In this document: piece after piece, positions 1 through 64,000 of the stretch
Layout: every line of letters starts with the position of its first letter
Numbering within the stretch: position 1 is the stretch's first letter
Assembly (NCBI GenBank): GCA_030610855.1
Contig: JAUWQY010000004.1
Location: forward strand, 9,382 to 73,381
Reading direction: 5' to 3'
Length of the DNA stretch: 64,000 nt
Source: Dehalococcoidia bacterium
Lineage (GTDB): Bacteria; Chloroflexota; Dehalococcoidia; GIF9; AB-539-J10
Program-made: the position numbers and the translations under genes
The notes under the pieces: model-generated
Seen by the model: only the letters and a program-made list of their open reading frames with translations
Told to the model about the DNA's origin: nothing
Databases searched by the model: none

Positions 1-1802
1 TGCCAATACTTGTTCTGTCTATTCTAGTGGCCTTAACTTTAGTCGGCTGTGCCGGAGGATCGCCATGTCCTTCGACGCTTACTATACTTTCGATAACCGA
101 GGGGGATGTATCCGTAATGAAGGCAGGTACGGACAGTTGGGTAGAAGCGCAGATCGGGATGTCTCTAGAAATCGGAGATACCATAAAGACCGGCGATGAT
201 TCCGGCGCCGAAATTACTTTTTTTGATGGCAGCACTATGGAACTGGAAGCGGGCACCGAGATCGAGATTCTTTCACTCGATCTTTCCTGTGACACTGGCG
301 TCACAACCATCACTCTGACGCAGACAATAGGGACTACCATAAGCCGCGTGACAAAGCTTCTCGACCCAGCATCTAGCTACGAAGTCGAAACACCAACTGG
401 TGTGGCGGGGGTGAGGGGTAGTACCATGATAGTTACCGTCGAATACGTCACACCCCAGATAGTTAATACCCTGATAATTAATCAGGAAGGGGTCGTATAT
501 GCCATTGGGCAGGGCGTGGAACTGCAGATCCCTGAGGGACAACAATGCATTATTGAATCCGGTCAGCCACCTGAGCTCATACCATTGAACGATCCACCAC
601 TGGCAGAAGACGATGCCGCTATTACCAATGAGGATAACCCAGTAACTGTTTCTGCTCCGGGAGTCTTGGACAATGATTCCGACCCCAATGTTGGTGATAC
701 CTTAACTGTAACCTCAGTGGATACCAGCGGGACTGTAGGTGCAGTCACCGCTTGGGATGCGGATGGCTCCTTCACCTATGACCCTAATGGACAATTCGAG
801 TATCTGCAGGCTGGCGGCTCAACCACCGATAATTTCACCTACACGGTATCCGATGGCAATGGCGGTAGCGATACTGCCACTGTGACCATTACCATTAATG
901 GTGTCAACGATGTGCCTACGGACATCAGCTTGGACAACAGCAGCGTAGCTGAGAACCAGCCTTCCGGCACGGCGGTGGGCAACTTCTCAACCATCGACCC
1001 AGACACTGGTGACACCTTTACCTACAGTCTGGTGAGCGGCGAGGGTGCTGATGACATCGCCTCGTTCACCATCGCCGACAGTCAGCTGCGGACCGTTGCC
1101 AGCTTCGACTATGAGACCAGGAATTCCTACTCAATCCGTGTCCGGACTACCGACTCAGGTACGCTCTACTATGAAGAGGCTTTCAACATCACTGTCACCA
1201 ACGTCAACGACCCACCGGTGGCAGTAGCCGATAATGCTACCACACCAGAGGATACCCCGGTCACCATCGATGTCCTGAATAACGACTCCGATATCGACGG
1301 TGATACACTGACTGTGGACTCAGTGACTCAAGGGATTAATGGCTCAGTCACCAATAATGGTGGCAATGTCACCTACACCCCAGCCCCTGGCTTCAATGGT
1401 ACCGATAGCTTCACCTACACCATCAGCGATGGTAACGGCGGTACCGATACAGCTACCGTCACAGTTACAATCACAGGAACTCTTGCCAGGATTAATGTTC
1501 AAATAGATACGGGGGCGACGGCTTCAATATTTATTTGGGATGATACCATTGATGGGTGGGCTACAGACGAGGATACTCAAAAGCTGGTAGATGGGACTAA
1601 TCACGTAACATCTGATACCATTACTGTTGCTGAAGGACACTATTATTATGTCTGGGTAGAGGCAGCAGACGTCATATACTATGTAAAGCACTGTCCTAAG
1701 GATTGGATCATCACATCTGCTCCTGAAGGTGGTGCTGAGGCTGCCTATGGATATACGACCGCAGACTCTCTCGACTCACTTCATTTTACTAGTAGCACAT
1801 AG
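1..1802 (+). CDS. FecR-domain / cadherin-like repeat lipoprotein (5' end outside window)
   Basis: The frame is open from nt 3. There is a hydrophobic signal plus lipobox LTLVGC. A FecR-like segment is present (GDVSVMKAGTDSW...GAEITFFDGSTMELEAGTEIEI). Two VLDNDSD/VLNNDSD Ig-like modules flank a canonical cadherin repeat (DNSSVAENQPSGTAVG...DYETRNSYSIRVRTTD...NVNDPP). The AT-richer C-terminal ~100 aa has no assigned family. Confidence 0.75.
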   Translation, partial: PILVLSILVALTLVGCAGGSPCPSTLTILSITEGDVSVMKAGTDSWVEAQIGMSLEIGDTIKTGDDSGAEITFFDGSTMELEAGTEIEILSLDLSCDTGVTTITLTQTIGTTISRVTKLLDPASSYEVETPTGVAGVRGSTMIVTVEYVTPQIVNTLIINQEGVVYAIGQGVELQIPEGQQCIIESGQPPELIPLNDPPLAEDDAAITNEDNPVTVSAPGVLDNDSDPNVGDTLTVTSVDTSGTVGAVTAWDADGSFTYDPNGQFEYLQAGGSTTDNFTYTVSDGNGGSDTATVTITINGVNDVPTDISLDNSSVAENQPSGTAVGNFSTIDPDTGDTFTYSLVSGEGADDIASFTIADSQLRTVASFDYETRNSYSIRVRTTDSGTLYYEEAFNITVTNVNDPPVAVADNATTPEDTPVTIDVLNNDSDIDGDTLTVDSVTQGINGSVTNNGGNVTYTPAPGFNGTDSFTYTISDGNGGTDTATVTVTITGTLARINVQIDTGATASIFIWDDTIDGWATDEDTQKLVDGTNHVTSDTITVAEGHYYYVWVEAADVIYYVKHCPKDWIITSAPEGGAEAAYGYTTADSLDSLHFTSST

Positions 1803-2020
1803 AAGGCGTTAGCTGGGTTGCTGGACTATTATTAATACCTTTCCCGGCTTGGTTGTACCAAGCTAAGAGCAATATATTATAATGGCGAGGCCGTCTTAAA
1901 AGTCCGCGACGAGCAACAAATACCTAGAGGCGAATCAAGATTACAGTTAATCCGTTATCCAAGCGTAGAAGAACCAGACGCCAACGCAAGCGCCTTCATC
2001 ATACGTTAGTAATCATATGG

Positions 2021-3826
2021 GTGGGCTGCCTCTTTACGCTTGTGGCTTTACTGGTTCAACCATTGTATGGCATCAATCTGTGGTTTTCGGACCAGCTTTT
2101 CACCTCTGAACCCCCTTCTCCTAATATCGTTATCGCTGGTATCGATGACGATACCCTCGACACTTATGGACGGTGGGCAGAGTGGCCACGCACTCTCCAT
2201 GCTCAAGCTATCGATAACCTGAGCCAAGCTGGAGCCAAGGTAATCGGCTTTGATGTCATCTTCGCCGATAGTTCATCCGATGATGAGATGCTGGCAACAG
2301 CAATGGTCAAGGCGGACAATGTTGTCCTGGCCGCCGTTGGCACTCAACGTGTCTCCCAGGCCAGAGCTGAGATTACCTATGATAATTTCCTGCTGCCGAT
2401 AGCTTCTCTAGAACAGGCCGTCAGTAATATTGGACATGCCAATGTGGTTCCCGATGGCGATGGCACAGTGAGGCGACTACCGCTGCTTGTTAAGTCAAGC
2501 TCAGGACAAGTCTATCCCGCATTGGCCCTGGCTGTACTTCACAGGCTATTCTCCATGCCTCTACCGCAAGAATATCTGCTCGAAAATGGCACCGTTAACT
2601 TGTTGGCTCGTGATATTCCAGTTGATACCTCATATTATCTACGTATCAACTTTTCCGCCGATAATGAAAGACGGCCGTACGTCTCCTACGGTGATGTTAT
2701 CAGCGGCGACTTTAACCCGTCGATAGTCAATAACAAGATAGTATTGATCGGGATGACCGCTACCGGTGAGCCCGACGCCTGGGCAATCCCCACCTCAGTC
2801 AGCAAGATTCCCGGAGTTTTTATACACGCTGCTGCCATGGATACCATTCTCACAGAGCGTTTCTTGATAAAGCCTGGCATAATCATCACGCTAATGATTA
2901 TGCTGCTGCTGGTTAGCATCACTGCCTTTGCCTTGCCCCGGTGTGGGACCTGGTACTGGAGGGATGTAGCTAAGGGAGTGGGGATAACAGGAGGCTTATT
3001 TGTTGCTTCCCTGGTAGCCGGCTTCTTTGCTTTCGACAGAGGATATAGCCTAGATCTGCTTTATCCCCTGTTGCTACTACCGGTAGTTTATGTCGGTAAC
3101 GTTCTTTACATGGTCGTTAGTGAGCAGTCGGATAAAAAGTTTGTCAAGGAGCTTTTTGGTCGATATATTTCACCCCAAGTAGCCAAGGAGATACTTAGCC
3201 GAGCTGATGCTGGAGAACTTCGCCTCGGTGGTGAGCAAAGGGAGGTAAGTGTGCTCTTTGCTGATATCCGTAACTATACGCCGATAAGTGAGCAGTTGTC
3301 TCCTGAAGCTATAGTGGAAATGCTAAATACTTACTTATCAGTTGTGACCGATTCAGTAGTACAGCATGATGGTATAGTTAACAAGTTTTGGGGCGATAGT
3401 ATCATAGCAGTATGGAACGCGCCGCAATCTCGGCCAGAGCATGCATTGCTGGCAGTCAAGGCAGCGTGGGAAGCACAGCAGAAAGCTGCTGAACTACAGA
3501 AAAGCGATAACCGGCCACTCCCAGTGCAATTTGGTATTGGCATTAACACTGGTATAGCCTTAGCCGGCAATATAGGCTCGGTTGGACGCTCCGAATATAC
3601 CGTCATCGGAGATTCCGTTAACATTGCTTCACGCATTTGTAGTAGCGCCCCCGGCGGTGAAGTCTGGATTGGTGCTGAGACTTATAATCAAACAAAAGAT
3701 TATATAGAAACCGAGGAACTCGAGCCACAGAAACTTAAGGGGAAAGCAGCACCCATTATAGTATATCGAGTAACTGCATGGCGCCCTATAACCCCTCAGA
3801 ACAAAAGTAGGCCCTCGCCCTCCTAA
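2021..3826 (+). CDS. CHASE2 sensor-domain class III adenylate/guanylate cyclase
   Basis: The C-terminal cyclase homology domain shows VSVLFADIRNYT, KFWGDSIIAVWNAP, GINTGIALAGNIGS and YTVIGDSVNIASR. A large extracytoplasmic CHASE2-like region is followed by a block of TM helices (res ~285-370). GTG 2021 is the first canonical start, but the frame is open from 1928. Confidence 0.85.
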   Translation: MGCLFTLVALLVQPLYGINLWFSDQLFTSEPPSPNIVIAGIDDDTLDTYGRWAEWPRTLHAQAIDNLSQAGAKVIGFDVIFADSSSDDEMLATAMVKADNVVLAAVGTQRVSQARAEITYDNFLLPIASLEQAVSNIGHANVVPDGDGTVRRLPLLVKSSSGQVYPALALAVLHRLFSMPLPQEYLLENGTVNLLARDIPVDTSYYLRINFSADNERRPYVSYGDVISGDFNPSIVNNKIVLIGMTATGEPDAWAIPTSVSKIPGVFIHAAAMDTILTERFLIKPGIIITLMIMLLLVSITAFALPRCGTWYWRDVAKGVGITGGLFVASLVAGFFAFDRGYSLDLLYPLLLLPVVYVGNVLYMVVSEQSDKKFVKELFGRYISPQVAKEILSRADAGELRLGGEQREVSVLFADIRNYTPISEQLSPEAIVEMLNTYLSVVTDSVVQHDGIVNKFWGDSIIAVWNAPQSRPEHALLAVKAAWEAQQKAAELQKSDNRPLPVQFGIGINTGIALAGNIGSVGRSEYTVIGDSVNIASRICSSAPGGEVWIGAETYNQTKDYIETEELEPQKLKGKAAPIIVYRVTAWRPITPQNKSRPSPS

Positions 3827-4374
3827 TGTCTACCTTTGCCTTTAAGGAGAGTCTCCTGGATAAGCCTCTCTAGGTTATCAGGCACAACAGGCTTGATTAG
3901 ATAATCAGCAGCACCCAGTTTCATCGCCTCAACTGCCAGCTCTGCTGAGAGATAGGCCGTCATAACGATGGACTTAATGTACGGCTTTGACTCCTTCACC
4001 TCTCTTAGTACCTGAAGCCCGGTTTTTCCAGGCAGTCTCACATCTATGACCAGAATATCGAAGTCCTGCTTCTCTATCAGTTCCAGCGCTTCTTCACCCG
4101 TCCCGGCCGTTACCACCTGGTAAGTGTCCTTGAGGTACTCCCCTAGCGACTCCCTTAGAATTGCCTCGTCATCTACAATTAGAACGATCTTCTCCTCAGT
4201 AGGATACTCTCCTAGGCTTTGCGCTATGAGTTGGACCAAATACTTCTGTATAGAAGTATCCTCGGATACGCCTTTCACCTTCAGCTTTTTGTAAACCCCT
4301 TCTGGTATTCTCGCATGAAGCTGTTTTGTGGTTTCCGGCTTCAGGTTCAGTATCGCAGTCAATTCGATCTCCAC
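3823..4374 (-). CDS. response regulator: N-terminal ribbon-helix-helix-like segment plus receiver domain
   Basis: The receiver domain shows IVLIVDDEAIL, DILVIDVRLPGKTG, MTAY and GAADYLIKP. It is preceded by ~60 aa with a CopG/Arc-type pattern (KQLHARIPEGVYKKLKVKGVSEDTSIQKYLVQLIAQSL). Its stop overlaps the stop of the convergent cyclase gene. Confidence 0.8.
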   Translation of the reverse strand: MEIELTAILNLKPETTKQLHARIPEGVYKKLKVKGVSEDTSIQKYLVQLIAQSLGEYPTEEKIVLIVDDEAILRESLGEYLKDTYQVVTAGTGEEALELIEKQDFDILVIDVRLPGKTGLQVLREVKESKPYIKSIVMTAYLSAELAVEAMKLGAADYLIKPVVPDNLERLIQETLLKGKGRH

Positions 4375-4789
4375 TTAATCTCTGGATATACTTCCTAGAA
4401 GGTCAAGGCAAAGGCGAGGTCAAAAGTTCTTGCTATTGTACGCAGTGGCCCACCACCTACCGCAGATTCCGAATTCACAGCCCTTAGGGCAATATGGACG
4501 AGGTGAGCGTGCAACTCGACATTCTCAACCCTGCTGTCCTTTGCCTGCACGCGTTTGCACACCGTCTTGCAGAGCAACCACCTCTCCTCAATGCCGCCCT
4601 CAGCAAATCTGACAGTAGCTGCTGAATATTCTTCTCCTTTCTGTCAAGCTTGTTGAGGCTGGCTTCTGCCTCTGTAAGTTCCTCATCGCTGTCAGCCTGA
4701 CAAGCGAACGAGTTTAACGATTATTAGGAATGCGACAGCCACCGACAGTGAAATCAAGACGAGTGACATCGTCTTTGGGTGAGCACACG

Positions 4790-4832
4790 TAAGGAAAAGG
4801 GACCGGGAAGTCAGAGCGGATTATCCGGTCCC
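4790..4832 (-). terminator. hairpin plus T-tract downstream of the membrane-protein gene
   Basis: On the minus strand, GGGACCGG-18 nt-CCGGTCCC is followed by TTTTCCTT. Confidence 0.5.
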
Positions 4833-4896
4833 TTCTAGCCCTAAAGTACCTTGATCCTGTAAATCAGCGCGCTTTCTCTATCTATCCATCTGCCCG

Positions 4897-5856
4897 TCAC
4901 TTATCGGCCTTATCACTGGTTTCGCCGCTGCCAGAGCCGGTCTTGGTCCAGCGGGCCAGAAGCTCAGCGGCCGCCTTGCGACCACCGAGTCCAAAGGCAA
5001 TGCCAACTGCTATAGCGGCTGCGCCCAGAATCAGCCCAAAGCCCAGCAAGATGAGATCGTCGGCAAAACCCATCGCACGTATTCCCAGCACGACACTCAA
5101 CACAATAATGAGGACCTTGACCAGGGAAATGATGGATTCTGTTCTGCCACCCGCCCGCAGAATATTCGCTACAAAGCTGGCAACAAAGATGCCGAACCCG
5201 ATAATGACGACCCCCAGAATAATCAGCCCCAGGAACTGGGTCAAGCCGGCGACTAGCTCATTCACGACAGGAAAATCGAGCAACGTTGCCGCCATCATTA
5301 CGGCAAAGAGCATTATGAACACCATCACAATGTAGCCAACCACATTGGAAGGAGAGCCGGATCCTTCAACAGGCTCTTTCGCTAGACCTAACTTGACCGG
5401 CAAGTCGTCAAAGCGAATTCCGATTAGCAATCTCGTAACCAGCTTGGCCACGAGACGGCCAATGAAATAGAAGATGGCAAGGACCACTACAGCGCCCATA
5501 ATGTGCGGAATGGCGGCAAAGATTCTTTCGAATATAACCACGATTGAGTCGAAAAGACCTTCTACGCCCAGAACTTGCAGTATGGCCAGTATGAACAATA
5601 TCCATACGATCCAGAAAACTGCTGCGCCCGCGCCTTCAGCCACCGGATACTGACTTCCATCCCCGGGAGCTCCACCCTTACCCAGTCTCCTGTCGATACC
5701 GCTGGCTCGCATGACCCTCTGGGTGCCTGACCTGAGGACTCTTGCCAAAAACCAGGCCAGGAGCAACAGGACCAGTACGGCGATGACCTTGGGTAAGAAA
5801 GCTATGAGAATTCCAAAGAAACTCTGGAACGGCTCTATTATATTAGCCCAATCCAT
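4897..5856 (-). CDS. multi-pass membrane protein (conserved TM-helix-repeat / MscS-N-terminal-like)
   Basis: This 319-aa protein has multiple Gly/Ala/Ile/Val-rich hydrophobic helices with internal repetition. A strong SD (AGAGGAGG) lies upstream of the ATG. The family assignment is memory-based only. Confidence 0.6.
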   Translation of the reverse strand: MDWANIIEPFQSFFGILIAFLPKVIAVLVLLLLAWFLARVLRSGTQRVMRASGIDRRLGKGGAPGDGSQYPVAEGAGAAVFWIVWILFILAILQVLGVEGLFDSIVVIFERIFAAIPHIMGAVVVLAIFYFIGRLVAKLVTRLLIGIRFDDLPVKLGLAKEPVEGSGSPSNVVGYIVMVFIMLFAVMMAATLLDFPVVNELVAGLTQFLGLIILGVVIIGFGIFVASFVANILRAGGRTESIISLVKVLIIVLSVVLGIRAMGFADDLILLGFGLILGAAAIAVGIAFGLGGRKAAAELLARWTKTGSGSGETSDKADK

Positions 5857-6096
5857 ATCTCAGCACCTCCTCTTTAACAAATTGGGTTCCGCTTTTTCTG
5901 CTGCACCTTTGTAGGTGCCGGTTCAGCCTCTTCAGAATCTTAGCTCATGGCACATCACCTCCCCACTGTCCAGCGTCTTCTCGATACTCCTTCACAATCT
6001 CATCCACATTCGACCAAAACTCACGGATTCGCTGCCAGGGTCTGAACTCCATCTCAACCTCTGCCAGCATTGATCAACAAAAGACACGATATGAGC

Positions 6097-6237
6097 TCAC
6101 TTCCCTATTCTGAACACTTTTGTGCCGCAAGCGGGACAGACACCCTCTGTTGCCGGCCTCTTGTTCTTCATTGTGATCAACCTGGGGTTTCTTATGTCCA
6201 CCTTTTTTCTGCACTTCACACAATAAGCTGTTGCCAT
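6097..6237 (-). CDS. small zinc-ribbon protein, DUF5679-like (46 aa; absent from ORF track)
   Basis: My own translation is MATAYCVKCRKKVDIRNPRLITMKNKRPATEGVCPACGTKVFRIGK, with two CxxC pairs. An SD (AAAGGA) lies ~8 nt upstream, and a promoter-like TTGACA-N17-AATAAT lies further upstream. Confidence 0.7.
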   Translation of the reverse strand: MATAYCVKCRKKVDIRNPRLITMKNKRPATEGVCPACGTKVFRIGK

Positions 6238-6261
6238 TATAGCATCCTTTCTTGCTTCTAC

Positions 6262-6606
6262 TTATATTATTGCCATGAGATCCAATCCTGTCAATACCTT
6301 TCGGGGATTATCCTCCTGATTCTCTGCAAACCGGGCGACTACCGCTTCAATGTCGATTAACGGCATACACCGCTCATCGTTCCTCAAAAAGGGGACTAGT
6401 ACAGGGAGCCTGGCATGAGCAGGGCGAAGACTCCTCGCGCCTCCAAAAGCCTTCAGCGTGAGAGATGGACCGAGCTCACGGCTCAGAATGACAGGAGTCA
6501 AATGGCCTGGTAAGGAGGTTTGTAGCTTACCTTCAAACGCTAGGCTGAGTCGGCCCGCGCTAATAAACTCTTCAGGCACTGCCCGGTCGGCACCGTACAG
6601 GGACAA
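6262..6606 (-). CDS. hypothetical protein (weakly supported)
   Basis: This is a 114-codon ORF with a TTG start and a poor SD, and I recognised no motif. Its 3' end contains the candidate promoter of the downstream small gene, so the region may be non-coding. Confidence 0.3.
   Translation of the reverse strand: MSLYGADRAVPEEFISAGRLSLAFEGKLQTSLPGHLTPVILSRELGPSLTLKAFGGARSLRPAHARLPVLVPFLRNDERCMPLIDIEAVVARFAENQEDNPRKVLTGLDLMAII
6266..6294 (-). promoter_or_regulatory. candidate promoter of the DUF5679 gene (TTGACA-N17-AATAAT on minus strand)
   Basis: The reverse complement of 6266-6294 reads TTGACAggattggatctcatggcAATAAT. Confidence 0.4.
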
Positions 6607-6695
6607 GCGCTTATGAACCTGCTTCGCTTCGTGCTACAATTACAGGCAGAATGATGGCCGCATCGTTGTCTGGCACACGAAACGGCAGGTGAGCT

Positions 6696-7820
6696 ATGTC
6701 GCTTAGTTCAGATATCAAGGAGTATGCCCTCGCCCTTGGCTATGACCGAGTGGGGTTCACCACAGCCGAGAGATTCACTCTCTACGAGGAAGAAATACTG
6801 AAACGAGAGGACATGTATAGCTGGGCTACAGGTCCTGGCTGGGGTTTATTGCAGGGGGTCGATCCCAAGACTATTCTACAGGAAGCAGAGTCAGTGATTG
6901 TCACCGTCTTCGATTATTTCAGGCATTCATATCCCCTGGACATGGTAGGCAAAGTGGGGCGGGCCTATCAATCTCTGGGCGGCGCACCTCCCATTCCTGT
7001 TCACCGGGCGCGTTACCGATTGCTCAGAGAGTTCCTCGAGAAGCAGGGGGCTAAGGTGGGCAAAGCCACCTTCGACTTGCCTGCGCGGCTGGCGGGTGCC
7101 CGCGCCGGAGTCACCAGCTATGGCAAGAACACATTTGCCTTTGCCGAAGGAATTGGTTCCTTCGTCGTCATCGCCACCCTTGTGATAGACAAGGAACTGG
7201 AATACGATGAGCCGACCTTTGAGGTTAAATGCCCTGAGAAGTGCAACTTGTGCCTTGAGGCGTGCCCTACCGGAGCTCTTTATGAGCCACTCAAAATGAA
7301 CCCACGGCATTGCATCGCCTACAACTCCTATAATGCACCAGGATCATGGTTTGGCGGTACTCAAGCAGTGTTACCGCCGGAAATCAGAGACCACATGGGC
7401 ACATGGGTCTATGGTTGCGATGTCTGCCAACAGGTCTGCCCCCGCAATCAGCCAAGGCTCAAGGCGAAACTGCCACCGAATCCGTACCTGGAGCACATAG
7501 CCGCCGATTTCCAGTTGGGCAAACTGGTGAATATGTCCGATGAACATTTCAGGCGGCTATTCGTACTGCTGAACTATGTTGACAACAAGCGTTATCTCCA
7601 GAGAAATGCCGCAGTCGCTCTGGGCAATGAAGCAGATCCCGAGTCTCTACCCGTGCTGGCTCAAGCAATGCAGTGCCCAGATGAACCGCTTCGCGGGCAT
7701 GCTGCCTGGGCACTCGGCAAGATCGGGGGTGCTAAGGCCTCGAGAATCCTGGAGTCAAACCTGGCCCAAGAGCCCTCGCAATACGTGCACAGCGAGATCA
7801 GAGCAGCGCTCACAAGATAG
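6696..7820 (+). CDS. queG: epoxyqueuosine reductase (tRNA queuosine biosynthesis)
   Basis: Two ferredoxin-type motifs are present (CPEKCNLCLEACPTGAL and CDVCQQVCPRN), plus C-terminal HEAT-like repeats (PVLAQAMQCPDEPLRGHAAWALGKIG). The ~375-aa length is typical of QueG. Confidence 0.8.
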   Translation: MSLSSDIKEYALALGYDRVGFTTAERFTLYEEEILKREDMYSWATGPGWGLLQGVDPKTILQEAESVIVTVFDYFRHSYPLDMVGKVGRAYQSLGGAPPIPVHRARYRLLREFLEKQGAKVGKATFDLPARLAGARAGVTSYGKNTFAFAEGIGSFVVIATLVIDKELEYDEPTFEVKCPEKCNLCLEACPTGALYEPLKMNPRHCIAYNSYNAPGSWFGGTQAVLPPEIRDHMGTWVYGCDVCQQVCPRNQPRLKAKLPPNPYLEHIAADFQLGKLVNMSDEHFRRLFVLLNYVDNKRYLQRNAAVALGNEADPESLPVLAQAMQCPDEPLRGHAAWALGKIGGAKASRILESNLAQEPSQYVHSEIRAALTR

Positions 7821-7931
7821 CCCCGGCGATATCGTGGAGGCAGCAGAGAGAGCCGCTCTACTCGCTCCATACTCCACCCGGACTTCAGCACACCTTCGTA
7901 CCTATCACGAGCCTGTATTCTGCCCGCACAT

Positions 7932-9731
7932 TCATGAACCGATGTAGAACCCTTCAGGATCGAATAGCCTCAACAAAGTCAACTCGTCTGTGGCTATCGG
8001 CTCGGCCTTCGTCAAAGTCCGTGCCACCTCCAATTCCCAGCCGACCCTCTCCCTTATGTTGGCTATGGCTTCTTCTGCTGTCTGTTCGGGACGGGCCGGA
8101 ATGTAGGCCGTCAGGGCAAACGTCTCTCCCCCGCCGAGCTTCTCGAAGACCCCGACATCCGTAACTACCGTCGTTACTCTATTCCCGGGAAACGTGATGT
8201 AGGGCACCTTTTCCACCAGCCTCTGCTTCCCTGAGTTGACTACTACTACCGTCTCTCTGTTACCACTAGCGATATCGTTGGCTCCTCCGGAGCCGACAAG
8301 ATACGCCAGACCCGGTATTTTCGTAGAGTTGACATTTCCACGTCTATCTATCTGCCCTGCTGCCAAAACCCCCAGGCACTGGTTTGAAGAGCCACCGACG
8401 AAGACTCCGAGCAGAGTTTCGATGTTGTTCAGTATTTTGCAGGTCGGCATGTTGTGCTGACTGAATATGAACGGATCCGAGGCTCTGGGCAGGTAACCGT
8501 ACATGCCTATCTCGGCCATCAAATCGACGTCACAGCCCCTTCCCTTAAGCCTGTATGCTGTCAGCCACGCCGCCAGGTTTGACAGTCCCACACCGGCCAG
8601 TATCGTCTTGTATCCTCCGGCAATGAATTTGCACTCTATGACCTGCGAAGCAGCAATCACCATCTTCTCTGCTGAGTTCGGTTCCCTCTCAGAATCCAAC
8701 TTCTTTATCCCGGCCAATGCCATATCTTTCCACGACTCCGAATGAGCCTTCCCCTTAAGGTAAAGAAGCCTCTCGCTACCGAGTTGCGATAGGTACTCAT
8801 GGTGGTCTCTGCAACCCAGAATCCAGCCCTCTATCCACTTCGAGAATTTCTCGGCATCCCTTGAAGCTTCCGTGACATCAATGATGAACTCGTAGTCCTC
8901 GAAATAGTGCTCGAAGTCAGGCAATCCGCAGTTTGTCATTCCGATGGGATGGGCCCCATAGGGCACTTCACAAACGGCCCTGACCATGTAAGCAGGAATG
9001 CGGACAAGGTGAGAGTGTCTGCGTATGTACTCAGTAGAAACGACCTTCTCCACACTGACGATAACTCCTTGTTTAGCTCCCCAAGCCCCAAAGACATCAG
9101 CCCCCAGGGGGTATGTCATGATCGTGTTTCCACAGCGGTCCGCACAAACGCCATGAACCAGTGCCATATCAGGCCTGAGCGCCTTCATAAGCCCTATCTT
9201 CTCGCCAGGGGCGAACGGGTCATCGACGACCGCAAATGACTCCTTATTCTCTTCTTCCATAGAGCTTCCCATAATTGACCGGGTAGGGATTACGCTCCAT
9301 CCCATCGCTCCCGCCAGCAGTCTCTGGGGGATGGTGAGCATCGTCCAGTTCTCGAACTCCACTTCACCCGAGAGGTATGCCTTGTGAGCCAGAGGATTCG
9401 GTCCTGGCGATGGATATGTGTCGCCGATGAAACTGGCTATGATCTTCCTTGCCAGCCTTCCATGAATGAGAGATATCATGGTGGCTGTGATGCCATTGTT
9501 TATGATGGTGAACTCCGGATCCTGACCCCAGAACTCCCTCACAAGCTGGTAGAACAGAGCTCCGCCTCTTCCGCCGAAATTGAGGGACATCCCTTTCCTG
9601 ATATGCTCTCTTATAGCTTCACCAAGGGAGCAAACCTTGTCCTCTCCTTCAACCAGGGGAAGTCGAAACTTCGAGTCTATGAAAGCTCTCAAATCTTCTG
9701 CGTTCACTAGCATCCTTTTGTGTCGACCCAT
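7932..9731 (-). CDS. fused class I CoA-transferase (glutaconate CoA-transferase A- and B-subunit-like halves)
   Basis: The 599-aa protein has an N-terminal half resembling GctA/AtoD-type subunit A. The C-terminal half resembles subunit B and carries a catalytic-Glu-like segment (LMAEIGMYGY) and GSGGANDIA. Confidence 0.75.
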   Translation of the reverse strand: MGRHKRMLVNAEDLRAFIDSKFRLPLVEGEDKVCSLGEAIREHIRKGMSLNFGGRGGALFYQLVREFWGQDPEFTIINNGITATMISLIHGRLARKIIASFIGDTYPSPGPNPLAHKAYLSGEVEFENWTMLTIPQRLLAGAMGWSVIPTRSIMGSSMEEENKESFAVVDDPFAPGEKIGLMKALRPDMALVHGVCADRCGNTIMTYPLGADVFGAWGAKQGVIVSVEKVVSTEYIRRHSHLVRIPAYMVRAVCEVPYGAHPIGMTNCGLPDFEHYFEDYEFIIDVTEASRDAEKFSKWIEGWILGCRDHHEYLSQLGSERLLYLKGKAHSESWKDMALAGIKKLDSEREPNSAEKMVIAASQVIECKFIAGGYKTILAGVGLSNLAAWLTAYRLKGRGCDVDLMAEIGMYGYLPRASDPFIFSQHNMPTCKILNNIETLLGVFVGGSSNQCLGVLAAGQIDRRGNVNSTKIPGLAYLVGSGGANDIASGNRETVVVVNSGKQRLVEKVPYITFPGNRVTTVVTDVGVFEKLGGGETFALTAYIPARPEQTAEEAIANIRERVGWELEVARTLTKAEPIATDELTLLRLFDPEGFYIGS

Positions 9732-10050
9732 TCCGTCAAAGCATCTGCCGACCTACTCCTCAACCGAAACACGAGTGTTTGAGTAACATCCAGTCTTCGT
9801 GCTCTGACTGGCACGGATTAGCAGGCTCATTATAGAGTCTCCGGCTATCGATAGGCAACGGTTAGCTATGCATTGTTCCCAATCCCAGAAGCAACCCCTG
9901 AAGTCCTGTCAGCTCCGCCAGATGATGCCATGGTCTCCTTTGCCAAGACCACGGAAACAGCCCGTCCGATAAGTTGAAACTTGTCTGCGCGTCGACGTTG
10001 CCAGGCAATGAGTTCGTCTCCAGTTCTGTGTAGCCTGTGGGGAAGCACAG

Positions 10051-10077
10051 TTAACAGATTGTCTGAACTGCTAGAAT
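10051..10077 (+). promoter_or_regulatory. candidate extended -10 promoter giving a leaderless radical-SAM mRNA
   Basis: TGcTAGAAT lies at 10069-10077 and ATG at 10084, with no SD. The -35-like TTAACA has only a 15-nt spacer. Confidence 0.35.
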
Positions 10078-10083
10078 AGAAAC

Positions 10084-11244
10084 ATGGCTGTGAAACTAAT
10101 AGCCAGGAAAGGCTCCACTTTCCATGATTTCCCCTACTCCCATCCAGAGCGGAAGTGCTTCCATTGCTGGATCATCAATGTCACTCCCTCGGGCCCAAAA
10201 CAATGTCTTCATGATTGTATCTACTGCTATGCCAAGGAAGCGATATACTCTAACTACTGCGAGGATACTCTGGTCTATAGCAACCTGCCCGAGTTAGTGG
10301 AAAGGGATCTCAGAAAGCTGACCCTGTGCCCGCCCATTCTGCTGTCCGCTATCTCTGACCCCTGTCAGGACATACCTGCATTGAAGAAAGAGGTCACAAG
10401 ACTGGTACAGCTTCTTATGGATTACGGCGTCTCGTTCTTCGTCACCACTAAGGGCGACCCCTCATTTCTCCTGGAAGTGCCCCGCTTCGCTCAGTACAAG
10501 CCGAAGTTCATATCTATAACCATTGAGGGCACCTCAGAGGTGCTCGAGCTTCTGTCACCAGGAGCACCTCCATTCGATGCCAGGGTAGCCGCTGTCGGCA
10601 AGTTATCCGACATCGGCATAGACACTGTCATTCGTTTCGACCCTGTATTCGTCCATTTGTTGTACGCCCTTTACGGCGGTTCCTGGCTTGACAGAATAGC
10701 AGCATTGCTTGATATCTTCGCATCCGTTGGAGCCAAGCACATAATTGCCAGCACTGGAAGACTAAACCAGACGCGTCCTTCGTTGACCGACCATGAAGGG
10801 AGGAGTACATGGCAACGAGTATACAGAGCTATCCGCAGTCAGTCGCCACTAGCAGCCGAGAGGTTCGAGCAGGACTATGTCTACGAGGCGCACTGGGCGG
10901 GTCGAGGCTATCGCCTGCGCAGCGATCTGAGGCTACGCTTCCACCATGAAGTGAGGAAACTGGTCGAAGCCAGGGGAATGACCTACGCTTCCTGTCAGGA
11001 AGTCGCCGCTGCGGAAAGCGATTCCCGGGGCATTCCGCACTGCGAGGGGCTGCCACTGCCGTTTGCACAAAAGCAAGCCAATGGTAGATTCAAGCCGATT
11101 CCGGGTTGCACTGCTAACTGTCATGTCTCTTGCAGGGAGTTATCCAACCCGAATTGCGGCCAGGCTGCATTGATAAGCCCCGCGCCACTGCGTCTCAGAC
11201 AGCTATGCTTCGCACCTAGACAATCCTTTTCGGCGGACCGATGA
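10084..11244 (+). CDS. radical SAM protein (SPL/DNA-photolyase-like family)
   Basis: A CxxxCxxC motif (CLHDCIYCYAKE) sits near the N-terminus and the protein has TIM-barrel-length. There is no SD, and a TGcTAGAAT element ends 6 nt before the ATG. Confidence 0.75.
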   Translation: MAVKLIARKGSTFHDFPYSHPERKCFHCWIINVTPSGPKQCLHDCIYCYAKEAIYSNYCEDTLVYSNLPELVERDLRKLTLCPPILLSAISDPCQDIPALKKEVTRLVQLLMDYGVSFFVTTKGDPSFLLEVPRFAQYKPKFISITIEGTSEVLELLSPGAPPFDARVAAVGKLSDIGIDTVIRFDPVFVHLLYALYGGSWLDRIAALLDIFASVGAKHIIASTGRLNQTRPSLTDHEGRSTWQRVYRAIRSQSPLAAERFEQDYVYEAHWAGRGYRLRSDLRLRFHHEVRKLVEARGMTYASCQEVAAAESDSRGIPHCEGLPLPFAQKQANGRFKPIPGCTANCHVSCRELSNPNCGQAALISPAPLRLRQLCFAPRQSFSADR

Positions 11245-11252
11245 TGAACTGA

Positions 11253-11855
11253 TTATAGCTTGATTCGTCTGTTATTCCTGGGAGGTATGTAGAATTCGAA
11301 GAGCAAATCTATAGTCCTTTTGCTGAGGTCTGCTTCATGCTCTCTCAGTAATGTCTGTGTGGCGTGAACTCGCTGAGCAATAGTGTCCAACTCTCTTCTG
11401 TTTAGCTCAGCTTTTTCCGCAAGCCCTAGTATATGCTCCAGGTCATGAACTCGCTGGCTAAGCACTTCCTGTTCCTCTTCTATCATATCCACCTGTGCAT
11501 TGCTTGACCTTTCGTATCCTGTGACCTGCCTCATTGCCTGGCGGATGGTCTTCTTCCGTCTATCCAGGCTGGCTATCTGCCTTTTGATGATCGATCGCCT
11601 CTCTTTGTTCTTTTTCAGTTGCCTTGCCAGACTTCCGAGTTCCCACTCCTGTCTGTCTATGTCACTAAGCTCGGCAGAGAGGCTAGCTAATCTACCGCGG
11701 TACTTCTCTTTGAGAAGCAACTGCAACTTCGCCAACCGATCAAGCCGTCTTCGTAAGAACGCTATGTCACTATGCGCTTCCTGAATCCTGGCTGAGAATC
11801 CGTCCTGCTCGGCGAGAACCGACCCCTGTTTTATTGTCCCTTCAATCGCTTCCAT
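11253..11855 (-). CDS. coiled-coil hypothetical protein
   Basis: This 200-aa protein is highly charged and heptad-like (RRLDRLAKLQLLLKEKYRGRLASLSAELSDIDRQEWEL...). I recognised no enzymatic motif. Confidence 0.55.
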   Translation of the reverse strand: MEAIEGTIKQGSVLAEQDGFSARIQEAHSDIAFLRRRLDRLAKLQLLLKEKYRGRLASLSAELSDIDRQEWELGSLARQLKKNKERRSIIKRQIASLDRRKKTIRQAMRQVTGYERSSNAQVDMIEEEQEVLSQRVHDLEHILGLAEKAELNRRELDTIAQRVHATQTLLREHEADLSKRTIDLLFEFYIPPRNNRRIKL

Positions 11856-11943
11856 GCTCTGATTCCCGGAAACCTACAGCGTCATTATAGTATCTCCGGG
11901 CACGCATAAGCAATGGCGGCGCTTGACATTCCGGAGACAAAGC

Positions 11944-12267
11944 CTAGTGATTTATCAGCTCCACTACGGTGACGCCATAGTCTCCTTCGCCATAATCACC
12001 GAGGCGATAGGATTTTACCAGAGGATGCTTGGCCAGAAAGTCATGTACTGCGCAACGTAATCTTCCCGTTCCCTTGCCGTGCACAATACGCACGCAGGAC
12101 AGGCCAGCCATAAAGGCATCGCTCAGATATTGGTCAAGCCGGCACACTGCTTCATCAACGGTAAGACGGCGCAGACGTATTTCTCTATCTACTGCTTTCA
12201 TCGCCCCTGGTGAACTCCAGACGAACGATCGCCCTGCTATCCTCAGTGACCCTGACTCTATCGTCAA
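11944..12267 (-). CDS. Smr (small MutS-related) domain protein
   Basis: Smr signatures are present (LTVDEAVCRLDQYL and RIVHGKGTGRLR). The listed start overlaps tilS by 83 nt; an internal ATG at 12201 (MKAVDREI) is a likely alternative start. Confidence 0.8.
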   Translation of the reverse strand: MTIESGSLRIAGRSFVWSSPGAMKAVDREIRLRRLTVDEAVCRLDQYLSDAFMAGLSCVRIVHGKGTGRLRCAVHDFLAKHPLVKSYRLGDYGEGDYGVTVVELINH

Positions 12268-13717
12268 TGCGCCAGCCTACTACCCAGATGATCTGCTGAG
12301 GGGAACACACTATCGGGATATGACTTCGCCACACACGAGGTATCTTGGCATCAACCATGAAATCCTGGAGCTTCTTATCCATACTCATGCCCAGGGGCCG
12401 AAATCTATCCCCGCGCCGCCGCGCCCGAACAAAGAGCTCGCTCCCTGTTCTCTGTAAATCCAAATCGGCGACACATCTGCCTTGATGAATCCCATCTCTT
12501 GTGCTCGGGACACCTTGTAACGGCAGGGAGTGTGATTGCTCGCAGATTATGCTGGCTCTCACTCTCCATCCAGGCATAATGCTCTCCCCGGGTACTTGTA
12601 ATGGAAACTCGCCCCGCAATGGGGGAAAGGGGCATGATGACGCAGGCTGATACTGTTTTGTCCCGTTCGCGGTAACGGGCAGGAGCTTTGCAATGACCAG
12701 CTCATCATATTCCCCATGGCAGATGAGTCCCCGGGGCAGAGATAGCCTCTTCCCCACCGGTTTGCCCAGCAGGTCACGCATGGCTTCAATGTGACCCACC
12801 TCGACATCTCTAGTATCCCCGATTAGCCTGGCCACAGCGGCTCGCAGTAGTCGCCTTTGTAGAGCTATGGGCAAGTTAGCAGTCTGCTTCCTATCAAGAT
12901 GAATGGCATCATTCCCCTGGCTAGCCACCTCATTCCACAACCCGGAAGTGTGCTGTTCAATGAAAGCACTGTCTTCCCTAGCGATATCGGCCAGACGAAG
13001 CAGGGCCTGGTCAACGCTCGGATTATATTGTCGCAGCACAGGTAACAAGTGGAGGCGTAGGCGATTTCGAAAGAAGGAAAGCGAGAGATTGGAGGAATCA
13101 ACACGCGGGTTCAGTCGCTGCCTCTGGCAGTAAGCCGTTGTTTCCTCTCTCGTAACATCCAGAAGCGGTCTGATGACCTGAAGGTCGCTTCGCATCGCTC
13201 CCGATGACACTCCCCGCCAGACATGCAGAATGGGTAGGCAAGGAATCAGGCCGCACAACCCGCTGATTCCTGTTCCTCGCAATATATGCATCAAAATGGT
13301 TTCCACCTGGTCATCCCTTGTATGACCTATGGCTATTCGGTTGGCTCCAACATCTGTAGCTACCCTGGCAAGAAACCCATAGCGTAGTTCACGGGCGGCC
13401 TCCTCAAGGGAGCAGCCTCTTTCGGTCCTGTGGACAGCTACGTCCTGCCTATCAATGGTGATGGGAATGCCCAGTGACCCAGCCAGGTCGAACGCGTATT
13501 TGGCATCAATTTCGGATTCAGCTCCCCGAAGTTGATGATTGAGATGAGCTGCATGAAGACTAATCCCTGATACGTTCTGCCGTTTTGCCAGGATGTGAAG
13601 CAAACATACTGAATCAGCGCCGCCTGATACTGCGACAACTACTTTGTCCCCGGGCAAAATCAGGCTATGCCGCTGAATAGAATCAATGACCTTCGTCTCT
13701 GTCTCGGTCTTACTCAT
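12185..13717 (-). CDS. tilS: tRNA(Ile)-lysidine synthase
   Basis: The N-terminal PP-loop is VVVAVSGGADSVCLLH. The architecture has the TilS substrate-binding and C-terminal domains (GDRFRPLGM...KLQDFMVDAKIP). Confidence 0.9.
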   Translation of the reverse strand: MSKTETETKVIDSIQRHSLILPGDKVVVAVSGGADSVCLLHILAKRQNVSGISLHAAHLNHQLRGAESEIDAKYAFDLAGSLGIPITIDRQDVAVHRTERGCSLEEAARELRYGFLARVATDVGANRIAIGHTRDDQVETILMHILRGTGISGLCGLIPCLPILHVWRGVSSGAMRSDLQVIRPLLDVTREETTAYCQRQRLNPRVDSSNLSLSFFRNRLRLHLLPVLRQYNPSVDQALLRLADIAREDSAFIEQHTSGLWNEVASQGNDAIHLDRKQTANLPIALQRRLLRAAVARLIGDTRDVEVGHIEAMRDLLGKPVGKRLSLPRGLICHGEYDELVIAKLLPVTANGTKQYQPASSCPFPPLRGEFPLQVPGESIMPGWRVRASIICEQSHSLPLQGVPSTRDGIHQGRCVADLDLQRTGSELFVRARRRGDRFRPLGMSMDKKLQDFMVDAKIPRVWRSHIPIVCSPQQIIWVVGWRIDDRVRVTEDSRAIVRLEFTRGDESSR

Positions 13718-13754
13718 CAGGATTGCCCCGTCGGCCTGCTCTTCGCAGTTGACA

Positions 13755-14375
13755 CTAATATGAAGTATCGTTGAACGTCAGCAGGCGGGTTCCGTAATCG
13801 TTGAACTCAAGAATGCTTACCCCGCCAAGGTCTACCCTGAATTTAGTGAAGCAGTCCGGAGGCAGATCCAGAGCTTTGAGAATGATGGCTAAGGTCACGA
13901 AGAAATGGCTTACTACTACCACCGCAATCTGGTCGTTGTGCCCGTGACTGGCTTCATGCCTTCTCACCAGACCTTCAATAACCTTCCATGCCCTCTGCTG
14001 CAATTCGACAAGGGTTTCTCCATCGGGCGATTCCCTCGCCCCCCTCTGTTGCCACCACTGCATCAAGAACTGGCTGAACGTAGTGCTCAGATTGGGAAGA
14101 GACATACCTTCCAGTTCACCCACTCCGATCTCTCTGAGCTCCTGGTCGACTTCCACAGGCAATCGGTGATGCTTGGCTATGGCTTCAGCTGTAGCTATAG
14201 CTCTCTGCATAGGACTAGCGTGTATGGCAATGACGTTCTCCTTCTTAAGGAAAGCTCCCAGCTTCCTCGCCTGCTCAAATCCGGTCTCATTCAGTCCGAT
14301 GTCGCTATCACCTCCCTGCACACGTCTCTCCTTGTTCCAGCTAGTTTCGCCATGCCTGACCAAGATAAGCCTCAA
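13755..14375 (-). CDS. histidine phosphatase family protein (phosphoglycerate-mutase-like)
   Basis: The RHGETSWN catalytic motif is at the N-terminus, and a second His lies in VVVSHFFV. Confidence 0.85.
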   Translation of the reverse strand: MRLILVRHGETSWNKERRVQGGDSDIGLNETGFEQARKLGAFLKKENVIAIHASPMQRAIATAEAIAKHHRLPVEVDQELREIGVGELEGMSLPNLSTTFSQFLMQWWQQRGARESPDGETLVELQQRAWKVIEGLVRRHEASHGHNDQIAVVVVSHFFVTLAIILKALDLPPDCFTKFRVDLGGVSILEFNDYGTRLLTFNDTSY

Positions 14376-14478
14376 GAAGCCTCCTTAGATTGCTTCGTCA
14401 CGACAGGTTGGAAATCGCGAAGACAGATGTAATGATGAGTCATTTTCGCCCCGTCACTGCGGGTGGGATGGAACAGAC

Positions 14479-15753
14479 TCACGATGAGGGAACTCTCTTC
14501 TCCCTCGTCAGGATAACCTTAGCTATTTTCATTCCGCGCATTTCAGTGACAACGAACTTCAGATTCTGGAATTTGAACTGCTCCCCCTGCTTCGGTATCC
14601 GGCCGAGGCGGCTCAGAATGAAGCCGGCCACTGTCTCGTAATCACCGCTCGGCAAATCCAGCCCCAGTTCCTCATTAGCATCGTCGACCCTATATCCTCC
14701 CTCCAATTCGAAGGTACTGTCGCCAGTCACTATGAAGTCCTTTTCATCACCCGTCAGTTCATCATGAATATCGCCAACGATCTCCTCAGTCAGTTGTCCC
14801 AGGGTAACCATTCCGGCCATGCCACCAAACTCGTCCACGACGATTGCTGCATGATGACCACCGTCTCGCATCTCAGCCAGGAGTTCGCCCAGGCGTTTGC
14901 CTTCAGGCACGAAATAGGCAGACCGCACCAAATCGTCGATGACGTCTTCTCTGCTGGCCGTCTCATCGGTCAGCTTCATCAGCACATCCTTGGCATGCAA
15001 TATACCTACCACATTGTCGGTGTTTTCCTTATACACGGGAAACCGGCTGTAGTGTTCTTCGCCATAGACATTCAGGAAGTCACCTAGCTTCGTTCCTTGT
15101 GCCACCCACGTGATTTCCGTTCTGGGGACCATTATCTTGCTCACCGGCCGGTCGGTGAATTCAAACACCTTATGCAGTATCTTTGCTTCATCTTCATCTA
15201 CGACACCCTCGCTTTCGCCGACATTTATGGCAGAACGTATCTCATCCTCACTGACCAGTTTCTTATCCTCATCGGACACATTAACCATCCTGGCAACACT
15301 GAACCCGATTCGATCCAGTGCCAGGACAAAGGGATAAAAGCACAATTCTGTTATCCTTAGCGGGTTAACGTACGCCAGAGATAGCCGCTGAGCATGATGC
15401 ATGGCCAGGGTTTTGGGGATAACCTCTCCAAAGACCAGAACCAGAGCTGTCACTCCGAGGGTGGCTATGATCGGTCCTCTCACGGGGCCGAAAGTGGCCA
15501 CAGCCATGATCGTCCCCAATGTGGCGGCAGCTACATTTGCCAGATTATTGCCTAGCAACACCGTAGCCAGAACCCTCTCGGGCTTTTCAGCGACTTTCGC
15601 CAGCTTTCCTGCTCCCTTAACGCCACTCTCCACCAGATATCTCAGGCGGAGCTTGGGCAGAGCGATAAAAGCTGCCTCAGCGCTGGAGAAAAAAGCTGAC
15701 AGAGCCAAGCAAACCAGAAAGGCTGCTAGAAGCCAACTATCGGCGGTCTCCAC
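14479..15753 (-). CDS. CNNM/DUF21-CBS-CorC family protein (hemolysin-like, putative Mg/Co efflux)
   Basis: The protein has an N-terminal four-helix DUF21 membrane domain, a CBS pair and a C-terminal CorC_HlyC-like domain (GDSTFELEG...FQNLKFVVTEMRGMKIAKV). Confidence 0.85.
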   Translation of the reverse strand: METADSWLLAAFLVCLALSAFFSSAEAAFIALPKLRLRYLVESGVKGAGKLAKVAEKPERVLATVLLGNNLANVAAATLGTIMAVATFGPVRGPIIATLGVTALVLVFGEVIPKTLAMHHAQRLSLAYVNPLRITELCFYPFVLALDRIGFSVARMVNVSDEDKKLVSEDEIRSAINVGESEGVVDEDEAKILHKVFEFTDRPVSKIMVPRTEITWVAQGTKLGDFLNVYGEEHYSRFPVYKENTDNVVGILHAKDVLMKLTDETASREDVIDDLVRSAYFVPEGKRLGELLAEMRDGGHHAAIVVDEFGGMAGMVTLGQLTEEIVGDIHDELTGDEKDFIVTGDSTFELEGGYRVDDANEELGLDLPSGDYETVAGFILSRLGRIPKQGEQFKFQNLKFVVTEMRGMKIAKVILTREKRVPSS

Positions 15754-15839
15754 TTCTTACCGCCCCCTAGGTCCCCTCTCCAACCAGATTAACCATCCTA
15801 TAACAATCAGTTGCGGCTGAAACACACTCTGCAAAAGCT

Positions 15840-15868
15840 ATGATAGCATCGGCTCACAGACCTGTCAA
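15840..15868 (-). promoter_or_regulatory. sigma70-type promoter of the CNNM/CorC gene (TTGACA-N17-TATCAT on minus strand)
   Basis: The reverse complement of 15840-15868 reads TTGACAggtctgtgagccgatgcTATCAT. Confidence 0.55.
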
Positions 15869-15988
15869 AGCGAACTCCGTTATGTTGTTCCACAACCTAT
15901 TCGTTCTCATCGTTCGACTGAACTCACGCAGAAGTCCTGTAGAAGGACAATAGAACTCAGTGCTGGCCCCTCTATGCCGTTGCGGCAA

Positions 15989-17239
15989 CTACGGTACTCT
16001 CAGATAGGGCTCCAGTACTTCGGGAACCAGCACCGTGCCATCCGCTTGCTGGTAGTTCTCAAGCACTGCGATAAGTACTCGCGGCAGAGCCAGTCCTGAC
16101 CCATTGAGCGTGTGAACAAACTGTGTTTTGGCACCGACCCCAGGACGATAGCGGATGTCTGCTCTCCTCGCCTGAAAGTCACCACAATTGCTGCACGAAC
16201 TGACCTCCAGCCATTCAGCACAGCCGGGAGCCCACATCTCGATATCATATGTTTTGCAGGCAGCAAAGCCGAGCTCCCCACTGCACAACTGAGTCACCCG
16301 GTAAGGTATGGCTAGCTTACGGCCTATGGATTCGGCATCAGCTACCAGTCTCTCTAGCTCCTGATCGGAGCTTTCCGCATCAGTAAACTTGTAGAGCTCT
16401 ACCTTATCAAACTGGTGTCCCCGCTTAATGCCCCTCGTGTCCGTCCCGGCAGACATCTTTTCCCGACGAAAGCAGGGAGTATAGGCAACATAACTCAGGG
16501 GCAAGCTGTCTGCGCTCAGTATTTCGCCGCGGTGCAGATTGGTCAACGGTACCTCCGCTGTTGGTATGAACCAAAAATCATCCTCCGCATCATGATACAG
16601 ATTCTCGGCGAACTTCGGTAGATGTCCTGAGCTCTCCATACACTCTCGCTTCACCATCGAAGGAAGATAGATCTCCTTATAGCCATGCTCATTCACATGT
16701 ACATCGAGCATGAACGAGATAAGCGCTCGCTGAAGACGTGCGCCCAGCCCTTTGAGGACATAGAACCTGGTTCCTGAGAGCTTCACGCCCCGCTGAAAAT
16801 CTAATATGCCGAGCTTTTCCCCCAATTCCCAGTGAGGCAATGGCTTGAATGGTAGTTCCTTTGGCTTGCCCCAGGCACGCACTACGACATTATCACTCTC
16901 GCTCTTCCCTTCAGGCACGCTAGGGTGCGGTATGTTGGGCAATTCCAGCAACAAGCAATCGACGCTAGCTTTAGTTTCTTTCGTTTGCTGTTGCAGGGAC
17001 GATATCTGTTCTCCCAGTTGCCGCATCTGCGCTATGAATTGAGGCGATCTTTCCTTGCTCTTGGCCAGTTGTTTGCTTGCCTCGTTATGCTTGGCGCGGA
17101 GCTCCTCGGTCCGACGGAGCAAGTTACGATAACGCGCGTCAATCTCAAGGATCTCATCCAGAACGAAGGCATCACCTCTCTTCTCCAATCCCTGGCGAAC
17201 TAGTTCAGGATTCTCACGGATAAGCCTGATATCAATCAT
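15989..17239 (-). CDS. serS: serine--tRNA ligase
   Basis: The protein has an N-terminal coiled-coil arm. Class II motifs are present (CFRREKMSAGTDTRGIKRGHQFDKVE and LNGSGLALPRVLIAVLENY). I prefer the ATG at 17239 (MIDIRLIRENP, SD GGAGAAGGAA) over the ORF-track start at 17260. Confidence 0.93.
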   Translation of the reverse strand: MIDIRLIRENPELVRQGLEKRGDAFVLDEILEIDARYRNLLRRTEELRAKHNEASKQLAKSKERSPQFIAQMRQLGEQISSLQQQTKETKASVDCLLLELPNIPHPSVPEGKSESDNVVVRAWGKPKELPFKPLPHWELGEKLGILDFQRGVKLSGTRFYVLKGLGARLQRALISFMLDVHVNEHGYKEIYLPSMVKRECMESSGHLPKFAENLYHDAEDDFWFIPTAEVPLTNLHRGEILSADSLPLSYVAYTPCFRREKMSAGTDTRGIKRGHQFDKVELYKFTDAESSDQELERLVADAESIGRKLAIPYRVTQLCSGELGFAACKTYDIEMWAPGCAEWLEVSSCSNCGDFQARRADIRYRPGVGAKTQFVHTLNGSGLALPRVLIAVLENYQQADGTVLVPEVLEPYLRVP

Positions 17240-17256
17240 CGGTTCCTTCTCCCCGA

Positions 17257-18729
17257 TCAAGACTCCGACTTCGTCTTCAACTGGGGGAAAAGTATCACTT
17301 CCCGAATAGACTGCTGACCGGCAAGAAGCATCACCAAGCGGTCAATGCCCATTCCCAGACCGCCGGTGGGCGGCATGCCATATTCCAGAGCCTGAAGAAA
17401 ATCCTCATCGGCGACTTCTGCTTCTTCATCAACAGCTTGTTCCTTCAGTTGCTGGCGAAATCTCTCCCTTTGCTCCAGGGGGTCATTGAGCTCGGTAAAG
17501 GCATTAGCAACCTCCATGCCACCCACGAAGCCCTCAAATCGCTCCGTCAACTGGTCATTGCCTCGCTTCTTCTTGGCCAGAGGCGACATATCCACAGGGT
17601 AGTCCAGAAGAAAAGTCGGCTGGGTGAGCTTCGGTTCAACAAAAGTCGACAGTAGCTCGTCTATTAGCCTACCCCTCCCCCTGCCGGGTTCGACTTCCAT
17701 TCCCAAATCTGCCATCCGCGACCTGAGAGAAGCAGCATCGGGGTAGTCTTCAAAATCAATGCCGCAATAACCCTCTATTGCCTCACGCAGGCTCAGCTTC
17801 TGCCACGGGAGACTGAAATCAACGGTTGTGCCGCGGCAAGAGAGTTGAGTACTACCCAGAACCTCCTGTGTCGTATTGACGAACATTTCTTCGACCAATT
17901 TCATCATATCATTGTAATCGCTATAAGCTTGATAGCATTCAAGTAAGGTGAACTCCGGGTTATGTTTGACGGAAACACCTTCATTGCGGAAGACCCGTCC
18001 CATCTCATAGACTTTGTCAAAGCCGCCTATCACCAATCTCTTGAGGTGGAGCTCCAGGGCAATCCGCAGATAGAGGTCTTCATCAAGGGCATGATGATGA
18101 GTGACAAAGGGGCGTGCCAGCGCTCCGCCGGCATGGGACTGAAGCACCGGGGTTTCTACCTCCATGAATCCCTGCTTATCGAGGAAGCATCTTATTACGG
18201 TAAGAATCCTGCTGCGCAAAGTGAAAATGCTCCTACTATCTTCGTTGGAGATGAGGTCAAGATACCTCTGCCGGTACCGCTTTTCTACGTCGGCCAGCCC
18301 ATGCCATTTCTCCGGCAGGGGGCGAAGTGACTTGGATAGCATGGCGAAATCGGATACCTCCAGGGTAAGCTCTCCGGCTTTCGTTCGGAAGAGCCTGCCC
18401 TCGACCCCCACGATGTCGCCAATGTCAATATCCTGAAGGAATTCGTATCTTTCCCGGCCCAGAATGTCGAAGCGCAAAGAGAGCTGCATCTTCCCGGAGC
18501 CATCGTTAATGTCAACAAACGCCATCTTACCCATGGATCGCCTGGCCATAACCCGACCAGCCAGGGATGTGTTCTGATCAGCGGCCTGTTGTTCCTCAGA
18601 AAGAGCTATTGCTTCTCGAATAGTGTGGCTGCGCCGACAGGAATGAGGATAAGGGTCTATGCCCCGAGCCCTAATTCTGCTCAGACTATCCACCCGCTGT
18701 TCAGCTATGCGTTCTAATCTTGACGTCAT
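17257..18729 (-). CDS. lysS: lysine--tRNA ligase (class II)
   Basis: The protein has an OB-fold anticodon-binding N-domain and class II motifs (GRVFRNEGVSVKHNPEFT and PPTGGLGMGIDRLVMLL). Confidence 0.93.
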   Translation of the reverse strand: MTSRLERIAEQRVDSLSRIRARGIDPYPHSCRRSHTIREAIALSEEQQAADQNTSLAGRVMARRSMGKMAFVDINDGSGKMQLSLRFDILGRERYEFLQDIDIGDIVGVEGRLFRTKAGELTLEVSDFAMLSKSLRPLPEKWHGLADVEKRYRQRYLDLISNEDSRSIFTLRSRILTVIRCFLDKQGFMEVETPVLQSHAGGALARPFVTHHHALDEDLYLRIALELHLKRLVIGGFDKVYEMGRVFRNEGVSVKHNPEFTLLECYQAYSDYNDMMKLVEEMFVNTTQEVLGSTQLSCRGTTVDFSLPWQKLSLREAIEGYCGIDFEDYPDAASLRSRMADLGMEVEPGRGRGRLIDELLSTFVEPKLTQPTFLLDYPVDMSPLAKKKRGNDQLTERFEGFVGGMEVANAFTELNDPLEQRERFRQQLKEQAVDEEAEVADEDFLQALEYGMPPTGGLGMGIDRLVMLLAGQQSIREVILFPQLKTKSES

Positions 18730-18741
18730 CAGAAACCAGAC

Positions 18742-19002
18742 TTACTCCTCGTCAGCGTTTCCGCTTTCATTGCCGATCTCCAGAATCTCCTTTGCTTGCT
18801 CTGCCAGACACTCGGGCACCATGATTCTTACCTCACCTATTCCGTCCACCATGAGCCCGTAGACCAGACCGGCGCTCTCGTAGCTCAGGAGAACTGGTAT
18901 GCCTTCGCTCTCCAGCCGTCCCTTGATTATCTGGGCCTCGATTTGCCTGGCAACACGCACAGTAACCAGTTGCTTTTCTGAAGACATACCCCTCACCTCC
19001 AC
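18742..19002 (-). CDS. DUF2007-like putative signal-transducing protein
   Basis: This is a small (86-aa) protein with VARQIEAQIIKGRLESEGIPV...IMVPECLAEQAKEIL. It lies first in an apparent operon with lysS and serS. Confidence 0.6.
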   Translation of the reverse strand: MEVRGMSSEKQLVTVRVARQIEAQIIKGRLESEGIPVLLSYESAGLVYGLMVDGIGEVRIMVPECLAEQAKEILEIGNESGNADEE

Positions 19003-19028
19003 CTATTTTAGCAGAAACCCATTGAGCA

Positions 19029-19057
19029 TTGATAAAAGGGCCAACATTATATAGAAT
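19029..19057 (+). promoter_or_regulatory. sigma70-type promoter of speD-speE (TTGATA-N17-TAGAAT)
   Basis: TTGATA lies at 19029-19034 and TAGAAT at 19052-19057, ~60 nt upstream of the TTG start. Confidence 0.55.
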
Positions 19058-19116
19058 TTGCACTGTTGCCCGAAAGGCTCCGTCATAAATCCAAATTCTG
19101 AAGGAGGGAAGGTGAT

Positions 19117-19491
19117 TTGAATGCGCTTGGAAGACATCTGCTACTAGAACTCAAAAACTGTAATCAGGAGGTGCTCGATGACGTAGATTTCCTCAAGGAT
19201 TGTCTCAATGAAGCCGCTGTCCAGAGTGGCGCCACCGTGGTGGGCGAGTCCTTTTATCATTTCTCCCCTTGCGGAGTGAGCGGAGTAGTCAATATCTCCG
19301 AATCGCATATTGCCATTCACACCTGGCCGGAGTTTCAGTATGCTGCCGTAGACGTCTTCACATGTGGGTGCAGTGTAGACCCTGAAAAGGCTGCCAGATT
19401 GATAACAGAAAGGCTGGGGGCGCAAAGCCATTCCCTGATTGAGCTTCGCAGGGGGCTTATGGAGGATAGCCAGGCCAGGTGCGCAAAATGA
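19117..19491 (+). CDS. speD: S-adenosylmethionine decarboxylase proenzyme (small pyruvoyl class)
   Basis: LGRHLLLELKNC and the self-cleavage site in NISESHIAIHTWPE are present. The start is TTG with a strong SD (GGAGGGAAGG). Confidence 0.88.
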   Translation: MNALGRHLLLELKNCNQEVLDDVDFLKDCLNEAAVQSGATVVGESFYHFSPCGVSGVVNISESHIAIHTWPEFQYAAVDVFTCGCSVDPEKAARLITERLGAQSHSLIELRRGLMEDSQARCAK

Positions 19492-20414
19492 AGGATAGTG
19501 ACCCCGATAATAGACATAAATGGTTTCGCGACCATCTGACCCCTAACCTCACTGCGCTGCATGGCATCAGGGAGAGGATATACTCAGGGCGAACTAGGTT
19601 TCAATCCGTAGAGATCATTAACACGGACAGCTTCGGTGTCTGTCTCGTCCTCGACGGCAAGATTCAATCCAGCGAGGCGGACGAGTTCGTCTACCATGAA
19701 GCGCTGGTGCACCCCGCTATGCTCACCCATCGCAAGCCGGAAAAGGTCTTCATCGCCGGCGGAGGTGAGGGCGCCACGTTGAGAGAAGTCCTGGCGCATA
19801 AGACGGTAAAGAACGCTGTCATGGTGGATATCGATGAAGAAGTTGTGAATATCTGTCGCCGCTTCTTGCCTTCCTGGCACCAGCATGCCTTCGATGACCC
19901 CAGAACAGAGCTTCATTTCGTCGACGCCAGACAATACCTGGAGCAATGCAGCGACAGGTTCGATGTCATCATCATTGACCTGGTTGACCCTCTAGAGGAG
20001 GGGCCGGCACGCTTGCTATACACTAGAGAATTCTACCAAGCGGTCAGGCAGAAGCTAGAGCCCGATGGCATTATGTCAGTGCAGGCCGAATCTGCTGAAT
20101 GGACGAACTTAGATAATTTCGCCGCCATTGCCAATACCTTGAGCAGCGTCTTCTCCATAGCCCGCCCCTATCAAGTTCACGTGCCTTCCTTTCTGGGCTT
20201 ATGGGGCTTTGTCTCCGCTTCTCAAAGCCTTGACCCTCGTGAATTGACTCCCGTGCAAATCGATACCAGAATTTCAACAAGAATATCAAAAGACCTGAGA
20301 TCTTACGACGGACTCACCCATCAGGCTGTGTTCACTATCCCCAAGCATATTCGCCAGCAGTTAGCTGTCAGCAAAAGAATCATCACCGATAAAGAACCGA
20401 TATCCGCCTACTGA
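19479..20414 (+). CDS. speE: spermidine synthase (polyamine aminopropyltransferase)
   Basis: VFIAGGGEGATLREVL, DIDEEVV and IIIDLVDP are present. The gene overlaps the speD stop by 13 nt, suggesting an operon. Confidence 0.9.
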   Translation: MRKMKDSDPDNRHKWFRDHLTPNLTALHGIRERIYSGRTRFQSVEIINTDSFGVCLVLDGKIQSSEADEFVYHEALVHPAMLTHRKPEKVFIAGGGEGATLREVLAHKTVKNAVMVDIDEEVVNICRRFLPSWHQHAFDDPRTELHFVDARQYLEQCSDRFDVIIIDLVDPLEEGPARLLYTREFYQAVRQKLEPDGIMSVQAESAEWTNLDNFAAIANTLSSVFSIARPYQVHVPSFLGLWGFVSASQSLDPRELTPVQIDTRISTRISKDLRSYDGLTHQAVFTIPKHIRQQLAVSKRIITDKEPISAY

Positions 20415-20745
20415 GCTGCCGGCACAAGTTGTCTCCCTGCCTCATCTACCACCCTTATCGCTCATTTTCCTGACATCACCCGAAAGGTGACTGTTCACCC
20501 TAATATCATCTTCAGGCCGTCTCTCTTGGCCATCCCACGCCCCCTCTCTTCTGTCGCTCTGCGCCCCGCCGTGTAGGGCCCGGGAGCGCACCTCCTCTCA
20601 AGGTAGACTCTGCGTAGCGATCTGACAGCATGTCCGGTACTGCTTCGGCATCATCCGACGGTGTCAGAGTAGCCCGCGGCTTCTGTTACACATCTCTGCA
20701 ATCACGGCATATTGAACAGGAAAGCTCAGCAGACTTGCGAATTGA

Positions 20746-20776
20746 GGGGGGGCTGGGTTTCAAACCCAGCCCCCCC
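20746..20776. terminator. perfect GC-rich palindrome between convergent speE and S8 protease genes (probable bidirectional terminator, no U-tract)
   Basis: GGGGGGGCTGGGTT-tca-AACCCAGCCCCCCC forms a 14-bp stem. Confidence 0.5.
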
Positions 20777-20813
20777 TGACGAAATCTTTCCTGCTAGAAG
20801 AGTGAGGCTATGA

Positions 20814-22919
20814 TCATTTCTGCAGTATCGTAAAGCCGCCCGTCAGCGTGCCACTCTGCCCGTCAGGATTAGTAACTGTAACATCGCGAGGGCCGATCGC
20901 TGCCAGGTTATGCACCCTTATTTGCACCCTGAGTTCGTCAGGACTGATAAAGGTCACCCCCCGGACAATAACCCATTCCCCGAAATCTGCGATCGCTCCA
21001 TTCTGGAAGTTTGCGCCGAAGATTGTCACCGTTAGCCGATCTCCTCGTCTGGCACTGTCCGGATCCACACTGTCAACCACGGGAGCGGGTTCAGCCACCA
21101 CTTCCTCGAAGCTGGCGGTGACGAAGTAGTTGCCGCTCATAATGATCGTGGTCGAGGCGGCCTCAACGTCGGCGATGGTGCCGGTGTCACCCGTCCAGTT
21201 CACAAACCGATAGCCCGTATCAGGTGTGGCCACGAGGTCAACCACCGTTCCCTCGTCGTAAGTAGAGGTCCCTTCGCCGGGAGTGGTTACCGAACCACCT
21301 GCGGTGCTGGAGATGGTGAGTTCATACTGCTCAGGCGGCGGGGGCGGTTCAATCTCTGCAACTTCTCTTACCGCCAGGTCAGCCCGAACCAATCCATATC
21401 CCTGATGATCTGAGGGAAGCCCCAAATCCTCGGCTGTTCCTTGAAGGATTGCCCTTATCTGAACATTGGTCAAACTAGGATCAGCTGCCCAGACCAGAGC
21501 TGCAGCGCCAGCCACATGGGGAGAGGCCATGGACGTGCCGGACGAGGCACCATATCCCGGGGTATTCGGATCGTAGAGGCTCACCACGGTCCCGTCAACT
21601 CCGAGCTTATTCTCGACGAGCCATTGTCCATCCTCCTGGCTCAGGCTGATAGCAGGGATGTTACTCGAATTACCATCTCCCAGAGTCCCGTCGAACTTTC
21701 CCGGCTCGTTGTTGTAGATGACCGCTGCTACCCCACCACTGTTCTGCACGTTCATCACCTTATCGTAGAAGCTAATTTCGCCTCGCTCTACCAGGACCGC
21801 CTTACCGGACCAGGAAGGATTCGTTGTAGTAGCGAGACCTCCGTCGACCAACTCACCGGTAACGCCCGATGCATCAGTCCGGACCGCATGCTCAATGTAA
21901 TTGGCCTGGTAAGACATCCCTTCTACCGTCAAGGAGTTCTCATCCGTCCAGGGGATGGTACTGAGGACGTCCGCGCCCAGTGCTATCAGCTCCACTGCCG
22001 GGCCTGTGCTTGAGAAGCTTGCCCGCGCATCACTGATATCCGATGCCGCCACGGCAATTACTGAGTCGTACTTCGCCGGATAGCCAACCGTATCTCCCGT
22101 ACCATCCTCGTTGCCCTCATTGCCAGCCGAAGATACCACGAGATGGCCGGCAGTGTATGCATTGTCGCAGGCATCCTTGAGAGTCTGCGAATATGTGCTG
22201 CTCCCCAGGCTCATGTTCAGTACCGGGATGCCGTTATTTACCGCCCACTCGATGCCGGCCACTACCGTAGTGATCGTACCGCTGCCGGTGTCGTCCAGGA
22301 CTTTCACGGCGTAGAGCGCCACCAGCGGGGCAACGCCGACAACGCCCAGATCATTATCCAGGGCAGCGATGGTGCCCGCCACATGAGTGCCGTGCCCATA
22401 AACATCGTCGTAATTATCATCCTCACGCAGCCGATTCTGAGGTGGGCCCGTAGAGACCATGTAGAATCTCCAGCCGCCAACCACGTTGAGGTCTGGATGA
22501 GCAATGCTTATGCCCGTATCAAGCACGGCAACGCCAATACCAGACCCTCTCGACGCTGTCCAAGTGGCGAAGGGATGGGTCTCATCGCCAAACACCCGGT
22601 CGATTCCCCAGGACACTACCTGGTCAAGAGCGTAAACAGGACCATCTAGCTCTGTATAGCTAACTCTGGGGTTTCGAGCCAAGGCATCAGCAGCTCGAGG
22701 AGTCATTCGCGCAGCAAGAACATTTACTAGAGTAAATCGCCTGTAAACATCACCGCCAACACCACGCACGAGGGCCTGCTCCGACCGACCAGGAGCCCCG
22801 TGAAATCCAACAAGGACATTTATTCTCTCCGGTGGCGCCGCGGCTAGACCTGCCGACCCGAGCAAACCAGCGATTAGCGCCAGCATGAGCCCAGCAACAA
22901 ACAATGTCTTAACCTTCAT
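20814..22919 (-). CDS. secreted S8 (subtilisin-like) serine peptidase with PA insert, InlB-B-repeat-like and IPT/TIG-like C-terminal domains
   Basis: There is a signal peptide. The catalytic triad contexts are VLDTGI (D), HGTHVAGTIAA (H) and GTSMASPHVAGAAAL (S). The C-terminal region contains YELTISSTAGGSVTTPGEG...FVNWTGDTG. Confidence 0.88.
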   Translation of the reverse strand: MKVKTLFVAGLMLALIAGLLGSAGLAAAPPERINVLVGFHGAPGRSEQALVRGVGGDVYRRFTLVNVLAARMTPRAADALARNPRVSYTELDGPVYALDQVVSWGIDRVFGDETHPFATWTASRGSGIGVAVLDTGISIAHPDLNVVGGWRFYMVSTGPPQNRLREDDNYDDVYGHGTHVAGTIAALDNDLGVVGVAPLVALYAVKVLDDTGSGTITTVVAGIEWAVNNGIPVLNMSLGSSTYSQTLKDACDNAYTAGHLVVSSAGNEGNEDGTGDTVGYPAKYDSVIAVAASDISDARASFSSTGPAVELIALGADVLSTIPWTDENSLTVEGMSYQANYIEHAVRTDASGVTGELVDGGLATTTNPSWSGKAVLVERGEISFYDKVMNVQNSGGVAAVIYNNEPGKFDGTLGDGNSSNIPAISLSQEDGQWLVENKLGVDGTVVSLYDPNTPGYGASSGTSMASPHVAGAAALVWAADPSLTNVQIRAILQGTAEDLGLPSDHQGYGLVRADLAVREVAEIEPPPPPEQYELTISSTAGGSVTTPGEGTSTYDEGTVVDLVATPDTGYRFVNWTGDTGTIADVEAASTTIIMSGNYFVTASFEEVVAEPAPVVDSVDPDSARRGDRLTVTIFGANFQNGAIADFGEWVIVRGVTFISPDELRVQIRVHNLAAIGPRDVTVTNPDGQSGTLTGGFTILQK

Positions 22920-23093
22920 AGTTCACCTCCTGTCTTGCAGTAGTTTGGTTTTTCCGAAATCTCTATCATGCGCTGTATCCTGCTTCACCTCCTGCCTTGC
23001 GGCAGCTTAGCTCCGCATTCTCCACATATATTGTATCATTACTGTCCCGAAGCGCTGTCAAGTGCTTGTGCCGCCTGACCACACATCAACTTA

Positions 23094-24527
23094 TCAGCCT
23101 ATCAGCCTGCCACCGATAGGCTTGAATCTTGCCTGGAAAAACCTGAGCCGTTCGGTCTCGTAAACCATTTTCAAGCCGGAGATTCTCTTCCGCATTTTGT
23201 GAAGCTTGATGATAGCTTGGGCCACAAAATCCATATCGGTATGAGTATAGCCGCGGCGGGGGATGGCCAATCTCACCAACTCCAGGCTTGGCTTCCTTTC
23301 CTCGCCGGTCACTGGATCTCTTCCCGACGAGACGATTCCTCTCTCCATCCCCCTGATGCCTGACTCCAGATATAGGGCGGCGCTGAGGGCCTGAGACGGA
23401 TATCGCTCTTGCGGAATGTGGGCAAGAAATCTTCTAGCATCCAAGAATACCGCGTGGCCGCCAACCGGCACAACAATCGGAACCCTGGCCTGGAGAAGCA
23501 GGTACCCCAAGTATTCAACCTGATTGACTCTGGCGGCAACATGTCGGTCCTGTACCATCTCATAGATTCCGCGGGCCATCGCCTCCATATCCCGGCCGGC
23601 CAGGCCTCCGTAGGTGTGAAGGCCCTCGAAAACTACTACCATTGCCCTAGCTTCGACAAACAGCTTCTTGTCATTGCAGGCCAGAAATCCTCCTATATTC
23701 ACCAGGGCGTCCTTCTTGCCGGACACAGTTCCGCCGTCAGTGTAGGAGCAAATCTCTCTGGCAATCTGTCTTACTGACTTCCTCTCATAACCGGTTTCTC
23801 TCCGCTGGATGAAGTAGGCATTCTCCACCAATCTGGTGCCGTCAAGCATAATCGGGATTTCATATTTGCCACAAAGCGCTCTAACGGCTGTCAGGTTCTC
23901 CATGGAAAAAGGCTGGCCGCCCGCCATGTTAACATTAGCCTCCAGCGACATATAGGGGATTTTCTCGGGACCCACTGCCTGTATCAGTGCTTCCAGTTTC
24001 TTCAGATCAACGTTGCCTTTAAAAGGATGCCAGGATTGTGGGTCATGGGCCTCGTCAATGCTGACATCAACCCAGGTAGCTCCGGCCAGCTCCTGATGCA
24101 CCCTGCGGGTGGTGAAGTACATATTGTTGGGCACAAAATCACCGGGGTTGACCAGGATCTGTGACATTATGTGTTCGGCTGCCCTGCCCTGGTGGGTCGG
24201 GACAAGGTACTTGTAGCCGTAAATCTCGCGCACAGCTTTCTCCAGATTATAGAAGTTCTTGCTGCCCGCATAAGCCTCGTCGCCCAACATCATGCCTGCC
24301 CACTGGTTGTCGGACATGGCATTGGTTCCGCTATCGGTAAGAAGATCAATGTAAACCTGGTCTTCTTTGAGCAGAAAGGTGTTGTAGCCGGCTTTCTTAA
24401 TCGCCTCTTCTCTCTTCTGCCTATTATCGGCAATGTCCATCTGCTCTTTGGATAGAAGTTCAACGACCTTGATTCTGTACGGTGGCGGGATGATTTGAAA
24501 TCTCTCTTGCTTCACACTCTCATTCAT
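23094..24527 (-). CDS. beta-eliminating lyase (tryptophanase / tyrosine phenol-lyase family)
   Basis: This 477-aa protein has N-terminal PYRIKVVE, DLLTDSGTNAMS and a PLP-lysine region (SGKKDALVNIGG). I cannot distinguish indole-lyase from phenol-lyase specificity by eye. Confidence 0.85.
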   Translation of the reverse strand: MNESVKQERFQIIPPPYRIKVVELLSKEQMDIADNRQKREEAIKKAGYNTFLLKEDQVYIDLLTDSGTNAMSDNQWAGMMLGDEAYAGSKNFYNLEKAVREIYGYKYLVPTHQGRAAEHIMSQILVNPGDFVPNNMYFTTRRVHQELAGATWVDVSIDEAHDPQSWHPFKGNVDLKKLEALIQAVGPEKIPYMSLEANVNMAGGQPFSMENLTAVRALCGKYEIPIMLDGTRLVENAYFIQRRETGYERKSVRQIAREICSYTDGGTVSGKKDALVNIGGFLACNDKKLFVEARAMVVVFEGLHTYGGLAGRDMEAMARGIYEMVQDRHVAARVNQVEYLGYLLLQARVPIVVPVGGHAVFLDARRFLAHIPQERYPSQALSAALYLESGIRGMERGIVSSGRDPVTGEERKPSLELVRLAIPRRGYTHTDMDFVAQAIIKLHKMRKRISGLKMVYETERLRFFQARFKPIGGRLIG

Positions 24528-24938
24528 GTCCCCAATTTAACACACTGGATGGCTGGCAACAACCCCCTGCGCTGAATCATCCGAAAGCTGAGCACCAGAA
24601 AGCAACCTGAGGCAGCCTACCTGAGCTTGAATACGCGTCAACCGAAGCGGAGTATCGCTACCAAGTCCCGGAAGCTTACGGGATACATGAAGTGAAAACG
24701 AGATGTCAGGAAGTCGACCCGATGAGCAAAGCACTACCTCATACGGTTACTTCTCCACGATATAACAACCTGAAGGTGAGTTAGCTGCTTGAGTGCCCGG
24801 CAACACGCGCATCCCACCTCATATGAGCGGTGTATGCTCCAGATCCAATGACTCAGCCACCGCCTTATTCGTCAGTTTCCTCAGGAAGGTGTTCACTCCC
24901 TTCCTCAGGTTAGCCCCTCACCTCTGAGAAGTCGAACT

Positions 24939-26054
24939 CTACTTGATCAGGCTTGACAGTGGTGTGTATTCCAGCTCGAGGCTCTTGGCAACACCTTCGT
25001 TGGTGACATGCCCATCGTAAACATTCACACCCTTGGCGAGACACTCATCGGACATGACCGCGTTACGTAGACCCTGGTTGGCCAGCTTCAGAGCATAAGG
25101 CAGGGTAGCATTGGACAAGGCAATAGCTGAGGTGCGAGGATACATGCCTGGCATATTGGTAACGCAGTAATGGAGCACACCTTCCTCAATGTAGACTGGG
25201 TCGGCATGGGTCGTCGGGCGGCTGGTCTCGACGCAGCCTCCCTGGTCGATCGCAATATCAACAATTACTGAACCAGGTTTCATTGTTTTGACCATCTCTT
25301 TGGTTACCATGATTGGCGCTCTGGTCCCGGCTACCAAGACAGCGCCGATGAGGATATCAGCTTCTTTCACGACGCTGGCAATGTTATACGGGTTTGAAGC
25401 CAGGGTCTCAAACCGGCCGTGCATAGTTTCTTCAAGGTATCTCAGCCGGGCCAGGTTTCTGGTAACCATTATGACACGGGCTCCGAGGCCGACAGCCATC
25501 TGAGCTGCGTTGGTGCCAACAACCCCACCACCCAGAATGACGACCGTAGCTGGCGGCACACCAGGTACACCTCCGATCAACCGACCGCTACCCTTATGTT
25601 TCCTGCCAAGGTAGTGAGCTCCTGCCAGGGTACCCACCCTGCCTGCAACGGCGCTCATTGGGTCGAGCAAGGGAGTGGTGCCATCACGTAGCTGTACCGT
25701 CTCAAAGGCAATGGCGGTTACTCCGCCCTTCATCACGGCCAAGGTCAGCTCCCTCTCCGGAGCCAGATGGAGATAGGTAAACACTATCAGGCCCTTCCTG
25801 AAGTATTTAAACTCACTGGGTATGGGTTCCTTGACATGATAAATCATTTCTGCCTGTTTCCATACCTCATCGGCCGTTTTTACAACAGTAGCCCCAACCT
25901 TGGCGTAGTCCTGGTCTTCGAAGCCGCTTCCCAGGCCAGCTTTGGTTTCGACCAACACCTGGTGTCCCGCTTGAATAAGTGTGCCTGCAGCCGTTGGCGG
26001 GGCACTCACTCTGTACTCTTCGACTCTTATTTCCTTAGGAACACCAATAATCAT
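24939..26054 (-). CDS. ald: alanine dehydrogenase
   Basis: MIIGVPKEIRVEEYRV at the N-terminus and the NAD-binding motif VVILGGGVVGTNAA are present. I prefer the internal ATG at 26054 over the ORF-track start at 26087. Confidence 0.9.
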   Translation of the reverse strand: MIIGVPKEIRVEEYRVSAPPTAAGTLIQAGHQVLVETKAGLGSGFEDQDYAKVGATVVKTADEVWKQAEMIYHVKEPIPSEFKYFRKGLIVFTYLHLAPERELTLAVMKGGVTAIAFETVQLRDGTTPLLDPMSAVAGRVGTLAGAHYLGRKHKGSGRLIGGVPGVPPATVVILGGGVVGTNAAQMAVGLGARVIMVTRNLARLRYLEETMHGRFETLASNPYNIASVVKEADILIGAVLVAGTRAPIMVTKEMVKTMKPGSVIVDIAIDQGGCVETSRPTTHADPVYIEEGVLHYCVTNMPGMYPRTSAIALSNATLPYALKLANQGLRNAVMSDECLAKGVNVYDGHVTNEGVAKSLELEYTPLSSLIK

Positions 26055-26108
26055 GCGCTTCCTCCTATTCTGACGTACGTACTCCAAACATTGTGGGCTG
26101 GCAGAGTT

Positions 26109-26789
26109 TTATGTAACCTTGCCAAAGGCCAGAGCACCAACAGGACAAACGGTAACACACTCACTGCAGTCCTGACAACCGGCTCTTCCCATGGGCTCAT
26201 CCCCGAAGGTGGTGACCATCCTGCGGAACCCGCGGTGAGCAAAACCAATCGTCCCTCTGCCCAGTTTCTCCTGGCATACCCAAACGCATTTGCCGCAGAG
26301 TACGCATTTGTTGGGATCGTAGGTGAACAAAGGACTACTCGAATCGATGGGCAATTCAGACAGGATTTTGCTGTACCTCTTCGTCTTCAGCTTCACGCTG
26401 AGATGCTTGGCCGCAACTTGAAGTTCACAAGACCCGTTCCTCAGACAACGGGCACAACCCACAGGATGGCTGGCCAAGAGCAATTCCAAAGCAGTGCGCG
26501 CCAGCCTTAATGCCTTTGCCCCTCTGGTATTAACCACCATACCTTCTGCCACGGGCGTGGCACACGCTGGGACCACAGCATCCCTGCCTTCGACCTCCAC
26601 AAAACAGAGACGGCAGGAGGCAAAGGGCTCCCTCTTCTCCCGAATGGCGCAGAGGTTGGGGATGTAGATGCCGTTATCCAGAGCTGCCCACAGGACCTTT
26701 TCACCCGGGGCAGCTCCTATCTTCTTGCCGTCAATCGTTAGAGAAACGCTTCTGACTCTTGCCAGTATCCTCACCTCTGCTTTCTCCAC
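26109..26789 (-). CDS. stand-alone 2Fe-2S / 4Fe-4S electron-transfer protein (NuoG / FdhA N-terminal-module-like)
   Basis: Cys patterns include a plant-type 2Fe-2S region (ASCRLC...C), HPVGCARCLRNGSC, CVLCGKCVWVC and CQDCSECVTVCP. No molybdopterin domain follows. Confidence 0.8.
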   Translation of the reverse strand: MEKAEVRILARVRSVSLTIDGKKIGAAPGEKVLWAALDNGIYIPNLCAIREKREPFASCRLCFVEVEGRDAVVPACATPVAEGMVVNTRGAKALRLARTALELLLASHPVGCARCLRNGSCELQVAAKHLSVKLKTKRYSKILSELPIDSSSPLFTYDPNKCVLCGKCVWVCQEKLGRGTIGFAHRGFRRMVTTFGDEPMGRAGCQDCSECVTVCPVGALAFGKVT

Positions 26790-26844
26790 TGAGGGAGAGA
26801 AAATCCCGGGGCGGTAGCATTTTCCTTAACTTGCCTATTGCCCT

Positions 26845-28608
26845 CTAGAAGAGTCCCTGCACTTTGCCGGTCTTGGTATCAACATCTACCCTTCTGAAGG
26901 CCGGGTTGGAACTCGTGCCAGGCATCAAGCTGATTGTCCCGGCGCACGGGCAAAGGAATTTAGCCCCGGAGTAAATCAACACATCGCGGATGGGCAGGGT
27001 CCATCCCTTGGGAACGCCCTTAAGCTCGGGATTGTGGGACAGGCTCAGGTGCGTCTTCACCATCATGGTGGGGTACTCATCATATTTGGCGTCTGCCTCG
27101 AACGTCTTAGCCTTGGCCTCGGCATCGGCGGTCCATGACACTCCTTCGGCCCCATAGACTACCCTGGCGATCTTATCAACTCGCTCTCGTAGCTTCATTT
27201 CCATGGGGTAAAGGAACTTGAAGTCGTTCTTCTCCTCGCATGCTTCCATAACTGCATCGGCAAGCTCCAGGGCACCGTCACCACCTTTGAGCCAGTGCTC
27301 GCTGAGCGCACAACGTGCCCCGGCCGCCTCCGCTGCCTTGCGTACCATGGCGATCTCCGCCTTAGTGTCGGTCTGGAAGGCGTTGATACACACTACGGGG
27401 TTGATGCCTGCCGTCCTGACGGTATTGATATGGTGCAGCATATTGGGGATGCCCTTTTCCAGGAGTCCCAGATCCTCCTTAGTATAGGAGGCCGGTAAGG
27501 GCCGTCCAGCCACGACCGTCGGCCCACCGCCGTGCATCTTCAACGCCCTGATGGTGGCGGTCAGTACCGATACATGCGGCTTGAGACCGCTGAGCCGGCA
27601 TTTCACATTCCAGAACTTCTCAAATCCTATATCAGCGGCAAACCCGCTCTCGGTAACATGATAATCAAACATCTTCAGTGCCATGCGGTCGCCGATGACG
27701 GAAGATTGACCGACAGCGATGTTGGCAAAGGGGCCGGCATGGACCAGACAGGGCTGATACTCCGCGGTGCACATGAGGGTGGGATTAATCGTGTTGCGCA
27801 TCCAGGCAGTCATGGCGCCTCCTACCTCCAGATCGCCGGTGGTGACAGGATTACCTTCTCGGTCAAAGGCAACGGTGATTTCATCCATCCTTTTGCGAAG
27901 GTCCGCCAGGTCCGTGACAATAGAGAGCATAGCCATCAGCTCGGAGCTCACAGCGATGCCGAACCTGGACTGCATGGTGTAGCCATCCATGCGTCCGCCA
28001 AGGCCTATTACTATATTGCGGAGGCTCTGGGCACAGAAGTCTATTATCCAGCCCATCTCTACCCTTGTCGGGTCAACGTTCAGGCGGCGCATCCCTGTGC
28101 GCCTGGTCAGTTCCTCATCATTGTAGTTCCGCTCGTGCTGCATCCTGGAAGTAAGTGCCACCATGGCCAGATTGTGGGCATTCATTATGTCATTGATGTC
28201 GCCGGTAAGCCCCAAAGAGAATTCGGTCATGGGAATAAGCAGCGCATTGCCGCCCCCGGCAGCAGTACCCTTGATGTTCATGCTCGGGCCACCGGATGGC
28301 TGGCGTATACAACCCCCCACATTCTTGCCTCGCTTGCCAATGCCTTCTAAGAGACCCATACTGGTCGTAGTTTTCCCTTCTCCGAGCGGAGTAGGAGTTA
28401 TAGCAGTCACTTCAACGAACTTGCCGTCAGGCTTGCCCTTCAGTCGCTTAATAATCTTCATGAAGTCGAGCTTGCACAGTCTTCCGTAAGGAATAATCTC
28501 ATCCTTCTGCAAGTTCAGTTTTTCCCGCCACTCATCGGGCGTCGGCATGTTTTCTTCGGCAGCTTCCGAAATCTGCCAGTCCTTCAGTTTTGTCGCATCA
28601 TAAGCCAT
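26845..28608 (-). CDS. fhs: formate--tetrahydrofolate ligase
   Basis: The protein is 587 aa with the nucleotide loop [15 protein letters not shown]. Conservation typical of FTHFS runs along the whole length. Confidence 0.93.
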
Positions 28609-28638
28609 GATAACCTCCTCTCTGATCTCTGCAATTCA

Positions 28639-29547
28639 TTACTTTCGCGTGCGCTCAGCCCTGCGCTCGGCTGCCACTACTGTGTTGGCCATAAGCATGG
28701 TGATAGTCATGGGGCCAACCCCTCCCGGCACCGGTGTAATAGCGCTGGCTTTCTCTTTGACCGTCTCAAACTCTACATCCCCCCTCAGGTCGGGGACCTG
28801 CTTATTGGGGTCAGCCTTGCTGGGTTTCCATCCCACGCGGTTCACACCCACGTCGATGACAACTGCTCCTTCCTTTACCATGTCCGCCTTTATGACTTCC
28901 GGAGAACCCATCGCCGCCACCAGGATATCTGCCTGCCTGGTGATTTCGGCCATGTTCTTGGTCCCGGTGTGGACGACGGTCACAGTTGCGTTGGCACGCT
29001 TATTCTTCTGCACCAGCATGGCCATCAGAGGTTTGCCTACTATGTTGCTTCGGCCGCATATGACCACGTGCTTGCCATCAGGGGCGTTGCCGCTGCGGAT
29101 CATCAATTCCACTGCCCCGTGCGGTGTGCAGGGCATGAAATACGGGTCTCCGATGAGCATCTTGCCCACGTTGACGGGATGGAAGCCATCCACGTCCTTA
29201 ACCGGGTCGATGAGGTTCAGCACCTTGTTCCCATCGACGTGCTTTGGCAACGGTAGTTGAACCAGTATGCCATCGACGTGCTCTGCTTTGTTCATTTCCT
29301 TCACTCTGGAAATGAGTTCCTTCTCCGAGGCGTTCCCGGGCAGGACGATGGTCTCTGACCACACGCCTATCTCATCCGCCGCCTTTTCCTTGCCCGAAAC
29401 ATAGGATATGGACCCAGGGTCCTCCCCCACGCGGATCATGACCAGGCCCGGCGTTACGCCCCTGCTTTTGAGCTTGGATACGCGTTCCGTCAGCTCAGCC
29501 CGGATCTCCTTCGCTACCTCGGTTCCAGAGATTATCTTTGCCGTCAT
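28639..29547 (-). CDS. folD: bifunctional methylene-THF dehydrogenase / methenyl-THF cyclohydrolase
   Basis: MTAKIISG, YVSGKEKA, ILVQLPLP, VVICGRSNIVGKP and PVPGGVGPMT are present. Confidence 0.93.
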   Translation of the reverse strand: MTAKIISGTEVAKEIRAELTERVSKLKSRGVTPGLVMIRVGEDPGSISYVSGKEKAADEIGVWSETIVLPGNASEKELISRVKEMNKAEHVDGILVQLPLPKHVDGNKVLNLIDPVKDVDGFHPVNVGKMLIGDPYFMPCTPHGAVELMIRSGNAPDGKHVVICGRSNIVGKPLMAMLVQKNKRANATVTVVHTGTKNMAEITRQADILVAAMGSPEVIKADMVKEGAVVIDVGVNRVGWKPSKADPNKQVPDLRGDVEFETVKEKASAITPVPGGVGPMTITMLMANTVVAAERRAERTRK

Positions 29548-29595
29548 CTAAACCTCCTTTCTTAATTCTTGGATTATCGGCTCACCGATAACTGT

Positions 29596-30393
29596 CTATT
29601 TGCCGGCTCTAAGACGTGCCGCAATGTCCTTCAACTGGTCGATGACAACGGAGCTCGAATCGGTGACGGGAAAACTGCCAAGGCCAGCTTCTATGACGCT
29701 CTCGTCGTAGGGGATGAAACCAAGAAACTCAAAATCCTGCATGGCCGCCAGCAGAAAATCCCTGTCCCGTTCACTACGAATCTTGTTAGCCACCGCCCTG
29801 ATTCTTTCCAAACCTATGTCTCTTGCCAGCTCTCTTATCCTGTACGCTGTTTCCACACTGCCCTTGCCCGGCTCTACCACCACTATCAGCTCATCCACCG
29901 CCTTTGCCGTCGCCCGCCCGAGATGCTCCACCCCGGCCTCCATATCCATTATCACTACTTCATCCCTCTTCAGGAGTAAGTGAGCAACCAGAGCTTCCAG
30001 CAAGGCATTTTCAGGACAGTAGCAACCGCTACCACCCTTTCTTAACCGTCCCATCACCATCAACCTGATTCCGTTATGCTCGACCCAGTACTTCTCGGGT
30101 ATGTCATCAACCCTCGGATTCAGCTTGAAGTAAGGTGCTGCCTGACCGGGACGTGCCCCCGTCCTTTCTTCGATGAGGTCTCCCATCTCAGATATGGGAG
30201 TGATCTTCTCCGAGCCGGGAAAGCCGAGGGCCATCGCCAGAGTAGGATTGGGGTCGGCATCTATGGCCAGAACAGAATACCCGGATTCGCTCAATATAGT
30301 GGAAAGGAGGGCGACCAGCATCGTTTTGCCTACGCCTCCTTTGCCACTAACAGCGACTTTCATCCCCGGAAGGCAGATTTTAGCCTGTCTCAA
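29596..30393 (-). CDS. cooC: CooC-type (MinD/ParA family) nickel-insertion ATPase
   Basis: A deviant Walker A (KVAVSGKGGVGKT) and a CxC-like metal site (GSGCYCPEN) are present. The start may be the internal ATG at 30363. Confidence 0.8.
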   Translation of the reverse strand: MRQAKICLPGMKVAVSGKGGVGKTMLVALLSTILSESGYSVLAIDADPNPTLAMALGFPGSEKITPISEMGDLIEERTGARPGQAAPYFKLNPRVDDIPEKYWVEHNGIRLMVMGRLRKGGSGCYCPENALLEALVAHLLLKRDEVVIMDMEAGVEHLGRATAKAVDELIVVVEPGKGSVETAYRIRELARDIGLERIRAVANKIRSERDRDFLLAAMQDFEFLGFIPYDESVIEAGLGSFPVTDSSSVVIDQLKDIAARLRAGK

Positions 30394-30592
30394 CAGCAGA
30401 AGTCAATTCGTGTTGGAAAGAACAGGGCATTCAGTACGGTGGCTTATCTCAAGAAGAGCATCCCGTCTTCGTACGGAGACGCTAACAGTGAAAACCATCC
30501 CGCGCCTGACACTTGGTGACGGGGCAGCCTCTTCGGTGTAGAAAGCGAAGAATGATTCAATGCTCTCACGGGGAGACTGAACTACTGAAAAG

Positions 30593-30808
30593 GTGTATAA
30601 TACGGGGCGAATGAAGAGGGTAGACATCTATCGAGGCTGGTGCAAGAGATGTGGTATTTGCATCGCCTTCTGCCCCAAGCATGTCCTGGAAGCTGACAAA
30701 GACGGATTCCCCACCGTAAAAGACCTCGAGCAATGCTCGGGTTGCAAGCTGTGCGAAATCAGATGCCCGGATTTCGCTATAGTCGTGTCCAAAGATGAAG
30801 AAGGATAA
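30593..30808 (+). CDS. 2-oxoacid:ferredoxin oxidoreductase delta (ferredoxin) subunit
   Basis: Two 4Fe-4S motifs are present (CKRCGICIAFCP and CSGCKLCEIRCP). The start is uncertain (GTG 30593 or ATG 30611). Confidence 0.8.
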   Translation: MYNTGRMKRVDIYRGWCKRCGICIAFCPKHVLEADKDGFPTVKDLEQCSGCKLCEIRCPDFAIVVSKDEEG

Positions 30809-31964
30809 GGAAAAGGAACAGAAACAGGAAGAGCAGAACCGGATTCTTCTGCAAGGTAATGAGGCATGCGTAAGGGGTGCCCTCATGGCCGGTTGCCGCT
30901 TCTACGCCGGTTATCCCATCACTCCAGCGACGGAAATCACCGAGGTTATGGCGCGGGAGTTGCCCAAGGTCGGAGGAGTCTTCATCCAGATGGAAGACGA
31001 AATCGCCAGCCTGGGTGCCGTTATCGGTGCCTCCCTCGCCGGTGCCAAGAGCATGACTGCCACAAGCGGACCCGGGTTTTCCTTGATGCAGGAACATATC
31101 GGCTATGCTTGCATGGCTGAGGTCCCCTGTGTTGTTGTCGATGTGATGCGTGCCGGACCGAGCACGGGTCTTCCTACTCAGCCGTCTCAGGGCGATGTCA
31201 TGCAGGCCCGCTGGGGAACACATGGCGACCACTCTATCGTTGTTCTTTCCCCTTCTTCGGTATACGAGTTCTTTGAACTCACGATCCAGGCATTTAACCT
31301 ATCGGAGAGATACCGCATGCCGACAATCCTGCTTGCTGATCAGATAGTGGCCCACATGAGAGAAGGAATAGTGCTACCGTCCAAAGAAGACATAGAGATC
31401 GAGGACAGACCTCAACCAACTGTTCCCCCCGAATGGCATATCCCCTATGGTGACCCCGGTACGGGCGTTCCGCCGATGCCTGCCTTCGGTGAAGGGTATC
31501 GCTACCACGTGACAGGTCTGCATCACGACCTGCGAGGGTATCCCACTACCCGAAAGGAAGAAGTTGAGTCCTTGATGCGGCGGCTTTTCTCCAAGATATC
31601 CAATGATCTCGAGCGTTTGCAGTGGTTTGACTCCTTCTACACGGAGGATGCCGTGATAACTGTAATAGCCTATGGCTGCGTAGCCCGTGCCGGGATGCAG
31701 GCCGTGAAGGAAGCCCGGGCAAAGGGTCTCAAGGTAGGGCTCCTTAAGCTTAAGGTTCTCTGGCCCTTCATGCGTCGCACGGTAACCACTATCCTCGACA
31801 GCTCCCAGAAGGTACTGGTTCCGGAGATGAATGTCGGCCATATTTCTCGTGAAGTGAAAAGGGTCAATCAAGGCAACTGCGAGATTCTGACCCTGAACAA
31901 GATAGATGGAACGCCCATAACCCCTGCTGAGATATTGGAGACACTTGAGGAGGTCTATCCGTGA
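30795..31964 (+). CDS. 2-oxoacid:ferredoxin oxidoreductase alpha subunit
   Basis: LLQGNEACVRGALMAGCRFYAGYPITPATEI is typical of KorA/PorA. The gene overlaps its neighbours, consistent with an operon. Confidence 0.88.
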   Translation: MKKDKEKEQKQEEQNRILLQGNEACVRGALMAGCRFYAGYPITPATEITEVMARELPKVGGVFIQMEDEIASLGAVIGASLAGAKSMTATSGPGFSLMQEHIGYACMAEVPCVVVDVMRAGPSTGLPTQPSQGDVMQARWGTHGDHSIVVLSPSSVYEFFELTIQAFNLSERYRMPTILLADQIVAHMREGIVLPSKEDIEIEDRPQPTVPPEWHIPYGDPGTGVPPMPAFGEGYRYHVTGLHHDLRGYPTTRKEEVESLMRRLFSKISNDLERLQWFDSFYTEDAVITVIAYGCVARAGMQAVKEARAKGLKVGLLKLKVLWPFMRRTVTTILDSSQKVLVPEMNVGHISREVKRVNQGNCEILTLNKIDGTPITPAEILETLEEVYP

Positions 31965-32788
31965 GGGAAACGAGCCATCTTGTCCACAAATACCTTCGTC
32001 CCACCATGAGATTCCCTCATATCTGGTGTCCCGGCTGCGGCATCGGAATCTTCATGCACGCGCTGATTAGAATCATTGACCGCATCGGATACAGCAAAGA
32101 CGATGTAGTTCTCGTCTCAGGCATCGGGTGTTCAGGCCGACTCCCCGTTTACGTTGACTTCAATACACTGCATACTACTCATGGCAGAGCTCTCACCTTT
32201 GCTACCGGGATAAAGCTAGCCAAACCTCGCCTCAAGGTAATCACGATAATGGGGGACGGTGACGGTGTGTCCATCGGGGGGAATCATCTCATCCACGCCG
32301 CAAGGCGGAATGTGGAGATTGCCAGCTTCATAATCAACAATCAGGTCTACGGTATGACCGGGGGCCAGTGCTCCCCCACGACTCCCTACGGGGCCAGGAC
32401 CACATCTTCTCCGTACGGAAACCCCGAGGCTGCCTTCGACGTATCCCGGCTTGTAGAGGCTGCGGGGGCGACCTTTGTCGGCAGAACGACCGTCTATCAT
32501 ACCACCTTGCTGGATCGACTGATAGAAAAGGCTCTCACGAAGAATGGATTTGCCATGGTTGAGGTTATTGCTCAGTGTGTGACCTATGCCGGGCGCTGGT
32601 TGGGGCTGGCTTCCCCTGCTGAGATGATGGCATGGCAGCGGGACAACTCCGTAACGGTGGAAAAGGCGAAGGAGCTAAACGAAACTGAGCTGGCAGGAAA
32701 GACAATTATCGGCGTTCTAGCCGATCGAGAAAGGCCAACCTACAATGAAGAATGCACGAAGCTCCGCACGCAAGAACTCAAGGTATGA
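31961..32788 (+). CDS. 2-oxoacid:ferredoxin oxidoreductase beta (TPP-binding) subunit
   Basis: WCPGCGIG and the TPP motif IMGDGDGVSIGGNH are present. Confidence 0.88.
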   Translation: MRETSHLVHKYLRPTMRFPHIWCPGCGIGIFMHALIRIIDRIGYSKDDVVLVSGIGCSGRLPVYVDFNTLHTTHGRALTFATGIKLAKPRLKVITIMGDGDGVSIGGNHLIHAARRNVEIASFIINNQVYGMTGGQCSPTTPYGARTTSSPYGNPEAAFDVSRLVEAAGATFVGRTTVYHTTLLDRLIEKALTKNGFAMVEVIAQCVTYAGRWLGLASPAEMMAWQRDNSVTVEKAKELNETELAGKTIIGVLADRERPTYNEECTKLRTQELKV

Positions 32789-33347
32789 AATAAGAATCGC
32801 CGGTTCCGGGGGGCAGGGCATAGTTCTGGCCGGGATAATGCTGGCCGAGGCTGCTATTCTGGACGGCCGATATGTCGCCCAGAGTGAGAACTACGGCCCC
32901 GAAGCCAGGGGAGGCAACTCAATCTCGGAGGTGATTGTGAGCGATGAGGAGATTGATTATCCTCAGGCTGTAGAGCTGGATGTCCTTGTTGCCCTGACGC
33001 AGGAGGCATGCGTCCGCAACCTGCCCGCCATGAAAGAAGGCGGCCTTGTTATCGTGGACTCAAGCCTGGTGCGCTGGGTTCCCTGGGATAAGGTGGCGCG
33101 TCTGCCTTTCCAACAAATAGCCGCGAACACGGGTGAGCGAAGGGCCATCAATATGGCCGCTCTCGGCGCTGTAGCATCGCTCTGTTCCATCGTCTCTTCT
33201 GCCTCTTTGGTCAAGGTCATGGCCAAGAGACTCCCTGCATCGAAGGTGGAAGCGAACCGCCTGGCCTTTAACGAGGCTCTTCAGGCAACCGACAAACTGA
33301 AAGACAGCCTTACCTCTTTGAAACCTAAAGACCAGTTTGAAATCTAG
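32745..33347 (+). CDS. 2-oxoacid:ferredoxin oxidoreductase gamma subunit
   Basis: IRIAGSGGQGIVLAG...YGPEARGG is present. The start is uncertain because the ORF overlaps the beta subunit by 44 nt. Confidence 0.85.
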   Translation: MKNARSSARKNSRYEIRIAGSGGQGIVLAGIMLAEAAILDGRYVAQSENYGPEARGGNSISEVIVSDEEIDYPQAVELDVLVALTQEACVRNLPAMKEGGLVIVDSSLVRWVPWDKVARLPFQQIAANTGERRAINMAALGAVASLCSIVSSASLVKVMAKRLPASKVEANRLAFNEALQATDKLKDSLTSLKPKDQFEI

Positions 33348-33460
33348 GTTGGGCTGACATCTCTCCGCGCCAGCGGTGTTTTGAAAGACGGGGGTAGTTG
33401 GATTCTTCTCTCCGCACCATCACTGCTAGATAGGGATATTGCGTGGGCACTTCGCCTCTT

Positions 33461-33534
33461 GTCATTCTGAGGCAGTGAAGTGACCGAAGAATCGGAAAGA
33501 CTCGTCGCTCCGACAAGTCGGGGCTCCGCGTGAC
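33461..33534. repeat. class-A palindromic intergenic repeat (GTCATTCTGAG...CCGACAAGTCGGGGCT...GTGAC)
   Basis: It shares its terminal arms and the CCGACAAGTCGGGG core with the copies at 50532-50619, 62041-62150 and 62631-62718. Confidence 0.75.
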
Positions 33535-33583
33535 GGAAGGCGAAGGCTCAGTTCGACCCTCGTTTCACTCACCATCACCCTAT

Positions 33584-33605
33584 CCCTCTCTCGTCGAGGG
33601 AGAGG
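33584..33605. repeat. class-B hairpin repeat (CCCTCTCTC-loop-GAGGGAGAGG)
   Basis: This imperfect copy is preceded by a CACCATCACCC tract. Confidence 0.55.
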
Positions 33606-33760
33606 AATCCTAGAGACAGCCGAACCACTCCACCGGATAACACGTACTGCAGGAGCCACGGGAATCTTCAGAAAACCCGAGAAACCCCTTGACAGCACAG
33701 GGTGACGTAGTTATACACTTGAGGACACGCCCCGACACAGCAAGTGCAACAGGTCAGGAA

Positions 33761-36457
33761 ATGGCAATCAACTGGCACAATCTTACCGCCGAAGAGGTCA
33801 TAAGCAAACTCAACTCCTCACGTTCGGGGCTTGCTCAAGAAGAGGCAAGGAACCGACAACACGAGCACGGTCCTAACGAGTTGACGGAAAAGGGCAAGAG
33901 ACCGGCAATTATGCTCTTTTTGCGCCAGTTCGCCAGTCCTCTTATCTACATACTGCTTGCTGCCGCGCTGATTGAGTTCTTTGTTATGCGGAAGCCCACC
34001 GATGCCTCGGTCATCCTGGCTGTGGTCTTCATCAATGCCGTAATCGGCTTTGTGCAGGAAGGCCGGGCTGAACAGGCTGTGGAAGCACTGAAGAGGCTGA
34101 CCGTGCCCCAGGCCAGGGTGTTGAGAAATGGCACCACTGTTCCCTCTCCCGCAAGTCACCTGGTTCCCGGTGACATCGTCGTGCTGGAGGCAGGCGATAA
34201 GATTCCCGCCGATACCAGGCTGATTGAGGCAGCAAGTCTATCTGTGGACGAATCCATCCTCACCGGTGAATCGGTTCCGGTGGAGAAGTTTACCGGTGCA
34301 ATTGAAGGCGAGGCAGTCGTAGCTGACATGGGCAATATGGCGCATATGGGCTGTGCTGTAGTTGCCGGGCGTGGGGTGGCTGTGGTCACGGCCACCGGTA
34401 TGAACACTGAGATTGGCAAGATTAGTGCCCACGTGCAGGAAGTCAAGCCCCCGCCTACGCCGCTGCAACGTAACATCGCCACGTTGGGACGCTACATCGG
34501 TATCGTGGTGCTCGCCATCATCGCGGTACTGATAGCCATCGGAGTGGCGAAACAATACACATTTGAGGAGATGTTCACGTTCGCGGTTGCCGCTGCAGTT
34601 TCCGCGATTCCTGAAGGTCTGCCGGTAACGGTGACAGTAGTCCTCGCCCTGGGAATGAGGCGCATGGCGAAGAGGCATGCGCTTATCAGGAAGTTGCCAG
34701 CCGTGGAGACCATGGGCGCCGTCACCGTCATCTGCTCGGATAAAACGGGCACGTTAACCGAAAGCGAGATGACCTCACGGCAGATATACCTGCGGGGCAG
34801 AACAATAGAAATCACGGGAGTTGGCTATCGTCCGGAGGGTGAGTTCCTGGAAAACGGACAGAAACTTGAACCTGCAAAGGACGAAGACCTGCTTCTAGCC
34901 CTGAGAATCAGCGCCCTGTGCAATGACTCTGCCCTGAAATCAGATGGCGATAAGTATCAACTACTGGGTGACCCCACTGAGGGGGCTTTGCTGGTGGCCG
35001 CTCTTAAGGCAGGGCTGGACCAGAGAGCATTGCATGAAGAGCAGCCGCGACTGGCCGAACTGCCGTTCCTCAGCGAGAAGCGCTATATGGCTACGCTTCA
35101 TCGCGCTCATAACGGGAAAGACCGCAAAGCAGTGGTGTACGTGAAGGGGGCCGTTGACAGGGTGCTGGCGATGTGCGGCAAAGTGCTTGAAAACGGGACC
35201 CCTCAGGAGATGACCCCTGAGAAAATGGCGCACATTGACAAAGAGAACCTTGAGATGGCAGCAAAGGCACTGCGCGTGATGGCTCTCGCCTATGCCGAAT
35301 GTTCTCCCACCCCAGAACAGCTTTCCCATGAGCACCTTGACGGCAGTTTGACTCTCGTCGGTCTGGTGGGGATGATTGACCCGCCCCGTCAGGAAGCCAA
35401 GCAGGCGGTTGCCGACTGCAAGCGTGCCGGCATCAGAGTGGTGATGATAACCGGGGACCAGAAGGCCACGGCGGTCGCCATTGCCGAAGAACTGGGACTG
35501 CCGGCTGGCAAAGCGGTGACCGGTCTAGAGCTGGAGAAGATGAGTGATGAAAAGCTCAGTGTCGAAATAGAGAAAATCTCAGTCTTCGCCCGCGTCGAGC
35601 CGCTCCACAAGCTCAGGATAGTCAATGCCCTGAAGTCAAAGGGCTACACCGTCGCCATGACCGGGGACGGGGTCAATGATGGCCCGGCCCTGAGAAGCGC
35701 CGACATCGGCATAGCCATGGGTATCAAGGGTACGGATGTCGCCCGCGAAGCCTCCGATATCATACTCACCGACGATAACTTCGCCTCCATCGTCTCTGCC
35801 GTCGAAGAGGGAAGGGTCATCTTCGACAATATCCGCCGTTCCGTTTTCTATCTCCTGAGCACCAATGTGGGTGAGTTGCTCACCTGGACGCTGGCAATTC
35901 TGGCCGGCATTCCCCTGCCCATCGTCGCTGTTCAGATTCTATGGATAAACCTGGTTACCGATGGTGTCTACGTCATACCGTTAGGCCTGGAACCAAAGCA
36001 CCGCAATGTACTGCAAGGACCCCCGCGTCGAGCAAAGTCAGGAATCGTTTATAGCGGAATGCTGGCAAGGATCGCTTTTGTTGCCCTGTTCATGGCACTG
36101 GGTACATTCTTTATCTTTGGATGGGAACTGCCTCGCGTTGGGCTGGATAAGGCCAGGACAATAGCTTTCTCCGTGCTGGTTGCCTTCCAGTGGTTCAATG
36201 CCCTGAACGCACGCTCCGACCGGCAGTCGATCTTCAAGCTGGGCTTTCTCAGCAATCCTCTCCTGCTCGGTGGAATAGGACTGGCCATTCTGCTCCAGGT
36301 GATGGTAATCTACGCGCCTCCGTTCCAGAGCCTGTTCTACACGGTGCCTTTGAACGTCAACGACTGGATAGTCATCGTTCTTGTGGCAGGAAGCGTTGTG
36401 GTGGCAGAAGAGGTGCGCAAGCTGGTGGCGCCGCGCATCTTCGATCGGGGCAAATAG
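33761..36457 (+). CDS. P-type cation-transporting ATPase (P2, Ca2+/Mg2+-type)
   Basis: TGES, ICSDKTGTLT, IPEGLP in TM4, MITGDQ and GDGVNDGPAL are present. I prefer ATG 33761 (MAINWHNLTAEEV) over the TTG at 33689. Confidence 0.9.
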   Translation: MAINWHNLTAEEVISKLNSSRSGLAQEEARNRQHEHGPNELTEKGKRPAIMLFLRQFASPLIYILLAAALIEFFVMRKPTDASVILAVVFINAVIGFVQEGRAEQAVEALKRLTVPQARVLRNGTTVPSPASHLVPGDIVVLEAGDKIPADTRLIEAASLSVDESILTGESVPVEKFTGAIEGEAVVADMGNMAHMGCAVVAGRGVAVVTATGMNTEIGKISAHVQEVKPPPTPLQRNIATLGRYIGIVVLAIIAVLIAIGVAKQYTFEEMFTFAVAAAVSAIPEGLPVTVTVVLALGMRRMAKRHALIRKLPAVETMGAVTVICSDKTGTLTESEMTSRQIYLRGRTIEITGVGYRPEGEFLENGQKLEPAKDEDLLLALRISALCNDSALKSDGDKYQLLGDPTEGALLVAALKAGLDQRALHEEQPRLAELPFLSEKRYMATLHRAHNGKDRKAVVYVKGAVDRVLAMCGKVLENGTPQEMTPEKMAHIDKENLEMAAKALRVMALAYAECSPTPEQLSHEHLDGSLTLVGLVGMIDPPRQEAKQAVADCKRAGIRVVMITGDQKATAVAIAEELGLPAGKAVTGLELEKMSDEKLSVEIEKISVFARVEPLHKLRIVNALKSKGYTVAMTGDGVNDGPALRSADIGIAMGIKGTDVAREASDIILTDDNFASIVSAVEEGRVIFDNIRRSVFYLLSTNVGELLTWTLAILAGIPLPIVAVQILWINLVTDGVYVIPLGLEPKHRNVLQGPPRRAKSGIVYSGMLARIAFVALFMALGTFFIFGWELPRVGLDKARTIAFSVLVAFQWFNALNARSDRQSIFKLGFLSNPLLLGGIGLAILLQVMVIYAPPFQSLFYTVPLNVNDWIVIVLVAGSVVVAEEVRKLVAPRIFDRGK

Positions 36458-36524
36458 GCCGGGCTCTGCCCCGACTGTGATACATAGCTCCCCCGAGGAA
36501 CTGCGCCGGACAGGCACTGCCAAA

Positions 36525-36553
36525 TTGACAAACCCCCGGAGACAAACTACCAT
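36525..36553 (+). promoter_or_regulatory. candidate promoter of the acetyl-CoA synthetase gene (TTGACA-N17-TACCAT)
   Basis: TTGACA lies at 36525-36530 and TACCAT at 36548-36553. Confidence 0.4.
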
Positions 36554-36657
36554 ACAGCCCGAGGGTGATTCCCTGTCGGGGAGGATCCGCGGAAAAGCCG
36601 ATTCCCTAACACGCTAAGGGCCATTTCTCAATCCACACCACAACCAGGAGGCCAGCA

Positions 36658-38109
36658 TTGAAAGCGGACAAACGAACGGAATTCGAGCGTATGTTCCACC
36701 CGGAAACGGTAGCCGTAATAGGAGCTTCCGATCATGATGGCTTCTCACAGGCCCTGATGAGCACAAAACTAAGAGACAGCCTGTTCCTGGTGAATCCGAA
36801 GTACAAGACGCTCCACGGCAAGAGGTGCTACGCCAGCATCCTGGACATCGAGGACGGAGCCGACTACGTTGTCATCGCAGTGCCGGCATTGAACGTCTCC
36901 GAAGTGTTAGCCGACTGCGTCACCAAAGGCGTCAAGACGGCCCACGTCTTTACTGCCGGTTTCAGTGAGACCGGGCTACACGAGAGGAAACTCCTGGAGG
37001 ACGAGGTGAAGGAGATAGCGAGAGGTAGAATCAACCTGATTGGCCCTAACTGCATGGGAATACACTGCCCCAGGTCCGGCCTCGCATTCATCCCCGATGC
37101 CTCAACCGGGGAAGGGTCGGTGGGGGTGATCTCGCAGAGCGGCACCTTTGCCGAGCAGTTCCTCTCCATCGGAAAGCTGAGGAACATAAGGTTCAGCAAA
37201 GTTGTCAGCTACGGGAATGCCATAGACCTCGACTGTCCCGACTTCCTGGAATACCTGGCGCACGACCGCGAAACCGAGGTTATAGCCCTATATATGGAGG
37301 GGACAAAGAACGGTGACCGTCTCAAAGCGACGATCACCGAAGCCGCCGGACTGAAGCCGGTAGTGGCACTCAAAGGAGGGGTGACCTCGGATGGCCGGCG
37401 GGCGGCATCTTCCCACACAGGCTCACTGGCCGGTTCGCCTGAAATCTGGAGTTCACTCTTCCGGCAGGCCGGGGTAATCCAGGTAGAGAACTTCGACGAA
37501 CTGCTGGATGCCACTCTGGCATTATCCTGTGCTCGCCTCCCTGCAGGGAAGGGCACCGCCATCATTACCAACTCCGGCGGTTTCAGTGTGCTCGAAACTG
37601 ATCTATGTGCAAAGGCGGGATTGGAAGTCCCTCAATTCACCGAGAAAACGACATCTGAATTACGCAAGATGGTGCCTGTGGCGGGAACAAGCATAAACAA
37701 TCCCCTGGATGCCTGGCCAATATACTATAACCTGCCCGGCAAGCCGGGAACGCTCGCTGACGCTATCAGAATCCTATCTCACGACAGGAATATCCACTCG
37801 ATAGTGCTGCACTTCGACGAAGTCAGTTATCTGCGGCGCGTGCTGGGAGACGCAGTTGAAGACCTACTCAGGGACCTGATTAAGGTAATGGTCGAGGGAT
37901 GTAGATATGCCCGCGATGCCATGGGCAAGACCGTAATGGTTTGCGTCGCACTCGATGCCTACTCAGAAGACGAAGAGGATAGAAGGTATCACCTGCTGGC
38001 CAAGAAGGCTTTCGAAGACGAGCGCTTTCCCGTATATCCCGCTCTTGGCGCCTCGATCAAGGCTCTGTTCAACCTTTACAGGTACAGTTCTCAGCGTCTT
38101 CACTCCTAA
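36658..38109 (+). CDS. ADP-forming acetyl-CoA synthetase alpha-type protein (CoA-binding + succinyl-CoA-synthetase-like)
   Basis: PETVAVIGAS, IGPNCMG and a phosphohistidine loop (SSHTGSLAG) are present. The start is TTG, preceded by AGGAGG. Confidence 0.8.
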   Translation: MKADKRTEFERMFHPETVAVIGASDHDGFSQALMSTKLRDSLFLVNPKYKTLHGKRCYASILDIEDGADYVVIAVPALNVSEVLADCVTKGVKTAHVFTAGFSETGLHERKLLEDEVKEIARGRINLIGPNCMGIHCPRSGLAFIPDASTGEGSVGVISQSGTFAEQFLSIGKLRNIRFSKVVSYGNAIDLDCPDFLEYLAHDRETEVIALYMEGTKNGDRLKATITEAAGLKPVVALKGGVTSDGRRAASSHTGSLAGSPEIWSSLFRQAGVIQVENFDELLDATLALSCARLPAGKGTAIITNSGGFSVLETDLCAKAGLEVPQFTEKTTSELRKMVPVAGTSINNPLDAWPIYYNLPGKPGTLADAIRILSHDRNIHSIVLHFDEVSYLRRVLGDAVEDLLRDLIKVMVEGCRYARDAMGKTVMVCVALDAYSEDEEDRRYHLLAKKAFEDERFPVYPALGASIKALFNLYRYSSQRLHS

Positions 38110-38211
38110 TTCACCGCCAGCGCCACACATCAGTTGTCGACTCGGTTGCGCAATCTGCGGGACACCAGCTCCCCAGTCGGTCAGGTTTTCCCCGTGATTC
38201 ACATGATTGGT

Positions 38212-38241
38212 TTGACACCGAGCAACCTGGGGTGCTAGAAT
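38212..38241 (+). promoter_or_regulatory. sigma70-type promoter of rplU-rpmA-rpmE (TTGACA-N18-TGcTAGAAT)
   Basis: TTGACA lies at 38212-38217. The extended -10 element TGCTAGAAT lies at 38233-38241. Confidence 0.6.
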
Positions 38242-38267
38242 TCCTTCCTCTCTATGGGGGTGATAAG

Positions 38268-38582
38268 ATCTACGCTATTATTGAAATAGGCGGCAAGCAA
38301 TACAAGGTAGCGCCAAAGCAAACAATAGAAGTTGAGCGCCTCGGTGTCCCTGAAGGCGATGTAGTTGAGGTGGACAGAGTATTGTTCATCGGCGGAGATG
38401 GCAACACGGTCGTAGGAAATCCTACTATCAAAGGAGCTCGGGTGATGGCCACTTCTTTGGGAGAAGCTAAGGGAGAAAAGATTATCGTGTTCAAATATAA
38501 ACCGAAGGTTCGCTACCGAAACAAAAGGGGACATCGCCAGATACACACGAAAATACTGATCAATCAAATCATCGAGGGTTAA
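38268..38582 (+). CDS. rplU: 50S ribosomal protein L21 (probable non-canonical ATC start)
   Basis: (M)[13 protein letters not shown]... gives 104 aa, which equals the canonical L21 length. An SD (GGGGGTGA) lies 5-6 nt upstream of ATC 38268. The ORF-track GTG at 38232 lies inside the predicted -10 element. Confidence 0.85.
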
Positions 38583-38593
38583 GGAGAACAAGC

Positions 38594-38845
38594 ATGGCGC
38601 ATAAGAAAGGCGGCGGCAGCACAAGGTGCGGGCGGGACAGTCAATCCAAGCGCTTGGGAGTGAAAAGGTACGGGGGAGAGCAAGTGCGCGCGGGCACTAT
38701 CCTGGTTCGCCAGCGCGGGACTCGCATACTGCCGGGGAACAATGTCGGCCTGGGCAGAGATTTCACCCTCTTTGCCTTAATGGACGGCCATGTTAAATAT
38801 GAGCCGGCAACCAGATACAAGAAGAAGGTGAGCATTCACGAATGA
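38594..38845 (+). CDS. rpmA: 50S ribosomal protein L27
   Basis: The sequence is [29 protein letters not shown]... Confidence 0.95.
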
Positions 38846-39045
38846 AGGCTAAGATTCATCCCAAGTATAATGAAAGCGCTAAGGTGACCTGCCTGTGCGG
38901 TAACACCTTCGTCACCGGTTCCGTTAGGCCGGAGACCAAGGTAGAAGTATGCAGTAAGTGCCACCCCTTTTACACAGGCGAGCAAAGGATAGTCGACTCC
39001 AGGGGAAGGGTGGAGCGATTTAAGCAACGATATAAGATGAAGTGA
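38842..39045 (+). CDS. rpmE: 50S ribosomal protein L31 (Zn-ribbon type)
   Basis: MKAKIHPKY...CLCG...[10 protein letters not shown] is present. Confidence 0.93.
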
Positions 39046-39205
39046 CAGGGGGTGCCTGACCGCAGGCAGCATTTGCTTCTGAGCTTACCCCAGGAAGCCG
39101 GAGATCTACTCACCACCGCTACTTCGCGAGACAAACTTAACGTTTTCCGCCGTTTCTGTCATAATGCGACCGAGGATTCTCTGCAACGAGACGAGATCAT
39201 AGCCT

Positions 39206-40174
39206 ATGGGCAGCAAGGAGATTGAGGAACCGATGGCAAAACCCTTCCATTACGGTGGCCAGGCGGTCATTGAAGGCGTGATGATACGGGGCAAGCGGGG
39301 CGTAGCCATATCTGTACGTCAGCCCGATGGAAAACTGAATGTACTGAAGCAGCCCCTGGCCAGCATATATAAAGGACGCCTGAAAGAGATGCCCTTCACA
39401 AGAGGACTCATCGTACTGGGTGAAACCATGGTTCTGGGCACCCAGGCATTGCTCCATTCCGCTCAGATCGCCGCAATGGAGGAAGGAGAGGAAAAGATAC
39501 CAGCACCGCTCTTGTGGGGAACCGTGGCCATAAGCGTTGCCTTTGCTGTAGCCCTCTTCTTTATGGTCCCGCTCTTCGTCACTCGCTACCTCATCGATCC
39601 CTACGTCAGTTCCGGCTTGCTGAGCGTTGTCCTTGAGGGACTTATCCGCATTGCCCTCTTCATCGTTTACCTCAGGCTGGTAGCATTCATACCTGATATT
39701 AAGCGAGTCTTTGCCTACCACGGAGCCGAGCACAAGGTAGTGAATGCCTACGAGGCAGGTAGCCCTCTGGAAGTGGAAACAGTCAGGAGCTACTCCACTG
39801 CCCATGCCCGCTGCGGCACCTCCTTCATGGTCATCGTCCTCATCATAGCTATCCTGGTCTTCGCCTTAATTGACGTCCTGCTCGGTCGGCCGACCCTCTG
39901 GATACGTCTCTTGTCCCGCATAGTCCTCATCCCGGTTATTGCTGCCATCGGCTACGAAATCGTGAAATTCGGGGCAGGCCACGCCAAGAACGCGATAGTC
40001 CATATCCTCCTCGCTCCAGGGCTGATGTTCCAGACTATGACGACAAGGGAACCTGATGATAGCCAGCTGGAGGCCGCTATATCGGCACTGAATGAAGTCA
40101 TCGATATCGACAGAGCCGCCGATTCTGGCGACAAAGCAGAACAAAACGATGAAGAGGCTGCGGCCTCTATATGA
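39206..40174 (+). CDS. DUF1385 membrane protein
   Basis: FHYGGQAVIEGVMIRG, AYHGAEHKVVNAYE and RCGTSF are present. ATG 39233 is an alternative start with a better SD. Confidence 0.8.
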   Translation: MGSKEIEEPMAKPFHYGGQAVIEGVMIRGKRGVAISVRQPDGKLNVLKQPLASIYKGRLKEMPFTRGLIVLGETMVLGTQALLHSAQIAAMEEGEEKIPAPLLWGTVAISVAFAVALFFMVPLFVTRYLIDPYVSSGLLSVVLEGLIRIALFIVYLRLVAFIPDIKRVFAYHGAEHKVVNAYEAGSPLEVETVRSYSTAHARCGTSFMVIVLIIAILVFALIDVLLGRPTLWIRLLSRIVLIPVIAAIGYEIVKFGAGHAKNAIVHILLAPGLMFQTMTTREPDDSQLEAAISALNEVIDIDRAADSGDKAEQNDEEAAASI

Positions 40175-40402
40175 AGGGCAGGCCTCCGGTCCTAAGGAAC
40201 TGCTTAATGCGCCACGCCCTATCCTGTCTCTCCGATCGCGGTTTCCGCTCAATGCGTGTGGAAACAGCTTTAACAAGGCACAGACCCGGCCGGCCCTTCT
40301 CTGCAACGGACATGTGCGATCTGAAAGTCGCTGCCGAAGAGGCGCTATAGTATAATCTGAGATTCTGTCACAACCAGATTGTTACGGGAAAGGAGCGAAT
40401 TC

Positions 40403-41077
40403 ATGGAGATCATCGAAGCCGTGAAAAGGCGCAGGAGTATCAGGGGTTTCAAACCGGACCCTGTGGCCAAAGAGGTCCTGGAGGAACTACTGGAGATGGC
40501 GAGCCGTGCCCCCTCGGCCATGAACACTCAGCCGTGGGAGTTCACAGTGCTCACAGGGAGTGTTCTGGACAAGGTGAGACGGGCCAATGTTGAGCTGCTG
40601 AACTCCGGAGCGTCACCCAATCCCGAGCACGTGGTCGTGGGCTGGCCCAGGGAAAGCATATATCGCGAGCGCCAGGTTAACCTCGCCAAGCAGCTCTTCC
40701 AGGCTATGGGCATAGCGAGGGAGGACAAGGAGAAGAGGGCACAATGGATCGAGCGGGGATTTCGTTACTTCGATGCGCCGGCCGCTATCATCATCTCCAC
40801 CGACCGCTCTCTGAGCGAAAGCGGGCCACTGCTCGATATCGGCGCTGTCATGCAGACTATCTGTCTTGCCGCGCTGCATTTCGGCCTTGGTACCTGCATC
40901 GAGGACCAGGGGGCAATGTATCCCGACGTATTGAGAAGATATGCCGGCATACCCGACTCCAAGCGGATAACCATGGCCATCGCTATCGGCTATCCTGACT
41001 GGGATTTTCCTGCCAACAAAGTAGAGAGTGAGAGGGAGCCTGTGAAGAACATCACTACCTGGCTCGGTTTTGACTAG
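40403..41077 (+). CDS. nitroreductase family protein
   Basis: MEIIEAVKRRRSIRGF, APSAMNTQPW and the overall FMN-nitroreductase pattern are present. I prefer the ATG at 40403. Confidence 0.85.
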   Translation: MEIIEAVKRRRSIRGFKPDPVAKEVLEELLEMASRAPSAMNTQPWEFTVLTGSVLDKVRRANVELLNSGASPNPEHVVVGWPRESIYRERQVNLAKQLFQAMGIAREDKEKRAQWIERGFRYFDAPAAIIISTDRSLSESGPLLDIGAVMQTICLAALHFGLGTCIEDQGAMYPDVLRRYAGIPDSKRITMAIAIGYPDWDFPANKVESEREPVKNITTWLGFD

Positions 41078-41248
41078 ACAGCTCTGTCAGTCGCTTCATC
41101 CTTCGGCCTTGTCCTGACAGGCAATCTCTTCGCTGAAACCCGAGGAGCTTTCTCGGTTTGTAAGCTTGCTGTCATCGGTTGGTGTCAGCGCTCGGGCTGA
41201 ACCTCAGCAGGCGGAGTTCTCGGACACTGTATCAATCCACACGCCAAT

Positions 41249-42415
41249 ATGAGGGAGACAGCGGGGGTAGTGAGTCAATTCGAAATGGATAAGAATTCAG
41301 TTTGTGCAGAATTACTATGTAATGGTGTATTTGACCTGGGTGTTATTGAAGATGTATTGTTTGAAGAAGATATGGAATGGGCGAAACCACAATATTCCCG
41401 TAAGGAAGTCAACTGGGCTGGGGCATCCCTTCTCAGTGATGTTGAGTTAAAGGAAGCCGAATCTGACCATGCCATAGATATAGTGAATAACTTCCGAGTT
41501 GCACATGCATTCCCACTGAATACACTCCAAAATCGTTTGCGAACTCAGGCGAATAACATAGATGGAAATAGCATTGTAGCGCAGCGTCTCAAGAGATTGT
41601 CTTCTATTTACGCGAAGTTGGACCGATTCCCCCAAATGGAATTATGGGATATGCAGGATATCGGGGGTTGCCGTGCTGTTATCAATACCCTTGATGCTAT
41701 TGAGCAGTTAGTAGAGACTTTCAAATCAAGTAGTATTAGGCATAAGCTCTCGCATGAGGACGATTATGTACAACAACCGAGAGATTCTGGTTATAGAAGC
41801 AGGCACTTGATTTATCGCTACACAAGCGATAGAAACGAAGTATACAATGGATTAAGGATTGAAATACAGATTCGTACCGCTCTCCAGCACGCTTGGGCTA
41901 CAACAGTTGAGACAGTTGATGCTTTTACACAGCAGGCATTGAAGTCAAGTAGGGGCGAACCCGATTGGGGGCGATTCTTCCAGTTAATGGGTACCGAGAT
42001 GGCATTCAGTGAAGGCACTCCAGCGGTAGTTGGCACCTCCACTAATAGGCAAGAATTGCGCCAAGAGTTAAGGAATTGTGCCAGTAAGCTACAAGTAATC
42101 ACTAGTCTTAGAGGGTTCACAACTGCATTGCAGGTTACGCGGCGCGCATCAGCAAAAGCTAAAGACGCCGATTACTTCTTGCTTTCGCTGGACAATGTTG
42201 CGGAACGCCTGAGTGTTACTGGCTATAAGCGCAGAGAATTAGGACAAGCATCCCAAGCCTATGCTAGAAAGGAGAGGAAAATCCGAGACAAAAGGGGGAA
42301 AGATGCTGTTCTTGTGTCTGTTGATTCCATTCGCAATCTGCAGCGTGCATACCCGAATTATTTCGCTGATACGGTCATTTTTGTACAGGCACTACAAGAA
42401 GCATTACAGGGATAA
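41249..42415 (+). CDS. RelA/SpoT-homologue synthetase-only protein (small alarmone synthetase / toxSAS-like) with unassigned C-terminal domain
   Basis: The motifs RLKRLSSIYAKL, MQDIGGCRAV, SGYRSRHLIYRY and IEIQIRTALQHAWATTVE are present. There are no HD, TGS or ACT domains. The gene is AT-rich relative to its flanks. Alternative ATGs lie at 41285 and 41372. Confidence 0.85.
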   Translation: MRETAGVVSQFEMDKNSVCAELLCNGVFDLGVIEDVLFEEDMEWAKPQYSRKEVNWAGASLLSDVELKEAESDHAIDIVNNFRVAHAFPLNTLQNRLRTQANNIDGNSIVAQRLKRLSSIYAKLDRFPQMELWDMQDIGGCRAVINTLDAIEQLVETFKSSSIRHKLSHEDDYVQQPRDSGYRSRHLIYRYTSDRNEVYNGLRIEIQIRTALQHAWATTVETVDAFTQQALKSSRGEPDWGRFFQLMGTEMAFSEGTPAVVGTSTNRQELRQELRNCASKLQVITSLRGFTTALQVTRRASAKAKDADYFLLSLDNVAERLSVTGYKRRELGQASQAYARKERKIRDKRGKDAVLVSVDSIRNLQRAYPNYFADTVIFVQALQEALQG

Positions 42416-42423
42416 ATCGTTAT

Positions 42424-42445
42424 TGGCAAATGGTTCAATTTGCCA
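42424..42445 (+). terminator. hairpin just after the RelA/SpoT-like gene
   Basis: TGGCAAAT-ggttca-ATTTGCCA forms an 8-bp stem with a weak T-tail. Confidence 0.35.
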
Positions 42446-42617
42446 GTCTTACAATCTCTTCGATCGTCCAAATGTGATTAGCTAGACCCGCTGCCCAGCC
42501 GGGGCAACGCTTGCCAGTGCGCACCGCCGGTGCAGTATAGCCAGAACTCTGGAAAAACTGCTCTGTTACTAGTACACTTAGCTGCTGTAGGGCGTTCAAT
42601 TCTTTCTACTGGCTGAC

Positions 42618-43181
42618 ATGGATTTAGAGGCAGAAAAGGACTTAGTCAGGCAAGCGCAGAAAGACCCCGATGCCTTTGCCGGGCTTTACGATCACTATTA
42701 TCCGAAGATATTCGGCTATGTTCTGAGACGAACCGCCAATCTTGAAGCTGCCCAGGACATCACTTCAGAGACGTTTTTCAAGGCATTGAGAAAGCTCTGG
42801 CAATTCCGCTGGCGTAACATCTCCTTCTCCGCATGGCTCTACAGAATCGCCAGCAACGAGACTAGCCAGTATTTCAGACAACCCGAACACAGGAAATCGG
42901 CATCGCTCGAGGAAATGCAGGAACAGGGTTTTGAACCCGTATCGCCCGACGACCCGGCAGGCGAACTGGCAGAAGCACAGGAAAAACTGCAACGACACCG
43001 TGATTATTGCCAGATTCAGGCAAAGGTCGCCCGGCTCCCTGCCAAATACCAGGAGGTCATCGCGCTAAGGTTTTTCGAGCAGAAACAGATGAAAGAAATC
43101 GCGGAAATCCTGGGCAAGAAAGAGGGAACGGTGAAATCCTTGCTCCACCGGGCTGTGGAGAAACTAAGAGAAGCGGAATAA
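42618..43181 (+). CDS. ECF-type RNA polymerase sigma-70 family factor
   Basis: Region 2 (YDHYYPKIFGYVLRR...DITSETF) and a region 4 HTH (QKQMKEIAEILGKKEGTVKSLLHRA) are present. Confidence 0.88.
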   Translation: MDLEAEKDLVRQAQKDPDAFAGLYDHYYPKIFGYVLRRTANLEAAQDITSETFFKALRKLWQFRWRNISFSAWLYRIASNETSQYFRQPEHRKSASLEEMQEQGFEPVSPDDPAGELAEAQEKLQRHRDYCQIQAKVARLPAKYQEVIALRFFEQKQMKEIAEILGKKEGTVKSLLHRAVEKLREAE

Positions 43182-43223
43182 TGCAACCTTTCTTGCCCTT
43201 CTGCATTACAGTAATAGAGGGAG

Positions 43224-43874
43224 ATGAAGTCGATGAAACAAGAAGACCTGATCAAGAGACTGGAAAACCTGGAAACTCCTGAAATCGAGCTTCCCTGTCA
43301 CAAACAGGGATTAAGAATGGCTTTGCTTAACTCCGGGCGCTTCAAGAACAGGACGGTCCTGGATTGGGCAAAGATGCTGGCCCCTGCCAGTGCTGCCCTC
43401 GTTTTGATAGGGGTGGTCGGATTCTTCAATGTAATTCAGCCCCAATTACAGATAGCCCAGGCCAAGGAAATCGCCAGGAACGACCCCCAGGTTCAAGCGT
43501 TGCTGCAAGAATACGGGCTGGAGATTGCACAAGTTAAGCTGGAGAATGGCGAGGCATTTCTTTTGCTTGCTCCTCCACCTGCTTCTACATTATTGACTGA
43601 CAACTCCACTCGTGCGGGACTGGGCTTTTTCAAATGGGCATCGCCTCCTCCTCAAGAGGGATTGAATGTTTCTGAAGACGAAGTGCCTGCTCCTTCTGGA
43701 GAGGGATTGTCTCCTGGGTATCTGCTCAAGGTCGACCTCCTGGAGAAAAAGGTGATTGGGTTCCGGGAAATGGAGGAGATCACCGCGCTTCGGGAGATAG
43801 ACCTTGAAGGCATGGACTTCGCGGAGTTGGAACCACCGGAGGCTAAGGCTCCTGAGGAGGCCGATCCCGAGTAG
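43224..43874 (+). CDS. single-pass membrane protein, possible anti-sigma factor
   Basis: A ~50-aa cytoplasmic N-terminus is followed by one TM helix (LAPASAALVLIGVVGFFNVI) and an extracytoplasmic domain. The gene lies 42 nt after the sigma gene. There is no zinc-binding HxxxCxxC, so the role is inferred from position only. Confidence 0.5.
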   Translation: MKSMKQEDLIKRLENLETPEIELPCHKQGLRMALLNSGRFKNRTVLDWAKMLAPASAALVLIGVVGFFNVIQPQLQIAQAKEIARNDPQVQALLQEYGLEIAQVKLENGEAFLLLAPPPASTLLTDNSTRAGLGFFKWASPPPQEGLNVSEDEVPAPSGEGLSPGYLLKVDLLEKKVIGFREMEEITALREIDLEGMDFAELEPPEAKAPEEADPE

Positions 43875-43943
43875 GGGCAGTGTAGCCGCCCGTTCCGATG
43901 TCAACAGATCGATGAGAAAATCACAGAAGTTTGAAGGAGGTAA

Positions 43944-45902
43944 ATGAAAATGAGGAACAAGATTGTCAAAACAGCTGCTTGCCTGGTTGTAATCGCGATC
44001 ATGCTGATAACCCTGCAGCACGCGCTGCCCAACCAGGGACGTGTGGGAGCGAATCAAATCAGTAGATTCACCTCGTATGAGGAACTGAAGGGATTCGTGA
44101 GGGAGAGCACAAAAGATGGAGCACTCCCCAGGATGGCCTTCGACTCTTCGCTGCTGGGAGGGGCGGCCGAAAACGCGGCGCCTGCGCCCCCTGGCTCCGG
44201 TTACTCTGCCACCAATATTCAGGTTGCCGGGGTTGACGAGGCAGATATCGTCAAGACCGACGGGGAGTATATCTACCTCGTTTCCGAGAACAGGACTATC
44301 ATCGTGAAGGCATATCCGCCTGAAGAGGCTCGAATCCTGTCTCAAATCGAGGTAGAGCGAACAGTTGTGGGAATCTTCATCAACGGAGATAGGCTCGTCG
44401 TGTTCGAGGGAGGAATGCCCTATTATTCTCTGCCCGGCGTAAGGGAGGCTGACATGATGGCTTACATGCCTTACATGTCACCGAGGACATCTATCAGAAT
44501 ATACGATGTCTCAGACAGGGAAAACCCCTTGTTGCAGAGGGAGTTCTCCGCCGATGGTGATTATGTCAGTTCCAGGATGATCGACGATTATGTTTATGTG
44601 GTGATAAATGAGCCCGTGTATGAGCAAGACGGTCAAGTGATCCTCCCCAAGATTCATGTCGACGATGAGGAGACGGAGATACCCGCCACAGATATCTACT
44701 ACTGTGATGTCCACGACTACTACTATATGTACACAACTATTATGGCCATAAACACGCAGAACGATGACCAGGAGCCAACACGTGAAACAATCCTGCTTGG
44801 AGCCAGTAGCAACCTGTATGTCTCGCTGAATAACATCTACCTGACCTTCCCGGTGTGGGGAAGAGATGTGGGAGATCTCGCCAAGACCTCCATCCACCGG
44901 ATTCATATAGAAGGTGACGAAATAGAGTATGTCGCCAGCGGCGAGGTCCGTGGTATGGTCCTGAATCAGTTCTCCATGGACGAGTATGATGACCACTTCA
45001 GGGTGGCAACTACAACCCGCGGGCTAACATCCCGGAATAACGTATACATTCTGAGTATGGCTCTGAACATTACCGGATCGCTGGAGGGCCTCGCTCCGGG
45101 GGAAACCATTTATTCAGCCAGGTTTATGGGCGAAAGAGGCTATCTGGTGACCTTCAAGCAGGTTGACCCGCTATTCGTGATAGACCTCGGTGACCCCCGT
45201 CACCCCAAGGAGCTCGGGTACTTAAAGGTAACTGGCTACTCAGACTACCTCCATCCCTACGACGAGGACCACCTCATAGGTATAGGTAAGGAAACAACGG
45301 ACGCGGGGGAATTTGCCTGGTATCAAGGAGTCAAGATATCGCTCTTTGATGTCAGCGATGTCAACAAGCCAGAGGAGATAGACAAGGAAATAATAGGGCA
45401 CAGGGGCACTGATTCACCTGTCTTGTGGGACCACAAGGCGTTTCTCTTTGATAAGTCGAGGAATCTGATGGTGATACCTGTTTCGGTTGCCCAGATAGAC
45501 GAGGCGGAATATCCTGAGGCGGAATATCCTGAGGGAGTTCCCTCCTGGGCCTGGGGCGGAACCGTCTGGCAGGGCGCCTACGTATTCAACGTCACCCCGG
45601 AGGCAGGTCTCAGGCTTAAAGGGCGGATCACCCATCTTGAGGGTCTCACCGACCCCGAAGAAGATTACTACTACGACTGGTATCCCTTCTCGGTGAAGCG
45701 ATCGCTCTACATCGGCGATGTTCTCTACACCATCTCGGATGCCAGGATAAAGATGAACAGCCTTGAGAACCTGGCTTACATCAACGAGGTGGAGCTTCCC
45801 TTCACCACCTGGCCGCCTTATGACTACCTCCCCGATGAACCCTGGGACGACGAACCGCCTGTGGACGACAAATCTGAGGGTGAAGAGCCCCTGCGTCCCT
45901 GA
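43944..45902 (+). CDS. secreted/anchored beta-propeller domain protein (Beta_propel-like)
   Basis: The protein has an N-terminal anchor. NIQVAGVDEADIVKTDGEYIYLV and repeated blade-like segments are present. The tail is acidic and Pro-rich. The family call is from memory. Confidence 0.65.
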   Translation: MKMRNKIVKTAACLVVIAIMLITLQHALPNQGRVGANQISRFTSYEELKGFVRESTKDGALPRMAFDSSLLGGAAENAAPAPPGSGYSATNIQVAGVDEADIVKTDGEYIYLVSENRTIIVKAYPPEEARILSQIEVERTVVGIFINGDRLVVFEGGMPYYSLPGVREADMMAYMPYMSPRTSIRIYDVSDRENPLLQREFSADGDYVSSRMIDDYVYVVINEPVYEQDGQVILPKIHVDDEETEIPATDIYYCDVHDYYYMYTTIMAINTQNDDQEPTRETILLGASSNLYVSLNNIYLTFPVWGRDVGDLAKTSIHRIHIEGDEIEYVASGEVRGMVLNQFSMDEYDDHFRVATTTRGLTSRNNVYILSMALNITGSLEGLAPGETIYSARFMGERGYLVTFKQVDPLFVIDLGDPRHPKELGYLKVTGYSDYLHPYDEDHLIGIGKETTDAGEFAWYQGVKISLFDVSDVNKPEEIDKEIIGHRGTDSPVLWDHKAFLFDKSRNLMVIPVSVAQIDEAEYPEAEYPEGVPSWAWGGTVWQGAYVFNVTPEAGLRLKGRITHLEGLTDPEEDYYYDWYPFSVKRSLYIGDVLYTISDARIKMNSLENLAYINEVELPFTTWPPYDYLPDEPWDDEPPVDDKSEGEEPLRP

Positions 45903-45954
45903 ATCTGAACGGAGGAGAAAAATTGGACGGCTAGATACGAGGGTGTTTGGCAAC

Positions 45955-45982
45955 GCAGCGCGAGGCTAATACCTCGCGCTGC
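45955..45982 (+). other. perfect 11-bp GC-rich hairpin between the beta-propeller and serpin genes
   Basis: The hairpin is GCAGCGCGAGG-ctaata-CCTCGCGCTGC. No U-tract follows. Confidence 0.6.
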
Positions 45983-46002
45983 AAGACTCGGAGGTGATCT
46001 AG

Positions 46003-47304
46003 ATGAAGAAGAGATTGATATCAATACCAGTCATATTGGCGGCGGTGTCGCTGGTAATCGTATTGTTGTTGGCGCTGCTGCCAGGCTCTGTTCAACCGGC
46101 AGTAGCTGATACGCTTAAGTCGGACAAGCCGCGTATAACTTTGCCGGTTATCAGCGCGGCTGATGAGACGTTGCTGGTTGAAGGAAACCGCGCCTTCGCC
46201 TTCGAGCTTTACCGGGCGCTAAGGGAAAGCGATGGGAACTTCTTCTACTCTCCTTACAGCATCTCGGTAGCGCTGGCCATGACATACGCCGGCGCCCGTA
46301 GCGAGACGGCACAGCAGATGGCCGATACCCTCCATTTCCTTCTTGGGCAGGAGAAACTGCACCCGGCATTCAACTGGCTGGACGCAGAACTCGCCAAAAG
46401 GGGCCAAGGTGCCGAAGGGAAGGATGACGAAGGATTCAGACTTAACGTCGTCAACGCCATCTGGGGACAGAAGGATTACAAGTTCCTTTCAACCTTCCTC
46501 GACATCCTGGCCGAGAACTACGGTGCCGGGTTGAGAATACTTGACTTCATAACGGAGGCGGAAGCGTCGCGCCTTGCTATCAACCAGTGGGTCAGCAACC
46601 AGACCGAGAGCCGCATCAACGACCTTATCCCGCAGGGCGCGATCGATAAACTGACCCGCCTTGTGCTGACCAATGCCATCTACTTCAATGCCGCCTGGGA
46701 GCACCCCTTTGATGAACGCATGACGGCGGACGGCCCGTTCTACCTGCTTGACGGCGGACAGGTCACCGTGCCCATGATGAAGCAGACCGAATCGTTGGGC
46801 TATTTCCAGGGGCAAGGATTTCAAGCAGTGGAGCTAGGCTACGATGGCGGTGAACTCTCGATGGTTATCCTGTTGCCCGAACCGGGCCAGTTCGAGGCTT
46901 TTGAAGAAGAGCTGAACGCCCAGCGGGTGGAGGCCACCATAGGTGGTCTACAACCTATCCCGCTGGCCCTGACGATGCCCAGGTTTGAGTTTGATTCAGA
47001 ATTCAGCCTGAAGGACACCCTCGCAGAGATGGGCATGCCGATCGCTTTCTCCGGTGCTGCCGATTTCTCGGGAATGACGGGCTCACCGGACCTCTGCATA
47101 AGTGAGGTGCTGCACAAGGCTTTTGTCTCGGTAGACGAGGCAGGCACAGAGGCGGCAGCGGCCACGGCAGTGGTCATGAAACTCACCGGAATGCCCATTC
47201 AGCCAGTCGAATTCACCGTAGACCGCCCCTTCGTCTTCCTCATTCGCGACATTGAGACGGGCGCCATTCTCTTCGTCGGTCGCGTCCTGAATCCCGCTCC
47301 ATAG
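46003..47304 (+). CDS. serpin (serine protease inhibitor) with N-terminal membrane anchor/signal
   Basis: FSPYSISVALAM, the hinge and reactive-centre loop (EAGTEAAAATAVVMKLTGMP) and FTVDRPFVFLIRD are present. Confidence 0.88.
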   Translation: MKKRLISIPVILAAVSLVIVLLLALLPGSVQPAVADTLKSDKPRITLPVISAADETLLVEGNRAFAFELYRALRESDGNFFYSPYSISVALAMTYAGARSETAQQMADTLHFLLGQEKLHPAFNWLDAELAKRGQGAEGKDDEGFRLNVVNAIWGQKDYKFLSTFLDILAENYGAGLRILDFITEAEASRLAINQWVSNQTESRINDLIPQGAIDKLTRLVLTNAIYFNAAWEHPFDERMTADGPFYLLDGGQVTVPMMKQTESLGYFQGQGFQAVELGYDGGELSMVILLPEPGQFEAFEEELNAQRVEATIGGLQPIPLALTMPRFEFDSEFSLKDTLAEMGMPIAFSGAADFSGMTGSPDLCISEVLHKAFVSVDEAGTEAAAATAVVMKLTGMPIQPVEFTVDRPFVFLIRDIETGAILFVGRVLNPAP

Positions 47305-47352
47305 GCACAGAGCAGGTCGACTGCGCTTTTGCCAGGAATCCCCCTCACCCAA

Positions 47353-47377
47353 ACCCTCTCCCGCGAGTGGAGAGGGT
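47353..47377. repeat. class-B hairpin repeat (ACCCTCTCC-7 nt-GGAGAGGGT)
   Basis: The stem is a perfect 9 bp and is preceded by CCCCTCACCC. Confidence 0.65.
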
Positions 47378-47420
47378 CCTAGACCTTGGGTGAACCATTA
47401 CATCGCCCTCACTTCAATCC

Positions 47421-47436
47421 TCCCTCGCCGGAGGGA
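47421..47436. repeat. class-B-like hairpin (TCCCTC-gccg-GAGGGA)
   Basis: The stem is 6 bp and is preceded by GCCCTCAC. Confidence 0.5.
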
Positions 47437-47498
47437 AGCCGAGGAGAAAGGACAAAACAGAGTCGACCTCATTTAGTGAAGCCACGAGACAGTCCTTA

Positions 47499-47527
47499 TT
47501 GACATTTCGACCGTTGTATGTCATGAT
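47499..47527 (+). promoter_or_regulatory. candidate promoter of the MarR gene (TTGACA-N17-TGtCATGAT)
   Basis: TTGACA lies at 47499-47504 and CATGAT at 47522-47527, preceded by TGT. Confidence 0.4.
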
Positions 47528-47580
47528 AGAAGCAAGACGAAAGATCCAAGTCGCAGCAGAATAGTCAGGAGGAAAGCCCT

Positions 47581-48123
47581 ATGCCGAAAGAGTTGAAAGA
47601 TGAAGGTCAGAGCCTCAAAGCGTTTATGTTGCTGCATCGGACCCGCGACCTGCTTTTCAGATGTCAGGATCGAGCAGTTGCAGAGTTCGGGCTTACTGCG
47701 GAGCAATACTCAGTGCTTTTAGCTATAGAATACCTCGATGATCCTGTAAGGGCAACTGACATAGGCCGCTGGATGGAACGTAAGGTGAACAGCATAAGTA
47801 TGATAGTCGACCGCATGGTCAAGGCCGGTCTAGTGGAAAGGATAAGAGACTTGCCGGACCGCAGGGCAGTACGTGTCGTTTTCACCAGCAAGGGGAAGCG
47901 GGCTTTTGAGCTGGCGACTCCGGAAGTCTGGAAACTTATCGACGAAATGTTTTCGCCACTGCCCCATGAGGAGAAGCGTACTCTCATCAGACTGCTCGAG
48001 ACGCTAAGAGAGAGAGCACTCAAGCATCTGAACCCGGGAACGGATGTTCGGGCAATAGCGACTTATGGGACTGACGACGCGTCCCGTCTCCTGAAACGGA
48101 TGCGGAGGTACACTCCTCAGTAA
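47581..48123 (+). CDS. MarR family transcriptional regulator
   Basis: A winged HTH is present (LTAEQYSVLLAI...ATDIGRWMERKVNSISMIVDRMVKAGLVER...DRR). Confidence 0.85.
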   Translation: MPKELKDEGQSLKAFMLLHRTRDLLFRCQDRAVAEFGLTAEQYSVLLAIEYLDDPVRATDIGRWMERKVNSISMIVDRMVKAGLVERIRDLPDRRAVRVVFTSKGKRAFELATPEVWKLIDEMFSPLPHEEKRTLIRLLETLRERALKHLNPGTDVRAIATYGTDDASRLLKRMRRYTPQ

Positions 48124-48161
48124 GAAGGGGGCAACTCTGTTTCTTGTATAACCGTGCATCG

Positions 48162-48740
48162 TCAATCTGGTATTGGAAGGCCGGCTTCGGAACTACCCAT
48201 TACCTCTTGCAGCGCCGAGCGGTAGCTTTCATACGTCCTGTCATCGAATAGCACGAACACCACTTCCTTAAGCGAAGTAGACTGCTCCTCGAGAAAAGAG
48301 ACCACGGCGCTTACAGCTATCTTTGCCGCTTCATCCAAGGGGTAGCCATAGGCACCGGTGCTTATGGAAGGGAAAGAGATGCTGCCCAGTTTGTTACCGG
48401 TAGCTAATCGCAGGCACTCATAATAGGCGCTCTTCAGAAGCTCGGGTTCGTTTCTGCTGCCGCCATGCCAGACGGGGCCGACAGTATGTATCACATAGCC
48501 TGCATTGAGATTTCCTCCGCCGCTGATTACCGCTTTGCCCGTGGGCAACCGCCCCTTTTGGGCAACGATTTTCCTGCACTCCTCCAGTATTGCCGGTCCC
48601 CCGGCCCGGTGTATCGCCCCATCTACCCCTCCCCCTCCCATCAAACCGGGGTTGGCAGCGTTAACAATGGCCTCGGTAGCCTGGTCGGTGATATCCCCGC
48701 GGACGATAGACACTTTCGTTTCGTTGATCGTTACCTCCAT
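48162..48740 (-). CDS. macro domain protein (O-acetyl-ADP-ribose deacetylase / ADP-ribose hydrolase-like)
   Basis: IVNAANPGLMGGGGVDGAIH, GYVIHTVGPVW and SISFPSISTGAYGYP are present. Confidence 0.88.
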   Translation of the reverse strand: MEVTINETKVSIVRGDITDQATEAIVNAANPGLMGGGGVDGAIHRAGGPAILEECRKIVAQKGRLPTGKAVISGGGNLNAGYVIHTVGPVWHGGSRNEPELLKSAYYECLRLATGNKLGSISFPSISTGAYGYPLDEAAKIAVSAVVSFLEEQSTSLKEVVFVLFDDRTYESYRSALQEVMGSSEAGLPIPD

Positions 48741-49006
48741 CTTTCCTCCCGGCCTCAGTGAGGCTGCTTGCTTTCGGTTTCCCGTTCAGTCTTGGGGATT
48801 CTGAAAGCCTTTCACCCCAGATTTCTGTAGTTGCCCCTGATTTATCAGGCTTCAGATGCGTCAACACCGTCCTGATCTTGATAAGAAAAGGTAACACAGC
48901 GGATCCGCTGAGGCAAACCACGGCGGCCATCGGACCGTGGAGGTAGAGCCGTAGGCGAGGCAAGAGGTTTGACGCAGATGCTCAGTGTAAGGTAAATTTA
49001 CCCGTG

Positions 49007-50095
49007 ATGAAAGCTGTTATTCTGGCGGGCGGGGAAGCGACCAGGCTACGTCCCCTTACCTGTAACACCCCGAAGATAATGGTTCCCGTCTTGAATCGCC
49101 CTTTCCTCGAACACCTCGTGGCCTATCTCAAAACACACGATATTGTTGACATAGTTCTCGCGGTAGGAAAGCTACCCGAGCAGGTCGCGAGCTATTTTGG
49201 CGATGGCAGCAAGTTCGGCGTCAGGATAGCTTACTCGACGGAGGATTTCCCCATGGGAACGGCAGGAGCGGTGAAAAATGCGGAAAAACTCGTGGACGAT
49301 CCCTTCTTCGTCTTCAACGGAGACATTTTCACCGATATCGATTTGAGCGCCATGATGCGACTGCATCGCCAACGCAAGGCTATAGCCAGCCTGGCTCTGA
49401 CGCCTGTGGATGATCCCACCACTTATGGAGTGGTGGAGACGGATAGCGAGGGCAGAGTTAAACGTTTTACGGAGAAGCCAAGCCCGGACAAGGTGACTAC
49501 CAACATGATTAATGCCGGTATCTACATCCTGGAACCCGATATTCTGACTCATATCACTCCCAACACATTCTCCATGTTTGAGCGTGATGTTTTCCCTCCG
49601 CTTCTGGACAGCGGGCATGCCATATATAGCTATCCTTCCAGCGATTACTGGATTGATATGGGTACCCCTGATAAGTATCTGAGATTACAGCACGATTTGC
49701 TCCGCCGCCATCCGGGCCCTGAAGGCGCCGAATTTGAAGGCGAGAGCTTTGCCCACTCTTCGGCGCGAATTGAGGGGCCGGTCTTAATCGGCGAAGCCTG
49801 CTCCATCGACAGGAATTCCATGATAAGGGGACCGGCCATCCTGGGGGCGGGGTGTCGTGTAGGGGAAGATGCTGTGATAGAAGGGGCAATATTGTGGCTT
49901 GACTGCGAAATCGGGAGGGGCGCCAGGCTGAGGAACTGCCTGGTTGCCTCCCGCTGTCATATCGGTGAGGAAAGCGAAGTTCTGGATGGCTGCGTCCTGG
50001 GAGACGATGTACTGATCGGGAAAGCAAACAAACTGTCTAACGGAATCAAGATCTGGCCCGGCAAATCCATCGAGCCTGGTGCGATTTCGTTCTGA
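49007..50095 (+). CDS. sugar-1-phosphate nucleotidyltransferase (mannose-1-P guanylyl-/glucose-1-P nucleotidyl-transferase-like) with left-handed beta-helix C-terminus
   Basis: MKAVILAGGEATRLRPLT is at the N-terminus and hexapeptide-like repeats are at the C-terminus. Confidence 0.85.
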   Translation: MKAVILAGGEATRLRPLTCNTPKIMVPVLNRPFLEHLVAYLKTHDIVDIVLAVGKLPEQVASYFGDGSKFGVRIAYSTEDFPMGTAGAVKNAEKLVDDPFFVFNGDIFTDIDLSAMMRLHRQRKAIASLALTPVDDPTTYGVVETDSEGRVKRFTEKPSPDKVTTNMINAGIYILEPDILTHITPNTFSMFERDVFPPLLDSGHAIYSYPSSDYWIDMGTPDKYLRLQHDLLRRHPGPEGAEFEGESFAHSSARIEGPVLIGEACSIDRNSMIRGPAILGAGCRVGEDAVIEGAILWLDCEIGRGARLRNCLVASRCHIGEESEVLDGCVLGDDVLIGKANKLSNGIKIWPGKSIEPGAISF

Positions 50096-50288
50096 GTAGA
50101 GGGAGCCAACCCTGTTCTTCTATCCACCTCCGGGGCATTCTCCCTCAAGAGGAGCACGAGAAAACATGGTTTCTTCCTGGCTTTTCAGGTCGGTCGGCAA
50201 GCCCCACTCAGCCCTGGCAACAGATTTGTTCACCTGTCCCTGATGCGGATGAGATCGTGTGAAGATCTCGAAAAGTCAGAAAAAACCG

Positions 50289-50318
50289 TTGACAATTCCT
50301 TTGGACAGGTGGTACAAT
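50289..50318 (+). promoter_or_regulatory. near-consensus sigma70-type promoter (TTGACA-N18-TGgTACAAT) with upstream A-tract
   Basis: TTGACA lies at 50289-50294. The extended -10 element TGGTACAAT lies at 50310-50318. An A-rich tract (gaaaagtcagaaaaaacc) lies immediately upstream. Confidence 0.7.
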
Positions 50319-50324
50319 AGTAAC

Positions 50325-50447
50325 ATAGGATTGGCAGCCATAGGATTGACATGGGGTTGGTGGTCAAGTGTGTGCGTCAGAGGGTTGTGATAGTTCCCAC
50401 GAGGCTCAGCCGAGCACATATAGATATGCGATCTCGGCTCTTTTTTT
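50325..50447 (+). ncRNA. candidate small RNA (~120 nt), family unknown
   Basis: The unit is bounded by the promoter above and an intrinsic terminator. It starts with two exact CATAGGATTG copies. It contains no credible ORF. Confidence 0.5.
50407..50447 (+). terminator. intrinsic terminator
   Basis: A two-tier stem (aGCCGAG..CATAT-ag-ATATG..CTCGGCt) is followed by TTTTTTT at 50440-50446. Confidence 0.7.
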
Positions 50448-50492
50448 CTGTCACAGTGAAATCAACGCTCCCTTTCGCAACCCACGGCTGTT

Positions 50493-50652
50493 AGAAATGT
50501 AGTTTGCCCAGTTTATTGGGCTCGGCCCTCTGTCATTGCGAGGCAGCCGAAGGCAGCCAAAGTAATCTCGTGGAGGGGTATGAGATTGCCGCGCCCCGAC
50601 AAGTCGGGGCTCGCATGACAGTGGGAAACAGCTTGATGAATCAAGCAACTAC
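50493..50652. repeat. ~160-nt repeat module, copy 1 (class-A core 50532-50619 plus shared flanks)
   Basis: It aligns by eye with 62593-62754. The alignment includes a 48-nt identical run (AATCTCGTGGAGGGGTATGAGATTGCCGCGCCCCGACAAGTCGGGGCT) and a 19-nt identical run (TGATGAATCAAGCAACTAC). Confidence 0.85.
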
Positions 50653-50671
50653 GAAAATTCGGAGGTGAAAT

Positions 50672-52252
50672 ATGAAGCTGACACTGAGTTCGAGGAGACA
50701 CCATTACCTGGCAAGACTTAGCATCTTTTTGATTACGGTAGCCTTAATTGCAGGGATGGTGGGCTGTGAACCGAGTTGTAGTTGTACTCCTCCTCTTCAG
50801 TACGATCTCACCATCTACAGCACAACTGGAGGATCGGTGACCACACCTGGCGAGGGGGGTTTTACCTACGATGCTGGCACGGCGGTTGACCTGGTGGCCG
50901 AGGCGGATGAGTGTCACGAGTTCGTCAACTGGACCGGCGACACTGTCGCCGACCCCGACTCTGCCACAACCACCATCACCATGGATGAAGCTAAGACTGT
51001 GACCGCCAACTTTGCCCTGCTGAGCTACGACCTTACAGTAGACAGCACAGATGATGGCGAGGTAACCACTCCTGGTGAGGGCACTTTTACCTATGACTGC
51101 GGCACGGTGGTTGACCTGGTGGCTGAAGCTGAGATGGGCTACAGCTTTGTCGAATGGTCTGGCGACGTAGGTACCATTGCTGACATCGATGCAGCCGAGA
51201 CCACCATCACGATGAGCGGCAACTATTCTATCACCGCTAACTTCGGCCCGTTCGCCGGAGGGAGTGGAACAGCCGAGGATCCCTATCAGCTTGCGGATTG
51301 GTACCACCTTGATAATCTCCGTAATTTCCTAAGCAGCTACTTCATCCTCACAGACGACCTCGATTTTGGCTCTATCGGCTATACGGAGCTGGCGAGTGAG
51401 ACAGGCAACGAGGGAGAAGGCTGGGAGCCAATTGGAAATTTGACTGACCCATTTGCGGGTAGTTTCAACGGCCAGGGGTACGAGATAAGTGACCTGTTTA
51501 TCGACCGCCCTGACGAAGATAATGTTGGGCTTTTCGGTATTCTCGATGTAGCAGGGGTCATCGAGAATGCCGGCGTGATAAACGGCAATGTGACTGGTTA
51601 CAATAATGCTGGTGGTCTGGTGGGAAGGAATGACGGCACCATATTGAACAACACCTATTACACGGGCAATGTGACTGGCAACGGCAATGTTGGCGGTCTG
51701 GTGGGATACAATTTCTTTGGCACTGCCAACGACGCCTATTCCAGCGGCATCGTGACTGGCCAAGACAATGTTGGCGGTCTGTTCGGATGGGACAGGGGCA
51801 CTACGAGCGACTCCTATTCCACCAGCAGCGTGACTGGCCAAAACAATGTTGGCGGTCTGGTGGGAAAGAATAGCGGCACTGCGAGCAACTCCTATTCCAC
51901 CGGCAGTGTGACTGGTGATGATAATGTTGGCGGTCTGGTGGGAAGGAATGACGGCACTGTAAGTAACTCCTATTCCACCGGCGGTGTGACCGGCACTAGT
52001 AATGTTGGCGGTCTGCTGGGACGGAATACCGCCACTGTGAGCAACTCCTTCTGGGACACCGAGACCAGTGGACAAGCTACTTCAGATGGAGGGACGGGCA
52101 AGACTACGGCGGAAATGCAGGATATCGCTACCTTCTCAGGAGCAGGCTGGAACATAATCGCAGTCGCCAATCCTAGCACGCGCAACCTTTCCTACATCTG
52201 GAATATCGTTGACGACGAGACCTATCCTTTCCTGAGCTGGCAGCCTGTTTAA
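50672..52252 (+). CDS. membrane-anchored surface protein: two InlB-B-repeat-like domains plus six GLUG-motif repeats
   Basis: There is an N-terminal TM helix (LSIFLITVALIAGMVG). Two ~85-aa modules are present (YDLTIYSTTGGSVTTPGEG... and YDLTVDSTDDGEVTTPGEG...). NVGGLVG (GLUG) units then repeat every 26-27 aa. Confidence 0.8.
   Translation: MKLTLSSRRHHYLARLSIFLITVALIAGMVGCEPSCSCTPPLQYDLTIYSTTGGSVTTPGEGGFTYDAGTAVDLVAEADECHEFVNWTGDTVADPDSATTTITMDEAKTVTANFALLSYDLTVDSTDDGEVTTPGEGTFTYDCGTVVDLVAEAEMGYSFVEWSGDVGTIADIDAAETTITMSGNYSITANFGPFAGGSGTAEDPYQLADWYHLDNLRNFLSSYFILTDDLDFGSIGYTELASETGNEGEGWEPIGNLTDPFAGSFNGQGYEISDLFIDRPDEDNVGLFGILDVAGVIENAGVINGNVTGYNNAGGLVGRNDGTILNNTYYTGNVTGNGNVGGLVGYNFFGTANDAYSSGIVTGQDNVGGLFGWDRGTTSDSYSTSSVTGQNNVGGLVGKNSGTASNSYSTGSVTGDDNVGGLVGRNDGTVSNSYSTGGVTGTSNVGGLLGRNTATVSNSFWDTETSGQATSDGGTGKTTAEMQDIATFSGAGWNIIAVANPSTRNLSYIWNIVDDETYPFLSWQPV
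51572..52056 (+). repeat. in-frame tandem coding repeats (six GLUG units of 26-27 aa)
   Basis: NVTG..N.GGLVG.N.GT..NSYSTG recurs about every 78-81 nt within the CDS at 50672-52252. Confidence 0.8.
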
Positions 52253-52270
52253 CGCAACTAGCACTCATAC

Positions 52271-52304
52271 GTAGGGTCGGGGACAGGCCCCGCCCCTACT
52301 TCTT
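52271..52304 (+). terminator. hairpin plus T-rich tail after the GLUG surface-protein gene
   Basis: GTAGGGTCGGGG-acagg-CCCCGCCCCTAC (one mismatch) is followed by TTCTT. Confidence 0.5.
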
Positions 52305-52436
52305 AGCTCTGAGCGGCGAAGGATTCTTCGCGGATCTTGTCCTGCGTTGCAGGACCATTCCCGTTCGCTTCGTTCAGGATCAGGATACCAAGAAGAATGG
52401 GGCAGATTCTCCGACCTTGCGAAGAGTGGCAAGCCC

Positions 52437-53531
52437 CTAGATATTGAATAGAAAGGTAACTATGTCTCCGTCCTGAATGATGTAGTTCCTGCCTTCCGTC
52501 CTCAGCAGACCTTTTCTACGGGCTTCCGCCACGCTTCCGCAGCTTTCCAGGTCGCTATAGCCGACGACTTCAGCCCGGATAAACCCCCTCTCCATATCGG
52601 AGTGGACCTTTCCTGCCGCTCTTGGTGCGGGGGTGCCGCCAGGGATCGTCCAGGCCCTCAGCTCAGCAGAAACCGTGGTAAAGAAAGAGACCAATCCCAG
52701 CAGACTATAGGAAAGGTCGATAACCCGGTCAAGCGCGGCCGCGCTCAGTCCCATGGCTGCACGGAATTCCCTGGCCTCGGCGTCACCGAGTTGCGCTAGC
52801 TCCATCTCCAGTTTGCCGCAGAAAGCTGCCACGGCAAACTCAGGGTAGAGGGTATTCAACTCACGTTCCAGTTGCGAAGCCTCTGATATCTGCTCCTCTC
52901 CCATATTAAGGACTACCAGCATGGGCTTGGCGGTAAGGAACTGATAATCGGACAGCATTTTGCGTTCTTCTGCGGCCAGGCCCTGTTGTCTTATCGGTAT
53001 TTCTTTCTCCAACTCCGTCTTAACCTTCTGCAGCAGAAGCTGCTCCTTTGAATACGATTCTCGCTCGGTCGCCTTAGCTCCCTTCAGACTCGTCTCCAAC
53101 TTGTCGAGTCTTCTCTCGATAATAGCCAGATCGGAAACGGCGAGCTCCAAATCCAGTGAAGCTATGTCTCGTTTCGGGTCAATAGTGCCTTCAGGATGGG
53201 GAACCTTCTCATCTGTGAAAGCCCGCACTACCTGAAGCAAGGCATCGGCAGTGGTCAGATAGCTCAGGAATTCTCCGCCGAGGCCTTCCCGGCCAAAGGT
53301 TTTAAGCGAGCCAGCGATGTCTGTGTAACTCACCTCTGCGGGGACGGTCTTCTTGGGTCGGAATATGCCTTCCAGTACAGGCAGTCGGAAATCGGGCACC
53401 TTGGCCACGCCCGCATTGGGAGCCAGCGTCGGGGAATATGCGGCAACTTCAGCCCTGCCTCTGGTCAGGGCATTGAAGATGGTCGTCTTGCCGCTCCCGG
53501 GCATCCCGATAATGGCGATCTTCATGACCAT
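52437..53531 (-). CDS. ychF: redox-regulated/ribosome-binding ATPase YchF
   Basis: KIAIIGMPGSGKTTIFNALT, a coiled-coil insert and a C-terminal domain (FIRAEVVGY...GRNYIIQDGDIV) are present. Confidence 0.9.
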   Translation of the reverse strand: MVMKIAIIGMPGSGKTTIFNALTRGRAEVAAYSPTLAPNAGVAKVPDFRLPVLEGIFRPKKTVPAEVSYTDIAGSLKTFGREGLGGEFLSYLTTADALLQVVRAFTDEKVPHPEGTIDPKRDIASLDLELAVSDLAIIERRLDKLETSLKGAKATERESYSKEQLLLQKVKTELEKEIPIRQQGLAAEERKMLSDYQFLTAKPMLVVLNMGEEQISEASQLERELNTLYPEFAVAAFCGKLEMELAQLGDAEAREFRAAMGLSAAALDRVIDLSYSLLGLVSFFTTVSAELRAWTIPGGTPAPRAAGKVHSDMERGFIRAEVVGYSDLESCGSVAEARRKGLLRTEGRNYIIQDGDIVTFLFNI

Positions 53532-53597
53532 ATCCTACCATATTTCGCGCTCAGGTCCTGCCGATGAAAACCGGCCCTGTGATACAATGCGAGGCAA

Positions 53598-54602
53598 ATG
53601 CTCTACATTCTTCACGGTCAAGACGGGTTCTCCCTTAATCAAGCTCTGGAGAAAATCAAAGCCGGCCTGGGAGAAAGGGAGATGATAGCGGCTACCACCA
53701 CCAGCTTAGATGGCCGGAATCTCACATTGATTGAACTCAGAAACAGTTGCGACACCGTTCCCTTTCTATCCTCGCATCGCCTGGTCATAGTCGATGGCTT
53801 GCTGGCACGCTTTGAGCCAAAACAAAGTAGGCCACGATCCGGCAGACGTGTTACGAAATCCGGAGGCGGGCTGGGCGAGTGGGAAGACTTCGCTGATTAC
53901 ACCAGGCACATGCCGGCAACCGCTGTGCTGGTCCTGGTTGACGGGGAGGTGAAGGGACACAATCCTATGTTAAAGCAGCTCTCGCCCCTGGGTGAAGTGA
54001 GAGTTTTCCCCCTGTTGCGCGACAGGAACCTGAAGGCCTGGATACAGCAACGGGTGAAGGAAGAGGGCGGCCGCATCACTTCCCGTGCCGTGGATTTGCT
54101 CGCTGAGCTCATAGGTGGAGACTTGTGGGCGATGAGCGGTGAAATTCAGAAACTACTTCTTTATTGCCAGGAGCGACCTATCAGTGAAGATGATGTCGGA
54201 CAACTGACAAGTCATGTCCAGGAGGCTAGCATCTTTGCCCTGGTGGACGCGGTGGCTGAAGGGCGAACCGAGTTAGCTCAGCGGACGCTTCACCGGCTAT
54301 ATCGTGACGGTATGGCACCGACGCATATCCTGGTCATGATTACCAGGCAATTCCGCCTCATAGCCCAGGCCAAAGACCTGGAGCCGGGACTATCCCGCCT
54401 TCAGATTCAGGATAGGTTAGGGCTGAAATCAAGCTATCCCCTGGACAAAACGCTTCGTCAGGCCAGATTGTACGATCTCGAGGGCGTAAAACGGGCTTAC
54501 GGCAAGCTCCTGGAAACAGACTTAGCCATCAAAACCGGTAAATATAGCGATAAACTGGCCCTGGAGCTCCTGGTAACAGAACTCGCCTGCCCCGATTCGT
54601 GA
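53598..54602 (+). CDS. holA: DNA polymerase III delta subunit
   Basis: The protein is 334 aa, with MLYILHGQD, an N-terminal delta domain and a helical C-terminal domain (IFALVDAVAEGR...A...L..L). The call is moderately confident, by eye. Confidence 0.75.
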   Translation: MLYILHGQDGFSLNQALEKIKAGLGEREMIAATTTSLDGRNLTLIELRNSCDTVPFLSSHRLVIVDGLLARFEPKQSRPRSGRRVTKSGGGLGEWEDFADYTRHMPATAVLVLVDGEVKGHNPMLKQLSPLGEVRVFPLLRDRNLKAWIQQRVKEEGGRITSRAVDLLAELIGGDLWAMSGEIQKLLLYCQERPISEDDVGQLTSHVQEASIFALVDAVAEGRTELAQRTLHRLYRDGMAPTHILVMITRQFRLIAQAKDLEPGLSRLQIQDRLGLKSSYPLDKTLRQARLYDLEGVKRAYGKLLETDLAIKTGKYSDKLALELLVTELACPDS

Positions 54603-54624
54603 CCGATGGTCCTGAGTCCTGCCT

Positions 54625-54740
54625 GTCATCCTGAGTCCTTACTCTGAGACCCTACTACGTCATTCCTAGCGGACCGCGGCAATCTCTATCTCAGATAGCT
54701 ATCAGCCAGATTGCTTCGGGGCTTCGCCTCTCCCAGCGAC
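54625..54740. repeat. degenerate class-A-like repeats downstream of holA / panB paralogue
   Basis: GTCATCCTGAG and GTCATTCCTAGCGGACCGCGGCAATCTC...GATTGCTTCGGGGCTTCGCC are present. Similarity is partial. Confidence 0.45.
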
Positions 54741-54750
54741 AACTGCAAGA

Positions 54751-55632
54751 CTACTGCGGCGGGGCTTCCCTGAGCAGTGCCTGTAGCTTTTCGTGTTCGC
54801 CCTCAAGCATGCGGTAGCAGTGTTTTTCCTCGGGGAACGTCCCGGTCCTCACATCTTCGCTGAATGCGCGGAAGGCTTTCTCAATAGTCAGGCCCAGCTC
54901 GGCATACTTCTTGACAAACTTGGGAGTGAACGCCTCGAAGTAGCCCAGCATGTCGCCCACGATTAGCAGTTGACCGTCCGTGTGCACGCCGGCGCCGATG
55001 CCCAGCACCGGTATCCTGAGCATATCGGTGATGATTTTCCCCACCTCGGGAGGGACCGCCTCCACCAGCAGTGCGAAGCCGCCCGCCTTCTCGATGGCCA
55101 GGGCGTCCTTAGTCAGCTCCATTGCCGCCTCTGCGGTGCGCCCCTGCGCCCTGAAGCCCCCCAATTGACCGGAGCTCTGCGGGGTGAGGCCAATGTGTCC
55201 CATCACGGACATTCCGCCTTCGACTATTCCCTCAATCTGCTTGACGACCCGACGGCCCCCTTCCAGCTTAATGGCATCCACGCTCGCCTCTTTGAAGAAG
55301 CGGCCGGCGTTTTCGATGGCGCTCTCCCTCGAGACCTGGTAGGAAAGAAACGGCATATCGCCGATGACAAAGGTGTTGGGAGCCCCTCGCCTGACTATCT
55401 GGGAATGTTGAATCATCTGGTCCATGGTCATGGGCACCGTTCCGGGCAGGCCGTGCACCACCATAGCCGCGCTGTCACCTACCAGCACCATGTCCATGCC
55501 AGCCTTTTCACAAAAACTGGCCATGGGAAAATCGTATGCGGTGAGGAAGGTGATCTTCTCACCCTTCTTTTTCATCTCCATGAAGTCGAGGACGGTTTTC
55601 TTAGGCATCTGTTTCTCAGCCTCCTTCGTCAT
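54751..55632 (-). CDS. panB: 3-methyl-2-oxobutanoate hydroxymethyltransferase paralogue (PanB copy 1, outside the pan cluster)
   Basis: LTAYDF, LVGDSAAMV, IGDMPFLSY, IKLEGG and GHIGLTPQS are present. Its ATG overlaps the TGA of the upstream gene (ATGA at 55629-55632). Confidence 0.85.
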   Translation of the reverse strand: MTKEAEKQMPKKTVLDFMEMKKKGEKITFLTAYDFPMASFCEKAGMDMVLVGDSAAMVVHGLPGTVPMTMDQMIQHSQIVRRGAPNTFVIGDMPFLSYQVSRESAIENAGRFFKEASVDAIKLEGGRRVVKQIEGIVEGGMSVMGHIGLTPQSSGQLGGFRAQGRTAEAAMELTKDALAIEKAGGFALLVEAVPPEVGKIITDMLRIPVLGIGAGVHTDGQLLIVGDMLGYFEAFTPKFVKKYAELGLTIEKAFRAFSEDVRTGTFPEEKHCYRMLEGEHEKLQALLREAPPQ

Positions 55633-56564
55633 TTCGGCAATGGCACCCTGAGGTCTTCCACACCCTGCTTTGATACCTTGAGCCCGGGATGGACCTCTTC
55701 GATAAGCTCAATGATGTTCTTGGTGGAGCGGATCTTGTCTCTTGCCAGTTCTGCCAGCCCGTCTTCAGACGTGCCCCACGGCATGTACATCGCCAATCCC
55801 GGCCCGGGCTCCATCTTGAAGTAGCAGGGCGAGGTCACCCGGGCTATCTCCGGCGTTTCATAGATCCGGTTGTAGCCCCCCATGGAAGCCCAGAGCTGGA
55901 TGTGAATATCCAGCGGCATGTTCACCGCGCTCCGGATAGAGGCAAGCTGGGGAAGGGTGAGGTCAGCCACCGGGTTGCAGCTTCCTGCCCCCAGTGATTC
56001 CAGCAGCTTCACCCCCGCGGCGTTGGCGTGCCCGGCGAATATAGAGACTTTGAAGATGATATCCTGCGACAGGTCGCCGTTCTGCTTCATGGTGTTGAGC
56101 AGAGACAGCACGCCCTCGTCCCAGACGAGAAAACCACGGAAGCCAATGTCAATGCACCGCTCGACATCCATCAGGTAATGCTTGACCGTGTCCATGCCCC
56201 TCATCCTCAGCCCGGAAATCGCCCCCTCCGGGGTGGCAACTTGCCGGCCGGTATACCAGGTAGGCCTGGGTCCGGGAGTCATGATTACCTCCACCTGGTT
56301 ATCATGGGCTATTCGGGCGAATTCCTTGAGCTGTTCTCTGGTCAGCATGCAGGCCCCCCGCACCACCGAAATCGAGCGGTGAAACGGCACGCCCTGCTTC
56401 CTGGCCTCGTCAATGGCGGCCAACAGGACTTTAGGCGTCTCTATCCCGGAGATCTCCACTCGGTAGTGAGCGCCATCGGGGAATGTTTTCACAGAGGTAG
56501 GCAGATCGTAGCTATCTCTGCTGGGGAAGCCGGCCCTTTCCATGGCCTGTGCAATCTTATCCAT
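55629..56564 (-). CDS. hypothetical protein, alpha/beta (TIM-barrel-like) pattern, family unknown
   Basis: I recognised no diagnostic motif, only a faint resemblance to U32-type barrels. I prefer the ATG at 56564 with SD GGAG over the TTG at 56594. The gene is translationally coupled to the panB paralogue. Confidence 0.6.
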   Translation of the reverse strand: MDKIAQAMERAGFPSRDSYDLPTSVKTFPDGAHYRVEISGIETPKVLLAAIDEARKQGVPFHRSISVVRGACMLTREQLKEFARIAHDNQVEVIMTPGPRPTWYTGRQVATPEGAISGLRMRGMDTVKHYLMDVERCIDIGFRGFLVWDEGVLSLLNTMKQNGDLSQDIIFKVSIFAGHANAAGVKLLESLGAGSCNPVADLTLPQLASIRSAVNMPLDIHIQLWASMGGYNRIYETPEIARVTSPCYFKMEPGPGLAMYMPWGTSEDGLAELARDKIRSTKNIIELIEEVHPGLKVSKQGVEDLRVPLPK

Positions 56565-56682
56565 AGTTCTCCATCCCAAGATCTGAGCTAGCAAGTGAGG
56601 TACTAGCCTAGCTTCCTCGAACTCCGGGCCTATACTATATCACACCCCCTGCACTGTCAAGCGTTTCTTACCCTCACCTTGG

Positions 56683-56705
56683 TCCTCTCCCGTCGAGGGA
56701 GAGGA
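56683..56705. repeat. class-B hairpin repeat (TCCTCTCCC-gtcga-GGGAGAGGA)
   Basis: The stem is a perfect 9 bp and is preceded by CCCTCACC. It lies in the divergent promoter region of the activase fusion gene. Confidence 0.65.
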
Positions 56706-56757
56706 GATTGCCGCTTTTTCGAAAGCCCCCTTTTCTGCTATAATTCTGAACCGCGCA

Positions 56758-59700
56758 ATGGGTTACTATCTGGGCGTAGATATCGGCTCTGTCAATGCTA
56801 AGCTGGCACTCATAGATGAGAATGGCAGGGTCGTTCAGCTTGACACCGAGAAGATAAGCTCCGGCCCCAGAGCCGCAGTCAGTTCCGTTATCGCCCGACT
56901 GGGCGAGAGGCTCAGTCTTGATGATGTCATCGCTGCCGGCGTATCCGGTTCCGGCAGAGCGCTTATCCCCAAAGAGCTCGGCTGGACGCAATACAGCAGC
57001 TCGTTGGCGATCATTTCAGGGCTGCTCCACCATCATCCGGACGTTAAGACGATCATACAAATCGGCGGCCAGAGCACCCTGGTGATAGAGCTGGAAGATG
57101 GCGTGAGAAAGCCCTGGAGGGTGGAATCCAATCCGCTTTGCGCTGCCGGAACAGGAAGGTTTCTCGAGCAACAGGCATACAGGCTCGGCATCAGCATGGA
57201 CGACTTCGCCAGCCTGGCACTGAAGTGCCAGGGCACTCCACCCAGGATAGCCGCCCGCTGCAGCGTCTTTGCCAAGACCGACCTCATCCACCTCCAGCAA
57301 AAGGGGGCCCCGCTGGACGCCATGCTTTATGCACTGTGCGAAAGCGTGGCCCGGATGGTTACTTCTCTGAAGAAAGGAACTTTCCAAGAGCCGGTCTATT
57401 TTGTCGGCGGCGTTGCCGCCAATCCTGCTGTGGCCAAATCCCTAAGTGACATGATTTCAGCCAGGAACGAACATCCCGTTGAGGTGATCATCCCCGAAGA
57501 CTATCTTCATATGGAGTCCCTGGGTTCGGCATTGCTTTCCGTAGGAAAAACCTCCCAGGGCGTTATGCTGCCGGCAACGGACGTAAAGCAGAGCTATTTC
57601 GAGATGCCCGGGCTGGAGATTGTCGCCACCCGGGATAGCGAGGACGGCCGTAGGATAGAAGAGCAACGCATTGGCTACCTCGGGGTTGACGTGGGCTCCA
57701 CCAGCACCAAGGCTGTGATTATGGACGAATCAGGCACACGACTGCTGGCGAAGAACTACCTGATGACCGCGGGGAGGCCGATTGAGGCTGTCAGGCAGCT
57801 CTTCAGGAACTTGCTCAGAGACGGCGCAGACAAGGTCAAGATAGCCGGCGTCGGCGTTACCGGCTCGGGCAGATATCTGGTGGGCGGCTTCATCGGGGCA
57901 GACCTGATTAAGAACGAAATAACAGCACAGACCAGGGCTGCCGCCGATATGGACCCTGAAGCGGACATCATAGAGATTGGCGGGCAGGACTCCAAGCTGG
58001 TCATCAAGAGAAATGGCGTCGTCGTGGACTACCACATGAACAAAGCCTGTGCCGCAGGAACGGGAAGCTTCATTGATGAGCTGGCCGAGATGCTTGGCAT
58101 CTCCGTGACCAACGGCGAGTTTGCCGACCTGGCATTTGCTGCTCCACATACGATTGACCTGGGAACCAGGTGTGCTGCCTTCATGAGCCAGGCGGTGGCC
58201 TCGGCACAGCAGGAAGGTGTGCCCCTCGAGATAATCACCGCCAGCCTTGCTAGCTCCATAGCCAAGAACTATATCTCCAAGGTGGTGGAGCACAGAAAAC
58301 TGGGCGATAAAGTTATCCTGACCGGAGCGGTCTTCTACAACAAGGCCGTAGTCTCCGCCTTTCACCAGCAACTGGAAGGAAAAACGCTGACCGTGGCGGA
58401 ACACAAGGAGGTCAGCGGCGCCATAGGCGCAGCCCTCCTGGCCAAAGAGGCCATAGCCGGCCAGAAGTCGAAGTTTCATGGCTTTCAGGAGGCTGTAGAT
58501 AGGGAGTGTAAGCTTACTACGTTCGTGTGCAAGGGGTGCGACAACAACTGCACTATCACCCGCATGGAGATGCCCGGCGCAGAATCCAGTTACTACGGCA
58601 GCCGGTGCGATAAGTACGATGCCATAGCCAGCCATGCCAGGAGAGAGACGTTCTTCGATAAGCGAGAACAACTGCTCTTTCGGGAATACAAGAAGGATTC
58701 CGGCACCGGACCGGCGGTCGGAATCCCCAGAGCGCTGCTGGTATACGACCTGGCTCCGCTCATCATCGGATTCCTCAACGCGCTCGACGCCAGGGTTGTC
58801 CTTTCCAGTCAGACGACCAACGAGATCATGGAGCAAGCCATCGAGTTAAGCTACACCGATAGTTGTTTCCCTGTCAAGCTTCTCCATGGGCATGCAGCAA
58901 TGCTTAAGGATGCAGATTACATACTCTACCCCTGCGCTATTCGCCTGGGTAGCAAGGATGATGATGCAGACCAGAAATACTCGTGTCCTCTGGTCCAAGC
59001 CTCCCCGTTCATAATCCGCCAGGCAGTTGACCTGGGAGACCGCGTACTGATACCGATACTCGATTTCAGTCGGGGCAACGCCGATGTGATAAAGAACCTT
59101 GCCGATGTCGCTATCAAGATGGGGTTCAGCAGAAGGAAAGGCAAGGAAGCAGCCCTCGCCGCCCTAGAATCTCAGCGGAGATTCGAGACCGATCAGGCAG
59201 CGCTGGGCAAGGGATTATTGGAGCAACTACGCCAGAGCAGCCAGCTGGGCGTGGTTCTCTTCGCCAGGTCTTATATGTCTCAGGATGCCGGGGCAAATCT
59301 GGGCATAGCAGAAAAACTTGCCCAGCTCGGTGTCGTGCCAATACCGCTGGACTTCCTGCCCCTGGAGTCGGTCAATCCCAGGGACTACTCCGACCGCCCC
59401 TACTGGTTCTATGAGAGCAAGTTTATAGCCGGCGCTGCTATAACCGCCGCGGATCCTCAGCTTTATGGCTTGTGGCTGACAAACTTCGGATGCGGCCCCA
59501 ATTCCTTCATCGTTCACGTCGTAGAAGATATCATGGGGGGCAAGCCCCTGGGGCAGCTGGAGATAGACGAGCATGCCGCTGAGGCAGGTATCGTTACCCG
59601 CCTCGAAGCCTTCGTCGACACAATCACGGGGTTCACTCATGCCGCCGAGCCGCGCAAAGTCCGACCTCAGGATATCTATCGATGCGCGTCTACGGTCATT

Positions 59701-60912
59701 GATACGAAGAAGACCTTTATCATACCCAGGATGGCACCGCACATCGAGCTTGTGGGTGCCCTTCTCGAGGGCAGCGGCATGAGGGCGATTGTCCTTCCCG
59801 AGGCAGACGAACGCAATCTACTCTATGCCGACCGGGTGACATCGGGCGTGGAGTGCTTACCCTATCGCGTAACCCTGGGCGACTTCATGAGATTCGGCTA
59901 CGAGGATGGTGCCGACCTCAAGAACGTCGAGGCAGTCATGGCCGGGGCATACGGTCCCTGCCGCTTTGGAAAATATGCCCTGGAACAGCGGAGAATACTC
60001 AAGGAGGTGGGCATTGACATTCCCATTCGAACCACTGTGTCCAACAATGCCTATCGAGATACAGGCCTCAGCCCTCGTTTTGCCCGCCTGGCCTGGAAGG
60101 GGTGCGTCGCTATTGACTATCTGCAGAGGTTGCTCTGGCGCACCCGCCCCTATGAAAAGGGGCCGGGCTCGGCTGGCGAGCTGTTTGATGAATATGTCGG
60201 CAGAGTCGTAGGTCGCGTCCGCAAGAGAGAAAGTTTTGACGACGTCCTGCGCCAGGCAACTCCTGATTTCAAGGCTCTCATCGACCCTGAACTGCCCCGC
60301 AACCCGCTGGTGGGCATCAATGGCGAAATCTTCCTGCGCTCCAACAGATTCAGCAACCAGGACCTGGTCAGGGAGTGCGAAAAGGCAGGGCTGGAGGTCG
60401 TCGTTTCTCCCATGGGGGAATGGATGAAGTACATTTTCTACCGGCATGTTGAGGATGCTATCAGGGATCGAAAACTGCTGAAGGCGCTCATTAGCTACAT
60501 AATAAAGCGTGTCTGGGAGCATGACGACCACACGGTAGCCAGGCATTTCGCCGACCTGGTCGGAGTTGATGGGAGAGAACCATCAACGGAGGAGTTACTG
60601 GCGCAGACAAGCCCCTGGCTTTCGCCAAAATGCGGCAGTGAGGCAGTGCTCAGCATAGGTGCGGGAATCGAATGGATAAAGAATCCTAGATTCGCCGGTG
60701 TAATATCGGTAATGCCCCATGGCTGTATGCCCGGTGGCATTGTGGCTGCCATGTCGGAGAAGTTCAGTGCCCTGTATCATAAGCCCTGGATCAACCTCAC
60801 CTATGACGGCTTCGCGGAAAGTACCAACCTTACCAGGATCAACAACTTCGCCGAGGTAATCAGGTTTTGCAGACAGGAGCAAGACTCCTCTCCCCTGACG
60901 GGACACGATTAG
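56758..60912 (+). CDS. giant fusion: two BcrAD/BadFG (HgdC-like) activase ATPase domains plus DUF2229 / 2-hydroxyacyl-CoA-dehydratase-related domains
   Basis: The acetate/sugar-kinase fold occurs twice (YLGVDIGSVNAKLA and YLGVDVGSTSTKAV). Each copy has CAAGTG and RC..F cluster-ligand contexts. A Cys-rich linker (CKGCDNNCTITRM, GSRCDKYD) and a ~780-aa C-terminal region follow. Confidence 0.85.
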   Translation: MGYYLGVDIGSVNAKLALIDENGRVVQLDTEKISSGPRAAVSSVIARLGERLSLDDVIAAGVSGSGRALIPKELGWTQYSSSLAIISGLLHHHPDVKTIIQIGGQSTLVIELEDGVRKPWRVESNPLCAAGTGRFLEQQAYRLGISMDDFASLALKCQGTPPRIAARCSVFAKTDLIHLQQKGAPLDAMLYALCESVARMVTSLKKGTFQEPVYFVGGVAANPAVAKSLSDMISARNEHPVEVIIPEDYLHMESLGSALLSVGKTSQGVMLPATDVKQSYFEMPGLEIVATRDSEDGRRIEEQRIGYLGVDVGSTSTKAVIMDESGTRLLAKNYLMTAGRPIEAVRQLFRNLLRDGADKVKIAGVGVTGSGRYLVGGFIGADLIKNEITAQTRAAADMDPEADIIEIGGQDSKLVIKRNGVVVDYHMNKACAAGTGSFIDELAEMLGISVTNGEFADLAFAAPHTIDLGTRCAAFMSQAVASAQQEGVPLEIITASLASSIAKNYISKVVEHRKLGDKVILTGAVFYNKAVVSAFHQQLEGKTLTVAEHKEVSGAIGAALLAKEAIAGQKSKFHGFQEAVDRECKLTTFVCKGCDNNCTITRMEMPGAESSYYGSRCDKYDAIASHARRETFFDKREQLLFREYKKDSGTGPAVGIPRALLVYDLAPLIIGFLNALDARVVLSSQTTNEIMEQAIELSYTDSCFPVKLLHGHAAMLKDADYILYPCAIRLGSKDDDADQKYSCPLVQASPFIIRQAVDLGDRVLIPILDFSRGNADVIKNLADVAIKMGFSRRKGKEAALAALESQRRFETDQAALGKGLLEQLRQSSQLGVVLFARSYMSQDAGANLGIAEKLAQLGVVPIPLDFLPLESVNPRDYSDRPYWFYESKFIAGAAITAADPQLYGLWLTNFGCGPNSFIVHVVEDIMGGKPLGQLEIDEHAAEAGIVTRLEAFVDTITGFTHAAEPRKVRPQDIYRCASTVIDTKKTFIIPRMAPHIELVGALLEGSGMRAIVLPEADERNLLYADRVTSGVECLPYRVTLGDFMRFGYEDGADLKNVEAVMAGAYGPCRFGKYALEQRRILKEVGIDIPIRTTVSNNAYRDTGLSPRFARLAWKGCVAIDYLQRLLWRTRPYEKGPGSAGELFDEYVGRVVGRVRKRESFDDVLRQATPDFKALIDPELPRNPLVGINGEIFLRSNRFSNQDLVRECEKAGLEVVVSPMGEWMKYIFYRHVEDAIRDRKLLKALISYIIKRVWEHDDHTVARHFADLVGVDGREPSTEELLAQTSPWLSPKCGSEAVLSIGAGIEWIKNPRFAGVISVMPHGCMPGGIVAAMSEKFSALYHKPWINLTYDGFAESTNLTRINNFAEVIRFCRQEQDSSPLTGHD

Positions 60913-60955
60913 GGTGAGGGTGAAGACTCCTTCCCGCTGGCGAGGGATAAGCATG

Positions 60956-60984
60956 TTGACAAGGCAGCAGGGATTTACTATCAT
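60956..60984 (+). promoter_or_regulatory. sigma70-type promoter (TTGACA-N17-TATCAT) of the pantothenate cluster leader
   Basis: TTGACA lies at 60956-60961 and TATCAT at 60979-60984, 44 nt after the stop of the preceding gene. Confidence 0.6.
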
Positions 60985-60990
60985 GTAAGT

Positions 60991-61124
60991 TAGCCATCGA
61001 CCCTCGGGCGGTGAGCTGGAGACCCAGGTAGCTGAAAGTTCCGCTTGGATCGGCGATGACCGAGACGGACAAGAGGAGGTCCTTTTGTGACCCTCTCGGT
61101 TAGGCCGAGAGGGTTTTCTTGTTT
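60991..61124 (+). promoter_or_regulatory. ~134-nt structured 5' leader ending in an intrinsic terminator (candidate riboregulator / pan-motif-like element)
   Basis: The leader lies between the promoter and the first gene of the DUF2520-panD-panB-panC cluster. The sequence gaccctcgg (61001-61009) resembles the 5' arm of the terminator, so an alternative pairing with the 3' arm is possible. Confidence 0.45.
61090..61124 (+). terminator. intrinsic terminator within the pan leader
   Basis: A 10-bp stem (ACCCTCTCGG-ttagg-CCGAGAGGGT) is followed by TTTCTTGTTT, 33 nt before the ATG at 61157. Confidence 0.7.
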
Positions 61125-61156
61125 ATGGTTATGTTGGGCGCTATAGACGTGAGCAG

Positions 61157-62200
61157 ATGTTAAAGACAGGCTTTATTGGTGCTGGAACGACGGGCACTGC
61201 CCTGACCGTAAGGCTTTCTCAGAAGAAATGGCCTGTAGTGGCTGTGTTCAGTCGGACCTTGTCCTCGGCACAAAAACTGGCCCGGCTGGTGCCGGATTGC
61301 CAGATTTGCGACACAGCCCAGGAGCTAGTCGATATTGCTGATCTGGTCTTCATCACCACCCCCGATGATGTTATAGCCCAAGTATGCCATGAAGTTCAGT
61401 GGCGTGGAGGTCAGAGCGTGGTGCATTGCAGTGGGGCTCATTCGGTGGATATTCTGGAACCGGCAAGAGAGCGTGGAGCGGCTGTTGGTTCGTTTCACCC
61501 GTTGCAGACCTTTGCCAATGTTGACCAGGCTACACAGAATCTGCCAGGTTCCACTTTTGCCCTGGAAGCCGAAGAGCCGCTGTTATCGACACTGAAGCAG
61601 TTGACTATTCTCTTGCATGGCACCTGGGTGAAGCTTAAGCCAGGGGACAAGGTGCTGTATCACGCGGCAGCCGTTTTCGCCTGCAATTATGTGGTAACCC
61701 TGGTCAAGTTGGCTCTCGACCTGTGGCAGGATTTCGGAGTGTCGCCGAAGGAGGCGACCAGGGCATTGCTGCCCTTGCTACAAGGGACGGTAAACAATAT
61801 CGGCAATATCGGGTTACCCGGGTGTCTTACCGGTCCTGTTGCTCGAGGGGATCTCGACACCATAGAGAGACACTTGGACGCCCTGCAGGCCAAAGACCCT
61901 TCTTTCCTCACTATCTATAAGGAACTGGGACTTCAGACCATTCCTATTGCCCTGACCAAAGGCAAGATCGACAAACAGAGGGCAGACGAGATGACGGCGC
62001 TGCTTGGTAACCGTGAGTTTTCCGCTCGTTGTCATTCTGAGCGAGCAGACCGACCGAACAATCTCACTCAGGGCACACTTCGGCAAGCGCCCAAAGGCCG
62101 CCAAGATTCTTCGCCCCGACAAATCGGGGCTCGGAATGACAGAAGGGGAGTCAGGACGACAGAAAAGGAGATAGGCAATGAGAACTATGCTGAAAAGTAA
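61157..62200 (+). CDS. Rossmann-fold oxidoreductase, DUF2520 family (candidate ketopantoate reductase) with repeat-encoded C-terminal tail
   Basis: [12 protein letters not shown] is at the N-terminus and PVARGD at the C-terminus. It is first in the cluster with panD, panB and panC. The last ~60 codons run through a class-A palindromic repeat and overlap panD by 23 nt. Confidence 0.75.
62041..62150. repeat. class-A palindromic repeat inside the 3' end of the DUF2520 ORF
   Basis: The sequence reads GTCATTCTGAGCGAG...GATTCTTCGCCCCGACAAATCGGGGCTCGGAATGAC. Confidence 0.75.
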
Positions 62201-62537
62201 GATCCACCGGGCCGCAGTTACTCAGGTCGATTTAGATTACGAGGGCAGTATCACTATTGACAGGTGCCTCATGGAGGCCAGCAACATCTTACCCTTCGAA
62301 CAGGTGGACGTGCTGAACATAAATAACGGAGCCAGGTTCAGCACCTATGCTATCGAAGGTGAGGCAAATTCGGGGATTATTGGTATCAATGGCGCTGCCG
62401 CCAGACTGGCGATAAGAGGAGACATGGTCATCATCGTTTCCTACTGCAGTGTTCCCGATGATGAAGCGGTTACCATGAAGCCGACCATAGTACGTGTCGA
62501 TAGTCAGAACAGAATCCTCTCCCCAGCCTGTTCATAA
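62178..62537 (+). CDS. panD: aspartate 1-decarboxylase (pyruvoyl-dependent)
   Basis: [12 protein letters not shown] and the self-processing Gly-Ser site in [10 protein letters not shown] are present. An SD (AAGGAG) lies upstream. Confidence 0.93.
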
Positions 62538-62592
62538 TTCTGAATCTGAGTAAAATGCGCCGATGAATTCGATAACCACAAAGAGCCTGGCT

Positions 62593-62754
62593 AAGAATGT
62601 AGTTGCCCAATTTGCTGGGCCGCCTCTTTTGTGATTGCGAGTCCCGATGCAATCGGGACGAAGCAATCTCGTGGAGGGGTATGAGATTGCCGCGCCCCGA
62701 CAAGTCGGGGCTGGCGACGACACTGGAAAACTGCCTGATGAATCAAGCAACTAC
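62593..62754. repeat. ~160-nt repeat module, copy 2 (class-A core 62631-62718 plus shared flanks), between panD and panB
   Basis: See copy 1. The central sub-hairpin differs (GTCCCGATgcaATCGGGAC here, GGCAGCCGAAGGCAGCC in copy 1). Confidence 0.85.
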
Positions 62755-62783
62755 AAAGATCTGAAGGTGGCAGGAGGGAGACA

Positions 62784-63665
62784 ATGCGGGTTACCATCAC
62801 CGAGATAAGACAGATGAAGCATAGGAAAGAAAAGATACCTATGCTCACCGCTTATGATTACGTGACGGCCAGGATGGTTGATGAAGCGGGCGTGCCTCTG
62901 ATACTGGTTGGAGATAGCCTGGGGATGGTGATGCTGGGCTACGAGTCAACCATCCCGGTGACCATGGATGATATGATCCACCATACCAAAGCTGTAGTCA
63001 GAGGTGCTAAGAAAGCCTTAATAATAGGCGACATGCCGTTCATGAGTTACCATATCAGCCTCTCCGACGCTTTATCCAATGCTGCAAGATTCATTCAGGA
63101 AGGAGGAGCACAGGCCGTCAAGATGGAGGGTGGCGAGGTCGTCGCTGAACAGGTCAGACGCCTTGTGGGCTGCGGCATCCCGGTCATGGGGCACATTGGA
63201 CTTACTCCGCAGTCGATACATCAACTGGGAGGATTCAAGGCACAGGGCAAGGCGGTGAAGGAAGCCAAGAAGCTGCTCGATGATGCTCGTATATTGGAGG
63301 AAGCCGGCGCCTTTGCCATCGTTCTGGAATGCACTCCGGCGCCCCTTTCCGAGCTCATTACTCAAAGGCTGGCTATCCCCACGATTGGCATCGGCGCCGG
63401 GCCTGGTTGTGACGGTCAGGTTCAGGTAATCAGCGATATTCTGGGCCTCTACACCGACTTTGTACCCAAGCATGCCAAACAATACGCCAGGTTAGCCGGG
63501 GAAATCAGAAATGCTGTTGCCGATTACATGTCTGAAGTCAAGTCTCTCGCTTTCCCCACTGACGAACAGAGCTACACCATGGACGAAAGCGTCATCAAAC
63601 AGCTACAGGCGGAAAGCGTCAACGATGTCGTTGCGAGCGAAGCCAAGCAATCCAAATGCAGGTAA
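62784..63665 (+). CDS. panB: 3-methyl-2-oxobutanoate hydroxymethyltransferase (PanB copy 2, in pan cluster)
   Basis: [30 protein letters not shown] and GHIGLTPQS are present. The C-terminal [12 protein letters not shown] is encoded by a repeat-arm-like sequence. Confidence 0.92.
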
Positions 63666-64000
63666 TAGAAACAATCGCCGAGCTGATGGCACTAAGGCAG
63701 CAGCTCAGCGACGCGGTGGGTTTTGTTCCCACGATGGGCTATCTTCATCAGGGGCACCTGGCTTTAGTGAAGCGTGCCAGAACGGAGAATTCCGCCGTTG
63801 TTGTTAGCATCTACGTCAATCCCGCTCAATTTGGTCTCAGGGAGGATTTTGCCGGCTATCCCCGAGAGCTTGATCGTGACTTTGAACTGCTCCAAAGGGA
63901 GAAGGCAGATATCATCTTCGTCCCCTCCGATGCCGAGATGTACCCGCCCGAATTTAGTAGCTGGATAGACGTACAGAAAGTAACCGAGCGGCTCGAAGGA
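63655..64000 (+). CDS. panC: pantoate--beta-alanine ligase (3' end outside window)
   Basis: My own translation from ATG 63655 is [42 protein letters not shown]...[10 protein letters not shown]. It overlaps the panB stop by 11 nt. It is absent from the ORF track because no stop lies inside the window. Confidence 0.9.

Follow-up and report, generated by a model that had tools for sequence, protein, structure and literature searches.

A predicted CapRel-type toxSAS gene on a putative IS1-family-derived cassette in a Dehalococcoidia chromosome

We analyzed a stretch of 64,000 nucleotides from a Dehalococcoidia bacterium (hereafter the window) and found that its chromosome has horizontally acquired a cassette that carries a single gene. 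Judged by sequence and by predicted structure, this gene is a fused, full-length and ordinary CapRel-type toxSAS gene. The cassette itself, from its termini and a coding relic, is best described as a transposase-less derivative of an IS1-family "transporter" insertion sequence, of the mobile insertion cassette type. Overall, we consider it probable that an IS1-derived CapRel cassette in the spacer between a nitroreductase and an ECF-sigma gene provides a self-inhibited, tRNA-targeting defence like that of CapRel-SJ46, which is a tRNA pyrophosphokinase and a fused toxSAS toxin-antitoxin (Zhang et al. 2022, PMC9712102; Zhang et al. 2024, PMC11578894). The gene belongs to a known family, and its vehicle is modestly novel. 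The features are collected in Table 1; loci used for comparison are denoted by L numbers.

Table 1 Features of the inserted cassette and its gene, with positions in the window.
Feature	Position	Strand	Basis
Target-site duplication, left copy	41259..41267	.	CAGCGGGGG; comparison with the empty site and L085
Inserted mobile cassette, ~1.23 kb	41266..42495	+	Empty sites, collinearity breaks, L086 homology, GC
Left terminal inverted repeat, putatively IS1-family type	41266..41284	+	GGTAGTGAGTCAATTCGAA; end fits GGnnnTG
Candidate promoter inside the cassette	41331..41360	+	Promoter scan and conservation
Predicted fused CapRel-type toxSAS gene	41372..42415	+	Best model 347 aa
toxSYNTH (RelA/SpoT synthetase) core	41582..41902	+	Pfam PF04607, E = 1.3e-17
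Predicted pseudo-zinc-finger domain (pseudo-ZFD)	42131..42319	+	AF2 topology and alignment to 7ZTB
YPNY (YXXY) putative autoinhibitory motif	42350..42361	+	Alignment to CapRel-SJ46
Predicted hairpin	42422..42447	+	10 bp, ATTGGCAAAT / ATTTGCCAGT, just 3' of the stop codon; fold prediction
Putative IS1-family transposase C-terminus relic	42435..42494	-	20 codons, AAGLANHIWTIEEIVRLAN then stop, convergent with the toxSAS gene
Target-site duplication, right copy	42496..42504	.	CAGCCGGGG, one mismatch

The insertion and its vehicle

The insert is missing from the sister genomes L001, L021, L024 and L026, where the nitroreductase and ECF sigma genes lie ~300 bp apart, and collinearity with L001 breaks at 41267 and 42496. 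In L086, which has another genomic context, nucleotide homology covers exactly 41266-42492. By this comparison, L086 holds the same cassette, ending at the same bounds, elsewhere in a genome; no recognisable target duplication was found in the flanks of that copy. The empty site in L001 contains CAGCGGGGGG once, and a perfect 10-bp CAGCGGGGGG is present on both sides of the insert in L085, a locus from another sample with 97% amino acid identity and the same insertion site. In the window, the insert is bordered on both sides by CAGCGGGG(GG). The target duplication is 8-10 bp long, the last two G of its left copy being ambiguous with the first two bases of the element.

The composition of the insert is also distinct. 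The toxSAS gene has the lowest GC (0.446, z = -4.0) and the lowest GC3 (0.406, z = -3.8) among the 44 genes of the window, and the insert is the lowest-GC 1229-bp segment anywhere in the 64 kb. An earlier sequence-only reading of this DNA had counted G+C by hand in 60-nt lines (22/60, 24/60 and 36/60); these counts were exact on recount, and the compositional deviation taken from them agrees with the formal GC and GC3 analysis. The horizontal acquisition that it proposed is borne out by the empty sites in sister genomes, the target duplication and the lowest-GC stretch. Its description of the gene as self-contained also holds. Its view of the ECF sigma, serpin, MarR and macro genes as accessory does not, as these genes are syntenic in insert-free Dehalococcoidia genomes and normal in GC. 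The window gene lies outside any defence island and its neighbours are core genes.

The vehicle, a putatively IS1-family-derived cassette, had been missed by the earlier reading. The ends of IS1-family elements are given as GGnnnTG, with a DR of 8-9 bp, in the excerpt of the ISfinder table quoted in PMC10425158. The left end of the cassette (GGTAGTG) fits this form; the right end (GGCAGCG) is one base off and degenerate. The terminal inverted repeats match at 14/19 positions with the duplication included and at 9/13 without it. The motif GGT[AG]GTGnn[TG]CAnTT[TC] was matched 22 times in 1.9 Mb, against 0.11 expected matches; the enrichment is ~200-fold, and the matches mostly flank RSH homologues, with 3 stray. 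Around the RSH homologue of L124 we found an intact IS1-family element with 18-nt perfect TIRs and a perfect 8-bp TSD, and around that of L105/106 TIRs matching at 15/16 positions and a 7-8-bp TSD. The Pfam model DDE_Tnp_IS1 (cutoff 24.1 bits) scored 45.2 bits in L124 and 28.3 bits in L105.

A relic of the transposase was found in 12 of the 122 homologue loci. Longer relics or intact transposases occupy the same position in L098, L105/106, L124 and L207-210, and in L123 a relic lies in the opposite orientation. The tail peptide of the window was identified as a putative IS1-family transposase relic through the longer version in L123: tblastn of the longer version matches features annotated as IS1 family transposase, and tblastn with the short peptide alone gave a best E of 0.05. 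Because only a 20-codon relic remains, the cassette appears to be a non-autonomous derivative. It encodes no DDE_Tnp_IS1 transposase, and no IS1-type transposase for action in trans was found within the 64-kb window. Among the ranked matches in a limited literature collection, we found no link between CapRel and insertion sequences.

Several other candidates around the gene were rejected. A 54-aa ORF (42435-42599, minus strand), considered as an antitoxin or transposase gene, is chimeric, its N-terminal part being ancestral spacer and its C-terminal part cassette. The convergent genes downstream of the homologues in L083 (SocA_Panacea) and L087 (a 136-aa ORF), considered as conserved antitoxins, are unrelated to the window tail and have no PADLOC matches. 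We found no credible adjoining ORF for a separate antitoxin, as the sequence-only reading had stated. The IS1595 transposase beside the L206 homologue, considered as the source of the relic, shares no relic. An integron-cassette (attC) or tRNA-targeted island origin was also discarded, with no tRNA in the window and no integrase. The IS relic lies in the region of the 3' hairpin and explains it, which counts against an attC origin.

The gene and the CapRel family

The ORF check of the window returned a plus-strand ORF of 388 aa at 41249..42415, with all of the synthetase motifs that had been quoted for it. In this numbering, RLKRLSSIYAKL is found at residues 113-124, MQDIGGCRAV at 135-144, SGYRSRHLIYRY at 180-191 and IEIQIRTALQHAWATTVE at 204-221, and the C-terminal segments DYFLLSLD and AVLVSVDSIRNLQRAYPNYF at 308-315 and 353-372. 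The 388-aa model is not supported, however, as its first codons derive from flanking DNA outside the cassette: the ATG at 41249 sits in ancestral flanking DNA and reads ACG in the empty-site relative L001. The true start is probably the ATG at 41372, giving 347 aa, and two starts further upstream, 41249 and 41285 (the latter giving the 376 aa of the database call), are probably unused. In the 94 unique loci compared, the ATG at the position of 41372 is kept in 63, and an in-frame stop lies at most 29 codons upstream of it in 48. Substitutions in the N-terminal extension hit codon positions 1 and 2, and residues 1-18 of the 376-aa AF2 model have pLDDT <50. The locus shows how a chance upstream ATG in flanking DNA can inflate a gene model.

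A candidate promoter is predicted inside the cassette, with a -35 element TTGACC (41331-41336), an 18-nt spacer, a -10 element TATTGT (41355-41360) and 11 nt to the ATG at 41372. The arrangement TTGACy-N18-TAT(T/C)(G/T)T-N11-ATG is kept in 13 unique loci, down to ~46% protein identity, and 2 more loci fit only a looser search pattern; the frequency of the pattern in shuffles was 0.003. In L096, an in-frame TGA lies between the -10 element and the ATG. The non-coding flanks described earlier for the gene measure 171 and 202 nt, and the hairpin described after the stop codon is present. The hairpin is partially conserved in L086 and L123. As an intrinsic terminator it was rejected, since it does not satisfy the terminator scan and its 101-nt fold has a z-score of -0.77.

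From a dN/dS of 0.11-0.39, the toxSAS gene is under purifying selection. Positive selection on the sensor domain was also considered and rejected: domain-wise dN/dS stays <0.6, so that no signal of positive selection appears at this resolution.

Sequence, profile and predicted structure all agree with the earlier proposal of a stand-alone fused CapRel-type toxSAS. RelA_SpoT (residues 112-218) is the sole significant Pfam match of the protein; the HD, TGS and ACT domains reported as absent were not found by the Pfam search, and the protein scores far below the cutoffs of the long-RSH NCBIfam models. The HMM placement against RSH subfamilies that had been suggested gave a full-length CapRel match and a score below the cutoff of the RelQ equivalog. 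By phmmer against the PDB, the two CapRel-SJ46 chains 7ztb_A and 9erv_A are matched at E = 3.3e-47, with residues 48-381 aligned onto 14-365, and RelQ/RelP are matched at ~1e-10 over the ~110-residue synthetase core only. This search returned no FaRel, Tas1 or other non-CapRel toxSAS chain at E <= 1. BLASTP gave 33% identity to CapRel-SJ46 over the full length. A PADLOC search, also suggested earlier, matched PDC-S33 at 406 bits (E = 3.5e-122, residues 42-386), which is also the sole profile matched by residues 14-365 of CapRel-SJ46 (285 bits); no mention of PDC-S33 was found in the limited literature collection.

The AF2 model of the protein has a pLDDT of 87.8 and a pTM of 0.86. Its top Foldseek match is 7ZTB (E = 5e-23, 360 columns, TM 0.66-0.71), and SAS enzymes are covered over only ~180 columns. 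The RMSD to the open crystal form is ~10 A at a TM of ~0.7, which is compatible with a domain swing. Foldseek against BFVD gave synthetase-core matches only and found no full-length viral structure model there; IMG/VR contigs carry full-length homologues.

The residues that matter in CapRel-SJ46 are also present. Its R79 and R116 coordinate ATP and its Y155 belongs to the G-loop (PMC9712102); they correspond to R72, R101 and Y141 in the 347-aa numbering (R113, R142 and Y182 in the 388-aa numbering). The YXXY motif, whose function has been described in CapRel-SJ46 (PMC9712102), is represented by Y327 and Y330 (347-aa numbering), which correspond to Y352 and Y355. In 96 relatives, the equivalents of R79, R116, Y155, V338, L339, A351 and Y355 are invariant and that of Y352 is nearly so; in the YPNY region, the A, the P and the second Y are invariant, the first Y nearly so. 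A111, V354, L355 and A367 of the window protein are conserved relative to the interface residues of CapRel-SJ46. Among A77, V338, L339, A341 and A351, the sole difference is A341, which is S357 in the window protein.

The C-terminal region had been described as a possibly new sensor. From sequence and predicted structure, it instead appears to be the standard CapRel antitoxin domain of anchors, pseudo-ZFD and YXXY motif. Its ~150 residues align residue by residue with residues 215-365 of CapRel-SJ46, including V-L...A-Y-P-N-Y-F, and the alignment to 7ztb_A reaches residue 365 of 373. The pseudo-ZFD has a strand-strand-helix-strand topology in the AF2 model (E297-303, E308-314, H316-333, E339-345; 376-aa numbering) and contains no Cys and no His. 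Its entropy is 1.92, compared with 1.10 in the catalytic core, and it is presumed to be the trigger-sensing part of the antitoxin region. The C-terminal region has 1655 representative homologue clusters, stand-alone antitoxins included. In L211, a 213-aa RelA_SpoT gene is followed directly by a 140-aa gene whose product is homologous to the C-terminal 126 aa of the window protein, with 40% identity to its C-terminal region, including AYPNF/Y.

Proposed mechanism and alternative explanations

We propose that an IS1-family derivative transposed into the spacer between the nitroreductase and ECF-sigma genes, bringing its own predicted promoter and a single gene. By analogy with CapRel-SJ46, the anchor helices, pseudo-ZFD and YPNY helix of the antitoxin region would fold onto toxSYNTH and plug the ATP site between R72 and R101; with this site plugged, the resting enzyme would be harmless. 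During infection, a phage protein could bind the pseudo-ZFD and anchors and keep the enzyme open, and the open enzyme would move pyrophosphate from ATP to the 3'-CCA ends of tRNA. Translation would halt and the infected cell would abort the infection. Toxicity, substrate, autoinhibition and defence are all inferred from 33% identity to one characterised protein.

The same fused architecture might serve another chemistry, namely (pp)pApp synthesis and ATP depletion as in FaRel and Tas1. The tools used here do not read the substrate from the sequence, and the toxSYNTH fold is common to toxSAS of either chemistry (PMC9712102, PMC11782079). We regard this as quite unlikely: among solved structures, full-length relatives are limited to chains of the tRNA pyrophosphokinase CapRel-SJ46, no FaRel, Tas1 or other toxSAS chain was matched by sequence at E <= 1, and toxSAS of the CapRel group and of its sister, PhRel, have been described as inhibitors of translation. 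It is also unlikely that the transposon is the main beneficiary of the gene, for instance through stabilisation of the IS1-family element or the sensing of competing mobile elements, with host phage defence being secondary. RSH homologues are indeed recurrent IS1-family cargo, placed tail to tail with the transposase, and the window copy lies among core genes rather than in a defence island. However, classical addiction needs a separately labile antitoxin, which a fused single-polypeptide toxin-antitoxin does not have; the window copy has no transposase yet is under purifying selection; characterised family members protect against phages; and many homologue loci are without an IS (relic in 12/122). 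It is very improbable that a dead IS has left the gene behind as a non-functional passenger in decay. The transposase is down to 20 codons and the right inverted repeat is degenerate, but the ORF is intact with every catalytic and autoinhibitory residue kept, every domain has a dN/dS within 0.11-0.39, the promoter is conserved, and L085, from another sample, has an intact 97%-identical copy at the same site.

The remaining alternatives concern the family assignment. A housekeeping small alarmone synthetase of the RelQ, RelP or RelV kind, making (p)ppGpp for stress signalling, would agree with the RelA_SpoT Pfam domain and with homologues named "ppGpp synthetase" or "GTP pyrophosphokinase family protein" in their sources. 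It is close to refuted by the NCBIfam RelQ equivalog GTPPhKinYjbM (NF053588), which gives 62.3 bits where its cutoff is 320, by the core-only alignment of RelQ/RelP at E ~1e-10 compared with the full-length alignment of CapRel at 3e-47, by the location of the gene on a mobile cassette missing from sister genomes, and by the antitoxin domain with its YXXY plug. The idea that the C-terminal ~140 residues form a new sensor fold unrelated to CapRel antitoxin domains has in its favour that no Pfam model covers the region and that the pseudo-ZFD is its most variable part (entropy 1.92) and shorter than in CapRel-SJ46. At the fold level, sequence and model comparison refute it: the whole length aligns to residues 215-365 of CapRel-SJ46, the topology is the same with 360 Foldseek columns to 7ZTB, and the 1655 homologue clusters include stand-alone antitoxins. 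The self-inhibited, CapRel-SJ46-like enzyme on an IS1-derived cassette is the reading that we prefer.

The locus is an unusually clean natural experiment: the empty site is known exactly, the target is duplicated, and perfect inverted repeats are found in intact relatives. Together these suggest that an IS1-family element moves a defence-type toxin as its only cargo and that the toxin outlasts the transposase, which would be one route for single-gene immune sensors to spread beyond prophages and defence islands. The finding would also extend the CapRel innate-immunity family into Dehalococcoidia, which are hard to culture and whose phage biology is almost unknown. A bolder idea, which we hold to be doubtful, is that CapRel-type toxins are recurrent, selected IS1-type cargo and that the Dehalococcoidia copy senses something unlike the known triggers of enterobacterial CapRels, which are the capsid, Gp54 and Gp0.4. 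If true, this would amount to a minimal "one-gene immunity transposon" for bacteria, and the trigger could be a Chloroflexota phage protein or a product of competing mobile elements.

Comparison with known systems

CapRel-SJ46 (Salmonella phage SJ46 and E. coli prophages; 7ZTB, 9ERV) has the same N-terminal toxSYNTH and the same order of anchor-1, pseudo-ZFD and anchor-2 as the window protein. The two have in common the ATP-site arginines, the G-loop tyrosine, the YXXY plug and the V-L interface residues, a pseudo-ZFD that lacks cysteines and is the most variable region, and the PADLOC model PDC-S33. The window protein differs in being 33% identical, in a pseudo-ZFD that is ~9 residues shorter and in the A341 to S change. 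Its gene is found on a putative IS1-family cassette, not in a prophage, and its host belongs to Dehalococcoidia (Chloroflexota); the list of CapRel phyla in PMC9712102 does not contain Chloroflexota. In the bicistronic CapRel/ATcapRel and PhRel/ATphRel pairs (Jimmy et al. 2020, PMC7229694), the toxin and antitoxin are homologous to the parts of the window protein, whereas the window encodes both as one fused protein and lacks a separate gene for the antitoxin. RelQ (YjbM) and RelP (YwaC) share the RelA/SpoT synthetase core fold. Unlike the window gene product, they have no antitoxin domain and are tetrameric (p)ppGpp synthetases of the core genome.

Transporter IS and mobile insertion cassettes (MICs) are defined in PMC3129680. 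Like an IS1-family transporter IS, the window cassette has a GGTAGTG left end, an 8-10-bp duplication and a putative DDE_Tnp_IS1-type relic, and in the intact L124, L105/106 and L099 elements, TIRs, TSDs and a transposase enclose the same passenger. These elements differ from the window copy, which lacks a transposase and has a degenerate right end. Compared with IS1-family transporter IS, the window cassette is distinguished by its passenger, a predicted defence-type toxin.

Membership of the CapRel family

The 388-aa ORF proposed to encode a fused CapRel-type toxSAS is real (41249-42415, + strand), with every quoted synthetase motif where the sequence-only reading had placed it. RelA_SpoT (residues 112-218) is its sole Pfam domain; HD, TGS and ACT are absent, as described. 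The best PDB sequence match was CapRel-SJ46 (7ZTB, 9ERV; E = 3.3e-47), aligned over query residues 48-381 and residues 14-365 of the 373-residue chain, which covers the whole C-terminus. BLASTP identity to this protein was 33% over the full length. By contrast, the housekeeping synthetases RelQ and RelP aligned only in a core of ~110 residues (E about 1e-10), and the score for the NCBIfam RelQ equivalog was 62 bits (cutoff 320). In PADLOC, the candidate model PDC-S33 was matched over its whole length (406 bits). Because CapRel-SJ46 itself matches PDC-S33 (285 bits) and no other PADLOC model, that model is the profile of the fused-CapRel family.

Built from 96 relatives, the AlphaFold2 model was confident (pLDDT 87.8, pTM 0.86). 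Its top PDB matches were three CapRel-SJ46 chains (E = 5e-23, 360 aligned columns, TM 0.66-0.71), and the remaining matches covered only the synthetase domain of ~180 residues. We compared the residues shown to be important in CapRel-SJ46 (Zhang et al., PMC9712102). Counterparts were found for the ATP-coordinating R79 and R116, the G-loop Y155, the interface residues A77, V338, L339 and A351, and the autoinhibitory YXXY motif (Y352, Y355); the sole exception was A341, which is a serine in our protein. Both arginines, the G-loop tyrosine, the V-L pair, the alanine that precedes YXXY and the motif's second tyrosine were invariant in the 96 relatives, and the first tyrosine nearly so. Every domain was under purifying selection (overall dN/dS 0.11-0.39, against eight relatives). 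The full-length PDB match, PDC-S33, the model and the conserved residues bear out the proposed membership.

The gene is a fairly distant (33%) new member of a known, already profile-modelled family. More than 4500 homologues were present in the protein collection, several of them annotated in Chloroflexota, and IMG/VR viral contigs held full-length homologues at 32-45% identity. A set of full-length CapRel-like homologues at 36-38% identity (L180-L199 and other IMG/VR loci, e.g. L175, L178, L193) was located on numerous large viral contigs (100-160 kb), the majority of which belong to a single sample series (3300045988). These homologues have a longer N-terminus and lack an ATG at the M42-equivalent position.

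Insertion site and gene start

We collected 80 loci from Dehalococcoidia and other genomes via the upstream nitroreductase gene. The closest, L001, whose flanking proteins are 91-97% identical to those of the window, has the order L31, DUF1385, nitroreductase, 304-bp spacer, ECF sigma and anti-sigma, and lacks the RSH gene. Three others (L021, L024, L026) have the same arrangement without the RSH gene, and L026 additionally retains the beta-propeller, serpin, MarR and macro genes. The ECF sigma, serpin, MarR and macro neighbours, previously read as accessory, are therefore syntenic core, and their GC is normal. The bacterial serpin and its neighbour, a secreted beta-propeller, may form a functional unit controlled by the ECF sigma.

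Alignments placed the insert breakpoints at 41267 and 42496. In the window the insert is flanked by CAGCGGGGG and CAGCCGGGG; L085, from another sample, carries a 97%-identical copy at this site with a perfect CAGCGGGGGG on either side, and this repeat is single-copy in L001. Two further loci, L086 and L087, carry the gene in unrelated contexts. Nucleotide homology starts at 41266 in both and ends at 42492 in L086, and therefore the 1.23-kb unit is discrete and mobile; no clear target duplication was found around the L086 copy. The hand G+C counts (22, 24 and 36 per 60) were exactly right, and sliding-window GC was 0.43-0.47 over 41000-42750 versus 0.53-0.59 on either side. The toxSAS gene has the lowest values among 44 genes (GC 0.446, z = -4.0; GC3 0.406, z = -3.8), and the insert is the lowest-GC 1229-bp stretch of the 64 kb. 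The empty sites in relatives, the flanking repeat, the same unit in other contexts and the low GC confirm horizontal acquisition, and the insertion is recent.

ATG 41249, the start of the 388-aa model, sits in DNA common to L001, which has ACG there, and the database gene begins at 41285 (376 aa). The start codon conserved in the family is ATG 41372; this position is ATG in 63 of 94 unique loci, has an in-frame stop at most 29 codons upstream in 48 loci, and is the starting position of 39 of 95 aligned homologues. Across 41285-41371, substitutions gather at codon positions 1 and 2, not 3, and pLDDT is below 50. The motif TTGACC-N18-TATTGT-N11-ATG (41331-41374; shuffle frequency 0.003) is conserved at constant spacing in 13 unique loci whose protein identity goes down to about 46%. 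Its spacer varies freely, and in L096 a TGA in frame falls between -10 and ATG. The conserved ATG, upstream stops, codon-position pattern and conserved motif therefore lead us to read the gene as 41372-42415 (347 aa), and we infer that it is transcribed from its own promoter, with a very short leader.

The non-coding flanks are 171 and 202 nt, as described, and no adjoining ORF is a credible antitoxin. A 10-bp hairpin after the stop is present (42422-42447), but the terminator scan did not flag it. Both strands of the tail show weak likeness to parts of the L123 transposase C-terminus (CQSYNLFDRPN, +; AAGLANHIWTIEEIVRL, -), which suggests a small palindromic IS remnant. Elsewhere in the window, the second-lowest GC region (27-4374; about 0.47-0.49, GC3 0.48-0.54) may be another acquired segment. 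A pan motif upstream of a DUF2520/Rossmann gene (61157-62200) and panB (62784-63665) is consistent with a pantothenate-related cis-regulator.

Features in the window and in the loci fetched for comparison
Locus	Position	Strand	Feature	Remark
Window	27-4374		FecR/cadherin-like Big_9 surface protein, CHASE2-adenylate/guanylate cyclase, response regulator	
Window	42261-42485	+	Spurious ORF, 74 aa	overlaps gene's 3' end and tail
Window	42435-42599	-	Spurious ORF, 54 aa	overlaps gene's 3' end and tail
Window	42618-48740		ECF sigma, putative anti-sigma, beta-propeller (PF09826), serpin, MarR, macro-domain	all in L026, parts in L021, L024
Window	60992-61072		Rfam pan motif RF01749	36.6 bits, just above gathering score
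L124	5948-7036		Second passenger, 362-aa ORF	3.5-kb IS1-family element, beside RSH and transposase
L207	7533-7931	-	Truncated IS1-type transposase gene	own IR at 7515
L211	928-2072		213-aa RelA_SpoT toxin gene, 80 nt, 140-aa antitoxin gene	split toxSAS; antitoxin homologous to C-terminal region of window protein

A probable IS1-family vehicle

On the minus strand, the last 60 nt before the right end of the insert encode AAGLANHIWTIEEIVRLAN*. Extended forms (YNFARxHKTL...TPAMAAG..DH.W..EEIV.L) or whole genes occupy the same place in L098, L105/106, L124 and L207-210, convergent with the RSH gene and 0-32 nt from its stop; in L123 the relic is in the opposite orientation. No such relics were found elsewhere in about 1.9 Mb of fetched loci. 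The whole genes of L124 (292 aa) and L105 (231 aa) score above the Pfam DDE_Tnp_IS1 threshold, and the peptide also matches features annotated "IS1 family transposase". In L124, the RSH gene, the transposase and one further ORF, which had no PADLOC match, lie within inverted repeats of 18 nt (GGTAGTGGGTCAGTTTGG) and an 8-bp duplication (CGGCAGTC), both perfect. L105/106 have 15/16 repeats and a 7-8-bp duplication around RSH plus transposase, and the ends of L099 form a comparable pair. Against an expectation of 0.11, the fetched DNA contains 22 occurrences of the repeat motif; most of these flank RSH homologues (3 are stray), and the window's left end at 41266 (GGTAGTGAGTCAATTC) is among them. 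The right end (GGCAGCGGGTCT) is only IR-like, and no IS1-type transposase was found within the 64-kb window. IS1-family hallmarks are GGnnnTG ends and 8-9-bp direct repeats (ISfinder table quoted in PMC10425158). The relic, the intact relatives and the repeat motif therefore indicate a transposase-less derivative of IS1-family transporter elements carrying CapRel homologues, a putative mobile insertion cassette as defined in PMC3129680.

Two other arrangements were observed. In L207 (7515-9112; also L208-L210), the truncated transposase gene adjoins an RSH cassette that has a left IR of its own (7909), an arrangement that looks like insertion of the cassette into, or recombination with, another IS1 copy. 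In L083 (6545-9511; also L084, L094), an RSH homologue with 68% identity has an IS4/IS5-type DDE_Tnp_1 transposase and an IS1-type relic on its upstream side and a convergent SocA_Panacea gene on its downstream side. This domain is known from antitoxins and is odd beside an already fused toxin-antitoxin.

The antitoxin domain and known CapRel systems

In the AlphaFold2 model the C-terminal domain shows the pseudo-zinc-finger topology (strand-strand-helix-strand). It contains no Cys or His, and it varies more than any other part of the protein (entropy 1.92 versus 1.10 in the catalytic core), as likewise reported for CapRel. It is therefore the canonical CapRel antitoxin/sensor domain and not a possibly new sensor, although somewhat more compact than in CapRel-SJ46 (9-residue deletion in a hairpin). 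Searching the C-terminal 126 residues alone against 1.84 billion representative proteins (E <= 1e-3) returned 1655 clusters, many of them 135-146-aa proteins matched end to end. One, P0180, encoded directly after the RelA_SpoT gene of L211, shares 40% identity with the C-terminal region of the window protein and retains the AYPNF/Y motif; this pair is the split form of the fused system. Split CapRel/ATcapRel and PhRel/ATphRel pairs have been described (PMC7229694, PMC9712102).

By homology to CapRel (PMC9712102, PMC11578894), the resting enzyme would be closed, the YPNY helix lying between both arginines. A phage protein would bind the pseudo-zinc-finger domain and anchors; once opened, the enzyme would pyrophosphorylate tRNA 3' ends, translation would halt and infection would abort. 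Known triggers are capsid, Gp54 and Gp0.4-FtsZ, and differ even among close homologues.

Overall, an ordinary defence gene is correctly identified, and the story of how it was mobilised is tidy and somewhat unexpected. The limited literature searched contained no link between CapRel and insertion sequences. Compared with the known systems, for which Chloroflexota is not among the phyla listed (PMC9712102), both the phylum as a CapRel host and the IS1-type vehicle are modestly new.

Follow-up and report, generated by a model that had tools for sequence, protein, structure and literature searches.

A genus-restricted promoter-leader cassette upstream of envelope-protein genes in Dehalococcoidia: a candidate attenuation leader

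Introduction

Attenuation leaders, such as those of pyrBI and trp and those that depend on a protein, have a promoter and then a leader that is about 100 nt long, with a hairpin and U tract ahead of the regulated gene. In other systems, exemplified by JUMPStart/ops with RfaH and by the LoaP and UpxY leaders, a conserved 5′ UTR sequence stands before many surface-component genes and so defines a regulon in cis. The LhrC1-5 RNAs of Listeria and the streptococcal csRNAs are also linked to surface proteins; each genome has several of them, 100-150 nt in length, with strong dedicated promoters, terminator-like 3′ ends and CU-rich segments, and they are free-standing, trans-acting genes. Pneumococcal BOX elements and the 5′ regions of the Mycoplasma vlp/vsp genes are modular, contain variable tandem units and are repeated before surface-protein genes. 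Finally, the leaders of ompA and of S-layer genes exemplify 5′ regions that stabilise mRNA or enhance expression.

Dehalococcoidia have no peptidoglycan and possess a protein surface layer instead. To our knowledge, almost nothing is known about how their surface proteome is controlled, and a search of the literature on small RNAs and terminators in Dehalococcoidia returned nothing specific. We analysed a stretch of 64,000 nt from a Dehalococcoidia genome (GenBank assembly GCA_030610855.1, contig JAUWQY010000004.1), referred to here as the window. An initial annotation, made from the sequence alone, had described an orphan promoter-to-terminator unit in it, and had proposed that this unit specifies a small RNA. 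We found that the unit is not an orphan, since it belongs to a multi-copy family tied to downstream genes. Our main reading, to which we assign a probability of roughly 0.5, is that the family is a genus-specific cassette of a strong sigma70 promoter and a 5′ leader of 125-170 nt with an attenuator hairpin, which drives and regulates envelope-protein genes, in this case the GLUG/InlB-repeat lipoprotein gene that starts at 50672.

The cassette has the general layout of attenuation leaders and, as in those leaders, an alternative pairing is predicted to compete for the 5′ strand of the terminator. It further resembles pyrBI in that a short ORF runs through the terminator. However, neither regulatory codons nor an effector were found for the cassette, and covariation in the predicted switch is not significant. 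The cassette also departs from attenuation leaders in that it is present in many copies per genome, before non-homologous genes of one functional class, and in that the number of its 5′ tandem units varies among copies. With the RfaH and LoaP/UpxY leaders it shares a conserved 5′ UTR sequence before many surface-component genes, but it precedes single genes and not long operons, and the genome encodes a single NusG-family protein (one PF02357 match), with no specialised paralogue. An ops-like GCGGTAG is present in the cassette consensus, with its GCGG conserved at 55-62%; the window has GTGATAG instead. Although the cassette resembles LhrC1-5 and the csRNAs in copy number, size, promoter strength, 3′ ends, CU-rich segments and surface-protein link, it is coupled to a downstream gene, often as the only promoter of that gene, and neither Hfq nor target complementarity was identified for it. 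Modular structure, variable tandem units and repetition before surface-protein genes are shared with BOX and the vlp/vsp regions, as is the fact that many downstream genes have a common signal-peptide sequence. Unlike these elements, copies of the cassette are 70-86% identical and not near-identical, have a fixed orientation and each carry their own promoter. This level of identity, together with the conservation of orthologous copies across species, indicates that the cassette does not result from recent mobility or gene conversion. A mobile repeat (MITE, REP or BOX) or a phage or plasmid element was rejected as an explanation, given the same range of identity, the retention of orthologous loci and the fixed orientation; phage and plasmid collections contained no match to the element.

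Results

Members of the family and their distribution

When positions 50260-50460 were used to query the source assembly (1.63 Mb in 76 contigs, 95% complete), three more copies of the 3′ two-thirds were detected at 75-85% identity, and the promoter was also matched beside two of these three. Each further copy that we read in this genome has its own TTGACA/-10 pair, and a profile search of the genome gave five clear and two degenerate copies. A blastn search detected the element in 20 of 25 genomes belonging to the genus and gave no match in 16 genomes that represent other families of the order. We built a covariance model from 25 copies; it matched 44 of the 52 genomes of the genus, with 1-16 copies per genome among the matches listed at E≤0.001. 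The same model gave one weak match among 67 genomes of the other genera in the family. Elsewhere in the class, it matched none of 298 genomes, which represent 190 further Dehalococcoidia genera. An exact-pattern scan of public genomes located the motif in metagenome-assembled genomes labelled Dehalococcoidia or Dehalococcoidaceae. Conservation in relatives, on which the initial annotation had made its proposal depend, is thus strong and limited to one uncultured genus.

The family does not correspond to a known RNA. At gathering thresholds, the only Rfam match in the whole window is a pan motif at 60992-61072, and with a permissive threshold (E≤10) positions 50100-50700 yield only two hits at chance level, to sR9 and HOTAIR_1. 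The observation, originally made by eye, that the unit lacks the cores of SRP, 6S, tmRNA and RNase P RNAs agrees with our run against Rfam 15, in which no family matched the unit, riboswitches (c-di-GMP, ydaO) and known leaders included.

Promoter and 5′ tandem units

The features of the window locus are listed in Table 1. The promoter elements lie where the initial annotation had placed them, including the A-rich tract, and are close to consensus. That this is the best sigma70-type promoter in the window needs qualification: it is among the top scorers, but shares its score of 11/12 with four other sites. Transcription is predicted to start near 50325. Possession of its own promoter is characteristic of the family, as about 90% of 98 collected copies have one that scores at least 10/12, and the TTGACA is essentially invariant. 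The family consensus in the UP region, 5′ of this hexamer, is AAAAAACTA, the wider -35 consensus is cTATTGACAAT, and the promoter consensus reads AAAAAACTATTGACAATTyCTT..TGGTATAAT.

Table 1. Features of the element and its surroundings in the window
Feature	Position	Strand	Basis or remark
A-rich UP-like tract	50270..50287	+	Read from sequence; 5′ of the -35 hexamer
-35 hexamer TTGACA	50289..50294	+	Conserved in ~90% of 98 copies
Extended -10 TGgTACAAT, 18-nt spacer	50310..50318	+	Promoter score 11/12; TG present
Two tandem 15-nt 5′ units (CATAGGATTGGCAGC, CATAGGATTGACATG)	50324..50353	+	Exact copies; local form of the family repeat
Best-conserved block: SD-like GGGGTTGGTGG, then near-invariant GGTCAAGTGTGTGC	50353..50375	+	81-97% per-column identity, 88 copies
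Frame-1 uORF, GTG start, 44 codons, spans hairpin and T tract	50368..50502	+	ORF list
Central conserved region GTCAGAGGGTTGTGATAGTTCCCACGAGGCTC	50376..50407	+	Alignment of copies
Two-tier hairpin (AGCCGAG/CUCGGCU as outer stem; the inner stem encloses the conserved AUAGA loop)	50408..50439	+	ΔG -11.8 kcal/mol
T7 tract; with the hairpin, a predicted attenuator resembling an intrinsic terminator	50441..50447	+	Read from sequence
C-rich, G-poor conserved tail CTGTCACAGTGAAATCAACGCTCCCTTTCGCAACCCACGG	50448..50487	+	Conserved in most copies
Separate repeat module: mini-hairpin GCCCAGTTTATTGGGC and REP-like palindrome	50493..50652	+	Between leader and gene, outside the family core
SD GGAGGTGA	50661..50668	+	Precedes the downstream gene
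Gene for a surface protein of lipoprotein type (InlB B-repeat, GLUG domains); presumed regulated gene	50672..52252	+	Pfam

Two exact copies of CATAGGATTG had been reported at the 5′ end of the predicted transcript, and we verified their positions (50324-50333 and 50339-50348). By itself this 10-mer occurs at chance level (six matches with at most one mismatch, versus 4.0 expected), and a third exact copy is found on the minus strand at 53960. The tandem arrangement in the window is the local version of a repeat that is present throughout the family: transcripts would begin with one to five tandem units, each about 16 nt long and approximating cUnUAAGAAAUAG. Because these UAAGA-type units are repeated one to five times, the distance between the -10 element and the core is stepped, with values of 23-29, ~43, 51-60, 74-90 and 105-119 nt. 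The GGA motifs are peculiar to the window copy; the family consensus unit is UAAGA (UAAGA/UAAGG), and many copies have one unit only.

Conserved core, hairpin and tail

The conserved core occupies approximately 50345-50487 in the window. Across the family, the tandem units are followed by the best-conserved block, AAGGUUGGUGGUCAAGUGUGUGC, with 81-97% conservation per column. The corresponding segment of the window (50353-50375) is free of indels in the family alignment, and the GTG within it, at 50368, is the start codon of the frame-1 uORF. Next come GUCAGAGGGUUGCGGUAGUUCCCAC and a hairpin whose AUAGA loop is conserved; a pyrimidine tract follows, and most copies then have a C-rich tail, CUGCCACAGCAAAAUCAACCCUCCCUUUCG. 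In the central region (50376-50407), the mutual-information scan and shuffle controls revealed no robust covariation; the tail consensus CAACCCTC shows complementarity to one part of this region, GAGGGTTG (50380-50387).

Both the hairpin and the run of seven T residues noticed initially exist, with coordinates that were 1 nt off (Table 1 gives the correct ones). A simple terminator scan, which assumes a single stem with a loop of 3-8 nt, does not list the window hairpin, probably because its two-tier stem misfits that model. The window copy combines a promoter, a hairpin, a U7 tract and a co-oriented gene in the layout of an attenuator leader. In the family as a whole the U tract is pyrimidine-rich, with at least five U in nine positions in 62 of 88 copies, and strong terminators (ΔG≤-10 kcal/mol and at least six U in nine) are present in 24 of 88, the window copy among them.

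Conservation extends 3′ of the U tract. The tail of the window copy includes AAATCAACGCTCCCTTTCG (50459-50477), which is similar to the 3′ end of 16S rRNA and so has the character of an anti-SD sequence; more precisely, the tail sequence AAAUCAAC(C/G)CUCCCUUUCG resembles the 16S 3′ end of the same genome, GAAUCACCUCCUUUCU. Judging from base complementarity, the tail could pair with GAGGGUUG of the leader or with GGAGGUGA of the gene. Parts of the repeat module that lies beyond the tail match alone at other sites in related genomes (query positions 147-184).

Predicted RNA structure

The predicted window RNA of 124 nt is not more stable than shuffled sequences (z=0.34). With 25 copies, RNAalifold predicts the hairpin alone, with some double changes. 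With 88 copies, it prefers an alternative pairing, GUGUGUGC:GCACAUAU, in which GCACAUAU is the 5′ strand of the inner terminator stem. This alternative is paired in 90% of alignment cells, and its covariation is not above that of shuffled controls. In the nascent RNA of the window, the predicted energy of the terminator fold, -32.3 kcal/mol, is close to that of the antiterminator fold, -30.1 kcal/mol, so that the two are nearly iso-energetic.

The potential to form the hairpin is kept in the family: its cells are paired in 78-86%, versus 8-62% in slid registers, and with shuffle and slide controls all five candidate helices are paired far more often than slid registers. Covariation of the terminator stems above shuffled columns was not found. 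Marginal covariation in the shuffle test was seen between the 3′ arm of the terminator and GCCACAG in the tail, in GAGGGUUG:CAACCCUC, and in an irregular inner helix, and a mutual-information scan of all column pairs in 88 copies revealed no covarying Watson-Crick helix in the 5′ core. Within the hairpin, the U-G wobbles speak for a plus-strand RNA.

Downstream genes

Sufficient sequence 3′ of the element was available for 94 copies, and in 79 of these a co-oriented gene or ORF of at least 80 aa follows at a distance of no more than 400 nt. The products of 62 of these 79 genes (78%) have an N-terminal signal or anchor, compared with 13% of 872 background ORFs taken from the genome of the window (p~6e-39), and most of the remaining genes encode membrane proteins. 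Thus, the family is linked to envelope genes in both position and orientation. A single similarity cluster of surface proteins accounts for 53 of the downstream proteins, and many of its members begin with MKxILSSRRHHYVARVSIFLITVALIAGMVGC. Pfam domains in the downstream proteins include, besides the InlB B-repeat and GLUG domains of the window gene, DUF11, lysozyme-like SLT_3, NHL repeats, RCC1 repeats and DUF4382; membrane proteins with mechanosensitive-channel TM repeats or DUF2339 are also among them. The element is also found 5′ of genes for unrelated membrane proteins and small cytosolic proteins. Upstream genes are unrelated to one another and mostly co-oriented with the element, and a conserved divergent regulator gene, which we sought upstream of the copies, was not found. 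The window locus is syntenic with a locus of one related genome (G018:C47), where the element likewise lies 3′ of that nucleotidyl-transferase gene.

The spacing between element and gene also bears on the function of the promoter. In several copies the start codon is 30-50 nt 3′ of the hairpin. In one of them (L017/L036), a hairpin of -18.5 kcal/mol and a U6 tract are followed about 50 nt later by GGAGG and the ATG of a surface-protein gene, which leaves no room for a second promoter, so the promoter of the cassette must drive this gene through the terminator. In the window, a promoter scan detected no other promoter-like site at 50450-50672. The comparative evidence fits the alternative that the initial annotation had itself mentioned, a terminated leader of the downstream surface-protein gene. 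Based on gene linkage and sequence features, the cassette most likely controls downstream surface and membrane protein genes in cis.

Selection on the core

We compared orthologous loci. Between them, the segments of the core, which we took to extend from GGUCAAG as far as +125, share 70-98% identity, mostly at least 80%, which is comparable to or above the identity of adjacent coding DNA. On the other hand, six of seven pairs share only 34-49% identity in the upstream flank (-250 to -110), the remaining pair 75%, and the spacer 3′ of the core is 26-66% identical in five of seven. The core is conserved and its flanks have diverged; it is therefore a discrete element under purifying selection and not mere duplicated DNA. 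Part of the copy number may nevertheless stem from surface-protein genes that were duplicated with their upstream regions.

Coding potential of the leader

The initial annotation regarded an ORF of 47 aa (50351-50494) as the only one in the unit. This is incorrect, as the plus strand also contains the GTG-initiated frame-1 uORF of Table 1 (44 aa) and an ORF at 50259-50390. The 47-aa ORF, in frame 2, was rejected as a gene, as TAG codons interrupt it in several copies. The frame-1 uORF gives the leader a short-ORF layout of the pyrBI/trp type, with a start codon, an SD-like AAGGUUGGUGG 5 nt 5′ of the GTG, and an overlap with the terminator. A GTG, ATG or TTG stands at its start in 85 of 89 copies; the frame has a median open length of 52 codons, versus 20 and 7 in the other frames. 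Under a null model in which substitutions are relocated, frame 1 avoids stop codons (32 of 36 open, versus 21±2.9 expected; z~3.8).

However, other tests do not single out this frame. Its openness is not significant under a column-profile null, and past the conserved region it is no more open than the other frames. Its pN/pS ratio is 0.72, versus 0.83 and 0.60 in the other frames, and there is no 3-nt periodicity, third positions being the least variable by column entropy. Thus, periodicity, pN/pS and openness beyond the conserved part do not indicate frame-specific selection of the kind seen in leader peptides. The frame-1 product has no Pfam match, and public collections contain no gene call for the frame-1 or frame-2 product. 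A functional protein from frame 1 is unlikely; judging from the sequence features above, translation of frame 1 may possibly be part of the mechanism.

Discussion

Alternative explanations

Two of the readings we considered assign the RNA a role in trans. A family of independent sibling sRNAs, some 120 nt long, which are made from separate promoter-to-terminator units and act on mRNAs through CU-rich or UG-rich single-stranded segments, might be suggested by the window copy, which is a complete promoter-to-terminator unit, and by the existence of multiple copies, as with the LhrC, Qrr and csRNA siblings; conserved sequence without much structure would also fit seed regions. Yet the orientation and proximity of genes are strongly non-random, some start codons lie within ~50 nt with no promoter between, most copies have no strong terminator, and conservation continues past the U tract, a combination that, along with our failure to find Hfq in the genome or, elsewhere in the genome, an antisense partner or locus complementary to the conserved blocks, makes such sRNAs quite unlikely. 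A terminated leader could, on the other hand, additionally act in trans and so have a dual role. The 5′ end of the window copy has AGGA twice, at a distance of 15 nt, which would suit a protein-titrating RNA like CsrB or RsmZ that uses paired GGA motifs. We consider this hardly credible, as GGA is confined to the window copy in a family whose units are UAAGA or UAAGG, many copies having just one, and as CsrA (PF02599) was not found in the 95%-complete genome by a search that detected it in control genomes. The stand-alone trans-acting or protein-titrating sRNA favoured by the initial annotation is hence not supported, in view of the gene linkage, the restriction of GGA to the window copy, and the absence of CsrA and Hfq matches.

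The other readings place the function in cis, or in a peptide. By analogy with the ompA and S-layer gene leaders, the cassette might be a constitutive expression leader, in which a strong promoter and a 5′ UTR stabilise the mRNA or enhance translation and the hairpin is an element of stability or processing. Near-consensus promoters, downstream surface proteins that are likely to be abundant, hairpins that are weak with interrupted U tracts in most copies, and a switch that lacks covariation support all agree with it; we nevertheless think it rather unlikely, since a subset of copies, including that of the window, has canonical strong terminators directly before the gene, and 85-97% conservation of a ~14-nt block with no evident structure suggests specific recognition. 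Attenuation might instead be coupled to the uORF, with a ribosome that starts at the GUG at 50368, behind AAGGUUGGUGG, and continues translation across the hairpin and U tract, such that the spacing of ribosome and polymerase decides the outcome, as in pyrBI; the C-rich tail, when untranslated, could then be a loading site for Rho, which the genome encodes. The conserved start codon, preceded immediately by stops in some copies, and the openness of the frame under the relocation null would be explained, as would the path of the ORF, which spans the terminator and in ~20 copies extends up to or into the beginning of the main gene. These points are offset by the lack of 3-nt periodicity, by pN/pS values that are alike in all three frames, by the two comparisons in which openness is unremarkable, and by indels of lengths other than multiples of three that do not close the frame. 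Moreover, high conservation extends to the spacer that separates the SD-like sequence from the GUG, where simple initiation of translation would not require it, and overall we judge uORF-coupled attenuation to be unlikely. If the element encoded a small protein with Cys and His residues, 44-57 aa in length (VCASEGCGSSH...CHSKINPPFRNPG), this would likewise explain why the long frame is open and its start codon conserved, but the lack of constraint at the amino-acid level, of codon periodicity, of Pfam matches and of public gene calls makes it very improbable.

Proposed mechanism and implications

We therefore return to the envelope-gene leader cassette, which we read as a new, genus-restricted family, most likely with attenuation at the hairpin and U tract. 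Transcription would begin at about 50325 and produce an RNA whose 5′ end consists of one or more UAAGA-type units. These would be followed by a highly conserved, apparently unstructured block, GGUCAAGUGUGUGC..., and then by the two-tier hairpin and a U/C-rich tract. The hairpin would serve as the attenuator of the leader: some transcripts would end at the U tract, with the RNA of ~120 nt as the terminated product, and the remaining ones would read through into the gene in a regulated manner. The balance between termination and read-through might be set by a factor that recognises the conserved 5′ block, either a protein or a ribosome that starts translation at the GUG. It might be shifted through the alternative GUGUGUGC:GCACAUAU pairing, which competes with the terminator stem. 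Because strong terminators are present in only the minority of copies noted above, the hairpin may in many copies be merely a structural part of the 5′ UTR.

A more far-reaching version of the attenuation reading, which we put forward tentatively, is that the family is a new class of cis leader RNA that defines an entire cell-envelope regulon, in which one effector, be it a metabolite, a protein or the translating ribosome, reads the invariant GGUCAAGUGUGUGC block, switches the terminator and governs up to ~16 genes per 2-Mb genome, and the number of 16-nt UAAGA units and the anti-SD mimic tune the response of each gene.

For genome annotation, the family advises caution, as promoter-to-terminator units of this kind should not be called free-standing sRNA genes. 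The cassette is also a candidate RNA family that is absent from Rfam. For the biology of these Dehalococcoidia, a single promoter-leader cassette that marks 5-16 envelope genes per genome would define a regulon from sequence alone.

Leader tail and the 3′ end of 16S rRNA

The C-rich tail of the leader contains the sequence AAAUCAACGCUCCCUUUCG (positions 50459-50477), which closely resembles the 3′ end of the organism's own 16S rRNA, GAAUCACCUCCUUUCU (contig C18 of the same assembly, at about 46380). By this close likeness, the tail is a sequence mimic of the anti-Shine-Dalgarno (anti-SD) region. The core of the tail in the family consensus, CAACCCUC, is also complementary to a segment within the leader, GAGGGUUG (50380-50387); the window copy has a single mismatch here. 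Among the family copies, 72% of cells maintain this pairing, for which the covariation signal is marginal.

Neighbouring elements and small proteins

Beyond its tail, the leader is followed by a separate repeat module, pieces of which are found by themselves in related genomes. Elsewhere in the window, a match to the Rfam pan motif sits within the leader of the pantothenate cluster.

Features in and around the leader family (L, collected family copies; C, contigs of the window's own assembly)
Feature	Location	Strand	Remarks
Repeat module: mini-hairpin GCCCAGTTTATTGGGC and REP-like palindrome	window 50493-50652		between leader and downstream gene
N-terminal sequence MKxILSSRRHHYVARVSIFLITVALIAGMVGC	window 50672-50767		genes behind ~35 family copies, e.g. 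L031, L061, L074
pan motif (RF01749)	window 60992-61072	+	36.6 bits; gathering score 36.2
88-aa protein family MPCRIGITTDPEARRVYWQ...	C76, about 34743-35100; also L016, L022, L099, L100		
Candidate 31-codon ORF MGKAFRIVLVSVLVGAMFDGG...	C67, about 8290-8390 (L009 2768-2863)		hydrophobic N-terminus

Two kinds of small reading frame adjoin leader copies. In five genomes, a family of 88-aa proteins, for which neither a signal peptide nor a Pfam match was found, is encoded directly 3′ of a leader variant; at least in the own-genome copy, this variant carries a different hairpin in place of the 3′ hairpin. The candidate 31-codon ORF is flanked by a leader on one side and by a mechanosensitive-channel-like gene on the other.

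Terminal signals of the associated surface proteins

At some loci (L012, L032 and own-genome contig C15), the element lies downstream of surface-protein genes whose products end in ...AIIGLLALVSVALAIWATRRRGRGPEYT. With its hydrophobic helix and, after it, a cluster of Arg residues, this C-terminus is similar to a signal for sorting or anchoring, for which it is a candidate. Dozens of surface proteins that are diverse elsewhere in their sequences have a near-identical N-terminus in common (sequence in the table), in which a twin-Arg is followed by a hydrophobic stretch and then a lipobox-like Cys, and which looks like a genus-specific signal for export or lipidation.
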